Assembly (NCBI GenBank): GCA_036172245.1
Contig: JAYWIR010000005.1
Coordinates: forward strand, 4,960,001 to 5,024,000
DNA from: Raillietiella orientalis
Taxonomy: Eukaryota
DNA length: 64,000 nt
Direction of reading: 5' to 3'
Shown: one piece after another, positions 1 through 64,000 of the stretch
Numbering within the stretch: position 1 is the stretch's first letter
How the letters are laid out: each line of letters begins with the position of its first letter
Translations under genes and position numbers: made by a program
Notes under the pieces: generated by a model
The model's input: the letters and a program-made list of their open reading frames with translations, nothing else
The model's database searches: none
Told to the model about the DNA's origin: nothing

Positions 1-2554
1 AGTCCCCCGCCCGTACAGAGGCCGGCTGGCACCCTATTATTCCTATGTGGCTTCTGGAACCCATGCCCGCCTTAAAGGTCATGGTGGCAGACGTGCAGCC
101 GGTTCTGGACGCCAAGTCAGGCCTCCACCAGATCGAATCGTGCCTTGCCGGTTTCCTCAAGCGATCTTCACGCAATTCTTCCATGTGCCAGATAAAAACA
201 CTCTATCTGTGCGTCTACGCAGCATCGTGTTTTTTTTTTTCCTTCCATAAGCCCAGTAGTGACCTCATGGGGAGATCGCTGTTATTAGCCTAAGATGATA
301 AAAATCTTTTTGGGTTCCTCTGTTTTCGCTGCTCCCCTTCCAGATTTTTTTTGGTATTCAAGGGGTGTTGAAGAACCATTCGTCGCCTCCTTAGAGGGGG
401 CTCAGGATGCCTTTTAAACAGTGTTCACGCCAACCGAGGGTGAATGTAACTCTTCACGTGAGGGGGTAACCCAGGGGACCACCCTATGAATTCAGGAGGG
501 CTCTGAAGGAAGGGGTCGGTGTTTTTTGCCGTGTGTGGATGTGCACGTGGGTTTCGAAGTGAGCAGAAGGACGAATGGATTCCCGAATCCTGGCCACGAG
601 GACTGACGAATCTCGCGCGCGTTTTCCACATCCACACGCCCACTCACACAGTCTCACGTGGAAAAGTTCCAATTTCCTTTTCGAACAGGACAGTGCCTAG
701 TAAAAATCCAGGGTTGCCCCGTTACTAGCGCCGCTTGCAAGCAATGATCCCTGTGACGCTTGCTCCCCATGGAGGGCCCTATCTTGATTGGTTTCGAGAA
801 AATGAGGATCCGTGGTTCCGCTAGAAAAGCAAAAAAAAACACACATACACAGAAAGTGGAAAAGAAGGTGACGACGAAGAAGAAAATACCTCGCATAGAG
901 AGCACTCTGAGAAACTCTTTCCTGTTCCTGAGTTTCTTCCCTTCCCTTGGAAACCGTTGTGTGCGCGTTTTGCCCCAGGGAACGCGCCTGCTTCCCTGCT
1001 GATGAAACAAATGGCCGTCCTCGCTGTTGACAGATCGATGCGGGGATGGTTAACCGAAATCGAAGTGTTTGAACTGGCATGCCCAGTGCAGGTTGATGAC
1101 GCGCGGATGCCGTGGGGTAGTCGACGCACGTGGTTTCGAACGGTCCCGGTTATCGTCATCGATGGTAACGCCCCATCGGACACCTTCGCTCCTGCGCCGT
1201 GCAACCCAGGTTCTCAAACGAAACAAAAAAAACCACACAAGGGAGCCGGCTTCTCAGAGGAGGCGGTTCTTGCTCCGGATGCTCTGCGACAAGTGTTCGC
1301 ACCAACAACTGCACTTTCCTCTTCCCTTCCATTTTTTTTAAAAAAAAAATAAATAAAAATAAAAACGAAAAACAAGGTCTACTCCCCCTCCCTTTTTGAT
1401 GTGCATTTGTTATTAAGATAGAATAACAGCGCGTTTGATCAGATCAGCTGCTCTGCCTCCATTTGATTTTTCCGCACTGCAGTGGAAGAACGGTAATGGC
1501 TTGAGAAGTGTTTTAAGACAAGTCAGCCTCGCATCTGCAACACCAACCCCCGATTAGTGTGACAGATACGTCGCGAATGTCCCGCATCAAACCGAGTGAA
1601 GTTAAGCGAGTGCAGATTCCAGCAGAAAATAGGGGGATGAATTGCGAAAGGTCCATAAGTTTCTCGAAACGAGGCAAACAAGCAGGAATCTGATTTTAGG
1701 GGTAAATTTCCCTCCCTGAAGCCGGGGAGAAGGAGACGGAGTGTTCCGCATCGAAGTGCTCCCGCAAGAACTCCGTTCCATCGGACGGAGTTCGATGAAC
1801 GCGGAGAAACTTCCGCGGTCTTCATCGCAAAATTTCCGGTTCTTCTCGGCTTGAGCAACGCACCATCGAGAGGCGACAGTCCGTGAAGGAGGGGAGGGGG
1901 GGTTCAGCATTAAAAACACACACAAAATGCAGCATTGCAAGGGGGGCCACTGTGAGTGGAACCCTTTCGTTAACCAGTGGGTTAGGGACGTTTGCCCGAC
2001 GAAATACATGCAGTCCAGACGATGCACTGCAGCCAAAATGGCGGAATGGCGAAACGTCAGGAACGAGCAGAGGGACAAACGGAGCAATGCGGTCACGTGA
2101 AGGGTAGTAGGTGGCGGCTGTCGGACAAAAAGCGAAAGCACCACGGCGGAGCGCCGAACATCACAAGTTCCGTGAGGCATGCGCATCTTCGGCGCTTCCA
2201 AAAAAAAAAAAAGATTCCTTCCACGACTCAGCCGACCGGGGAGCACGGAGGAGCCTCAGGTATCAAAGAAGTTACGCTCAGTCTGCTCAGCATGACCTCA
2301 TTGATGTGCGATGTCTCTCCCTCTCGGGGACCGGTTCCCCTTTTCCCGCCTTCCTGCTCCTAAATCGGAGACAGCTCGTCGAGACGGAAAAAGCGCTCCC
2401 GGGCTGCGACCAACCCGTGCTCAAGATGTGTGCGTGCTTTGAATGAATCCGCTGCTTCGAATCCGCGAGAGTGGGAGTCATTCGGCCTTCCCCTGAGCTT
2501 CCCACTTCTTGCAGATGGAAGCAGAGCAGATTCCGCTCGTGGACCGAATTGATA

Positions 2555-2706
2555 GAACTAATCTCTCCGCATGGACAGGGGGATCTGGGAAAAATGCCCG
2601 TGGAAGACAATGGGACGGTCTCCCCAGTTTTACGGGCGCTTCGCGAAGGGAGAGGAAAAAACCTGAGACATCCGGAAATGGATGCAGCAAATTCGACGGG
2701 ACTTAA
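2555..2706 (+). mobile_element. Degenerate non-LTR retrotransposon 3' remnant (RTE-like)
   Basis: Across frameshifts: W-T-G..LGKMP...VLRALREGRG...RKWMQQIRRDL, resembling the RTE C-terminal WxGHxxRM...GRPxxRWxDxIxxDL. Recognised by eye only. Confidence 0.45.
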
Positions 2707-3229
2707 CTGTCGAAAGACCCTCAGGACTTCGAGAGTCCTTGAAAAATCAGAACGAAGACCTGGATGAAGGACAGAAGCAGAAGAATCCGGAGGAGCTGAT
2801 CTCGGCGAAGAATTCGCTTGAAGAATTCATCCCCAACCAGAAGAAGCGCCCGTCTTCGCTTGTCTTCTGCAGAAGCCGACACCCACCATCCGGAGGCTTG
2901 TTCGGCTTATTGGAAATTCCTCTCTTTCAGAAGGGGAATTTCCTCCTTCACGACTAACGTCATGGAAGTACCAATTGCTGTTTGTCCGTTTTCCTTTTTC
3001 AAATCTCTTTTCTCTTCTGAAGACGATGTTCACGGTTTCGCCTCGCTTGAAATTATCCCGTGGTCCATTTCCGAAACGGATGGGAGCGCTTCACTGCTGA
3101 ACTTTCCTCACCAACGATGCCTCATCCGTTTTACAGGACCCGATTCATCTCTCTTCAATGTTGGAACTCCCCAGCCAGTGAATCCTGGGGCTTGCGATGG
3201 CTTTCCCCGTCTTTGCTCACCAAACGAGG

Positions 3230-3480
3230 AGAATGCAGTTGTCCTGCGTTTTTCTCTCTTTCTCTTCCCCCTTCCCAGGGGATGAGACGTTTCCGCCTGA
3301 GGTTTGGCAGAACACCTGGAGGAGCGAAGCCCAAAGCTTCCGAACCACCGCCTCCTCTCGCGTTCATCCGTCAAGACAGAGAGAAATCCTCCTCCTTCTT
3401 TCCACTCGGAAGACTGAAACCGCTCGCTGCCATCTTCCTTCCATGTGCGCGACTCTAGCGGATTATGGAAGAAGGCGAAG
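3230..3480 (-). mobile_element. Degenerate RTE-like LINE remnant
   Basis: Within ORF 3108..3698: RTWKED...ERERRRWFGSFGLRSS...GRGKRKR, resembling xxWxD...RRLRWFGH...GKRxRG. By eye only. Confidence 0.45.
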
Positions 3481-4797
3481 AGCTCCATCGGTCTCTTCGA
3501 ATATTTGCCATTCCCTTGATGGACGGAATATCTTGGATTGTCCATGTGCCCTCTCACGTCCTTAGCTCCGAGCTCAGCAGCAGCTCTCCGCGTCTCCGTT
3601 TCCTGAAATCTGGAGCACCTTTTCGCGGGCGACTGGACCCACACAGTACTCGGGAGCGATGAAAGTTCACCCTTCAGCTTCGGCGGTCCCAGTACCACCA
3701 GTACCAGTATTTCGGAGGACTCCGGAGCAGCAGCCGTTCTGGTTCCTTGAAGGAGAACTGCTGAGCATCGGGGCCACCCTTCCTAAAGTGCTTTCCCGCG
3801 GGAGGAAGATCACCAGCCATTCATCTCCCACGACACTTTCACGGTGGCCCTCCGATGGAGCCGCGTCCCCGAGATCGCGGGTCGCGGGCCCTCTGTCCGT
3901 CTACCCTCCGGTTCCTGATCTTGCATTTCGCTCGTGTCTTGACTCATCGCGTGCGCTTTTGTTTCCCTTGCGAGTGGCGCTCGCGAACTCCGCAAGAATC
4001 GCCAGGGTCGCGACTGCATTCATCGAGAGACTTCTTGCCCACTAGCTCTCCATCTGGCGTTTAGGATGCCGGCGAATCTGCTCGTTTTCTGGTCCATTGG
4101 GGAACGCGGTTGATGCATTCCTTTCTGATGCAGCAACACTCAACTGGTGATAAGATGAGCAGGATGCCTGGGAAGCTACAAGGGGAGAGGAAGGGCGTTC
4201 CCCTGAAATCCTCCAGTCCCTGCGTACGCCCCGCCGTCGTCATTCCGTATCGCCCGAGAGACCGCTGGGTTCCGAGCGGGAACGAATGTTCCAGCCTCCT
4301 CATCTTTGGAGACACGCACTGCCGGGGTCATACCAGGGGAGGGAGACTGGGAGACTGGACGCGGCAGGTGTGGCAGGGGTGAGGTCGGCTCCATTCTTTC
4401 GTTTTCACCTTCCCGGATCTTCCGGGTCCATGATGGGCAGGGCTCCCGCCACATCACCTGGTTTCGCTTCCCGAACCTTTCCGGATGACCCGAATCGGCG
4501 AGAGAGTGAGTTCTCCGAACTCCCGGCGGGAGCGGTCACACACCCATCCTTGCTTCCTTAGAGCTGGGCAGCAGCGGCTTCCAGGAAGCTCTTCTTTCGG
4601 AATTCCCTTACTGTCCCCGCATCCCCAACCGCGAGAGAACGAAAACCAAGGATTGCCCCTCCCCCTTCCGCCCCTTTCCGCTTTTCGTGAAGCGGAATTG
4701 CAGGGAATCCGTGTGACCCAGAAACCGATGCCACTTGGAGAACAACAAAGGTAGTGATTTTAATCGAATGGGGTTTTCGGGAGTCCCAATTCCGACC

Positions 4798-4990
4798 GCT
4801 TCTCCCGTAAAAACCCACCGTCAAAGAACTTGCCCCCCCCCCACGTCCCACTCGTGCCGGAGGAACCCGTACGCGCCGTCCTCTCTGTCGCTTAGACGAG
4901 AGTGCGCGAGGAGGGGAGGAGGGGAAGAGCATTGGCCGAAGGATAGAAGACTGAGCACCAGGGTCTTTTGGAGACAAAGAAATCATCCGG
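4798..4990 (+). repeat. Left arm of a diverged inverted repeat (partner about 7718-7897)
   Basis: 4798-4835 matches the reverse complement of 7860-7897 at 35/38. 4890-4904 is the exact reverse complement of 7792-7806. Confidence 0.85.
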
Positions 4991-7717
4991 AGAAACCGGA
5001 GGGCAGGGATGAGGGGATAGTGGAGAAGGGCAAAGACAGAAGGGAGGAAGAGAAGGGAAGGAGGGTGAGATGCACCCTTGGACTTTCCTTCCGATGATCC
5101 CATTCGGCCGCCCGTCCAGGAAGGTCGGTCATCCCCTTCCTTTCGAGGACCTCCTGGAGCGCCGCCATCCAGTTGCTTTCGGAGGAACGGCGTCGCCTGC
5201 GAGACGCAAAGGGAAGGAGAAAGGGAGGGGGTGAAAGGGGGTGAAGAGGAGGAAATCGGGGGTCTTAAGGCGGGGAAGAAGATACGAGGGCCTTCCATCG
5301 GGGATGGACACCCTCCCTCCCCTTTCTAGCTCTCCCTCCTCCTCCTCTCTGGGCGATGGCGCTGTGGAAAGCGCGAGTTGCCCCGGGAGCGGTTTGGACC
5401 TGCTGTACCCGTTTCCGAGGAGCTCTCGTAGCCGCGAACGAGGGAGGAGGGAGGGATTGAGTCGGATCGCTGCCTTGTTCCATCCCTCCATCCTTCCTCG
5501 GAGCAATCGCACACGTCAGCAAAAACTCCCCCAAAATCCGGAAGGCAGCCTCAGGAAGAAGGCCCCTGGATGAAGACGTGGCGAACAAGGAGGAGGGAGA
5601 AGGGCGAACTCCCCCTCCTGTGAAAAAAAACCAGAGGTGTGGGGAGGACTGCTGGACTCCTCCCGCCAGCTTTTCCCTTCTCGCCTTCCTCGTTTCATGG
5701 TCCCGCTGCGGCATCCCGGGAAGAGCCCGGGAGGGAGGATGCCGGGATTCGGAGGCACACATTTCTCTGGGATGCTACCAGTGGATCAATTTATTGGTCC
5801 ATTTAGCCTCGCATAGGAGCAGCCGAGGTGAAAACGGGGAAGGAAGAGGATCGAGGGAGCAACCGCCTGTATCGGTGCCTAAGGCGACGGGAGGAAGACC
5901 GAAGGAAGGTGCCTCGGCAGGGAGAACGAGGGAGCCAGACTGCCTTCCGGAACCCAGGAGAGCTGGGTGCAAAGGGGAGAGGAGTTTCAGGAAGGTGCCC
6001 CTCCCTCCTGGGAAGCGCGCGTGAAGGGCGAGCTGGTCTTCTTGGGGGGATGCCAAGCCTAGGGGGGGATTCCCTGAAGGCGGCAGGAGAGCCTCCGCGC
6101 CCTGGCCCTCTACCGGAAGATCATGGAGAAAGCGGCGACACGGCGCAGGGTCCAACGTACCTTCACCCCCTCAAGGAGATCAGGTCTGGGAGTCTCTCAA
6201 AGCGCGCAGGGGAGGGCCTTCTGGCTGCCTCGGGAGTTCTTGTCTAGAGCTCCTGACCGGTGGGGAGCTCCACCCACCGACCTCCGGGATGCCTCTACCT
6301 CCGTAGCGGGCTAAGAGGCGCGTGGGATGCGCATCATGTGGGGCTGAGGAGCCCTCACCCTGAGATCTTGTTCCCTCCTTCGCCGCTCAAGTGCTCAGAG
6401 CGCGGCTCTGGAGATGTCCACGCTCTCACCCTTTCCCTTGCCTCCTACGAAGGTCCCTAGACTTCGTGAACAGCTAGGAGGAGGTGGAAGAGGTGGGAGG
6501 GGGGGGGGAAGAAGGAAGCGACCTTGCGATCCCCTCTTTCCCCTGACGGCCACCTGACCGCGGAAAAAGAGGAAGAGAGCCGTCCGCTGCTGCCTCGATT
6601 CAGTAGGGAGACCCTTACGACGAGGAATGCGGGGAGGGTGGCTTTGGATCGTGTGGCAAGTAAGGTTCCATCTCCGAGCAAGGCCCGGAAGTGACCCCCA
6701 CTAGGGAGGGAGGAGAGGGTAGAGGTCACGATCGACAGATTCGATTCCTCAAAGGACCTCTCAGTTCTGAGAGTGGGGCAAGCCGATGCATCCGAAGCAT
6801 CGCGACGGAGCAACCAGTGGCAGCGCCGCCCGTAGGTGTAGAGGAGAAGCGCTCTTTCTCTCGCTGATTTCGAAGGCCCAAGCCGTGACTGCAGTGCCGG
6901 ATGGCCCTCCCGACTAGGAAATGCCCGCAGACTCCACCAGGAGCGGCGAGAAGATGAAGCTGTCCCGATCGTCCATCCAGAAAGTCCAACTCGAAACGCG
7001 ACCAAGAGGAAGTCTGTAAGGAATCATGCAGCCGACTTCTGCCATCCGCGGCTTCTCAGGAAGCCACAGCCACGCTGGAAGCAGCCCCTCCCGGTCGGAA
7101 TTCTCAAGGAGTCGAGGTCAAAGCGGACCCTGCCCTCGACCCCGGAAAGCGGCCGACGACCCTTGATGGAACGAAGGGAATCAGGGGAAGGATTGACGAG
7201 CCCTGCTGGGATGGGAGCCCGGTCACGTCATCTCCAGCGCCCCCTCTTGCACAACGAGCACCCACCTCAGACAGGGAAGACACGCACGCCCCTTTCTTAC
7301 CGTGCTGCCGAAATGACTGCGGGGGTCACCGAAGGAAGAGGGTTACCGAAGGTTCCAGATTTCGGACTACGGGGATCACTCAGAGGTCTGCTATCAGCCA
7401 GCTAGTCTAGAAACGCCACAGCTCGATTCACCTGGAAGAGGATCAGACCGAATGAGGCCCTCGAGTGTCCAGTACCACGTGAGCGCAGAGCGTGGGGCTC
7501 AAGAAAATCCAGACCCCCGGACGAAGACCAGGAATAACGTGACGAAAGCTTGTGAGCTGAACGGAAGGAGCCAAGGTGGTGCATCCTGTTCGAGCCGAGG
7601 TCAGCGAGACATGGCTGGGAACTCCGGGCTGTCCTGGGATACTGCGCGTCCTCGAGGAACAAAAGGGAGAAGAGCTCTTAGCCACAGAAGAAATGCGCAA
7701 CGGGCCAAGGAGAGGGC

Positions 7718-7897
7718 CAAAGGATTTCGCTGCAGCAGGGACCCTGGAGCACAGACCTTCCTCCCGTCGGCAGTGTTCTCCCCTCTCTCCCCACTCTCGT
7801 CTAAGCAAGCGGGGACATGGCACGTACGGTTTCTTTTGTCATGAGCGTGAGACGTGGGAGGGCGAGTTCTTTGACGGTGAGTTTTTACGGCAGAAGC
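7718..7897 (-). repeat. Right arm of a diverged inverted repeat (partner about 4798-4990)
   Basis: Same alignment as the left arm; also visible as VKTHRQRT in ORFs 4735..5097(+) and 7601..7930(-). Confidence 0.85.
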
Positions 7898-8358
7898 ATC
7901 TCTTGGGAAACGGGCGACCAGCGGCTGCAAACGAAACGGGCGGCGTCCTCCAAGAGGTCCGGGCTACAGCGTGAGGAGGCTGATCACTAAACGAGACTTT
8001 AGCAAACGTTCGGTTCCACGCGCTCGGGATGTCCGGTGCTCCCACATTCCTGGTCGTGCAAGGGTAGTGCATGCTTTGGCAAGGGATGACTCCTCCCCAT
8101 GCCGACCGCAAGGATCTTTGGGTCTTTTTTGCAAGCTCGATGGCACGGGAATTTAAGAGGGTCGTTGGCCATGCGAACGATCCGCAAACGAGTCCGACTG
8201 TCGTCGTGCAGAAGCCGAAAGCTGACCTCGGATACGGCTAGCGGGAAAGTTCGGCTCTCTGCCTCTTCGGGCATTGAGTGCTCCGCCCGAACAACCTGAC
8301 TCGCCTTCTTTCTGAAATTTCGAACCCTGCGAACTCAGGAAGGCCGTCTCTCTTACGC

Positions 8359-8804
8359 TTGGTAAGCAGAACTGGCTCTGTGGGATGAACCAAACGTTGG
8401 GCTACGGCGACCTTTGCGACGCTCATCAGATCCCATGAAAGGTGTTAGTTGCTATGGACAGCAGGACGGTGGCCATGGGGATCGGAATCCGCTAAGGAGT
8501 GTGTAACGAATTACCTGCCGAAGCAACTAGTCCTGAAAATGGATGGCGCTTAAGCATCGAGCCCAACCGCCTGGGACAGAGCTGTTTCTGCCTTCCGAGC
8601 GTGTTCCAGAGGACGGCGGCAGGTTCCTCAGGTCCCGGCGAGTAGGACGGTGCACGCAGAAGGGTTTGGGCGCGAGCTTGCCTGGAGCCGCCGTCGGCGC
8701 AGATCTTGGTGGTAGTTGCAAATACTCTAGTGAGATCCTAGAGGTCTGATGTGGAGAAGAGTTCCATGCGAACAGCCTTTCAGCACGGTTCAGTCGATCC
8801 TAAG
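8359..8804 (+). rRNA. Isolated 28S rRNA fragment (about D5 to the start of D7a), probably a pseudogene
   Basis: Colinear conserved LSU blocks: ttggtaagcagaactggc, gacagcaggacggtggccatgg, tcggaatccgctaaggagtgtgtaac, ctgaaaatggatggcgct, gcagatcttggtggtag, cagtcgatcctaag. Substitutions at normally invariant sites, and no 18S, 5.8S or remaining 28S nearby. Confidence 0.92.
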
Positions 8805-11800
8805 TCCCCGGAGAAAGTCCTCCTCGAGGAGCACCGGCCAGAGAGAGCTCTTCCCAAGAGCGAGTCGCCCCGATACACCGCTCTCTGAAATGGTCAACAG
8901 ATTCCATCTTCAAGAACCGAATTCGAACCCACGCGAGCGGGCGCGGCAGAGCAGCAGCCAATCCGTTCTTATCTTTCTGGATCGTGGCGCGAGGAAGGAT
9001 CTTGAGGCAACAAATCGACAAGACTGCTCCTCCGGCTTGCGCAGATGCGAAGGAGGCAGGAAAGTTCCCGAAAGACCTATAAAGGATCTGTTTGGATGCG
9101 AGGTCGCCGAACTAATGAGGGATGGATTCGGCGGGAGGATGCAAATCCACTGGAAGCACGGCGCGAAGAATCTCCAGATTCCTTTTGCCACTTTGCCATG
9201 TAGGATAGAGGGAACGGAGGAGGCCCAAACGCTAGAATTTCAGATTCCAGGATCAAAGAATTCTGACGCCGAGTTTTCGAAGGATCTCGCCAACTTCCTC
9301 GCTGAAGGCATCCAGTAATTGGTTGGCACATCTCATGTTATTAAAGGAATTCCTTAGGAGACACTACGAGGCAGCCAGCCTGTAATAGTTGAGGCTGCTG
9401 AGCTCCAGAGTGCGGTTTCCTTGGTTCTTTCAAGATGCTTCGGGTATTTTCGTTTTCATCTGGATGTCTTTCCATCCAAGCTGTTCTCCTTTTAGCTGGC
9501 ACGAAATCTTCTCATTCGGGAATCACGGGAACAGATCGCTTTTGCCGCTCTTCTGCGAACTACGCGACACGACAATAGCTTTAGCGACCTATCTATCGGG
9601 GAGACAAGGGGGACTTGCACAACCCCCTCGCTCTGCCGAAACAGTTCGAACTTTCACTCCGTGCCTGAGAAAGAAGCCTGAAAGTGCACCTCCCACTATG
9701 ATCTCAGTTCTCTCTTTTTTATACTAAGTTTGCTCATGTCGATTCTCCCTTGCATGAAGAGCAACTGCTCCACCGGTTTCCTTGGCTTCCCTGCAGCGAA
9801 CCTTTCCTCGTTTTATCCCGGCCAAAGCTTCAGAGGTGCGATGCATCGCACTGGGCCATAAAGGCACCGTTGAGTGAGTTCCCGCTGATCCATGGAAGCT
9901 TGCAGTTTGCTGGGTTATTATTTTTAAATGGATCTTGCGAACACTAAAAGTCCAGGAAAGAGGGAAGGAGAAATATTGGGCTTGGAGAAGAGACAGAATT
10001 CTTACTACGAGCAATCAAGTAGTCTTCCACATTTAGTTTGCTGATAAGTTTTCCCGAAAAACGTGCTATTCTAATTTAGAAGTCTCGTGAAAGGAGACTC
10101 ATACTGATTCAATATTCATTTGGTTTCGGAATCGAAAAAAAGTTCTTGCAGCAGCAACCCATTATTCTCCATTTTGCTTCAAGTCCATTCTGCTCTGGGC
10201 ATTGCTCCCACCTCTTTTTAGATCTGAAGAAAGATTTCCATTCGCAAAAACAAAGGCAAAGAGAGGAAATAGATTAACGACATGTGGCCGCTATGAACTA
10301 TTGCAACGTTCCCGGCATAAAGCTTCTCCGACTTCAGCTTTCGTTTCTCGTTGTCCAGCACTGTCTTCGCATCTACCCAGGGGACCGAGGCAACCGAAAT
10401 GAGCAGTGTAAGGCACTCCGAGGAGTGGCAATAAAATTCTTCGATGCCACCTCCAGGTCAACAGATGCAACGGCATTCCCCGTTGTATCTCTATTTTCAG
10501 AGAGCGCAAACTCTGTGGGTGCATCTTCAGTGGCTCACGATGGGGAAGGGGGTGTGTGACAGCAGTAGTACTCGGAACACTCACCAGACGTGCTTTAAAA
10601 AGCCGATCGTACAAATTGCGGACACAGGAATGAGATTTCGGAGAGTGTGGTTTCTGGTGACGGCATAGATACACATCAATGTTTCAGAAACGCATCGCCG
10701 CTGGACCCACGGCAGTGCAAGCTGGACTGTGTGCAGAATGTGAACTGGAAACTGTCTCTGAAAATGTTTCGGAAGAAATCAGTACATCAGCTCCGAAAAT
10801 GTGATCTTGAGTCCTGTTAATGAGTCGGAAACCGGAGAACTTGGATTCACTCCAAAAGTCCAAGAGATTTAGACAAATGAAATTATTGGTAGTGCTCTGA
10901 AACGAAAGGTTAGAACATGAGGTCTTGTATTTTCTGCCTACCATGGCAACTCCAGAAATTTATATTTGTAAACCATGCCGGTTGTCTGAAAAGAAACTAT
11001 AGCAAGGAATGGATTTTCGTTTATTATTCTGATGAGAAAAATACCATATTTCCAGTACTTTGAAATTTTAGTGCTTTTGCGAGGTTTCGTATCACCGAAG
11101 AACTTATATGACCCAGCTAGAGGATCATGTGACCATTCTCATTCCGTCACGTGCCTTCCAATCGAGCTAATGCTTTTGATTTTGCGTCGCTCGTAACAGG
11201 AAAACACGAGGGAACGCTGACCACCACCACAGTGGCCGAGCAAAATGCCTTTCACGGCTCCATGCTTTTTCGGAACCTTTTCGTTCACGTGACCCAGGTA
11301 ATCCTTGGTTACAATTACGAGTTTTCCGTTGTTCTTGGCTGTGGTTGAGCAAACTAGCATTCCAGGAGAGGAACGTTCTGAAACCAAGAAACCGATTTTT
11401 TGTACCGTCTAAAAAGGCGGATAGCTGCGGGAGGATTTCTCAATGCAGCCTTCGAGCAGTCGTGGAAAAAAAAAAAAAAACACATTTTCATACGATCTCA
11501 TTCTATATTTGTTCACCTGCCTCTCAAGATACAGAGCACCACGCGCGCTGCATGTCCTGTCCGCCTTATTAAATCCGGGATAAGTACAAAAATGTACGAA
11601 TGTTCCTGTAAAATGAAAGCCTGCACTGAACCACCACCATTGAGTTTCACGAGCACACCTACTCAGCACAATTTCCACTTGGAAAACGCAAGCAACCGTA
11701 CGAGGTCCACCGTATGCAACCTACCTGATGAAACCGTCCAACCTACAAAGTTGAGTTCCGGGGAAGAAAAAAAAAAAAAAAAAATGCACCTTATCCACTA

Positions 11801-14800
11801 TCCAGTCCCTAGACTTTTGCAAGATAGCAGCAGAAGACACAGGAAGACACTTGGGAAATGCTGATCTGTTTATTTCTTTGCATGCTTACGCTGACTGACT
11901 GATAACTATACAGACGTCGTCTCAGTAGTCGATGCATGTACAAAAAGACAAACGGTTCTGGAACCATCTTCTGAACGGAAGGATCTTCGTGAACCTCGGG
12001 GAAGACGAATTTGGGCGAATTTCGTTTCGATTGGAACATTCCTTAGAATACATCTTTAACGTATTTCGGGTGTGGCTCTGACGTGCTTCGAAGAAGCTGA
12101 GTCCTTATAAGAAGAGCACGAAGCGAAGAAAAGCAAAGATTCCCTGCGAGTTGAATAGCCCTCTAGTAGTCAGAGATGATGAAACTTCATCTGCATGCAG
12201 GTGCGCGAGTGCCTGGCAACGAAATTTCTCCTCCTTAGCTCGAGTTTTCTGCTTGCCCCGTTTCTCAAGTGTTCCTCTAAACTTTGCAGCAAACAGTTGC
12301 AAACGTTCAATAATTGTTTTAAGATGCAGCGTGAAATCCCATCCGTTCCTCTGAAGAGTCCAGAACAAGGGCTTTGTAATGCAAGTGCACCAGATGAATA
12401 TTTACGTGAGCTCTGCTGACTCGAAATTGAGTGGAACAGTGCGATATTCATGAGTGGCTAGGAGATACGGAAATTTTGCCTCGCTGACTTCCGTAAAAGC
12501 ATTCATACGATCTCCACTTCAGAGATAAGCTAATGAGACCGTATCTTCACAGTTTATTAGCAGAACTTTAAACTGCTGCCCAAATTAGGGTTCGCCGGAT
12601 TCCTGAACAGTTGTGTTCCAGAACACAACCAATTCCAGAAGAGCCAGTTCCGATCCTATCGATGCTGAAGGTTCGAGCTTTGAATTGGAGCGATTTTCAC
12701 GGAATCCTTGTCCGCCGAATGTTCTTGTGATGAGGTTCACGGTGGTTCTCACGAGATGAGAGCTTTCAGGTTGAGACTGCTCTTCATTGGCTCTTCATCT
12801 GAGCCGTAGTCAGTAAGATCCCATGTTTAATGACTTCTACATACATGCGTTTCGATGTTCTTCCGAACTGCCATCACGTGGCAACTGTTTTCATGAGATC
12901 CCACTAAAATTTTGGGTGCTACATAAGAGATGGGCAAAAGTATTTCGCAATCTTTTCAGACAGATGGATTCACCTCCTCGACAGATGAACTGCTGAAGAG
13001 GTCTATCCGAATCAGATGTTTCATTGCTTTCGATGCGAAACGATGGGGAAGATGCGAAGAAAGAACGCATCTCTTCCGCATGGAATGCCAAGTGGAAGAT
13101 ATGCATTCGTAGCTTTTTTGCACTTCGATTTCGCTTTTCGACAGGGGCTTTTGAAAGTCGAAGGCGTGTTCATGAAACACGCCTCCGAGTTTGCCGTAGG
13201 GCATCCCCATTCACTGTTCGCCTTTATTTTATCGACCGTGCCACGTTCTCACGTCTACCCACAAGGCACATTTGTTCTATGTCGTTTGCGTTCATGTAGG
13301 CTTCCTTCGGAGACGCAGTTTCCCTTTCGAGAGAGAGGGATCTCCTTCGACTGCGCTTCGACTTCCACCGTGTTCACGAGGTTCAGTTCGAAAACCGGAA
13401 ATCTGCAGGACTCCAAAAACAGGCGATCCCGTTTCCCCGAAACACCAGTTCCATGGTAATGCTTTTCTTAAGCGCCCTTGCTCCTTCAAACCGGATGACC
13501 CACGGCCACCTCACCTGTTTCATCCATCAGCTGACTTGGTCGCGATCGATCGCACGGCGCCGTGGTAGAGGAATGCAGGTCTTGTCCCAGTGTTCGCGTT
13601 CCTTCCCTCTGTTTGGTCTCATGGCTATGATGCCGAGTTACGTTTATGATGGTTTTATGCCGAGGAGCAGGAGGGAGATTGGTAACTAATCCTTCGTGGC
13701 AACGCGCAGTGTCAATACTATTATGCCGTGAGGGTTCACTCTAATTAGAACGCAATCACCAACTTCACTCTCATGAACGTCGAAATGGTTCCATTTTTAT
13801 TTCATGTTTCCATAGAAATTGTTTTACAAACATCAACGAAATGAAGATATGCTTGATGATCTGTTCTGTTTTTTTATTGTTTGTTTTCATCATATTACCC
13901 ATTTCATTGGGATGTATAATTCATCGTACTTTTTCCCGAGAGCAAGCGACTGTGTGATCCTTCCCTGCACGGGATTTCTTCCGCCATGGATTCCGTGTTG
14001 CAAGGTCACAGTTTTCTGGAAGTGCACCACGTGTTTTGTTATTTATAAGGTTTGGTTAAGAGCTCAGACGCTGAGTTTCCACTCTGTTCTTGAGTCTTCC
14101 CAAGCAAGTTTGTCTGTACCAAATGATCTGCCTGAGCTCTTACGTTGAACTCTTTCGCACGCCTACGAAATCCATTTGTACTTTACGTAAAAACGGGAGT
14201 CCATGAACGCATCTTGGACGTGACCTGTAATTCCCACGTTAGCACATTAGTGGCCATCATGTATTGGTGAACGCATGAATTCCTCAAAGTGCTGTGTTGA
14301 AAGAAAATATGTCGAAGGTGTTCTGCGAGTTTTTTTTTCCCTTTAGATATTTGCAGAGGCGTTCCTATACCTCGATTCCCATAAAAAAAGAATCTTAAGC
14401 GTAATCATCGGTGAAGCCATTCCTGATCTCGGGAAAGGTGCAGTTCCTCATGGCGCACTTTATTTTGCTCATTCGATGTAGATACGAGTACGTCTCATTC
14501 TACTGCTAACGCGTTACCATGTCAACTAAGGATGCGCAAATGCTATGCCAATCATGTCAGCTCAAAAAAAAATGCCAGCAGTCATGTGTACCCAGGCTAC
14601 GAATGGTGACGATGTAAGCAGTAAGCTGACCCTGAAACCCATCATGTTCATATGTGACTGACCCCATATTCGCAAAAAGACACCATCTTGCAAATTGCAA
14701 ACTCAGCAGGGTCATGGAAACAGGCTCATTGCTGCTGCTATTGGTAAGAAGGTTCAAAGGAATACAAAGTGCTCTGACCCGATATCAAGCAGTTAACTGT

Positions 14801-17014
14801 ATTGCCGTATTAACGGTATGTCCTTAGCAGCACCCTTCTGTTTCTTTTGTATTCTTTGTACCTGGAACGAATACGGATCCCCTTTCGAGAAGTCCCGGAT
14901 GGGATAACGGGAATCCTTGCTTTGCAGAGCTTCTTAGCGCAGTCGGCTGGTTCAAACGGCAAACTCCAATCTTTCGCTCTTCCCTCGGAATTTTTTCGCA
15001 CTTCCCACCTTTCCCTTTCTTTAAGGAGCTCCGGGAATAAGTTTCAGGAAGGCGAGCCATCTGTTGATGTGTATCTTCGAATTCTTTTTTCAAACTTATG
15101 TACTTCTGTTTATATTTGTGATGTGAAGAAGAGCATAAACATTTGAGACGTAAAGAAGATCGAAAAGAGCCAAGATTGGTGTTTCCTTTTAGAATGATCC
15201 TTCTGCACTTGCGAAATGGAAGGATCGGTGATCCATTACTCTAACTGAATAGTTTCCGGGAAAGTTCGAGGTTTCGGTGGAGATTGACAGCTGGGTTTCT
15301 GTTTACCAGGAAAATTTTGCCGACGATTAGGTTTTTGGAAACAAGCACTATTTTTTTTTTTGTTCTTCTTCCTTTCCTTTCTCTCTCCCCCCCCCCTTCA
15401 GTTTCGTGCAGTACGAGTTTTCATGGTTTCGGTAGTTTTAAGTCTGTGAAAGTTTCTCTTTCAAGCGCTTCCTTTGTCAAAGGACTTTCCCATCTCACTT
15501 GCAATTGATGGGTGAAGTATGGCTTTCCTCCTCTCGGTCTGGAAGATGATATTACTGACCCGTTCGTTACCTGGAAGGAGATGCACCATCTCTCCCAGAG
15601 ACAAGGAATCCGCGAGCATGTCGGGACTCCTCGTTCTACCACTTTGATTTGGGAGACCTGAACGCTCGATTGGAATGCTCCATCCACAGAGTGGATCCAT
15701 GACGACGCATCATGGTCTATCGAATCGTGGCAGAATAGGGCTTCAGCTTTTACTAGCATCACAAATGCCCGGTTCTAAACGTGTACCAAGAGTACCTTCA
15801 TTGCTTCGTAGCTTTTATTAGAGCACACGCATCGTACGAGGAAAGGCTTCCACAGTGTTTGGCTCTTGTGGCTCCCACAGAAAATCATGGCTTCCTCGGT
15901 TGTCAGCTAATCGCAAGCACTCCCCTTCATTTATTCTTTAATAGTTCTTGATAAAGTGGGCGTATTCCCCACGTTCATCAAGACTTACCGTTTTATAGAA
16001 TATCATGTGGTCATTATTACATATTTATGATACACGTAAATCTAAGCGTGTCTGAATTTCTCCATCCAATATATGATTATATATGACATATGTAAAAGGC
16101 TCCTGTCAAATAGACTTTGATGATTTGATGATGGTGATCGTTTGTTGATTAGAAATGCATGCGCTTGTGATACAGGACAGTTTGGCATCAATCTTTAATT
16201 TAATTTAATCAAGTCGTATAATTTGATGCATGGATAATACACAATATGAAATAGTATTTAAAATTACGTCTAAAGTGTCCGTTGCTAATCCTTAATTGGA
16301 ACTCATCACACACGCGATATGTGTGTGGCAACACCGTTCACTCGAAAGTAGGTGATGGGATCAAAGTGGGTTTGCTTTGGGCTTGCTCTTTTCCATTTTT
16401 GCAGTACGACATCTATTTTTTTTAAAAAAATTCGATTTTAAAGGCCTTTTTTGAAAATTAATAATTCAACTGATTTCTCTCTGCACCACAAGCACCATCG
16501 AGGAAGAGTGCGGGCCTACGTTCAATCATTGGTCCGTTCAGCAAAGCAAAGTGATAAGATTAATGGGGGGGATGAATTCCGATCGTGTACAAACTCTTAG
16601 TCTGTGTTAACTCTTATGATGCCATTACACTTTTCAAATACCACTTCTCGTTTCCTGCTCCTTCGTTTTCGAAGTTTCCGGTCACATTGGTTCTTTGAGA
16701 GATCGAGATCGAGATCCGTCGCGTTCAATCTTTCAGAGAAAATTGCTCCGTGTCGAAAAAGTGCGAGTGGGCTCGATAGTGAAAAACCTTCAAGTGTTCA
16801 TGATTGCACAACTTTTTGAGTTGCTAGGAGACTTGTTCACGATGTGCCTAGCGACTCGATCCGAGTCGAGAATGGCGGAGCGATCAGTTTATACTTTGGA
16901 AAAAATGCTAGGAAGATTGAAAGTAGAAAGAAAAATCAAGCGCGGGGGTGAGGGCGAGGGGGGGAGGGAACGAACAGGGCTAAGCTGCAAGGGCTGATGG
17001 AAGAGCGATTCCCC

Positions 17015-17258
17015 CCTCGAGCTCGTGTACCTGGTCACAGCCTCCGTGCCTTCTCAGACGGCGTAACTTCACGAAGCTGCTCCTAAGCGACACGGCATTG
17101 CTCTTGAAACCTTCGTCCGAATGCATTCGCTTCAAGACCTTGTAGATGGCACAGATCTCCTTCCTCTTCCGCCTTTTGTTTTTCTTGTCTCCTTCCTCGA
17201 TGTTCTTCTGAGTCTTGACTTACTTCGCTGCCTCCCCTCTACCAAACTTTGGAGCCAT
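17015..17258 (-). pseudogene. H2B: Histone H2B pseudogene with in-frame stops and an internal deletion
   Basis: Minus strand reads [62 protein letters not shown], then after a frameshift [16 protein letters not shown]. These match H2B [35 protein letters not shown] and HAVSEGTKAVTKYTSSK. Confidence 0.9.
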
Positions 17259-19497
17259 CACGGATTCGCGCAGCAATACAAATTCGCTGCGTCCTTCTTG
17301 AAATCCCGCCTGCACCCCCGCTTGTCTTCTACTACTCTGTCTGACTCCTTTTGTTCTGGTGGGTTCTCTGAACATCCTGCATTATGAAGAGAAAGAAGCT
17401 GACGGCTCGAGTCAAATTCATTTTGCCAGGGAAGAAGATTCTTCTCAATTTGATACCGAATCATCTCACTCACTTCATTTTCCGGCTTGTTCTGATGGAG
17501 TTATCGAGGAGGTGATCGAATACTTCTCGCATCCCAAAGCGAGAGTTTCCGGCACGCTTCCGGATTCTAAAGTTCGCCCCGCGAATCAATCACATCACCC
17601 ACATTAGCTGCTTCAGTTCCCAGGAACAGGTTGACCGACATGGGTTTTGGTTTCTGATTATCATATTTCTTTCATCCCGGGTGTCCCGTTGCAATTTTGC
17701 TGTTAGATGGAGGAGACAGAATTGCAAGCAGTTCCCTTTTTTTTTTTTTTTCTGTTGTTGTTGTCTTTTCCTTCTCTTTTCAATATCTCGAATAAAGGGA
17801 AGACTTGGTTAGGAAAAGCATGGATGCATGGAAACAGAACTGCTTCCCCTAGGAGGCATTCTGGAATCTCGCTCAAGCTTCCTGAAAAATACCCAGCATC
17901 TCCTCATATAGGACACAATATGAAACTGTTGTGAATATCTTTAACCTCTTATTCTGCACATGCCGAGCAACCAGATTCAGCAAGAGAGGTGTTGCCATGT
18001 TAATAACCTTTGATTCGGTAGAAATCCTGTTCAACAAAATACGCCGTGCGTTCTTTCCGTTGCTCCCTCAGCATCCATAGTATCCACACTATAGCAGGAA
18101 GGTGATGCGTCATTTCTGCTCTCATTTGCATTTCTCTCAATTTTTAGAAGACCAGTAGTGTATCGTTATCAACGATTAATCTTGTTCTATTTTTCAAAAG
18201 CTTACGCCACTGAAACGCATGATTATTATTTCTTTTAAGCGAAATGGAGCCATCCACCGATTTTTGAGAAAATAGACCTGACGTTTGTCGGATCAATGTA
18301 TCCTCCGTAGAAAGTACGAAATGCAAGTCTCGTGACCTTCATCTCGATGATAGCCGTCTTGAAGTTCGCTCGTTGATTGTTCCGCTGCATCTCTTGAAAC
18401 GCTCTGCTCCGTTCCACGGAGACACCTACCTCATTTACTATTCTCTCCAGTCGAGGATGGCGTGCTTTTTGAATGAAAAACACGCATCATCTAGGGAAGG
18501 ATTATTGATGACATTGACGCTTCCTTGCAAGCAGAAATGGGGAGAACGTATGGATTTCGGAAAGCCGAGTCGTGAAACGGAACTCCAATTGAACCACAAT
18601 CTGCTCCGTGCTTCGTGGTGGCACACTCCGGGTGTGCAACAGGAAGACACGGAGCGTGGCCGATTGAGAAGGCAGGAATATCCCATTGAAACTACTTTCA
18701 GCACACGAATTTCATCATCAAATAAGAAAAAGATAGCAGGCGCAGTCGGATGAGATCCATTTGATGCATATTTTGCTTTAGCTCGTTCCCGCTGGTTTTT
18801 CTGGTACTTAGTGAAGCCATCCTCTTGGGTATGGACTTTGCGAACGTGTGAGATTGGCTGCATGCCAAGCTCAAACATTTGCAGAGCTATGCAAGCAAAC
18901 CTATCATTTGAGTTCGGCAAGGCAGGCTTTTCGGTTTTCTAACGAATAGGTTGAAGGCACTTTTCCCAGCATTTATTTAAGCGGACCTATTTATACACAC
19001 CTTTTTTTTTTTGTTGTTCGAACTCTGATGATCTCTTGATTCTCGCCAATACAATTCTTCCATTCAGGAAAATAAAGTAATCTATGTATTTCCATCGATT
19101 GAAAGAACTACTAAGACGCCAACACACCGCTTTTCGGATGCCTTGAAGCTTTGCAAGGCATCTACGCTTCCTGATGGTTTCCTTTCCGAGAGGTCAACGC
19201 GGAAAAAAAAAGAAAAAAAACCCTTCGGAAGTCACTTCCCAGTTTGGAATTTCGTGTTCAACACCGATTGCTTACAGACAAATTTCTAATCTATTTAAAA
19301 GAAAACGCTAAGGACAAACAGACTTAGACGACCACACGAATGACTCTCATGGAGGAAAAGTCCCACACCCCCCACTGGGGAACTCACCTGTAAATTGAAC
19401 TCCCCTGTGCACGAATATGCGATCGACCATTTGAAAAAAAAAAGAAAAAGAAAGAAGAACTCTTGAATCTGTGGAATCTTTGATGATGCGAGCTCAC

Positions 19498-19643
19498 AGA
19501 CCATCAGCAAAGTAACTTGTTGACTCTTCACAAGGAACCAGCTGTACCGGTGATGTTCCTTGATCATCGTATTTGCTGGAGGCACATAAAAAGAGGTTTA
19601 GGTAGGGCGTGTTTGAGAGCTCATAAGAACCGGCACTTTCCAT
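19498..19643 (-). CDS. Candidate coding exon of an unidentified minus-strand gene
   Basis: Open frame MESAGSYELSNTPYLNLFLCASSKYDDQGTSPVQLVPCEESTSYFADG ends at a GTGAGC donor. A 93-nt GT-AG intron with a long pyrimidine tract follows, then a 17-nt segment (19388-19404) ending in CAG|GTGAGT. No homology recognised. Confidence 0.25.
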
Positions 19644-20049
19644 CTAATCATTTCCGAGAGATTTATCGCTGTTTATAGAGAAAAAAAAAAAAAAAAATCA
19701 AACACAAGAGTTGCTACAAATGGACCAACGGAATTTTAGTTGGTTTTCTTTAAAAAAAAAATCGGAAACTGACAGAGGAGTTGAATCAGATGTGCGTGAG
19801 GATATGCGCATGGTGCAGCAAAAAAAGCACATGCATGAATCCAACGCATAGCGAACACGACGCAGGCAATTCATTGAAAGACTCTTCGTGGAATGCGTTT
19901 CTGGCATCATTTCTACACACACGAACTCATGCAGATTTCGTATGAATAGTCTTGTTGTGCTTTGCTCCAAGAGAGATGGCAATCACATGTGTTCGTTCGT
20001 CCTTGTTTCTCCGCATTTTGCACTCTCTTTCTCAGCCTGTCAGGACTTT

Positions 20050-20920
20050 CCTTAGCACGCGCGGAGAGCGTGCTCCGACAAACGCGGCAGCCATGATGCC
20101 TCGGTATAACGCGCGCTGCCACATGCCCACTCCCGATGGTCAAAAACCCTCCCCCACCTCAAAGCTGGTGCAAGCCATTCTCCGTGTGTCTTCATGCGTG
20201 TCAGGTGTCTGTGTTGAGCGGCCTCTTAATCCCCCCCCCCCCCCGTGGTCCGGGGCGGGGCTTGGTGTGAAGACTTCTCTACCTTATAGGAACGGTTTCC
20301 AGGAGGCACGCCTTCCCTTCCTTCCGTTTCCGTTTCTTCGCCTCCTCAGTTTGAGAATGATGCCCACTTCCGACTTCATCCTGATGACTGCAGTTTAACA
20401 GCGAATGCGGCACCGCCTTGGATCTGAATTCTAAGCGTTCCATGCAAATCGGCGTCTCAGAGGATGATGGGTGGGGATCAGGAAAGGCGAACGAAGGGAC
20501 AGGGATCGGAGCGAAGCTCCCCGGAACAGATTGCCACGCCGCCAGTAAGCTTGAGGGACGCGCAGCTCCCTGCTTTCCCTCCGGTCCCTCTTGCCGCGAA
20601 TCTCAACTCCCTCCATCTGCAGTGTTTGAGGGCACTCCAGCCTCAAGGAATCAGCTGCTCTCGACCCAATCTCCCCTCAACTTCATCCTGTACCTTCCTG
20701 GAAAAACACCTATCGGTTCGTGAAGCCGCCTCCTTGCCTATCGGCCGTCCGTTGCGCTCTTCCGGGAACGGAAAGTCCCGCCCGCGTGGTGCGTTCTCCG
20801 CGTTAAGCGACGGCGTGCGAGTTTACTCGGATTTCTGCTGCTCGCTCGAGCTCGAAACGAGCCCGCGCGCCTTCCGCGCGTTTCCCGCGAGCCCGCGGTC
20901 CCATCCTTCAGGATGCGCCG
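20050..20920. promoter_or_regulatory. CpG-rich putative promoter region
   Basis: Dense CGCG motifs at 20740-20900, GC box ggggcggggc at 20252-20261 and E2F-like tttcccgcg at 20881-20889. Lies upstream of KCNQ and of candidate minus-strand exons. No transcript evidence. Confidence 0.35.
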
Positions 20921-23900
20921 ATTGATAGGGCACTTTGTTCGGGAGCCACTACCCGGACTGTTACTGTTCTTCCAACAGGTTTTTCAGCGGAGGGGAGCAT
21001 CCCTGCATTCATCATCCGGATCCCCCAATCGTTGGGAACAGGCTGTCCCCTTTCCGTCTCTGGCTTCTGCAGACGATTCCTCGAAATCGATCCGCACCTC
21101 TGTAGGAAAGCCAGTGTCGCGTCTCCAGGGTCGGCCACACTCTAAAATGCAAAAAGTCGGTACACAGGGGCAGAGGATTTTTTCTTTGTATGTGTGTTTT
21201 TTTTCTTTTTTTCTCTGGGACCTGTGTCATCTGAGCATCGGAAAGATCTTAGGTTCGAAAGCCGCCCTGCATTCCTTCCCTTCCGCGTCCGATTCCCGAC
21301 TCATGGAACACGTGTTTGGCCGCGTAACCACACCAGCATTGCTCACACCGCACGCAGACACACCACTGGAGAGGAATGACCTTCTAGATCATGCGCGACG
21401 ATGTCCCCGGCTGAGTAACTTCCGCATGGCTGCGCATCTTCTGAGAGCAGCAAGGGCACCACGCTCCGGAAAGGCTGTGATCGAGACGTGGTCCTGTCAA
21501 AGCGAGCCGCATCTTCCGAGAGTTCACGCCTTCTGAAAAGATTCATCAAAAACTCGAGGAGAACCCGCAGTTTTTTTTTTTTTTGAAGGGGGGGGGGGGC
21601 GCTCCCTTTTCCCGTAATCATTTGAGGGTGGTATCAAGCAAATTCTGGCGAACCAGGATTTCTATTTTCGTCCGATTCCTGCGCAGCCTTCGCGCGTCCC
21701 GGCTTCCTGCCTGGTCGTGGAGGGGTGCAGCCAGTTGTCGCTCGTCGCAGCTCCGCACCTGAGAAAAATCTCCTAGGTGCGGAAAAAACAAAATCTGCCG
21801 GTTGGCTGGATTGATCTTCCCTCGAGGCCTCGCGCTTTTCCGGAAGGAGTTGCACACGAGACTACTTTCACTCTTCCTCCAGGATGGACCTCGCCCATAA
21901 TGGAACAGCTTTGTTAAATAGTAACAAGCTGCCCCCTTGATAACGATTCCATAGTAAGATTTATCGTGCACCACAGCTTTCCGACTGCTTCTCCTTGTCG
22001 GTATCCGACCTGTCCTCTGCGGCTTGCGCTGGAAGGAGGGATGAGTCGGGACGCGAGCTGTGGAAGAAGACGCTCTGGATCATTTCTGCGGGGAAATGGT
22101 TCCCCAGGCAAACCTGAGTCAGAAAGAGTGGAGGGAGGTGGTCGCTTCCCGATCCGGAAGCGCCTCATTAAATGATTGCTTGGCCGAAAATTTCCCGGTT
22201 CGCGCAACCCACCATTAAGGCGCTTTTGAGAAGAGAGGGGGGAGAGGAGGTGTCCAGGTTACCCGTAAATCCTCGCATTCCGGACGGGATCCGCTGGCAA
22301 GCAAACCAAACGTCCCCGAAGCGACGCTCCTGTTGAGAAACGATCGCTCCGGAAAGCGCGCGCTTTCTGGCTCAGAACCTTCGTCCTTCGAGCTGCTCTA
22401 ACCAGACCGCCTCCTGTGGGAGTTTGATTTTGTCTGGAATGGGGAGCACCGAATGCGACAAAGGCAAGCTGAAGAAGAAAAAAGAGAGAGGAGAGGAGGG
22501 GAAATGTGAGGAATTCCTGGACAGAGCCTGGGAACTGGACACCTCTTGGCCAAGTGGCAGGGCAAAGCTGCCCTTCTTGAAAGTAGGAAACGCTGCAGCT
22601 GGGGGAGAGATGGCTCATCCCTTGGATTCGGGAATGAGGAACCGTCTGGAATCTAAGCTGAGATGCCCTCCAAATGTGTTTCGCCCTGAGCGATTCCGTC
22701 GTCCTCGAGAAGGGAAAAAAAAAAAAATCTCTCTGTTGGTTTTCTTCTTGAGGACCTTGGAGGGTTTCACCCTTCTATCCATTCTCCTTTGGCCCAACGG
22801 GATCGGGGGTCTGGGGGTATTTTTTTTCTTCGCTCTACGAGGAGAGAGTGCGCGAGAGGCAAGCAGCCACCCCGCGTCGAGGTCATCAGCACGGCAGCGC
22901 CGGTTCTCCCGGCCTTGCAGCAGCAAGGCAGAACGGGTCCACGATTACTTCTCCACCTGCTTTTCGCGGAATCGCGGAGTCCAAGGGAAAGGTAGCGCGC
23001 GCCAGTTGATACGGCAGGAGAGAGGGAGAGAGAAAAAGAAGAAGAAGAAGAAAAAAAAAAAACAGACGGCTGATGCCAAAAGAAAACAAAGGCAAGTTTT
23101 GCAGGAGGTGAGCCTGTCTGCGGCCGGAGAGGTACTAAGACGGATGCTAAGGATCGCGCAGAACAAAAATGCTGCCTTCTTTCCTTCTTCCGCTGCTGCT
23201 CACGTGGTGCGAGCGAAGACACACAGCGGCTTCCTTTTGCTGCACGCACCGGCGTGGCGTTTCTGGAAATTCGCTTTCACGGACAATTTGTCATGCGACA
23301 CCCCGGCGGCGCGAACACCCATGCCAACGTGATTGTTATCCATTTTGCGGGTGCCATCCTTGCCTAAAGGGTCGATGTCACTGCGTGTTCGGAGTGCTTC
23401 CGCTCACCGCTTGAAGCTAAGAAGAGGAGCGTCGATCACTTCGTAGTTTCTCACCGGCCAGAAGGATTTCCTGTGCATCCGCTCCTAGTGCTCTTCCGCG
23501 TGGCACTGCTGTGTTCAAAGGGTGGTGAGACCCATTGCAGAGTGTGATGATGACCTTTAGCGTCTTTGGTGCGTTGGAAAACCTCGAGGAGAGCGTGCCT
23601 TAGGATTTTGGGGAACGGGTCACGTGGTTCGAGAGATTTCGATCCGAGCGAGGTGAGTGGAACCTAAAAATAGGCCAGCAGCTCTTTTATCAGTTTTCAA
23701 GAGTGTCGTGCACCAATTTTCGTGCACCGAAAAAAATAAAATAAAATAAAAAAAGTGCAATAGCATCCTGTAGAGCGCCGGAGTCACAGATTTTGCCCGC
23801 AGCATCAGATCCGTGTCGGTGCATGGGGGCAGAGCTTTCTTTAGCTGGTCCGAGTTCCGCATCCTTTCAAAAGTTGAATCTGCATCCCCCGTTCCGTGTC

Positions 23901-26498
23901 AGGTGACTTCGGTCTCATGGAAGTTCGGTCTTTCGCACGGGGCTCCTGAAAGTGAAAATCACGTGACTGACGCGTCGACCGTCGGGACACCAGTGGCCAA
24001 CTCGGAAACTCGAGTTCAGACGCCCTTCAATCTGAAGTCACGGGAGATTGCCTCCTTTATCTTTAATAATCAATAATAATCCTCCTTTATCGATAATAAT
24101 CTCGCAGATCATTCTAAAATTCCAAAGCGATGCGAGCAGTGTCCTGTTTTCCCGGAGCTCCTGTAGCTGACAGGGACTTCCGGCGTGCGAGCGACCCACC
24201 AGATACGGAGCAAATTTCGCGTGCAGACGAAATGCCTCGCGGCGAAAAATTTTCGAAAAAGCAAAAGCAGAAAATTTTTTTTTTTTTTTCTCCTCTCCTA
24301 CCGATCCCGCCATCACGAGACCCGAATCATCTCTGAAATCGAAATCATTCAAGCCCTTTGCTTCGGTAAACTGTGCATTTGAAAAACGGCACAGCCTCAC
24401 CCAAGTGCTTGCGCGACCCTTTCAGTTTATATTGCATCTGCCTTAGCTCCACGGCACGCAGCTCGTTTCCATGTAGGAAATTAATTCCTCGAAGATCGTA
24501 AACTGAAAGATAGCTGTTTTATCAAGCCAACGCTTACAGCATTTCAGGAAAACAGCCATGAATTTCCATGGGAGGAGGAACTGTCCTTGGAACTTCCTAA
24601 AGAGAGTTTTTAAAGAAAATAAACAGACCATCAGATTCACTGGAGGAGACATAATGTGCATCTGCGTCCCGGATTAGATCACACGAGCAAAATTAAGTCC
24701 CGTGTAAACAGCGATGACAGGAACCCGAATGAACACTGAAACACGAATGAAAAATGAAACTCCAATCATCCCGAGGTTTTCATCCTTGTGAATTTCTCTC
24801 GAGGGCACTTTCATTCGCTGGTGTTATCAGGGAGAGATCAGTCGAAGGCACCTGAATTGATCCTCCTCCTCTTTTTTTTTTTTTTAATATATCTATATCT
24901 CTATATCTATTCAAGCAGCTTGTGTTGCTTTCAGAAGGCAGAGAGCCTTTGGAAGTTTGGCAGCAATGCCCTTCTTCCGTTAGTGAGATGGAGCAGTTTC
25001 ACCCGGAAGAGGCATAAAAATAGATTGGATTGATTTTCACAAAGCTTTCACTTGCTATCGGGAAGATATTTTAAATATTAGAAAATCCGCCGATAAACTC
25101 GAAATGGAGGTTTCGCTGAGACGGGGAAGGGAAGGAGTAAACGGCAAGTACGAGGACAAGGAGGAGAAGTGGCAGGAGAAAAATGCAATGACTTCACAGT
25201 TCTAGGGAAAATTGGGACAATTACCAAATTCACCGAGACTGAAGATCACACATTTCTAGCATCCCACAAGAGGAGTAAACATTTTGAAAGGAAAGCAAAG
25301 AAAAATTCCTGGAAACGTCAGCTCGTGAAATATTATAAAAATAAATCTGCAGCCTAGCTGGAACAGAGCGTATCAAGGAGGATGCTTTGAATGGACCACG
25401 AACGCGTTTCGGAATCCGCCATGAATGTAAAAAGTTTTTTTTTTTTTTTTGCGGCGAAGAGCAGTTTATTCACAGGATGTTCCTGAAAATTCAAGAGGGA
25501 ACCAGAAAATCTCCACGGATTCAAGGCTCTTTTAATCACGAAAGTTGCTGGTGTCTCAGCACCCGCGAGCATGACAGATATTTTCTTCAACAGTATGATC
25601 AAACTAAACAAGTTGCACAGCAGGAAAGGAAAAGGAGAGAGAGGAAGTTCCTAGGGCAAATCCCATCACTGTGAAGACGCTGCGCCCATTGGCTTAGGAC
25701 CTTCGTCTGATGGAAAAAAGCGATGAAGTCTGCATCTGCGCACAGAGAAGAAATGCCTTGGACGGGAAAGGCGCAGTATTATCAACATCCGCTGTCTCAC
25801 ACGAACTGAAGTAACGGGAAAAGGGAAAACAACGTGGCCCCCAATGCACCACTCCTGAAACAATTCACACGTGTTACACCACTTCCGCATTTCGAGGATT
25901 CCGGGGCAGGTAGCAAGCTGCCCCGAAACCTCCGGATTCCATAATAGGAACCTCGGCGCAAACGAGCGCGAAATGTGGCGCCACAGGTCCGCTTATACCA
26001 GATTCAGGCATTTTGGTCGGTGCAAAACTACAACCTGGCTTGCCTCACCTTCCTCACTGCTGAGGTCAGGTACTGTTCAGCAGAAACCTATCGCACTTCA
26101 GCGATCAGGATGAACCTGGCGGTAGCGCCCGCAGTCAAGTGGCATTCATTGAGGCTTTTGTACGTTACGAATCATTAAGATCCAGTCCGTGACTCCGTTA
26201 AGGTAACCGGGAAAGTCCGATCAGTGCCCGGATTTTTCTCCGTAAGATCCGAACTGATTTTCCCGGCAGATGCAACGGTGTGTCTCTTCGTTTTCTCACT
26301 CCGTATCTTCTAAGTACTGGTCTTTCGCGGTTTTTAAAGGGCACGCGCTGAGGGAGACTGGGTACGGAGCACGTTTCCCGAGGCAGAGGTCTGTTAAACT
26401 TGAACGAATGTCGATGATGCGCGCGTCGTCTATCTGATATAAAAGTTTCCGCATGATGAAGAGGTGTGCAACATCATCTTGTACCGTTTGTTTTCCAG

Positions 26499-26690
26499 AG
26501 GAGCCGGTCAGAATACGGTCTTCTTGTCCAACCAGAATGGCCAGCCAGAACCACGCATCAGCCTTCTCGGAAAGCCCATTAGCTACAAGCAAAACCGGAG
26601 AGACATGAGATACCGCCGGATACAGGGGAAAGTGTACAACTTTTTGGAAAGACCTCGAGGAATTCGACAGCTCTTATATCATCTTTCATT
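26499..26690 (+). CDS. KCNQ: KCNQ coding exon A (N-terminal/pre-S1)
   Basis: Translates GAGQNTVFLSNQNGQPEPRISLLGKPISYKQNRRDMRYRRIQGKVYNFLERPRGIRQLLYHLS. Acceptor ttttccag (alternative AG would start at 26501); donor gtaaga at 26691, phase 2. Confidence 0.93.
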
Positions 26691-27219
26691 GTAAGACCTT
26701 TGTTGCTTCTTTGTAAGCGCATAATTCGGAAAGGTTGATCGTGTCAGCAGTTGTCTTGGAAACGTGCTCTTTGAAAAGGAAGAACCTGTGCTCCAATTCG
26801 CGATGTTTGCAATTACGGCGACACGCTGCATGACCACTTTGTGTGCCGAAGAATACAATGGAAATGATTCTTGGACACATTTCCATCGTATTCGTTTTCG
26901 AAAGCCTTCCTCCTTGAAGGGCTCCTTGAAATCAGTCAGCTTTCAACGTGTCCTTTGACAGTCCTTTGAGAAGCTTTCGTTCGTTCAACCCTCCAAGGTA
27001 TAAATCATACCTGAACTAGTCTTCCCCCTTCCTTCTTTTCTTCCTCCCTCCTCTTCCCCCTTTCCTTCCCTACTCATAATAGTTCCATGGTGATTAACTT
27101 AGTAGTACCTGATCTAAGTTCGCAGCATGAAGGCAGATAGCCGTGAACCAACGCGAGGATAGGGTGATGCTAGGACTCGTTTCTCTTTGCGCATCCTTTG
27201 TTACCGTTTCCATGATTAA

Positions 27220-27833
27220 TGAAAAGAGACGAGGAGCGAAATTCATGGAAGGAGTTTCCACTTGAATTTTCGAATTGCCTTCAACGTGCGGACAGCACTG
27301 TGTGGGACCAAAGAGTGTGTGCTTTTGGTGGACTTTCTGGAGCCTGGAACAACCGTCACTTTGCAAGGCTTCTGCGCGACCTTTTCAAAACAGCGGCGTG
27401 CCATTCAGCAGAACCGACGACGTGGATGATGCTGAGATCAGGAATTGTCCTCCTTCACGGCAACGCGCGCCCACACACTGCTGCCCGGACATTCCAGACA
27501 ACTCGGAAATTCGAATGGGAACTTTTTAATTACCCACCTTACAGTCCTGACCCGCGCCCAGCGACTACCACGTCTTCCTTCCCGCACCTCAAGAAGTGGC
27601 TCGACGATTCGAGGGGGAAAGGGAGGAGTTGAAAACCGCAGTGCTGCTGAAGTGGCTAAACTCCCAGGAGGCGGAATTTCATGCAGAGGGTTTCAAAAAG
27701 CTCGTTCCACGGTGAAAAAATGGGGACAAGGATATGGGGACGTATGTGTTTCGGACCACTCATGCATTTTTGTTGCTCCTATTTTTTCTTTCTTTATATC
27801 TGATCAGCCATTACTTTGGAAATGAGCCTCGTA
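27220..27833 (+). mobile_element. Decayed, 5'-truncated mariner (Tc1/mariner) transposon with right terminal inverted repeat
   Basis: Frameshifted transposase motifs TV-WDQ, VLLVDFLEPGTTV, IVLLHGNARPHTAA (normally HDNARPH), WELFNYPPYSPD, FPHLKKWL, GFQKLVPR. Ends in ttactttggaaatgagcctcg-ta (reverse complement TACGAGG...AAAGTAA, mariner-type end plus TA). Confidence 0.9.
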
Positions 27834-28539
27834 CATTGAAGTATTTTCCTAGCTTTAAAACCAAAAAATTCTTCTGTCTCTTCATCAAAATTATTTTTTT
27901 CTCTGAGAGATATGTGGAATCTGTGGATGCAACATTGGTTAGAACCCTCGAACCCGGATACAATATTGTTTTCCATAATTGCAAGCGAATATGGGGTGAA
28001 TTTATTTGCACTAAGGCAGGTTCCTCTCTTGCAATCGACCTTTTGTGTGCTTTTCAAATCAGGTAGCGACTCTGTGCAGCACTCTCTTGTGCAGTTCAGA
28101 AAACCCGCACCTGTTGCGCCCTTGGCAGTCGTTCATCTGACTTTCTCTGTCTTGACTCTACAATTTGGCACCATTATGGGATATGAGATAGAGTATCACA
28201 CATCAGAGTAAATGACGCTTTCTTCCTTGTGTCTTTGAAACTCTCCACCCCCCCCACACACACAAGTTTACACTTATATCTTCCTGTTTCTGTGCCATGA
28301 CTATTCAGGTGGACGGATTTTTGCGAGGGTCCTTCCCCATGGATTGTGTGGGAACATTTTCGGAGAGACTGTCCCTTGAGAAATGCATCTCGAAACGCAC
28401 TGGTGCACTAGCCATCAACTGCCGAATCGACATCCGGCGATCTTTAAGCGATGAGGTTGTCTTGGATCCGACAGAACTGGCGGACCTCATCTCGAAAACT
28501 GCGCTCGTGCTGCAGTTTCAGCATCCCGTAACAGGACCT

Positions 28540-28880
28540 TCTATCTTCTACCAGGGTGCATGCAAGGAAGACTTTGCATTCAGGAATTTTGGCGGGTGGC
28601 GACGCTGCGGATGACAAACACGGCAGTACCGAAAGTGCCAAGTCGTCGGCGCTCATCTGATCGGAATCCCCACCGAGAGAGCCCAAAAGTGAGACCACAA
28701 ACGCGGAAAAAGATCATGCAGGCAGATCGGACAAGTTTGCCGGTGGCACGAGGCGGAGAGGTGCTTGCCTTTGAGGAATGGTGGCTTCACTGTTGTCCTG
28801 GGGCACATCACGGAAGCGGAGGCGAAGCAAATGCCGGAATGGGAAGCGGCTGGAGATCGGTCATGGTGGCACCATGAGCA
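28540..28880 (+). mobile_element. Degenerate RTE-like LINE 3' remnant
   Basis: Ordered motifs across frames: CIQEFWRVATLRMTNTAV, GGTRRRG, WEAAGDRSWW (compare CLRRILxIxWxDxxTNxxV...GxRRRG...WExxAxDRxxW). Confidence 0.5.
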
Positions 28881-31354
28881 GCTCAAAAATAAAATCGGGA
28901 AACGCTCATTTCCGATGGGGTCAATAAAGAACATTTTCTTTCAAACGGAAAAGCGTCGTGTAATGAAGGATCAGTTTTTTCATCCCGCCACGCCGAGGTG
29001 CTTCTTCCAGAACAGTCAACAAACAAATCGGGAACACAGGAAAAGCAACAAGAAAAACAAGTCAACGTGTCGGCTGCTGAAGGCTTGTATCTGGTGGTAA
29101 ATATCGCATGAAGAGATCGACGGCGGTTGAGTTCCTGCCTGCAGCTTGGCAACCAAGGCATTCCGTGTGTTATCAGGTTGTGACGCTTCCAAAGGAAGTG
29201 ATCGCGAAACGTGCTTGAGGAGCGCACAAGAGAAAGTAGACGAGATATATCATCACAAGAGCAGAATAGCAAAACCTGTGGTAAAGGAAGAGCACGTGCT
29301 TGGAGAACCCACTTTGCATTCACGACTGCTCCACATGTGACACATTTGATCTTCCTCCTGATTCTACCTGTTGTGCCCACAAGTCATCAACAAAGATGGA
29401 TTTGTTTGAAAAATCAGTCTTTGGCGAAATTATCAATCAATGGTCCTCCCACTCTAGACTTCATCCCCACTAGATGAATGCGGAGTCTTGTTTTCAGGAC
29501 GAGACTCTGAAAGCAAAAAGAATATTCTGAAGGGTATGATGCGCTGGGGCCCCAATTTCACAGCGGTTGATCTTCGATAAGATTATCAGACGTAACTCTG
29601 TTCCATAGCACTTTCTACCGAACATCCTCAATTTTGCCACGATCGAAACTTTTAGAAATTCCAAGGCTGTCAAGATTGTGAGATGATTGGATGAAATCTG
29701 CATGATTCCCCCCCCCTGAACAGAGTACGATAAGAACAATCTGTCTGGGTGTAGATTCCTTGCATCTTTCTGCGAAAGCCATTCCGGTCTAAGAAACAGA
29801 AAAACGAATACGTAGATGCAAGATGCAGATTGTGAGTCCTAAAATGGGTGAGCAGGGGATATAGTAAATCGGTTTCCAACCTCGCCTCAAGGAGATGAGT
29901 CTGGTTAGCGGAACCTGGTTTCGCATTGTAATTACAAATTAGGGAATTCTATCCGTTAATAACAAGTTTTTGCAGTTGCGGGAGATGAGCGTCTTTGCTA
30001 CTCACAGTTCATCCGAGGAATTCTGTTAGTGCCAAGGGTTTCCAGTCTTTGAGATTGCAGGAAGAAGTCGAAGGCAGTTTTCAAGAGTCCCACGCCAATG
30101 CACTTCAGGGTGTCTCATCATGGTCTCATCTCATCACGTTATCGGACTTTTGAGTGAACACCTTTCGTGATGGAACACAATGGCTCCAATGAATCATGCA
30201 AATCTCATCTAAAAGTGACAGCATTGCCAATTTCGAGGATTTCTAAAAGGAGAAACATCTTCAGCATTGGAGCGATAAGGAACAGAATTCATTCCATAGC
30301 GTGCGCGCAAGCTGCTGAGAAATCTTGCAAGAAACTCACTGCACCCGAAGCCTCCGAAGGGTAGATAAAGGCGGACATCAGGCAGAAGACAGTAACTTTC
30401 TATTCATAAGCATCTGTAAATTTTGTTTGGAATGATTCAAGGCACTATTTGGGCGAATGATGAAGGATACTGAAGTCACTAGAACGACTTCTTTCTTGGT
30501 GTTCAAAGATTTCGATTCCTCTCTTGTGCTCAAGACACTTTTTTTCTCAAGCACCTTTCCCCCCCTTCCTCTCTCCAGTCAGTTTGCGGAAGTGCCTGCA
30601 GTCAGGTATTGAATCGGAAGGAAAAAAACCGAAAACTGATCTTGCTTCAACAGTGTTCGAAAGTGACATCAGATTCTTTCCCCTTCCGTTTGCAGACTCC
30701 TAATGTCTCTTGCTCGCGGGACCGGTGTTCCAGCTCTGTTCGAGCGGCAGCAAGCATCGACAGATGCTCGTTCACTGCCACCATCCAAGGTGCCAAGGCA
30801 ACCACGAATCTGTTTTCAATAGCCCCCTGCATGGCGCTTCATGTTTTTTTCTGCTGCTGGGTTTGATCTCCACGTGTCTCTTAGATTGCAGTGAACGCTG
30901 AAGGGATTTGCACATGGCCCACTAGGTTTTCGGATTTCGTCCATGGACATATCGACTTTCTTGTTTCACAAGCTAATCAGTGATTGCATTTCGGACATTT
31001 TCCTCGATTTAGGAGCTGCGTCCGAATGATGTTGCCAAAAATATTCATTTCTGAGGTCTCGAGTCCCTCTGCATGCGTTCAACATCTACCCTCGATTTAT
31101 CAGCCAGCATAGACACAGTGATCTCAGACCAATGCGCCCCGTTTAGAAATGTGCGAACAGTGGCCCCCTGAAGTAATCGAAAACTGCAGTGGATATCTAA
31201 GTGCATGCTTGAGGGATTCATTTAATCCCACTGGTTGAATCTGTTTTATCTTCTTCATCAGATTTCTAACGAGCACTTTGATTTTTTCATGAATTGTAAA
31301 GATCCGTGCTAACACGAATTTCTGCCCGGATGCTTCCGATGTCTGTCATTTCAG

Positions 31355-31489
31355 ATTTTTGTTCGTGTTCGTCTGTTTAGTCCTTAGTGTTTTTTCTACA
31401 ATCGATGAATACGAGGAACTGGCAGGGATAATTCTTTTCTATATGGAACTTTTCGTCGTGTTTTGGTTCATTCTGGAATTCTGGATCAG
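31355..31489 (+). CDS. KCNQ: KCNQ coding exon B (S1-S2)
   Basis: Not in the ORF track. Read manually as FLFVFVCLVLSVFSTIDEYEELAGIILFYMELFVVFWFILEFWI(R). Acceptor catttcag, donor gtgagt; phase 2/2. Confidence 0.95.
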
Positions 31490-33653
31490 GTGAGTCCCTT
31501 GGTTTGCTTGTTTCGCTGAGTCGTACTTTCCAAAGAGACGTATTTCAATGAGGCGTCAGTTCGAGATCGTTTAGCATCATCATCACAAAGGAAGATCACT
31601 TTCTGGCGTGAAATTTCCCTTTTTTTTTTTTTTTTTTCCAACGCACGTTAATCTACCCCAGTGCTCACCGATTCAAAACGTCCAAAAGATATCTGCTTTC
31701 AAAGCATACGGGTGAATGCATTTTTGAAATTTGGAAAAAGTGCCCTTGTATGATTTCTTTCTTCCTAAATATTTCGGAACATCCGCTAATTAAGATACAA
31801 AGTTGCAAATCAGCAAACTCTACATCCTAAGCCTGTTTTTTCGCATCAGTGTCGGAAGACCCATGATTAAGCATGCACCAGGGTCCACGCTCCATCCCAA
31901 TCCCCTTGTTCCAGAACGTCTGCCTTTTCAGTTATTCCAAGAAGCTAATACTTCATGTAGTTTTCATTGGCACCATCGCGGTGGGTGAAACCAGTCCATG
32001 AGGTGGACCTCATTCGAACTACCATGGAAACGTTTCCTGAAGAGTGCGTTGACAATTCCACTCCTGCTGTTCGCTGCCATCCATCTCCCTAGCGAATGCG
32101 TGTCTTTGGCACCTGCTGAACGAGCAAGCAAGCTGGGACGAGACTCCGAAAATCCAGACGAAGAATAGGCCAAACACGTGCTTTGGGATCCCGATCAAAA
32201 CTCGCATTTTCCAATGTGCTTTCTGGTGTTTTTGAATCACGAGCAAGAAAGAGGAAAGAGCAACAACTGTTTGAGCAGTTGGACTTTGAGCAATGCTCGT
32301 GGTTCCCAAGCCCTTTTCTCGGAAGGTAGGCAGCAGTCGGATAAATAAATCACAGCACTCCGTCATGAAGTGGGGATGCTGACAAAAAGGCGATTCTCGA
32401 AGCACACGAGATAAGTGCAATTTCGAAGGCAAGAAAAATGACTTGGTAACTTTTTGTAGAAGCAAGAGGTCAATCCCCTCGTTCTCGAATCAGCCTTGGA
32501 TGATGCGACACCAAAGAGTTCACCTAGCTCTCTCTGCGTAGGGATTGTTATATCCAGGGAAACCCCAATCACTTCTGGATGAATTCTCACGGGAAATCGA
32601 AATGCACCACTTTTCCATGGCTTCCGGATGGCGAACCAGTCACACGACTGAAGTGATATTTCGGGTCATGTCGCTGAAGGGCAATCAGAATTTATGAATG
32701 GATCCAAAATGCAGACTTTTGACACCGAAGCGGATAACTTATTTAGCTTTCATTATGGCGATGGAAACTTTAGGCTGATGCTTTGCATCACGGAGCATGC
32801 AGGCCTTCAGGTGGAAGACGTTCATGTTCGCATGTAAATCTACAGATATTTGCTCTTTGTGGAGCTAAAAACAAAAAATTGCGGATTACCGTTAGGATTC
32901 GAGATATTTGAAACTTGACGTGAAAGCAGCTAAAGCACGATCGTCTATCATGGACAACGATAAGTTTATGATAAGATCGCTCATAACCAGGAATGACCCC
33001 ATTCTCATTATCAAGGGAATGGCAAAGAGATTTTGTTTGCCATGAAAACTGATGCGAGAAACCCACCAGCCGAAGGAATGTTTTCCACATTTGCCTTGAA
33101 AGAGAGGAACTAAAATTACTGCTCCCATACTATTTCTGAGTAACCAGGAATGGTAGCCGGCATTTTAGTTACTGTTGAAATGAGTTTCCTGATGGTTTCG
33201 TGTGAGAGGGTGATGGGCAGAATTCTGTGAGCTCTGCTCCAAACGCAGTTCGTCTCACAAGAAGAAAGGCATCGCACTGTCTCACACGCTTCTCATCTAC
33301 ATAGGGAAAGAGCGCCAGCTTGCGATTCGCTCATCGCCTTCGATGATAGCACGCTGGAAAGCATCAGTAACACGCTTCCCTGGTAGAGCACGGGAGTCGA
33401 ATCTTCTTTTATCTCGAAATCTGCCAGGATGAACAGCATGGTGAGCCGTTTCCGATCTTTTCGTGTAGACCCCTGCTGACCTCTTTGTGATAATTTGCGG
33501 TTGCGTCTTCTGTCGGATTGGATAGTAGAGAATTGGTTGCGAGTCCCTTTTGAGTGATTGCCGTGACGCAGATCCACGAAAATAGAGCAAATCTTCACTC
33601 TGGGTGGTCCAGGGTCATTCCCTGGGAAACCATTCAGCAGGAACCAATCTAGT

Positions 33654-33693
33654 CTCATTGTTTTCATGCACTCGAGTGCATGAAAACAATGAG
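33654..33693. repeat. Perfect 40-bp spacerless palindrome
   Basis: ctcattgttttcatgcactc|gagtgcatgaaaacaatgag. Confidence 0.97.
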
Positions 33694-34322
33694 TTGTTTC
33701 TCATTGTTTTCTAGAGAACTTTCCGGAATAATTTTTTCTTCTCAACTTTGAGACCTTCGTGGAGACCAGAAGGACGGAAAGACTGGTCACTGAGAAAGTC
33801 CTCACAGTTGCTGGAATATTCAAAGGCCCCTGCCCACAAAACATCCTGAAACACACACAGCACGCACACGCGCACAAAAGAAAAAGGAAAAAAAATTCCA
33901 GTTTGAATCGCCAGTTCGAAGGGAGCATGGGACACCCTTGCGCGGGCACCATGCGAAGAGTGTCCTCAAGGCAATAAAAGGAAACATAGATATATCCGCA
34001 AGACCCCTTTGCACACTGCACGGATTGCCGTACATCGCCGCTGCAAATGAAGGCTAATCATGAGCTCAGGTCTCCGTAAATGAATCTCTTCCACGCTAAA
34101 GTCTTTTCGCGGGGAGCGGTAGAGCTATCGGTAACATTTCGCTACGTTTCTTTCTAGAAGTTGCCGTGGCTGGCAACCGTCCCTGGAGGAAATCAGGGGA
34201 TGAATGCGAAGAGAAATGTGAAATTCCATTTCAACCTAATTGCACTGAAGATTACTTGTGAGAAGAGCTTCCGGAAATTCCCTAAGGGAAAAATTTAATT
34301 CCAAAGTTGATTCTCTTCCTGC

Positions 34323-34336
34323 CTCTCTCTCTCTCT

Positions 34337-34369
<33 letters not shown>
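34323..34369. repeat. Compound (CT)n(CA)n microsatellite
   Basis: Direct reading of the sequence. Confidence 0.95.
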
Positions 34370-35214
34370 GAAAAAAGCAAAAACAGAAACAGGCTAAGGT
34401 GGTGAGGATGCTGGAGCGAGATCCGGTCTCTGATGGGTCACACAATCGTCGCGTGAACACCTGTTGGTAGACCCCCCACGACCCACCGGGCTGCGCGCGT
34501 GGTGGGTTGCGGAAGAGGCCTTCCTCGGAAGCGCAGTGGCAAGGAGACTGCCCCTCTCTCTGGATGTCGTCGTTCCTGAGGCCTTCCTGCGGCTGGGGAG
34601 AAAAAGAAAGTCACAGTGGACCCACAGGGGGCTGCTTCTGCAGCCCCCTGTCGGCGCAGTGCTGACTCTAGCCTTCGAAAGGAGGAGGGAAACCCGAGGG
34701 GTTTGGCGAACCCAAGGCGCAGCGGATGGATCTCGCAATCCCGTCACGGGTGTTGAAGAAAACTTTTCGGACTCGCCTCGGAGAGGTTGGGAATGTCTCA
34801 GCGGTTTCCTCATTGAAAAGAGTGTCCCGGACAGGAAGCTTCCTGTTGCGTCTAGGAGACGAGCTCACTAGTGATCTCCTCCTTCTTCCCCTTTAAGCAG
34901 GCCTTTCTCTCCACCCCTCGTCCCCAGCTTCACTTTTCCCTCTCCCAAATTCCTCCTCTCTACCCCCCCGGGGGGACCATCGGTGACCTATACTGGATTC
35001 TGCGCCTCTACATCTTCGTTTAATCTTTTCCCGGCGGTGCCAAGTGATGTTGACAGCCTCGGTCATGCACGAAAACCCGCGAGAGGAACCGTGCAGTAGT
35101 TCATCCTCCAGCCCATATTCCACTCCGGATCACCAAGTGACGACGCCTGCGGCCTTTCCTCGGAGTTCGATCGAGTGCGACTTCGTTTTGCCACCGCGGC
35201 GCTCCGGTGTCGGA

Positions 35215-35421
35215 GAAGCAGGGAGGGAAAAATTCCTGGGAGGGGAATAGAATACTCCGCGCCTAGAGTCCAAGGAAAGCCGCAGAGAGACAGAGCTTGG
35301 ATCTCCGTCGCCATGGCGGCGGAGTCAAGGAGTTTCCACGCGTTCTGTATCACGGACGGGGAGGAGCAGGAGTCGTCGGAAAAAGCACAGGAAAACCGGC
35401 AATGAGGGGTAACTGACGGAC
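35215..35421 (+). repeat. Left arm of an intronic inverted repeat (partner about 36376-36585)
   Basis: Core 35300-35372 versus reverse complement of 36424-36496: 64/73 identical, ungapped. Flanks align more loosely. Confidence 0.9.
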
Positions 35422-36375
35422 AGGGAGGGAAGGAAGGCGAAGGATGCGAGAAAGGATTGAACGGTGGAGCGAATCGACGCATCTTTGCTCCCCCGCGTTC
35501 ATCGACCCGTCTCTGACCTGCGTGTCCGTCCGCTCTTTTGGTTCCTGCCGGGATGAAGCGGGCGCGGCCTCCGCTCGCGAGCGCCGCTTTCAGGGTCTCC
35601 TCCATTTTCCCGGCTGAAATCCTTGGAGCTCTTCCGTTCCGTTCCAGGACACAGTAGCAGCGCGTTCCCGAGGAGCGCTCAGGACTCGGCGGTCCCTCCT
35701 GGTCCCATGTCACACGGCACGCCAGCCACGATGGCTCATTAATATTAACTATCGTTTCCAAGGGTTACTACTCCAACGGGAGGACCGTTTGGCACACAGA
35801 TGCCTCTTGCAGCGTCGAGAGAGCCACCCCAGAACCCTTGCGCGCCTCCTGGCGAGATGAGCCGGGCCAGCACTGGGGTCGGCCCTCCCCGTCTCGGCTC
35901 TGGACGCGGCCAAGGTTCGAGAATGCGCCTCCGGCGCATGGCCCTTGTCGCCCGCGCGGCTTCTCCGTCTCCTCCTCGAAGCGGAGGTTCTTCGATTTGG
36001 CCCTCCTTTCGCTCGTCCTCCTTGCCCCACCCTTCGGGCGTTCGCGGTCTTCGTATAGGGGAAGTGCTTCGTCGGTTCGGGCGGCTGGGCGGCGGTTCCC
36101 TCGACTGAGTGGAAGGGTGGCGTTCGCTGCATCCTGGAGCCTCGTCCGAGGGAATCCCCCACGATGAAAGCTCCTGGTTGCGGTCAGCTAGGCGCGCGTT
36201 GCTCCTTCCGCTGGTAGGGAGCTCCTCCAATCGGCTCCCGGATGTATTCTCCTTCTTCCGCTCCTTTCTCCTCCTCGCGTTTTCAGGATTTCCTGTCTTT
36301 GGAGGCTTTCCCTCTCGTACCGCATCCCGCTCAGGCAAGTCCTCCATCCCCGTCGCAGCGACCCACCGTCTCGGT

Positions 36376-36585
36376 TCCGTCAGTGCCCCCATTCTCGATT
36401 TCTCTGTGTGCCTTTCGCGGCAGCTCCTGCTCCTCCTCGTCCGCGACACGGAACGCGTGGAAATTCCCTGCCTCTGCCGCCATGGCGACGGAGGTCCGAG
36501 CTTCGTCTCCCCGCAACTTTCCGCTGACCCTGGGCGCCGGGCGCTTCTCTGTTCCGCCCGGGAACCTTTCCCTCCCTCCGCTTCC
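36376..36585 (-). repeat. Right arm of an intronic inverted repeat (partner about 35215-35421)
   Basis: Same alignment; visible as SVAMAAE..FHAF in ORFs 35175..35405(+) and 36331..36801(-). Confidence 0.9.
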
Positions 36586-36807
36586 CGGAAGCCGCCTTCC
36601 TCCCTTCCGGCTCCGCTCTACGGCACGCTCCCCCTTCCTCCTCGTGCATCCCTCCTCCTGTCGCGCCGCCCTCGTTCCCGAAACTTTCCTCATCCGCTGC
36701 CGCTCTGCTCCGAACGGGAGTGGGACCTCTGGCCGCGGGCGAGCGTGACAGTCCCGCTTCTCTCCGAGGGGGAACGCCCTTCCAGTAACGATGTGGTGCA
36801 CTTTCAG

Positions 36808-36890
36808 ATTGTGGTCCTCGGGCTGTCGTTCAAGATATCAGGGAGCCCTGGGTAGGCTGAAATTCATGAAACGCCCCTTTTGCATCTTAG
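36808..36890 (+). CDS. KCNQ: KCNQ coding exon C (S2-S3 linker)
   Basis: LWSSGCRSRYQGALGRLKFMKRPFCIL(D). Acceptor ctttcag, donor gtaaga; phase 2/1. Confidence 0.95.
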
Positions 36891-38359
36891 GTAAGACAAC
36901 AAGATTGCTATTATCTGGGCGCTCGGCCTCCCCCACCCCTTTTCCTCCCAAAGACCCCGCCGCCCTGTTCGGAGCCGCCTTGGTCTCCAGGAAATCCCCT
37001 TCCGGTGGCGATAGCAGCCATTTCCGCACCTGCGGCCGCGGGATCCGAAACGATCTGGCTAGGTGGAGGAAAAGGGGGCGGGGAGGAGGAGGAGGCGGAG
37101 GCTGTTCGAACGGTTCCTGAAGGGGAGGTCTTCTCCATCCTCCCCCTTCTTCTACCGCACCGCCCCACGTGCTGCTACTGCTGCTCTACCGACGCTCGAA
37201 GTGCGAACCTCAGGAGAAAGGCCCCTATTGCTGATGGGAGAGATCAATTCGAGAACCACCTCCGGCTTCGTAGTGTCTTCGCTGACCTTGCTCGAAAGGG
37301 AGAGGGAGGGACCTGGTCTCAGGAAGCTGAAGGCCGCGAAGGGAACACCTTGCCTGTCTACTCCCATCCGACCTCAGAGGGACGTGAGCATTCCGGGGCG
37401 TGTGGCGGCTGACTTCCGATTTCCCTTCGTTCCAGGCGATAACATGTCTTCTGGAGGCTGCTCGATCGTCTTCCTCCTCTTCTCTTCTTCTCTCCTTCTC
37501 TCCTTATCCCCCCTACCACCATAGGGATGTCCTTTTCAGGAAGAGTGACCGCATCCCTCGTGTTTGAAGGAGCGGGAGAAGGGTCGTCTCGGCATGCGCT
37601 CTCGATGCGGGGATCGCAGAACCGTCCGGAACGTTCCCCCTCCCCCTTTTCCTGTTTCATTCTCTGGATGACGACGCGGCGGAGCGAAAGTGGCCGACGC
37701 GCTGACGCTCCTCCCGTGTGCTTCTGTGCTCTGGACTTTGAAGGAGGCCGGCCGACAGGGACTCTGGCGCGAGAAACGTGCTAGAAAGGTCGCTCCACGT
37801 GGGTTGGCGCCATCTCCTAACCCTCTTCTCGCAACTCGATAGCTCCCTCCTTTCCCGATGCGCCCGTCAGCCAGATCGGAACCCCGCAATGAGCACCAGT
37901 CAATGTCCTCCTCCCCGTCTCTTCCCGCCCTTCAGAATCTCAAGACGTCTCTTGCGTCGTCTGCAAAGGAGCGTCCGGACGCCCTCATTGCTGGGTTCTT
38001 ACCCGATCCGACACGCGGGGCGCACATCGGTCGCGGGACGGAGGGCCTGCTGTCTCTTCCGCTTGCAGAACAGGGAGAGAGGTCTCCTAATTCTCCGGTC
38101 CACCCTGCATCTGTCGGCGACGAGGTCGATCTCCCTTTCCGGCTGAAGGTTGACCTTCAGACTGAAAATCCCCTTTCTTGGGGGCCCCAATTCTCTTCAT
38201 GAAACCGCTGCGATGCCTCCCTCTCTTCTTTCAGGTCCATCCCTAGCATCCTCCTCCCTTTCCCCGCGATCTTCTGTCTGCCGAGAATTCCGGGAACATC
38301 TTCCCGTGCTCTTTTCTCCCCCTTCCCCTCTCTTCCCTCCTGCAGCCTGCGTCACCTGC

Positions 38360-38485
38360 TCGAAGCTTCCGATAGGCCCAGTCGCCTTGCTGGCGATCCA
38401 TTTCCGGTGACTTGAGGGCACCTGGGCTTGCATCTTGACCGGCGCTGAAGGGCTCGCATAGACGACTTCCAAGTAGTTTCTCTCT
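38360..38485 (-). mobile_element. Degenerate LINE reverse-transcriptase C-terminal remnant
   Basis: NYL/GSRL ... AYRKLR with a one-base slip, resembling FxYLGSxx...AFxKL. Confidence 0.35.
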
Positions 38486-39054
38486 CTTCCCCTCTTCCTC
38501 TTTAACCCTTTCTGCTGCTGCTGCGTCTCTTTGCCTCTTCTCGATCACGTCTCTGTTCCCTCAGTCGGCTCGGCGCCCGTTCACGCTGTTTCCGTGGTTC
38601 TGCGTCTGCGCCGTCAAGCTGGTCGCGGTTACCTCCGAACAAGGTGAGGAGGCACTCGCTCAGCTTTTGCCTGGTCCAGCGACATCGGGGGAGGAGAGCT
38701 CCGGATAGCCCGCTCAAATCCTCTCGAGGAGGTCGACTTCCTTATCTCCGAAAACTCCGCGCTCGGCGATCGCCATCTTTTGACCACTCTCCTGATTCAC
38801 GGCCGCATCTTCTCGAGCGCAGAAGGCGACACTCGGCCGAATCATCCCTTCCTCCCCTTCCTCCGCATGCTGAAGCGACCAGCTGGACGCTGGCCCCCCA
38901 GAGCCGTCACTCGCGCTCGTTCATCCAATCGGGAAGCTCCGTTTCTTTTGACTCTCCAGCAAACAACTGGAGAGTGCTAATCCGCTCCTTGGAAGCCACG
39001 TGAGGTAGGGCACGAACTGATTTTGTTGTACGAGTCTCTCCCCTTCCCCTCCCC

Positions 39055-39210
39055 CAAATCTCCCCAGTTGCTGCCCCGAAGTCCGCAACCTCTGATCTGA
39101 GAACCATTTCCTTGTCTCTCACAATCCGTCGATTTCGACTCAGTCGCCTTTTATGACTGAACGATGCGTTGCCAGGTGAACGTCCGATGCGTGTCCTCAT
39201 TTGCATCTTA
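39055..39210 (-). mobile_element. Degenerate RTE-like LINE remnant
   Basis: MRTRIGRSPGNASFSHKRRLSRNRRIVRDKEMVLRSEV...GEIW, resembling EIxxRIGxA..AF...R.I...K....RS.V....YG.E.W. Confidence 0.4.
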
Positions 39211-42119
39211 TTGGACAACACGTCGGCAGCGATTCGCAGCAGGGATCACAGGGGCTTATGTCTGAGGGTAGCGCACTCCCTGGTCCTTTTGCTCATCCAC
39301 CCATTCTCCGCACGGAGCCCAGCGTCGCCGCCGGGAGCTGCGGGTTTCGCTTCGCATCCCGCGCACCTCCGAGTTGCCCATCTGCCGCGCCTTCCTCACT
39401 TCGAACCCAGAAGGATATCTGCTGGGAGACGCGGCGAACTGCACCCTGCTTGCAGGATCAGCGCGTCCAGTCTTGTCGGAGGCGCACGGGGACGCTCCGT
39501 GGGCATCGGCGGGAACAGGCTGGAGTCAAATGCCCGCCAGCCGCTTTCCACTGCTGACACTCTGCCGGTTGAGTGCGCTGGAGTAGCGAGTGGGTCACTT
39601 CAAAGGGACTTTTCGAAAGGCGGAGGAACGCTGGCGATCCTGTGGGTTCCCTCGTGTCCGCCGGAGCTTTCCTTGCAGAAGCCGTCTGAGGTGGTCACGA
39701 AAAGGGAAAGCAGCACCTGGCCTCGTTCTTGGGAGACTCCGTGAGGAAAAATGCTGACTGGCCCGCCCTCGCCATCTTGCTCTCGGGAAAACAGACGCCA
39801 TCGATAATAACTTGTCGGGATGCCAGAAACTACGACCCTTCGGGAGAGCTGGAAATGTCAAGAATGGTGCGTGTCCACCAGCCAGCACGCGCGCGGGACA
39901 TCTGCTGGACTTGCTGCCTGGTGCTCCCTCTAAAAGAGACCAGGCGCAGACCTTGCAGTCCGGATCACCAGGAGACCACTGGACCGCAAGCTCGCCCTAC
40001 GTCTGAAATCAGGGAAGCAGGCTGGCGAATTCAGTCTCCGAAAAGGGAAGGGAGGTTCGGGTGTCCGAGCACAAGAGGCCGACTTGCTCTCTTAGTTCCA
40101 TCTCACGCTCCAGTCCCGACCGCGTGTGGGCCGGCAGGAGGAAGCGTCCAGACCTCACCGGGCAAGTGACTGGTACCTGCACGAAGCGGCTCCGAATCTT
40201 TTCCAACTTCTCCCCCCCTCTTCCTCCTCCTTCCATTCTTCGTGAATATAGGAGCACGCGAGACCCTCCCTCAGCCCGCGCCGTGTTTCGACCGGCACAT
40301 CGGCCGACTTGGAACCTTCCCTCCCTGAAGTCTCCTGAACCGAGAAACTCTTTTGATGAAAAGGAGAAGAGCAGAAGGACAATCGATACAGAAATTAAGT
40401 AGAGGAGAGGTCATTTGGGGCGAATGAACGAGACCGATTGGTCCCCCGAACAATGCTGAGGATCAGGAAAGATAATGCGGCACCATCCCATGGAGGGATG
40501 GCAATTCCAGAGCGGGCTCTCTGTCCTCTAGCGAGGCGGCGATTAGGTTTGAGGAAGAGAATTTTCGATGAGAGGAGAGTGCCAAGGACCATTCCAGAAA
40601 AAAGTCGAGACGCAAGTGCTCCGCAGCAGCAGCAGCCTTCATCCGGAAATCGAAAATTCTCTAAAGAAGCTTCGTTTCGAACCCCGATTTTTTTCTGCCG
40701 GGGCTGGATGGATCGGCAAGCCGGATGGGATGAAAAGTTGAGGGAGAGAGGAAGAGGCAGGGACGCGCACCCGCCGCGTTTCCTGAATGAAAAAAAAAAG
40801 AAAAAAATCGATGAAAGAGGAACTCAGGTGCTTTCAGGCGATAAGACAATGGGGGAATCGAGGGAGGTCATCTCGACGTGAGTTGCCATCCGGAAGCCGT
40901 TGATACTACTAGTCGAGGTGAACTCATCTTCGCCAGGTCGTTGGTAAAGCAGCCCCGCGGACCGATTCTATGCGGGGGTGGTGCTCTACGCCCATATCGA
41001 GATCGGTTCACGTTCCGTCGAGTGGAGCCACCTGGCTGAAAGTGAAAATCGAAATTTGCCGAGTCTTTCCGGTTCCCCCCCCCCCTCTTCCTTGAGTTCC
41101 TAAGAGTTATCGGGATGATATCTGATACACGCGATGACGTTTCGAACCTTCTCCTCTCGAATCGTTCCTTCCACGAGAGTGGAATACGACTGTGCTGCGA
41201 GGAGGTGATCCAATGTGACAACTTCCGAACATCCCTCCTCCTATGTGAATTCTTGAAACCCAAGCTGCATTTCTTCCTCATCGGTTGAAACTAATCGAAG
41301 CTTAATGAGGACGAAGGACGGCAATTCGTATTTTCTCCCCCCCATCTTCCCATCCGGCAAGAAAAAAAAAAAAAAATAGTGCGACGGGCTGGAAACGTCG
41401 CCTGCGATAATTTGTACAGTAAAATTCAGGACTCTCAAGTCATTCCCGGAACTTACTCCTGACTATGTGAGTCCTAAAGCTCCGTCCTGAGATCCAAGAG
41501 ATTCATCCAATTTGAGTCGTTTTAATTTGTTTTTTTTTTTCCCGCTTATTTGATCGAGAACATTATCTGTTCCCGATTCCCACACGAATTCTTTATGTTC
41601 CTCGGTGAAGAACTTCAGCATGAGGATCTCCAAGATTTCCTGATTATTAAGTAGGATGATTTCCCTGAGATGATGATGATGATGATATTATTCAATACTC
41701 CCGAGCTGAGGATGGGAGTTCTTAACGCACTGGCAGAATTTGTAAAGACCTGGTCAATGTCCTTTTCTATGGACCCAGTAGGTATCACGGCTATATTGGA
41801 TGCTGTGAGCGGTCATCGGTATGTCTGCAGGATCTCCCGTTCTCTCACCTTCTCTCCATTTTGGATCCTAGAGAGTCAAATACTAGGTATCCAGTGGTCA
41901 CCAGAAAGTCCCCTGTTGATAGGGAGACCGGGGGGTCTTTGCATGTGGTCTGACTTATTTCTTGAGCACTTCCGAACCCGCATTCATGCTCTCGAGGCGG
42001 TAGTCAACGTCTTCTCTCCTTGCGCGGTACCAAACTTTCATGGAGACGAGAATTCACTCCGGAAGTGACCTTGCCACATGAAACCAATTCCCAGCTCCTT
42101 TCAATTGTCGTCTTCAATC

Positions 42120-42330
42120 AGTGAAGTAGTGAACCGTGTCGCTCAAAGTACCGGAGAGGGCGCCATAAACAGCAGTTTGGCATTTGAGGCGACGTCTAAT
42201 CTTAAACTCGACATCATTTGCACCTGCGATCCTGTTTCTGGTGTACAATCCCTCCGGTAGGGAAGGCATAGATGAAAATCGGATGTATTCCTCTCCCGAA
42301 TGGGGACCTTGACTCCAGTTCCTATGCAAC
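42120..42330 (-). mobile_element. Degenerate LINE remnant
   Basis: YTRNRIAGANDVEFKIRRRLKCQTAVYGAL, resembling YLGSxIxxxNDxxxEIRRRxxxAxxAFGxL. Confidence 0.45.
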
Positions 42331-42596
42331 CCAGAGCACGGCCCGTCTTTTCTCTGGTTTTTCTGATCTTCTGTATCTGACGGCGCTGAAGGTCACGAAC
42401 TCTTGACGCAAGCCTCCTCCTCTCGGTCGAATCGGCCGTGTTGCTGCCAGAGGCAGTCGGTGGCTCTCCAACTTTAAATGTTTGGTTTGTTACCCATGCA
42501 CCCGTGGCGCTTGTCTGTCCAAATTTCTTAGTTCCCTGCCGTTTCTTTGAGACTGAATACTTAGAATATCGTATGCAGTAGAATCATCCATTGGAT

Positions 42597-42800
42597 TCTT
42601 ACCTGGGACATCTTGGAAGAACCGAGGGAAGACCTGTGCAGTCGAGTGTCCAGACAACGGCGAGACCTTGCAGCCGTGCAACGGCAGTCTCAAGCTGGAG
42701 CTCCTGGCAGGGAGGCGAAAACTCCAGGCCTGCAGGAGATGTTCGCGAGCGTGACAGAAAAAGGGAGGCAACTCTTGCAAGAGTGGGTGCACCACGGGAG
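42597..42800 (+). mobile_element. Possible degenerate RTE-like LINE 3' remnant
   Basis: YLGHLGRTEGRP motif (compare YLGHxxR). Little else is recognisable. Confidence 0.3.
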
Positions 42801-45232
42801 TTCGAACTTCAACGGTGCAGACGTCCCTTGCCCCTTCACTCGCCGAGAACCGCGCCCAACCCTTCGCCCGCAACGGCGAAGCCAGGCAACTCGAGAAAGC
42901 TGTGGAAGCTGCGAGAAAAAGTCTCGCCCGCACATTTCTCGATGCGTTTCCGAGTTCCTGAAGTCTTCCTTCCTCCTGAAACCTCCATTGGTAGCGCACA
43001 CCAGTCAAAGGCTGATGTGTTGATTCCGGCCGCGAGATTTTACTGATCTCTTTTCCTTCCGTTCTGATGGCCGTCTGGGGCTCGTGGACACTTCGGAACA
43101 TCCGGTCTGATTCTTGCAAGGGGCGCATCCCCTTTTCTGATTCTCCTGATAGCTGGGCTGCAATCAAGATCACGATCCGCTTCCGACACTGAAAACAGCT
43201 GGGCACAGAAGTGCTTGGGGCTAGTCAGCTGACTCGCGTTTTTCCTCTTTAATGAGCGTGCCCCGGTCAAGGAAATTCTCCTCTCGTAGGCGAACATATA
43301 GATGGAAGAAAGGATAGAGCATAAAGGTCAAGGCTATCCCTTTGACCTCTAAATCCAGTGAGTGCGAAGGCAGACTCTTAAGCAGACTGTTTGCTTAGAG
43401 ACTGAGGATCCTCGAGCTTTTTTGAGATCCTGTCGGCAGCTGAAACGGAGAGATGCAAATTTCTGTTGTCACGGAAATGGCGTGTGCCTACCGAAGTGAG
43501 AAGAAGGATGAATTTTTCAGCAGCAAAAAAGATGGTGGAGTGAGAGAGCAGAAATGAGCCTGTCTTCCACGAAACGAAATAGAATTTCAAGAATGAATAA
43601 ATAAATAAATGAAAAGGAGCCGAGAAAAGTCTCGAAAACGAGATATTTGAGCGACTAGATGTCAGAAATCCCCACGAACAGGAAAGACGCAGCTTTATGA
43701 AGATGTGAGTATTCGTGGTCATGGAAACGTACAGATTTCGATGGGACTACGAGGTAGTAACGCTGGTCTATCGGACGAAGACGAAGAGGATGATGAAAGC
43801 ATTCCCCCCCTCATTCCCAAAACCTTTCAGTGCTCCTACTATTTTTAACAATAGGTTTGTCGTTAGTGGGACGCATTTGCCAAAGTCGGAGCGGATGCCC
43901 TACGGAAAAAGCAGCTTCTCGTGTTAGCGCTCCCCGTGCAAAACGAAATCCTTAAATGGAACGAAGCAAAACGCAACGGAAAGAAGAACCCTGCCACCCC
44001 CTTCACGAAGAAAATGCTCGTAGGACAAAGTAGCGCTCCTCAACGTGTGCGAAATCCACGAGGAATCTTGGAACTTTTCATCACACTCAAGCTGGAGGAG
44101 GTTCCCATGCCTGCCACTTGACCTTGTTGTGAGAAAGAGAAAACGCTGAGCCCAGAGAGCTAAGTTCTTCCGAAAGCCAAAGCCACTCCTGGACATTTCT
44201 GGCGGTCGCTCGTTTCGAAAACAGATGTAGGAGCAGCAAAAGACATCCACCGGAGGAACTAAGGGATACACCTGCTGATGAAAGCACCATGTTGAATCAT
44301 CCCAAGTGGGCATCCAAACACAAAGCTTCAGCCAAACAAAAGATTTCTGCTCTCTGCCTGCTGCATGGCCGAGGGCAGGCGAAGAGCGAATCAGATACAA
44401 TTTTCGAGCTGGTTTGCCCTCTGCCCTCTCTTTCGGCTTGGCAGAGTCGATGGCCCGATCTGTTGGTGAAAGTTTGAAGCGAAGAAAGTCTCATGCGTTC
44501 TTTTGGACTCGAGGAACGGAGCTTTTCTCGATGATATTTTCAGTTGCATCGAGAAATTAGAGAGAAGGAACCGAGCAATGCATCTTGCCGTCTGGTGATT
44601 CCTAGAGAAATTGCCCATTCCCCATTTTTCTCTGCCTGCCTCCATGGTTCCGCCATCCCGCATTCCTCCCTCCCCCTCTTCCGCCCTCGCTTCGGAAAAC
44701 AGGGATTATGAACCCACTTTACGAATTTCGATCCAGAAAATCGAGGAAGCCAGCATGATTAAGTTTCTGCAAATGCCACTGCCATTGAGGGTTCATCATC
44801 CAAAGTATTCTTAAATGATTCCTGGGACGCAGAGAAATTTGATGCCTATTAACACTTTAGAAACCCATCAAGTGGCATCGAGTTAAAGAACAAAGCCCTT
44901 TGGGAAGTCATAAGGTTGTCGGTAGCAACCGTTTCATCACCATCTTGCTAGGACGAGGGCTGCTTTCGAATAGTGGCTGATTCCCCATCGTCGTCGCAAA
45001 GTTGGGTATTGCTTTCCGTTTGAAAAATCTTCCGGATACACTTGTATACCCCCGTTGATCTTGAGTCTCACTGATTAATGAGTTCTGCCGATGAAATTCC
45101 ATTTTTGAGTATCCATTCAACTCAAAACCACTTTTCCTCCGAAAGGAGAACGTTGTGAATCGCAGTCTGTTGAACGTGTTTCTGAAGAAGAACCCCTACG
45201 AGTGACGATGACGTCGCGTTACCCTCTGTCTA

Positions 45233-45301
45233 GCAATTCTTGAAACCTCGTTTTTTGCCTTACCAGCAGTGAGTAGAAAAAGCAATTGTATCATTCTGCC
45301 C
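45233..45301 (+). repeat. 69-bp duplicate of the KCNQ exon F 3' end plus donor site (source 48498-48566), flanked by a 12-bp direct repeat
   Basis: 66/69 identical to 48498-48566. ccctctgtctag occurs at 45222-45233 and 45299-45310. Confidence 0.95.
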
Positions 45302-46669
45302 TCTGTCTAGGGCTGATTTCGAGACGGCTTCGTTAAAACTTCCTTCTTTGTGGATTGTCTTTTATTTTTTGGTTCCTCTGCCTAGGATGCATTGGATCTT
45401 GAAGTTCCACTTGAGTTCATAGCAGGCCAAGTTTCGGCATGGACTTTGCCACTTGAGAGTTGGAAATTCATTTTGGTTTGCACTTGCTGCACGTTTTCAA
45501 TTGCATTGGGCATTTCGGTTGAACCAGTGCTTAACGTTGCTTTTCTTCATTACAAGAACAGGAGACAACACAGTGCTTTTGTGTGCTAGCCTGATAGGAA
45601 GCTCTCTCCAACTTCTTATCGAGCTGCACCTTGCTCTGCACTCCTCAGAAGTGTGCAAAGCTCTCTGTCTGACGCAACCGAACGCGGAAGTCGGCTCCCG
45701 GATAGCTACCATTCTTCAGCTAATCCTTTCCGATAGAAAGAAAAAGGTTAGCTTATTCCCTCATTTCTGCAACAGTGCTGTGTAAATAAACTTTTGATTA
45801 TGCACCCACTGAGTAGAACTCTTCCTGAACAGCAGTGTCGTCTCCCGAAAGGAGGGAGCATGTCTTTCCGGGCTGTGGGTACCGATATTTCCTATGAGCG
45901 ACCGCCGCTTTTCTATCACAAATTTTCATCATTCCATTTTGCCGTGGAGGGTAGGCGCAAAGGCACAGAAGTGCCAGCGTCTCCCCACCATCATCCTCTA
46001 AAGCCGAAGCTTAAACTTGTTTCATCAAGAAGCGCTACGCTGCTCAAGCGAGAACCCGATAAATTGTAGGATGACAAATTGATACATTCTGTTGGTACAC
46101 TCCATTCATTATGTAAAGCAAACTGTCAAATGAATTCAGTGGAGTGTACAGTGGATTTCCTAACGAAAACGGATGCCTTTCTCTCAAACGGCAGGAGTGC
46201 TTTAGGCAAGGCCTATGTTTATTATCTGAAAATCACCAAAAGCAGCTTCCATGTTCCGCATTCATCGCTGGCGTTTCGATTTGTAAGAGAGAGAACCGCT
46301 GTAGCTTTTCGGGTTGCAGCAGCAAACAAGACAATATTTCATCTTCTCTTTTCCTCTGAAACAACGACAACCAAAAAAACAAACAAACAAACAGAAAAGA
46401 TAGCTCTGAAAATAATTTAATTTCATTGGAAATCTCCAGTCTGTTTTTCTCAGAGGGTAGTAAATGAATACTGAAGCACCCAAAATGAGTCTGAGGTGCA
46501 AAAAAAAAAAAAAACATTACCAGCCGTGGGGCATGAATGCAGCCCTCATTAATTTCAAGTGCTCATCTTGAGCGAGAAGCCTAAGAGATGCTCGCATCAG
46601 CTAGACGCGTTGTCTGATGTAACCAAGCGAGGGGATGGAATGAGTGAAGTTTATAGAGACCAGAGAATC

Positions 46670-46945
46670 GTGGATCTCTGATACCAGTCGGATTCTTCCG
46701 CGCTCCCTACTGTTAGAAAATGGCCGGCAACATTTCCTCCCGTGACCATTCAAGAGCTGTGCTGATCTTCGTCTTAGAGACGGCATTAAAGTAAGGATGG
46801 CAGGATGCCTGCCATCTTGTCATAAGTTCATTGCCGGGACCCCTCTGATATGAGCAAGAAGAATTTATTGCCACTCGTTCGCTAAATTGCAGGACTGACA
46901 GGCAGCTCTTTTTGTCGGTTGCGATGGGTAATACCAAGAGAAATC
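46670..46945 (-). mobile_element. Possible degenerate RTE-like LINE 3' remnant
   Basis: LGITHRNRQK ... LEWSRE ... RERGR in order across frameshifts (compare LGITLRDRxRN...LEWxPR...RxRGRP). Confidence 0.35.
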
Positions 46946-47153
46946 TGTTGATTCTTCCGGCCAGAAAGTCCCCGATAAGAAGACAAATCCGGAAGCTTCC
47001 AACGTGAGCGCGAATTCCGTAGGTTTTCGGAAGTGTGTGTGGGGGGGAGGGGGGATCTCCCTCCCTCCCGGAGATGAGTGTCGTTTGTATTCATTGCCAA
47101 ATTCACCATTCGATCTAGAGAGGCATCCTTTATCCCCTCTTCCCCTCTCTCAG

Positions 47154-47329
47154 ACATGGTCATCATCGTCGCTTCTCTGGTCGTTCTGGCCTTGGGATCG
47201 GGAGAACCCATGTTTGCTGCATCAGCACTGAGAGGCCTGAGGTTTTTTCAAATTTTGCGAATGGTGAGAATGGACAGAAGAGGAGGAACGTGGAAGCTGT
47301 TGGGATCGGTCGTGTACGCTCACAGACAG
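47154..47329 (+). CDS. KCNQ: KCNQ coding exon D (S3-S4, S4-S5 linker)
   Basis: (D)[58 protein letters not shown]. Long pyrimidine tract plus cag acceptor, donor gtgagg; phase 1/0. Confidence 0.97.
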
Positions 47330-47504
47330 GTGAGGCTCTCTTGCGGGTCAGCTTCCCCCTCCTTCCAGCTACGCTTTCCGCTCCCACGAGCGGGAAGGTT
47401 GCCTCCCACCACGCATCCACGCAGCCCGCACGCTCGGTTTGCGGATCTGCTCTTCCTCTGGCTCGCGTCCCGTGTCTCGGCTGCAAAGAGCCCCTATTTT
47501 TCAG

Positions 47505-47633
47505 GAACTCATAACCACGCTGTACATCGGATTCCTGGGACTCATCTTTTCGTCTTTCCTGGTGTTTCTTGCAGAGAAGGATTCCAACCCCGAGTCATTC
47601 TCCAACTTCGCCGATGCGCTGTGGTGGGGAATT
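47505..47633 (+). CDS. KCNQ: KCNQ coding exon E (S5, turret, pore helix)
   Basis: [43 protein letters not shown]. Acceptor tttttcag, donor gtaagt; phase 0/0. Confidence 0.97.
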
Positions 47634-48422
47634 GTAAGTTCGCCTCTCCTAATGCATCTCTGCTCGGCAGCTAACTTTACAAGGGGCCGTGTCGAAGGAA
47701 AAACTTTGATCGTTGGCTATCTGATGATGGAAGCGTTGCCGAGAGAAATTTTCCATTCGGAAACGCATCCAAGTAACAGATATAGATTGTCGTGACTAGT
47801 CCTCCTTTTCTGGTGTGTTCGTTGGATTTTGCCTTTCCCGCTTCTCGCGGCTGGACCCTCGCTTCATTGCCTCCCTGTGCTCAAATCGCTGACGGCACGA
47901 TCGTGGCATCTTTAACTGACACTTCTTAATTTCGTCACATTTTCTCCCTCCCCTTTTGAGAGCTTCCATGGTGCACGGTGGCGGGTGCCGTCCCATCATG
48001 CTGGCCGCTAACGGCGAATCCCCGGTGAGGACATTGAGAGTGTACGGTCTGTACGTTCGAAACGCATTTTATGCTTGTCGAAACGAACAAATGAATGAAA
48101 TAGATTTCCGATCAGCTCATGTACGAGTGGTCGTTACCCGTCGGTTGATGCGGGACGCAACGTTTATTGAAGCGGGGGATTCCATGCCGGCTCATAAGTA
48201 AGGACGCTCTCACTTCCTTGTGCACCCGGAAGCAGCACCTAACACCGTGGAAGTCCATCCTTTGATTCTTTGAATTTTCGTTGGGAATTTCGCCGTTCGA
48301 AAGACGGCAACGAGGAGATCGCCGCTTGATCCGCCCGTAGAAGCGAGCATGAATTAAGGGAATCAGATCTATTGCGTTCTCTCTTGAGAAAATGGTCCTT
48401 AACGAATTAAGTTTCCTTTCAG

Positions 48423-48533
48423 ATAACTCTGTGCACTGTCGGTTACGGAGACACCGTGCCCAAGACGTGGCCAGGAAAATTGATCGCATCTGGCTGTGCA
48501 ATTCTTGGAATCTCGTTTTTTGCCTTACCAGCA
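48423..48533 (+). CDS. KCNQ: KCNQ coding exon F (selectivity filter, S6)
   Basis: [37 protein letters not shown]. Acceptor tttcctttcag, donor gtgagt; phase 0/0. Confidence 0.97.
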
Positions 48534-51500
48534 GTGAGTAGAAAAAGCAATTGCATCATTCTGCCCAACTGTGCATCCCATTTATCTCCTGCGGCTCTAT
48601 TGAACAAGATCCCTTTTTCGTGTTACGGTGGTCCACCTATGCTAGGGTTCCACCCGTTCGCGGTCGATCCCGTCAGAGACTATCACGGTGAGGAGAAGGA
48701 ATTTTGGCTTCCGCTCTGTGGCTGCGAGTCGATCAAGGACCAAGTCGATTCATTAGGAAAACCCAGATGGCATCCGATTTATATCTAACACATTAGGCAG
48801 CATTCTCTACGTCCACTCGAGAAAAATTCCATACCAACGTATTTCGGGGGAAACGCAGTAGCCGAACATTGCCTAAGCAACTGGTGCAGCTACACGCAAT
48901 GGCTCCATCCGTTTCTCGCTCGCTCATTATTTTTTCTCTTCTTCCTACCACTAGTCGCAAACAATTTCGGCCCAGAGGTTGAAACGAGAATGTTTTGTCG
49001 ATTTCGTTTCCTAATGTAATTCGAAGGATCATCCATAGCCAGACTAGGGCTTTCTGGAGATAGCTAGCTCGGTTCTGCTTCATTGATTGACTAATCTTTC
49101 AAGTGAAACTCTAATCATGCACTAACCAACCCTTCTGCGAGTTCTTCACAGCTATCGACTTTGAGAAAAACTGAAACCTAAAAGGTCACAAAATTCTTAT
49201 CTGTAACTTTCTGAATCAATTAGCTTTAATTTGGAAGGAAAGGGATGCTTATCATTTCAAGTTGTCAAGTTCACCAACAGCCTATTTGACTGGAATTCCT
49301 CAAAATTCAGCATCTTTCCGTCAAGAACCTGAGATGCTTTGCGATCCATACTACGTTAGATAACTACGTGATCGTTTCACCAGATGACAACTCAAGAAGA
49401 ATGAAAAACGAGATAAGGCATCTCGAACATCAAGCCTGCAGACTTGGTGTCCATTCTCAAGAAATTCCAATGACAAACTCACATGGAGGGATCATATGCG
49501 TATCTAAAGGAAGAATCACGTAAAGGGGATATGGTCAAGCATATCAGCTCAAGCTAAACCTTGCTAAACCTTCATTTCTGTTCCTACGACCACGCTTTAT
49601 CATAAGAATTATCATCTTCCCTCCAAATCCATCCGATTTGATGACGTAAACTCGCGTAAATCTTAAACTTCAGTTACGCAATCAGCTCCCTATAAACCCA
49701 TATTCTAAGCTGAACCTCAATCTTCCTTGGAGGTAATAAATGCAGTGGCAAAGATGTGGAACGTCATGAAGGCTACAGCCTTTCCATTGCAGTACTTCTG
49801 CAGTTCATGCTGCTCAGAGGATCTTGGAATCCGCAAGCGCCTTCGATCAATCTTCTTTTCTAATTCAGTTGAATACGAATTCCACAATTAATAAGCTGGA
49901 TTTATGCAGGGACTTACTGCAAACCAGAAATCGCTAAGCCATCTCTCAAAGAGAGGGAAACCTTAGTATTCTGTGGAGAAAAAATTCCCAGCACTTGTTC
50001 CCAAAAAGGCCCTTAAGGGATTTCTAAAAGCAAACATAATGGGTGTGAATTAAAGAAAACGACGAACATGGGACGAGAAGCTCTTGCACTGATGACTTGC
50101 TTAAGATGATTTCTCTAGCAACGACAGTATAGTATCTGGTTCGCTGCAAAATCCGTGTGGCAACGCCTTCAAAACCAATCACTTTTCACACACACACACA
50201 CACACTGCTGCCGAATCCCTTTTTTTATGGATTTGCACCAGGGATCGGCACCAAGGAATTTCTATCTATCTCGTTATGGATGATTTTCATTCCACAGTCG
50301 AGAACTGAGAGGCAATCCCTTTCCACTTCTCTAACTTTAGCATGTCGGATGCACTCGGAAAGTTTGGATGGAATTTAAAAAGAATCAAAATGCATTGAAC
50401 AAAGCAATATGATAGACAATTTGTTCCAAGATATCTAATTATCTGTTTCAGAACAGGAGCATTCAGGAATTCAATCAAGCGATCGATTCTAGGAACCGAA
50501 TCGTGCGGTGGCAATCTCAAGAGTGTCAGAACTGTAGTCGAACCATCTTCCATTAAAAGCTTCGATCCCTTTAAAGTTAGAGGACATTTGTGATTTCTTA
50601 TTCTGAGACTGATGGGATTGTGAAAATTCCTGAAAGATCCTGCATTCATCTCTTTGAGCAGCCAAAGCAAACAAAGCTCCATACTTTTCTAATTTTTTTT
50701 AGGCTGTGCAATATAGAAGCATCTTCAAAGTATGCTTGGAATTCCAGGCAACACATATTTTTTTTTTTTTTTTTTCTTACTTGGATTACAAAATAACGAG
50801 CTGCATCCAGGAACAAATGGATTCCTTCGAGTAGAGCCACTGCAACATGTATAGAAATCAAAATGATGCTGCATCATTTGTGCTATAATTGTAGCTCGCG
50901 CTGTCTTCATGCTGTTCCCTTCTAAGCTCAAGCGGAGAAGAACTCGAGTTTCCGGAGTCGTATCTATCCGAAGCAAGTCTCGAATCAATAATGCAGCATC
51001 CACCCTTCCTGCTGTAGTAACAAATCTGCGTTTCAGTTCTCGTGTAACATCGAGTGGGAGAGAATTCAAATGAATTTTGACCTCACCGTGTTCAGTTTTC
51101 CTTCTTCTCATCAACTACCAGATCCACACTCCAAGGGACACCTTGATAATTTGAAAGGCCATCAGCGCATCGATATGCGAAACGCACTTGAAGAGCTCTC
51201 GCTTGAAAACCTAGATATAAGGGACTATACGGAATTACAACAGGAACTTGGTCAGCTGTTCTGTTTAGACTCTCTCCCGGGAACTTTTGGGATCGAAGAT
51301 TTCATTTCAAGACTTTATCTTCCGATGATTCCGCGACCTTTCTTTTTCTGAATTTTCTTTCATTCCTCCATCACTTCTTACAGACGTTTCTAATATGGAT
51401 ACTACATTCACGATGCTATAAGGATATGCAAAGGTGCATGGCATGATCTTGCATGCAGGTGTTTCTGATCTTCCACAAGTTTCATCACAACTGATATCCT

Positions 51501-51634
51501 TGAATCCAACACTAAATTTTACACATTTCCCTTGCTCTTGAAATATAAAGTTGCCAAAATCTGCGCTTCACAAGATGGCCATTGCGTCACTGGCATGTTC
51601 CAAACCATTTTTGGCACTGTGATGCCTTATTTAG

Positions 51635-51819
51635 GGTATTCTGGGATCTGGCTTTGCCCTTAAAGTCCAACAGCAGCAGAGACAAAAGCACATGATCCGT
51701 AGAAGACAACCTGCTGCCACTCTAATCCAGTGCCTCTGGCGTTGCTACGCTTCTGACGAACATTCCATGAGCATCGCTACTTGGAAGATTCATCAAACGC
51801 CTCTTCCGAGTCCTCCAGT
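51635..51819 (+). CDS. KCNQ: KCNQ coding exon G (distal S6, helix A / calmodulin-binding IQ-like motif)
   Basis: Not in the ORF track. [61 protein letters not shown]. Acceptor ttatttag, donor gtaagt; phase 0/2. Confidence 0.96.
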
Positions 51820-54800
51820 GTAAGTACCTTCGTATTCCTTCCAGTTGCGGAAACCCGCGCGGTAGATGACTGCAATGTCGTGTGTGAAAGTAAGAGATGC
51901 TTTTGGGAAGCGCATGTCTCTCGGTTTACCGGGCAGAAAAAGGAAAGGTATCAGCGTTTACCACTGCCTGCTTCGGGAAGGGCATCGGAATCTTGCGAGA
52001 TGAGGACTTCGTACCAAGCGAATCTGTGACTCTATGAAGTGCCATTCCTTATTCCCGTTTGTTGCGTGCGCTGCCTTCTGTCCCGAAAACTCGTTTTCCT
52101 CACGAAAATCGCTGAGACGCCGAGTCGTTTCCATTCTTTGCTTCCTGTGCGGAGATGACACCACTCGAGTGAGATCAAAGCAGAGCTTCCCTAATTCTTC
52201 ATTCCTCCTTGTCTTTTCACAGGTGTGATCGTTTCGTGTCAACATTGGGAATGGATTTTTCTACTTCCCTTTCCGAAGAAGTATACATCTTGTATTGTGG
52301 TGCTGTAGAAACAGCGCGGAAACAACCAGTTTGCGCCCTTGGTGCTTTTTCATTCTGGAGGCAGCATGCTCTTGAGATCTCTAGGGTATTTTCATAGGCG
52401 TTTTGTCGATTTCTTAGTACGCTGTCAGAGCCTGAAAAACGAAAGGAATGCTGCATATACGGGATTTTTCAAGTCCTTTCTACTTAGCCTGGAAAAAAAT
52501 TCCGTCCTTGGTATTCCGAAGAATTCTTCTTCTGTACTTCCGCTGCTGTGCTTCCAAAACAAGATGTTTTGGAAACGCAAGGCGGACTGACGGATTCCGT
52601 CAATCTCAAGCATAAAACAGCACAGATTGCGGAAGGGCGCCGGTTTGCTGCTTTCGAGATCAGACCGTCTCGATTTGTTGAAAGGGAAATTCTTCTGTCA
52701 AAGGTGACGACTGAGGATACGAAAACAGCATGCCCAATCGAAAATAGAATCCGAGATAACTAAGAATAGCAAACACCCGCGGAGAAATCATTGCATTTCG
52801 CATTTCATGGTGCTGCTTTGCGTTTGGTGCTCCCAGACACAGCCACGGGAAGAGGGAAGAATTTCCCCACCTGATTCTTCCAGTATTCCAAACGTGCTGG
52901 TTAGTGTCCAATTATTTGTTCGGCTGAGTTTAGTGGCTCCGCTCTTTTCCGAGTACGTTCCACATAAGTCCAAAGCGTTGGAAAACGAAAAGCAATGCGC
53001 AAGTACGGAGCAGCGTTCCTTCCTGGAAAATCCTGGAAGAACGCATAGGGTTAGCAGCCAGTCATTTGTTCTTACGATCAAAAAATTATGAATAGAGGGA
53101 GTTTGAATCCGTGAAAGACTGTTGAATTCGGGACGTGGCTGTTGTCGCCAATCCAGCAAATCAGCTTGAAGAGATTCCAGCATGAGCCGAAAGCACTGGA
53201 CCATTGAACGAGGAAGAAAAATACCGAAAGTCAGTGAAAGTTGAAATTATAGGGCTAGCAAGAGTCACCTCTCTTTTTCTTGTCGTTGCCTGCAAAGCAT
53301 TAAGGTGTGCAGATGCTTTTGTGTTTTTTTGATCACGACGAGTCGGAAAATGGCTGTCAGACTGGGAACCTCATTCTGGGAACCACAGGCGTGGAGTCTG
53401 TCCACGGCTGGGAATCCGAAAACTTCACTGTATCGAGGAAGAAAAATTCTCCCAACACTTAAATGGGGTAAAAATGAGAAATGGCATGATGACGTGCTTT
53501 ACATTTCTCATTAAATGTTCCCCCTTTATTGAAGAGAAAAGCGTGCTTAGTTCATGATGGACTTCAAAAAAATAAGTCCAAGATTGATTCGCTCAAGATC
53601 TTGTTCATCCACCATATATTTCTCCTCTCCCTTTGATAAGCCGAAGGAGTTGAGTGTTCGTTTTCCTTATTGAATCCAGCAGCTTCTCTCTTTGCTCGGA
53701 AATTTTACCGTACCATGAATTCTCGTTCCATGGTAACCTGTTCTCTCCTCAGTTTCATCTTTCTCCGTGTTTTGCGCAGTTCTGTCGGCTGCATTTTTCG
53801 TGATTTCTGCCTGCGTTGCAAATCCGGCGCAGATTTCGAGATGCAAGTACCTTTCTGAGTGCATCGACGAAAACGTCATTTGCCGCGCTGCTGCTGCACC
53901 AACAAGCAGCTAACGCAGCCGATTTCTAACGCGTTGGCGCTGCTATTGAAAACCAACTTTCCCGCATTGGGGAGCCAAATGTGCCGCCAGGAACGAGGAG
54001 CAAAGTCTCATTCCTTCGCTTCCTCAAAAATGAGTTTTCGAAAAGTCCGCTATCGGACTGCCTGGTTCCATGAGCACTCCTGTGGATAAATGGGCTTCCA
54101 TCCTGCCCCTCCCGGGGCGAACGTGTCCACGGAAACTCCCGGGCACCGACCCAGCCGGCTTCCCTGGTGACCCCGACCCCTGAGCGGTCGGGCGACCTTT
54201 CATGGATCGGTTTCCAATGAGATAAATCCACTTTTCACAACTCCATGGGCGTTGTGCAGTCCTGAATTAGGAAAAAGGCACCGGATCAAAATAATTCTTC
54301 CCTTTTTCTTCGTTTGCGGTGTTTTATTCGAAGCACTCGCCCCAGGTAACTTCCATCTTATGGAGCACGCCCTTCTGTTAGAAAACAAGCTGCTAAGGGA
54401 AAAGTAGGAATGTCAGTGATCTCCGACATCACAGATTCATTATCCCTCAGCCGACTCCTCTGTGGCAACATTATTTGAAGTCTTTGGAATCAGTTCAACT
54501 TGCACAGAAACTTGAAATTTCCTTCTTGTGGAAAACAGAATAAAATCAGCAGTGGTTTCGAGGAACCAAACGACATGGAAATTTCGGGAGGATTACCTTG
54601 CCGAAGGCTCTGAAGGCTCTTCAGAGAACCTTCTTCTCGACCTGAAATTCTTTTGCTCTGTTTTCTGAAGTGGTGATAGATAGATGGATTTGCTGCATCA
54701 GGAAAACTGATAATTCAGAAACTACATGGACGATATGAATTTCATATAAGCCATTTTGCATCCTTAGATGCATAAAGATGTCTCGTAGAGATGCCTTGAA

Positions 54801-57800
54801 TTCGTTTCGACAAAAGAGGACAAATTCTCATCGTAGTAACCAAGGCTCAATGAAGAAATGACTGTTACTCCACACGTGAATAAGTGAATATTATAATAAC
54901 CGCTTAAGCTCCAGGGATACGCAAAACATTCATCGGGAAGGTACATCAGTCACTTCGCCTTCCACCTGTTGTTGCTTGGCAACTCATAAGCTACCCCGAA
55001 TCAAAGAAAGAAAGTTTTAGAGAGTTTTCTTGTGGACTGATCACTCAGGGAGTTTGACTTGAAAGTTCTCACATTAGCAACGAAGTTCAGGAATATGATA
55101 TCCAAGAAGGATTGTCATCATCCTAGTACTCCCAACATTTGGATTTCTTCTGCGAGCAGAAATCTGACCTGTTCTTCCGTCCCCGTGATGAACTCTGCCG
55201 ATTGTAAAGACAAGCTCTTCTAGAACAGCTGACGGAATCCCGTACTGACTACTTAAAACTCCAGTGCTGCGGGCGCTTTGCATCCGGTTTTTGATGAGCA
55301 AAAGCAGCTTTCACCCGTGATTGTTCCTTCTTCGCTGCGGTTCCCCCCGTTGGTTCTTGTAGTCCTTGAATTCCTTCGATTTCATTCAAAGCTGCTCATT
55401 TCCAAGTCTCCCAGGCCACGGTCCATGCAAAAAAAAGAAAAAGAAGGAACCACCGGTGTCCTCGAGCCTCTGCAAACAGTTTTTCCGATGATTTCGTCGG
55501 TCATCTGCTTCCGTCTTATGCGGAACTGGATTCAGAGCGCGCGTACCCCGAACTCTCCCGTGCATCGTGTTTTGCCCATTTCTGGCTTCCCTTTAAGATC
55601 GCATGGTGCTCCAGATCTGCGGCATGTGATGTTTTGTGACTGTCAACGACTGCTCCTGACGATTCGACGGCTTCTGTTCCCCATGTCTGAAGCCCTCGGC
55701 TATAAAAATCTGCCAGTCACCGGTCCTCCTGGAATTGTATCCTGCTTATTCCCATCTGTTTTTCGAGAGAGCAAATCGAGCATCTGGAATTCCGTTTCGG
55801 CATCTCTGCCCCTTGAAGATTTATGGTATTCAGAAGTCAGGTGCAAATTTTACCGTCCTGAAGCAACAACCATTCCATAAAATAAGATTGACAAAAACTA
55901 AATTTATAATCCCAACGCATCCGTGACTGGTTGCGTCGCTGAAACCGAGCAGCCTCTTGCGGATCGAGGATGAGTACCGAGGCCTCGTTGCTTTGGAACC
56001 AGATTCAAAACTCGAGAATTTTCCTCTTTTTGTGCAGCAGCATCCGCACACGCCCAGGACGGGCGGAAAGTCGAAAACGTCGGGAAGCAAAAATCGCTCT
56101 GCTACGAAAACGTCTTTCAAGTGCTGCAGGTTTTGATTTCCGTGCTTAATTGACGGCTGATCGGACCATTCCGATAAGGTTTTGATTTTGATGCAGTGGA
56201 TGCAATAATGGGCTGATAAAAGAAAAGAAAAAGGAACCCTCTGAAGCAGGTGTAAGATTAATGCCACACTTGGGAACTGTGACAGATGCTGGAGACGTCC
56301 GCTCTTGCCTCGTGTATTATTAAAACGCCGGAAATGAAATGAGTTCCTTAACTTTACAGAGAATCGAGCCAGAGTCCCTTGCAAAGCAGAGGGTGAGAAG
56401 GGAATACGAAATCACTGGGTAAGCCAGATCGGGCCGAGAAGTTTTCCACGAAAGGTGCGCACTCCAAAAATCTAGGCTTTGAGTTTGGAGGGCGAAATAC
56501 GAGCATGAAATCTCCCTTAATTTTGTTACATATGTGCAGTGTTATGTAGTGCTGCATTTTGCGATAGCCAGAGGAATGTAAAAATGGCATAACCATAATA
56601 GTGAACGTTCGTTTCCATGGTGAAAATGCTATAATGCCGCCATCGTATCCCATGATGTACGGTTTTCGCACTGCTTCCTGTAGTTCCCTTCTCTCCACTG
56701 ATCTCCTTTGCAAAATCAATTTCTGGAAAACAGCAGCTCTACCCATCATGAATCCTTGGAAATCCTGGGAAGAATCGAGAATATTCTCTTCTTTTTTTGC
56801 TCTTTGAAGTAACCGATGGGTGCCAAGTGGGAGTAGAAAGCCAACGGATTGCGGCATCCGAATTAACGTATGGAGACTCTTGCACTTGAGATCTTGGGTT
56901 TCCGGACGACATCTCAGCTTCTCCCAGAAGTGGGCACCTTTCTCTGGAGAAAACGGACCAAGTCGGATCTCCGGATGCAATCGCATTCCCCGATGCATAT
57001 GCGAATCCAAGTCAACTTTGGTTCATAGTCTCCCCATCCTTGTGAGTTGCTTTGAGGACCGCGAGGACAGACCAATAAGGGCCTGTGGTGGGAATAGAAA
57101 ACGAGCCCATCACCGGGAGAAGCTTTCAGTTTCGGGGCAAGCTCGTTGCTTTGAAAAATTCCCGTGCTCCATAACCAAATGTCAGAAGACGAGGAGCCGA
57201 AAAGCGTCATTACTCCGCGGTGATGACGTGCCGCTTCCATCTTCCACTGGATCTGACGTATGCTTGGAGGGCGACTCGTGCAGCCAAATACTTCGAATGT
57301 TCGGCGTGATTGAGATGCTGGGCATCACACCACTCTGAATCCACTTTGCGATTAGGATGGAAACGCGCATGCTTTCTCTCTAGCCCATCCTGTCACCTAT
57401 TTAACATTTCGTCTTCCTGAGAACATCAAGAAAATATCTCCAGGACATGTTGCTTTCATTCTGTGCATTCGTACGACTCTCTCCCTCTTTCAGTTTCACA
57501 CGCTTTGCTCTGCGTGGCTTCGATGGGGAGGATTCCTGGTACCCATTTACCGCCGATTCCTGTTGCCGCTTGCCGCCCTGAACTTTTACTCTGTAAATGC
57601 TCGCATCGAATGCACGCTCCTTACATTGCAGCGCCGTTCACCAGATTGTTCCATCTTTCGAGATGTTTGAACATCTTCGCCATCGCACAGACGTGATAAA
57701 GAAAGATTCCCCGGATGCTCGCAAGTTTCCCAACCACGTGCCTTCCGGTTGCAGTCGCATCACGCCGAAGTACTGTGGTGACTCGGGGTTGAAGCCGAGT

Positions 57801-58353
57801 GCACGCAAGAATTGATAAATACGTCCAGCTGGAGTAAATTTTGATGTAAAATCCGACATTGGGTTGCGCGAGAACTTTTCGGTTGCTATGCGTAAGGGAG
57901 CCCACAGGGTTTTTCGTTTCGTTTTGTTTGTTTCGTTTCTTGCCAATTTTAGAGGGCAAAGCGTTTTCAAGAAGAGTGGCAAGGAGCTAACATATATGCA
58001 AAAGAGCTAGCAGTCAGACTGAAGACTTTCAGGATAAGAGAAATTGCAGGCAGCGTGAGCCGCGAGTGCCTTGAGAAAATGATTTCTCTGGGATGCGTTC
58101 TTGCATAAGAAATCGGGAAGCATGCCATCGAAAAATCGTACCTCTTTAGCAGAGAGCGACGGCTCAGAAAGGCCTCGATAACCTTCAGCAATCTGCAAAG
58201 ATTTACGGTTTCCATGGACATTCGCATGGCGATTTCCGTTTTCGTGCGAAAACGAAACGCGAAACCTGAATGAAGATGCTTTGGTCCCCTAGGAGGAGGA
58301 CCGAGCTTCTCTTATGCTGCTTTAAGAACTACACCTCGACTGATGTTTTTCAG

Positions 58354-58562
58354 ATTCAAACACAACACCTCCTTCGTTACCAGGCTCCCTACTATCCGAA
58401 GACACAAACAGTCCCCGTCCTCTCTTTTGAGAAATTGGAGCTCTGAGCAAAATGCTTACCCCGAAAATGTTTCCAACTCAAAGCACAATTCCTCATCCAC
58501 GGATGAATACTCTTCAGTAAAAGGTAACACAGATAGTTCAGGAACCAGGAAGAATTCGGATG
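58354..58562 (+). CDS. KCNQ: KCNQ coding exon H (helix A-B linker)
   Basis: FKHNTSFVTRLPTIRRHKQSPSSLLRNWSSEQNAYPENVSNSKHNSSSTDEYSSVKGNTDSSGTRKNSD. The start resembles the arthropod KCNQ linker motif FKHNTSFVxRLPTIRRHK. Acceptor tttttcag in phase 2; donor gtgagt at 58563 (possible alternative donor gtaaca at 58524). Confidence 0.88.
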
Positions 58563-59048
58563 GTGAGTACCTTTGGTTGATCCAGTTACGGTTCGTTCTC
58601 TGTAACTGCGTATTGCTGTTTCGGGATTCTCAGTTTAAGAGGGCACTGGTCTCACCAGCGCATCGCCTGCCAGTCCAAGTCCGTTGTGTCCTCTGCTGCA
58701 GGCTCTTTTTCCACGAAATAATGGCGTATCTAGCAAACCCGTTGTTTTTGGCCGTAGGCGGAGACTTAGCACGGTTCTCCCCTCCCCCCCTCCCGCTTCT
58801 CGCCAAGTACATGCATCATTTCAATTCACTCGCTTTTCCGAATATCCTCAAGAGATTCAGGCCGATCTTTAGCTCAGAGTCCACGCTGAGGGACGGGTAG
58901 TTTGAAATTTTTTCCTCCCATCGAGTCTTCTCCACACACCTCCACCGTGAGCGGGAAGACCTCCGGAGGGTTCCGAAGAGCGGCGTTGCGTTTGGGAGAG
59001 CTTTTCCTACCCGCCAAGGAAAGAGTAGCTGGCACTGAGCAGTCACAT

Positions 59049-59084
59049 GAGAGAGAGAGAGAGAGAGAGGGAGGGAGAGAGAGA
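59049..59084. repeat. (GA)n microsatellite, interrupted
   Basis: Direct reading of the sequence. Confidence 0.95.
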
Positions 59085-59180
59085 AACATCAACCTGTGTT
59101 ATCACTACCGTTGAATAAGCGTCAGGAAGAGCACCATCTTGCGATGTCACCCACTGCAACGGTTCTTCACCAAAGAATTT

Positions 59181-59252
59181 CTTGAGGGCATTAAAAACTT
59201 CCACGAACGGTTCTTGGATGAAATTTTTAATGTCCTCAAGTATGTCCTCAAG
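59181..59252. repeat. 21-bp inverted repeat with an 18-nt loop plus a short tandem duplication
   Basis: 59181-59201 versus reverse complement of 59220-59240: 19/21. atgtcctcaag is repeated at 59230 and 59242. Confidence 0.8.
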
Positions 59253-62017
59253 AATTTTTTAATCCTTTAATAAAAGCAAAGATTTGCGCTTTTACACTTA
59301 TGTGGATGGTGGTGGAGGTCGTATGCTTCCCTTCAAAGGTGAAGACGCCCCACAGCTACGAAATATGAGAGTCTGAAGCACGCTACAGGCAGTTCCGAAA
59401 AAGCGAGTCGTATCTCGTTGCCGGAGAAGAGATCACCAATGCCCATGGCTGACCAACCGGCGACCCTACTTGAGCGGCGGTGTTCAGGAGGATGGAGTGC
59501 CCTCACAGAGTCTTTGGAAAATTCTGCAGACGAAAAGCATCTCCCCGAGCCTCTCAGACGAAAGACTAAAGGATGCAGAAGTCGTGAAGGTCTTTCACTA
59601 GGGAGGAAGAACATCCCAGCCGAGAACGGCAGAGATAGACAAGAAACAGGGATTAGCTTTAGAACGCTGCAGGGTGTTCTCTCGAAAGAACACTGGCAAA
59701 CGGTCCGTTCGATTGGGAGGAAGGGAGCCGGAACAGAGGGAAACATGGGCCAATCCGCACCCAGGAAGACACGCAGCGTCGAATTCCCAGGAAGGAAATT
59801 CCCAGAATACTCCCATGGTCGTTTTGGACTCAGGGATGGACGGCAGCAAGATGCACTGGGATTTTGAGCCTGTCAAGTGACATGAACCACTTGAAGAGGA
59901 AAGTGAGGTCATGTCCGGTGGATTCGCATCCCGCTTCCTACCTTGCTCTCAATGTCCCGGGCCAACGTGGACGGAGGAACGTGGTGACTGCTAGGGGATG
60001 TTCTGAAGGCGGAAAACACCAGCGGCAACAACGAGGCAGACTTGAAGCCTCTGGCTGCCTCCCCAGGGGTGCGCGCGCGCGTGCTCTGCCTTCATGTTCT
60101 TGGTGGCAGTGGTAGTGGTGGAGGTGATGGAGCACCAGCAGCTGAGGCCGACGAGTAGGCCAATGGGGTCACCGCTCGCACGCTGTCGGAGCGACGTGTA
60201 CTTCGATGCCACGTGTGACGATCGAAGCGTGCAGCGGGTGCTGCCCCCAGGAGGATGTGTGGGTCGGCAACGAGCGCTCCAAGAGACCCTGTGGAATTTC
60301 ACCTGAGCGCTGAAGAGCTGCCAACAAATCGATGACTGGGAAATTCATCCCTTACCCACCTTCTTCCTCCTCCCTTCCACCCTCGAAATGCCGGAACGGA
60401 GGAGGGATTTCGCTTCGAAATTCTCCCTGTCCTTTCCTCCTCCCTCTTTTCCCCGTACGAGACGACGGAGGGAGGAGGAGACTCGTTCTTCCGGAGGGTG
60501 CGAAGTTGTCGAGGACCAATTGGCGAGGAAGGCTGGCCCGAAGACGTGAGCGATCAGCAGGGGAGTCCCGGATGGAGGACACCCCTCCAGGAAAGAAGCT
60601 CGTTGTCGTCCCCGGGCTAACCGCCACGCGTGATCCCTCTTCCGGAGAGCGTGCCCCACCGGTTTCCCTAGGAATGCGGCAGCGCATCCCACGAAAATCC
60701 TGGAGAGCCACAACTGCATCCGGGAAAGCCCCGAAAGCGACCCGAGCCTCCGGATAGGATGATGCTGCAGACGAAGGAGGGCGCAAGGGCAAAGGACGGG
60801 AATGATGAGATCGGGGTGAACTCGGTAGTGCCTCGGCAGGGTCATCGAAGGAGGAAGGGTCCGCGGTCTCCACTCCCACCCCGGCCGCGAAGGGAAGCCG
60901 GCTCGCGGAGAGGAGCAGCGGTCCGCGTTGCCGCTCTCCCTCCCGCCGAAAACGGAAGCGACTCCCGGATTGCCTGTGACTTCCTTTCGGGATTCACTCA
61001 TCTACAATCGGAGGCCTGAGACTCTTGGGAAACGGAAAGAGCGGGCCCAGCCGCCTCATCTTCGCGGCCCGTCAAATCCTGGAGGGCTCGAGGCGGACGT
61101 GGCTAGGGGCGGGAGCGCGCAGAACCTTTTGCGCTGAACCGGGACGGCGGAGACGCGCTGGGTCCGTTCCTGGACAACGTCCAGCTCGCGGGCCGGCGTC
61201 TCGGAAGTGCTCCTTCCGGGGACGGAAGACCTCCTGCTCTCCCATGACGGGAAGGAAGACAAGGGCGCCAGGAGGATGACGAGGAGAGCAGTCCAACGAG
61301 GGGGAGGGGTTCCTCGTCCAGCCGGCACTCCAGAGCGCCCGAGATGGCCTTCCTCTCAGGTCTCCTCTGTGGTCCGCGGGCTCGCTTTTCGAGAACCCAG
61401 GGTCGCCCCTACTGAGGAAGGGCACTCCAGGAGAGCCGACTGGATGCACCCCTTTCGTCTTCCACCCCTCTTGTCCATCGTTCCGGTACCTGCCTTCCCT
61501 CCCGAGGGAGGGAGGGAGTTGGGTGCGTCCCAGTGCGGGAAGCGCCACGTCCCTCTCGCCCTTCTATTCGTCATTCCCCGCTTCTTGGGAATGACCAACT
61601 TCCCCCTGGACCGATGCCTCCCCACCATCGGACCCAATGACTCCTCAAACGAAGGCGGGAAGAATGCTATTGAGATCACTCCTCCCCCTTCCTCGTCCTG
61701 GGGGGAAGCGGATGAGAACCACCCCCTCCCGAGGAAGCTTCCCCTCCCTGCCGCTGCCTCTCCACGGCTCTCGCCGAAAGAAAGGAGAGAGAGTCCGTTT
61801 CCGAAGCAACCGCAGCTGCGTCCTACCAGGTCGCCGTCTTTCCCTCCGACCCCCCGCGATGGCGTGGGGAGGAGTCCCCGGCTACAGGGTTGCCGTGGGT
61901 ATACAGGGGCATTGGCGCGGATGTGATGTCGGTCCGTCGCCTCCTTCTCATCCTTAGCAGCAGCTTCCCGCTCCCGTCCCCCTTTAGATAGTTTCGCCTC
62001 CCAATGGGGAGACCCCT

Positions 62018-62089
62018 CCTGCGTTGATTGGCTGCGCTCACGCCCGGCGCTTGCCACCCTTCCCCCTTCCCCCTGCGTTGATTGGCTGC
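62018..62089 (-). promoter_or_regulatory. Duplicated 18-bp CCAAT-box-containing motif
   Basis: cctgcgttgattggctgc at 62018-62035 and 62072-62089 (GCAGCCAATCAA on the minus strand). The repeat is certain; regulatory function is not. Confidence 0.4.
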
Positions 62090-64000
62090 CTTCCCAAGTG
62101 TCGGGGAACTGGACCCCTGCAGAAGAACGCTCCGAGCGATGATCTCCTCCGCCATCCGTGGTCTTCGATGAACCGCGGTCTCCAGCATCCGCATTCTGAG
62201 GCGTTTCCGGGACGCCTCTCAGCTCCCCTTTGCTGGAAGGGACGTTCCAGAAAGGTGGACAGTCTCCAGCCTCGATTCCTTTTTTGAGGGATGCCTGAAT
62301 AAAGGGATTAGCCCCTTAGAGTCAGGGATCGGCCCCTTCCCCTTCCGTCGTTTGGCCTCCGGTGGTCGGGACTTCTCCCCTGAAGCTCGCTTCGCCCAAG
62401 AGTTCCTGAAGAGGGATCTGGAGGGTAAAATGGTTGCGGGCACCCCTTCATGGGAAGCTCGTCCTTCCCTCGTTGCCAGCTCATCAGAGAGAGCTGGACC
62501 ACCGCTCGAGTGTCGGCGTCTCTCTCTGGTGACAGAGCCGGAGACCCTCCGTGATTGGCAAAGAGGGCGTCTAAGCCCCTCTCGCCGACGCTAATCTGCA
62601 TTTCCGCCAGTGAGCGCTCGTCCATTTGATTCCGTCTCCTCCTCCTCCCCATTACATCCCCCCAACAGACCGGAGCGAACCTTCTTTGAACTCTCCCGGA
62701 AGCCTCCGCACGTCGCTCCTTGTAGTTCCCGAGCAGGGTGCGTTTCTGGGATGCTGGATTCTTTAGAACACCAGCGACTGCTACCGTCTTTTGCTTTTGT
62801 TCTCGCTTTTTCACCCCAGCGATCCTCCAGGCGCTTCAGCAAAGCCATTGTCTCTCTTAGTAACGCCTTCTGCCACTCAGGGCGCTAGGGTCGCGTTCCC
62901 GATAGCGCGCCGAAAGTCGTTTCGTGGGCTGGACGCCCCTTTCTCGATGCGCGATGAGCCGGAGTCAGCGGAAGGAAAGATGCCAGGAAACAAAAAGAAG
63001 GAAAATGGAAGGGACAAGAAAGGGGAGGAGGAGGGTAGGGGAAAGGAAACGTGTGGTGTGAGGGAGGCTTCCGCACAGGAAAACGCGTGAGAACTTCCCA
63101 GATGGAGCGCATGCTCAAATGGCAACTCGTGTTTTAAGACTGGTAATACGGAAGAGTATCCCTCAATTTTCCCGGATGCTCCGGTAGAAATGCCTTCGGA
63201 TGCTGCGTTGTCAGGACATTTTCTCTCCAAGCAACTCGTAGCGAGGGCAGGCAGGAGCGAAATCATTGCGTACTCTGGACCGTGGACGGAGCTCCCCTCC
63301 GGCGAAGAAGGCACACATCAGTGCGCGTCGCCAAGGAAGCTTATCCAGGACGTTTCTGTGCTTCCTAGGCGTGCACCACGTGACCATCCTGGTCAAGCAT
63401 CCTCCTACCTTTCACTCCGCAAAAGAATAAGAGGAACGAAGGGGAAAACCAAAAAAAAAATCGGCACTCTCTCGCTCCCGTGCTGGAGAACGTGGAACCG
63501 TGCGCGGCGTGCGTGCCCTACGCCCGCGGTCACCCTTGAGAGCACCGAAGCGCGAAATCTTCGAGCCGGCCAGAGGAAGGTTCTTTCCGGGTCGAGGAAG
63601 GAGCGTTGGGCACGCAAAACACTCCCGGGGGAGCCTGGGGAGGTGACCGGACATCGACATGGCGCCGCGAAAGGGTTCGAGGCGGACATTCCTTCTGGAA
63701 AGTCTCCGGCTCGAGTCCTCCTTCCCCGCTCCCGGTGGTGCGAAGATTAGGACATGCCCTCTCCGCTTCGTCCCCTCTCTCCTCTCCAAAAGTTTCTCCG
63801 GCTCCTGCCTTCTTCGAAATCCCCTCCTCTTCCTCCCAGGACCGAACGTGGACCACGCGTATCGGCCTACCTGCTCTATCGGAATGCATCCCTCGGATTC
63901 CCTCAGCGTCAGCATCTCTCGAGAGCGGGTTGCTCAGGTTTCCTCCCGTGCCCTCGGGGTATCCGACCATCCCGAGGAGAAAACCTCAGAAACAGCAGCA

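Follow-up and report, generated by a model that had tools for sequence, protein, structure and literature searches.

The DNA analyzed here, referred to as the window, is a stretch of 64,000 nt from Raillietiella orientalis (GCA_036172245.1, contig JAYWIR010000005.1, positions 4,960,001 to 5,024,000 of the forward strand), and all coordinates are given within it. It carries, on the forward strand, exons of a gene for a KCNQ (Kv7) channel, in which the segments S3 to S6, the GYGD selectivity filter and the SFFALPA-GILGSG gate are present. Exon C (36808 to 36890) encodes the S2-S3 linker and ends in phase 1 (G/GTAAGA), exon D (47154 to 47329, 176 nt) encodes the S3-S4 voltage sensor, and exon E (47505 to 47633, 129 nt) encodes S5 and runs from phase 0 to phase 0. 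These are followed by exon F (48423 to 48533, 111 nt), which encodes the selectivity filter and S6 and ends at the donor GCA/GTGAGT, and by exon G (51635 to 51796, its 3' end being approximate), which encodes the GILGSG gate and the proximal C-terminus. When we rechecked the borders and phases of these five exons on the sequence, they were as the original prediction had given them.

Alignment of arthropod KCNQ with the exons of this gene gave values of 83-93%. A Pfam match to Ion_trans_2 was obtained in the gene (1.9e-9), and the best matches of exon F were solved chains of KCNQ1-5, with E-values down to 2.8e-11. A protein search with exon E returned 2,765 matches; among the 120 listed, none of which came from R. 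orientalis, the highest identity was 91% (spiders).

The 10.2-kb intron between exons C and D contains a second copy of the end of exon F. Positions 45233 to 45301 match positions 48498 to 48566 at 66 of 69 bases without a gap. In a self-BLAST of the 64-kb window this pair had an E-value of 1.3e-24, and it was the sole direct short duplicate among the five non-self pairs. The source, also on the forward strand, consists of the last 36 nt of exon F and the first 33 nt of intron F; it covers S6 as far as the Pro-Ala of the gate hinge and includes the donor GCA/GTGAGT. The copy lies 3,265 bp upstream of its source, in the same gene and in the same orientation, and the differences between the two are all transitions (copy/source: A/G at 45243, C/T at 45246 and T/C at 45289). 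Only the last 35 of the 111 bases of exon F were copied, with no likeness upstream of 45233, and the copy is therefore not an exon duplication. Since an exon-intron boundary lies within it, the template must have been DNA or pre-mRNA and not spliced mRNA.

The unambiguous part of the insert is 65 nt long (45234 to 45298, forward strand, from 48499 to 48563), and it sits between two exact 12-bp direct repeats that constitute a target-site duplication: CCCTCTGTCTAG at 45222 to 45233 on the left and CCCTCTGTCTAG at 45299 to 45310 on the right, both read on the forward strand. The last base of the left repeat, the G at 45233, is also the first base common to the source, giving 1 nt of microhomology at the left junction. 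At the right junction the microhomology is 3 nt, as the source ends in the same CCC with which the right repeat begins (45299 to 45301). CCCTCTGTCTAG occurs at exactly these two places in the 64-kb window, where about 0.26 matches would be expected by chance even with one mismatch tolerated. The identity between copy and source ends abruptly at both borders. When the 200-nt flanks of copy and source were compared, the observed score was reached by 187 of 300 shuffles on the left. On the right the number was 33 of 300, or 28 of 300 with the flank taken to begin beyond the second repeat, so that neither pair of flanks is more alike than shuffled sequence. The original prediction had held that the end of the S6 exon was copied into the upstream intron from DNA or pre-mRNA rather than from spliced mRNA, and that the insert is flanked by 12-bp direct repeats with 1-3 nt of junction microhomology; each of these statements is borne out.

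Neither end of the insert carries a poly(A) tract or a LINE/SINE tail. Pfam identified no family and no reverse transcriptase in 13 long ORFs of the window, five of them in intron C-D, and these ORFs therefore give no sign of a nested gene or a transposon protein. An Rfam search (E-values up to 1) and a tRNA scan of 36000 to 52000 found nothing, and the predicted RNA fold of 45180 to 45340 is ordinary (z = -0.45). Metagenome scans returned 0 matches both for a 24-nt stretch of the left flank and for a 27-nt stretch common to copy and source.

Two kinds of exon duplication were also considered and rejected. An ancient duplication that has since decayed does not fit, because the copy comprises just a third of the exon and its flanks bear no relation to those of the source. 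A whole-exon duplication with both splice sites, as in a mutually exclusive pair, would comprise the complete exon, of which 35 of 111 bases are found.

By its position, the insert creates a candidate pseudoexon of 35 nt (45234 to 45268, forward strand), referred to below as the cassette. The left repeat supplies a candidate acceptor in which 10 of 12 bases are pyrimidines, followed by TAG, and TGAC branch-point candidates lie 23 and 29 nt upstream of it. The cassette is followed by the donor GTGAGT (45269 to 45274), which is identical to the constitutive donor of exon F. By the same count the real acceptors of exons C, F and G have 8, 9 and 8 pyrimidines in 12, although acceptor and donor quality was judged here by crude counting and not by a trained splice-site model. 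Only two acceptor-donor pairs of such crude quality occur in the 10.2-kb intron C-D, the other one defining a second pseudoexon at 43290 to 43357.

Spliced after exon C in phase 1, the cassette would translate as AILETSFFALPA and end in phase 0. Joined to exon D it would shift the frame, with a premature stop (TGA) at 47229 to 47231, and joined to exon E, F or G it would leave the frame open. The cassette (X) and exon D both have lengths of 2 mod 3: the combinations C-X-E and C-D-E are open, and C-X-D-E and C-E are frameshifted. Frame computation agreed with the original prediction on the reading of the cassette and on its joins to exons D, E, F and G, as did the sequence on the pyrimidine tract and AG supplied by the left repeat. 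The copied coding sequence carries two changes, Gly to Glu and Ile to Thr, and reads ETSFFALPA where all relatives have GISFFALPA. As both altered residues are invariant in the relatives, nothing suggests that the encoded peptide is under constraint. A recursive-splicing ratchet site was considered as well and was rejected from the sequence, the junction of exon C with the cassette rebuilding no 5' splice site.

We consider it likely that the copy is a germline templated insertion made by microhomology-primed template switching, and that it now persists as a neutral intronic scar. The event would have begun when a 3' DNA end at CCCTCTGTCTAG in intron C-D primed, through 1 nt of homology, on the boundary of exon F and intron F. 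Synthesis on this template, which lies 3,265 bp further downstream within the gene, would have continued for about 68 nt. The new strand would then have returned to the original locus and annealed there through CCC, 12 nt before the point at which it had left. Equivalently, the partner in this second annealing could have been the tip of a complementary 12-nt 3' overhang at the opposite end of the break. Either way 12 bp would be written twice, and the net gain is 77 bp, of which 65 are new and 12 re-copied. In this event a decent acceptor would have been paired by accident with a genuine donor, giving a 35-nt pseudoexon whose inclusion before exon D would lead to a stop.

Several observations count for a templated insertion: the sharp borders, the 66/69 identity, the unrelated flanks, the duplication of CCCTCTGTCTAG and the sharing of G and CCC at the junctions, as well as the presence of intron sequence in the copy together with the missing poly(A). 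The loss of invariant residues is what would be expected if the peptide were under no constraint, and it counts for a neutral scar. Three observations count against our reading. First, the template is 3,265 bp away, compared with templates close to the break in PMC4490562 and within 100 bp in yeast in PMC8421209. Second, 12 bp of target were gained, whereas polymerase-theta scars typically delete bases. Third, the pseudoexon looks good by the crude count, and some splicing of it may occur.

With respect to pathway, we infer that the switch belonged to polymerase-theta end joining of a staggered break or was of the replicative MMBIR/FoSTeS kind. A MMBIR/FoSTeS switch returning 12 nt behind its departure would yield an identical product, and the sequence cannot separate the two. 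The original prediction had likened the junctions to those of polymerase-theta end joining. Its templated insertion with microhomology stands, but the assignment to polymerase theta in particular goes beyond what the sequence supports.

One alternative is that the template was RNA: a fragment of unspliced KCNQ pre-mRNA would have been reverse-transcribed into a staggered nick, by target-primed reverse transcription of the LINE type or by RNA-templated break repair, and the 12-bp repeat would be a classical target-site duplication. LINE-mediated insertions commonly have target-site duplications in this size range, and the duplication found here is exact. The copy is in sense orientation within its own transcription unit, where pre-mRNA would be present, and it includes intron sequence as pre-mRNA does. 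However, the insert ends without a poly(A) tract or a LINE/SINE tail, the 13 ORFs scanned (five in intron C-D) gave no Pfam match to a reverse transcriptase or to any other domain, and a channel gene of neurons or muscle would have had to be transcribed in the germline. The microhomology at both ends is accounted for equally well by DNA templating. We therefore regard an RNA template as unlikely.

A second possibility concerns the role of the insert. It could be a working cassette, either a poison exon whose regulated inclusion reduces KCNQ output through NMD or the mutually exclusive partner of exon D, in which case it would be half of a nascent pair giving a subunit without S3-S4. In agreement with this, the candidate acceptor combines a tract of 10 pyrimidines in 12 bases with TAG and with TGAC branch-point candidates at -23 and -29, and the donor with 33 nt of downstream intron was copied from a constitutive exon. 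Inclusion before exon D would produce the TGA at 47229 to 47231, and the shared length class of cassette and exon D leaves C-X-E and C-D-E open and C-X-D-E and C-E frameshifted. On the other hand, exon definition works poorly for very short exons flanked by long introns, and the cassette would have only 35 nt, with introns of 8.3 and 1.9 kb on its two sides. Coincidence would give the in-frame state in 1 of 3 cases, another pseudoexon of like crude quality occurs in the same intron (43290 to 43357), and the replacement of invariant S6 residues (Gly to Glu, Ile to Thr) shows no constraint on the peptide. The peptide words AILET, ILETS, LETSF and ETSFF were found in 0 of the 120 listed homologues of exon E, none of them conspecific. 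A literature search on KCNQ poison exons gave no invertebrate case in the excerpts of the matches listed.

Taken together, a working cassette appears decidedly improbable. Only a slender chance is left for its most specific form, in which the templated insertion would have made a new exon that is used and whose frame signature would be that of an NMD-enforced mutually exclusive pair with exon D. If the cassette were used, it would give either a poison transcript that lowers dosage or a KCNQ subunit in which S3-S4 is missing but the pore and the C-terminal assembly domain are retained, and break repair would have used the splice donor of the gene itself to seed a regulatory exon. We infer instead that the insert is neutral and not regularly spliced, most likely a harmless scar of DNA repair that resembles a tiny exon.

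Another possibility is that a DNA transposon was excised here and left a footprint. The 12-bp repeats would then date from its target-site duplication, and the 65 nt would have been copied in as filler when the excision break was repaired. The target duplications of most cut-and-paste transposon families are shorter than the 12 bp found here. Templated filler between direct repeats is what such a footprint would contain, and the portion of PMC4490562 available to us describes transposon-excision breaks in the C. elegans germline that are repaired with templated inserts. Nevertheless, no residue of a transposon end is present between the repeats, and two events would be required where one is enough, which makes this explanation very improbable.

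Finally, it is scarcely credible that the insert is an artefact of assembly or of the library, arising from a chimeric read or through mis-polishing. Low-depth contigs of a single DNA run match the window exactly at 43475 to 43652, 44695 to 44868 and 50214 to 50444, and none extends over 45078 to 45611. A chimeric read, however, would be an exact copy without target duplication, and the insert differs from its source by 3 mismatches in 69 bases and shows a clean duplication of 12 bp as well as microhomology.

The copy is a clean and probably neutral repair scar belonging to a known kind, and its value is that of a textbook-clean natural example, with the donor site, the target duplication and both microhomologies legible to the base. 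The copy would gain in importance should it prove to be spliced, as break repair would then have moved a working splice donor into an intron and created a poison or alternative exon of an ion-channel gene in one step.

Poison exons are known in ion-channel genes, SCN1A being an example. Like them, the KCNQ cassette is intronic, and its inclusion would bring in a premature stop upstream of several exon junctions. To our knowledge, known poison exons are conserved and have been seen in RNA, while the KCNQ cassette is a candidate exon of only 35 nt. Alu exonisation is an example of how inserted sequence can become an exon, and there, as here, the insertion supplies or completes intronic splice signals; in the KCNQ insert the donor is a copy of the gene's own constitutive donor rather than a chance match, and the inserted DNA is no mobile element. 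Tandem exon duplication likewise repeats exon sequence in a neighboring intron, and the frame class shared with exon D adds to the resemblance, but the KCNQ copy has 35 of 111 exon bases and lacks the acceptor of its source exon. It also differs from mutually exclusive pairs made by duplication in that its frame partner, exon D, is not homologous to it.

A closer comparison is with systems of templated repair, although a literature search for templated sequence insertion with target-site duplication found, in the excerpts seen, no event of this kind. According to the portion of PMC4490562 available to us, polymerase-theta repair in the C. elegans germline is heritable and leaves templated inserts that are primed by single-nucleotide homology and copied from close to the break. 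The KCNQ copy is similar to the inserts described there in its direct template on the same chromosome, its priming by 1-3 nt and its nature as a heritable scar, and it is different in its template 3,265 bp away, its gain of 12 bp and its long insert of 65-69 nt. In the accessible part of PMC8421209, MMB-TIs are described as microhomology-flanked templated insertions that return to the original template and that remain as germline variants if genes are undisrupted; in yeast their template lies at most 100 bp from the insertion. Unlike the yeast MMB-TIs described in that part, the KCNQ copy involves one switch over 3.3 kb without a larger rearrangement. It resembles the MMB-TIs of the same source in being a templated insertion flanked by microhomology and in its persistence in the germline.

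Within the 10.2-kb intron C-D of the KCNQ gene, positions 45233-45301 reproduce 48498-48566 without gaps (66/69 identical by direct reading and a repeat finder). The source straddles the end of exon F (36 nt) and the start of intron F (33 nt), with the donor GCA/GTGAGT included; source and copy are 3,265 bp apart in the same orientation, the copy being the upstream one. Self-BLAST of the whole window gave this pair E = 1.3e-24, and it was the only direct short duplicate among five non-self pairs. All three mismatches are transitions (45243, A for G; 45246, C for T; 45289, T for C). The 12-mer CCCTCTGTCTAG brackets the copy (45222-45233 and 45299-45310) and has no other exact occurrence in the 64 kb (chance expectation about 0.26 matches, one mismatch permitted). 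The match to the source begins on the final G of the left repeat and runs three bases (CCC) into the right repeat, giving junction microhomologies of 1 and 3 nt, respectively. Therefore only 65 nt (45234-45298) are unambiguously new. The borders are sharp: on both sides the adjoining 15 bases are unrelated to those of the source, and the 200-nt flanks of copy and source matched no better than shuffles (score reached by 187/300 on the left and 33/300 on the right). The duplicate, the 12-bp direct repeats and the 1-3 nt of microhomology had been put forward in the original prediction and were all confirmed.

The copy is near-exact and comes from nearby, its borders are sharp, both junctions show 1-3 nt of homology, and the target carries a short duplication, an anatomy that a microhomology-primed template switch would leave. 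Two routes would lead to the same product, and the sequence cannot separate them. In the first, a nascent strand ending in CTAG would leave its template, prime on the G at 48498, be extended to CTGCCC and return via CCC 12 nt behind its departure point. In the second, a break with 12-nt complementary 3' overhangs would be repaired by polymerase-theta end joining: one overhang would prime on the distant template, the new CCC end would pair with the terminal GGG of the other, and fill-in would write the 12 bp twice. The earlier proposal of polymerase-theta end joining thus stands as to the templated-insertion anatomy and not as to polymerase-theta in particular, since a replicative-type strand switch gives the same product.

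Unspliced pre-mRNA is a possible but less probable template. LINE-mediated insertion would fit the 12-bp target duplication; however, neither end of the insert has a poly(A) tract or element tail, and Pfam found no transposon-type domain in the 13 long open frames scanned (five of them in intron C-D), which speaks against it. A transposon-excision footprint with filler DNA would require two events, and element residue is absent at the site. A chimeric read would give an exact copy without a target duplication, whereas this copy is inexact and flanked by one, which makes an assembly artefact unlikely. The one DNA run gave low, patchy cover and no contigs over the insertion site. Spliced mRNA, already discounted in the original prediction, is ruled out as the template by the intron sequence within the insert.

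Exons of this gene were placed by tblastn with five homologues (P0001, P0013, P0011, P0097, and P0005) from 120 listed matches. On the forward strand these are exons A (about 26554-26685), B (31356-31489), C (36808-36890), D (47154-47329), E (47505-47633), F (48423-48533), G (51635-about 51796), and H (58355-about 58567). Identity to a spider KCNQ (P0013) is 83-93% across exons D to G. Exon F, which covers the GYGD filter and S6 up to SFFALPA, best matches solved KCNQ1-5 chains (E down to 2.8e-11) and Pfam Ion_trans_2 (1.9e-9), while exons D and E give weaker Ion_trans matches. Among the homologues listed in the exon E protein search no same-species protein was found, and the best identity listed was 91%. 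There is also an AG, with a good pyrimidine tract, 94 nt before the homology-inferred exon B start (31356); paired with the exon B donor (31262-31489), it may be an alternative acceptor or indicate a longer exon B. In the rotifer KCNQ model (P0001), exon E (S5) has two matches, residues 102-145 (59% identity) and residues 146-189 (78%). The S5 exon is therefore present twice in tandem in P0001, either as an alternative exon pair read through by the gene predictor or as a true duplication.

The window has GC-rich blocks (4001-8000, 20001-24000, 34001-40000, and 60001-64000; G+C 54-63% versus a background of 42-50%), whose long open frames had no Pfam matches; one of these blocks contains exon C and the initial 3 kb of intron C-D. 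Self-BLAST also revealed an inverted repeat in the block just upstream of exon C (35215-35420/36376-36584; 211 nt, 75% identity, E = 1.4e-30), another in a different GC-rich block (4798-4918/7778-7897; 126 nt, 79% identity), and a perfect 40-nt palindrome at 33654-33693 (100% match to its own reverse complement).

Joining the exons by coordinates in a script upheld every predicted frame. Exon C ends in phase 1, and the candidate 35-nt cassette inside the copy (45234-45268) reads AILETSFFALPA after it and ends in phase 0. In C-cassette-D the reading frame reaches a TGA at 47229-47231, and joins of C-cassette to E, F or G stay open. Both the cassette (35 nt) and exon D (176 nt) have lengths of 2 mod 3; direct joins of C to E, F or G that lack the cassette are consequently all out of frame.

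Splice signals were judged by crude counts (pyrimidines in the 12 bases before the acceptor, GTRAGT donors) in place of a trained splice-site model. As had been anticipated, the cassette acceptor has a pyrimidine tract (10/12) followed by TAG; by the same count the real acceptors score 8 (C), 12 (D), 11 (E), 9 (F) and 8 (G). Upstream of the cassette, TGAC motifs occur at distances of 23 and 29 nt, and the donor and 33 nt of intron are those of constitutive exon F. Intron C-D has only five GTRAGT sites and 19 acceptors of cassette quality, and these form only two pairs 20-300 nt apart, the cassette and 43290-43357. The latter, on the forward strand, is a second pseudoexon candidate (68 nt, acceptor with at least 10/12 pyrimidines, GTRAGT donor). 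From these counts the cassette appears to be a pseudoexon of good quality, and its low-level splicing is conceivable.

A working cassette exon would be notable, if true, but we consider it very improbable. It is just 35 nt long, between introns of 8.3 and 1.9 kb. In the homologue alignment, its two exonic changes replace Gly-Ile of the invariant GISFFALPA with Glu-Thr, so the encoded peptide bears no sign of constraint, and selection would be expected to remove a strongly included poison exon from an essential channel gene. Searches of the insertion site for Rfam families, tRNAs and notable RNA folds found none, and two metagenome scans, one with a 24-nt left-flank stretch and one with a 27-nt stretch common to copy and source, gave no matches.

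The best-supported reading, and in our judgment a probable one, is a germline templated insertion, neutral and of known type, that by chance assembled a plausible 35-nt poison pseudoexon. Heritable polymerase-theta scars are described (PMC4490562) as having homology of a single nucleotide and templated inserts copied from close to the break. Templated insertions of the MMBIR type, as described in a second report (PMC8421209), have microhomology at their flanks, go back to the original template and are retained as germline variants. Compared with both as described there, the template here is farther away (3.3 kb), and target bases were gained, not lost.
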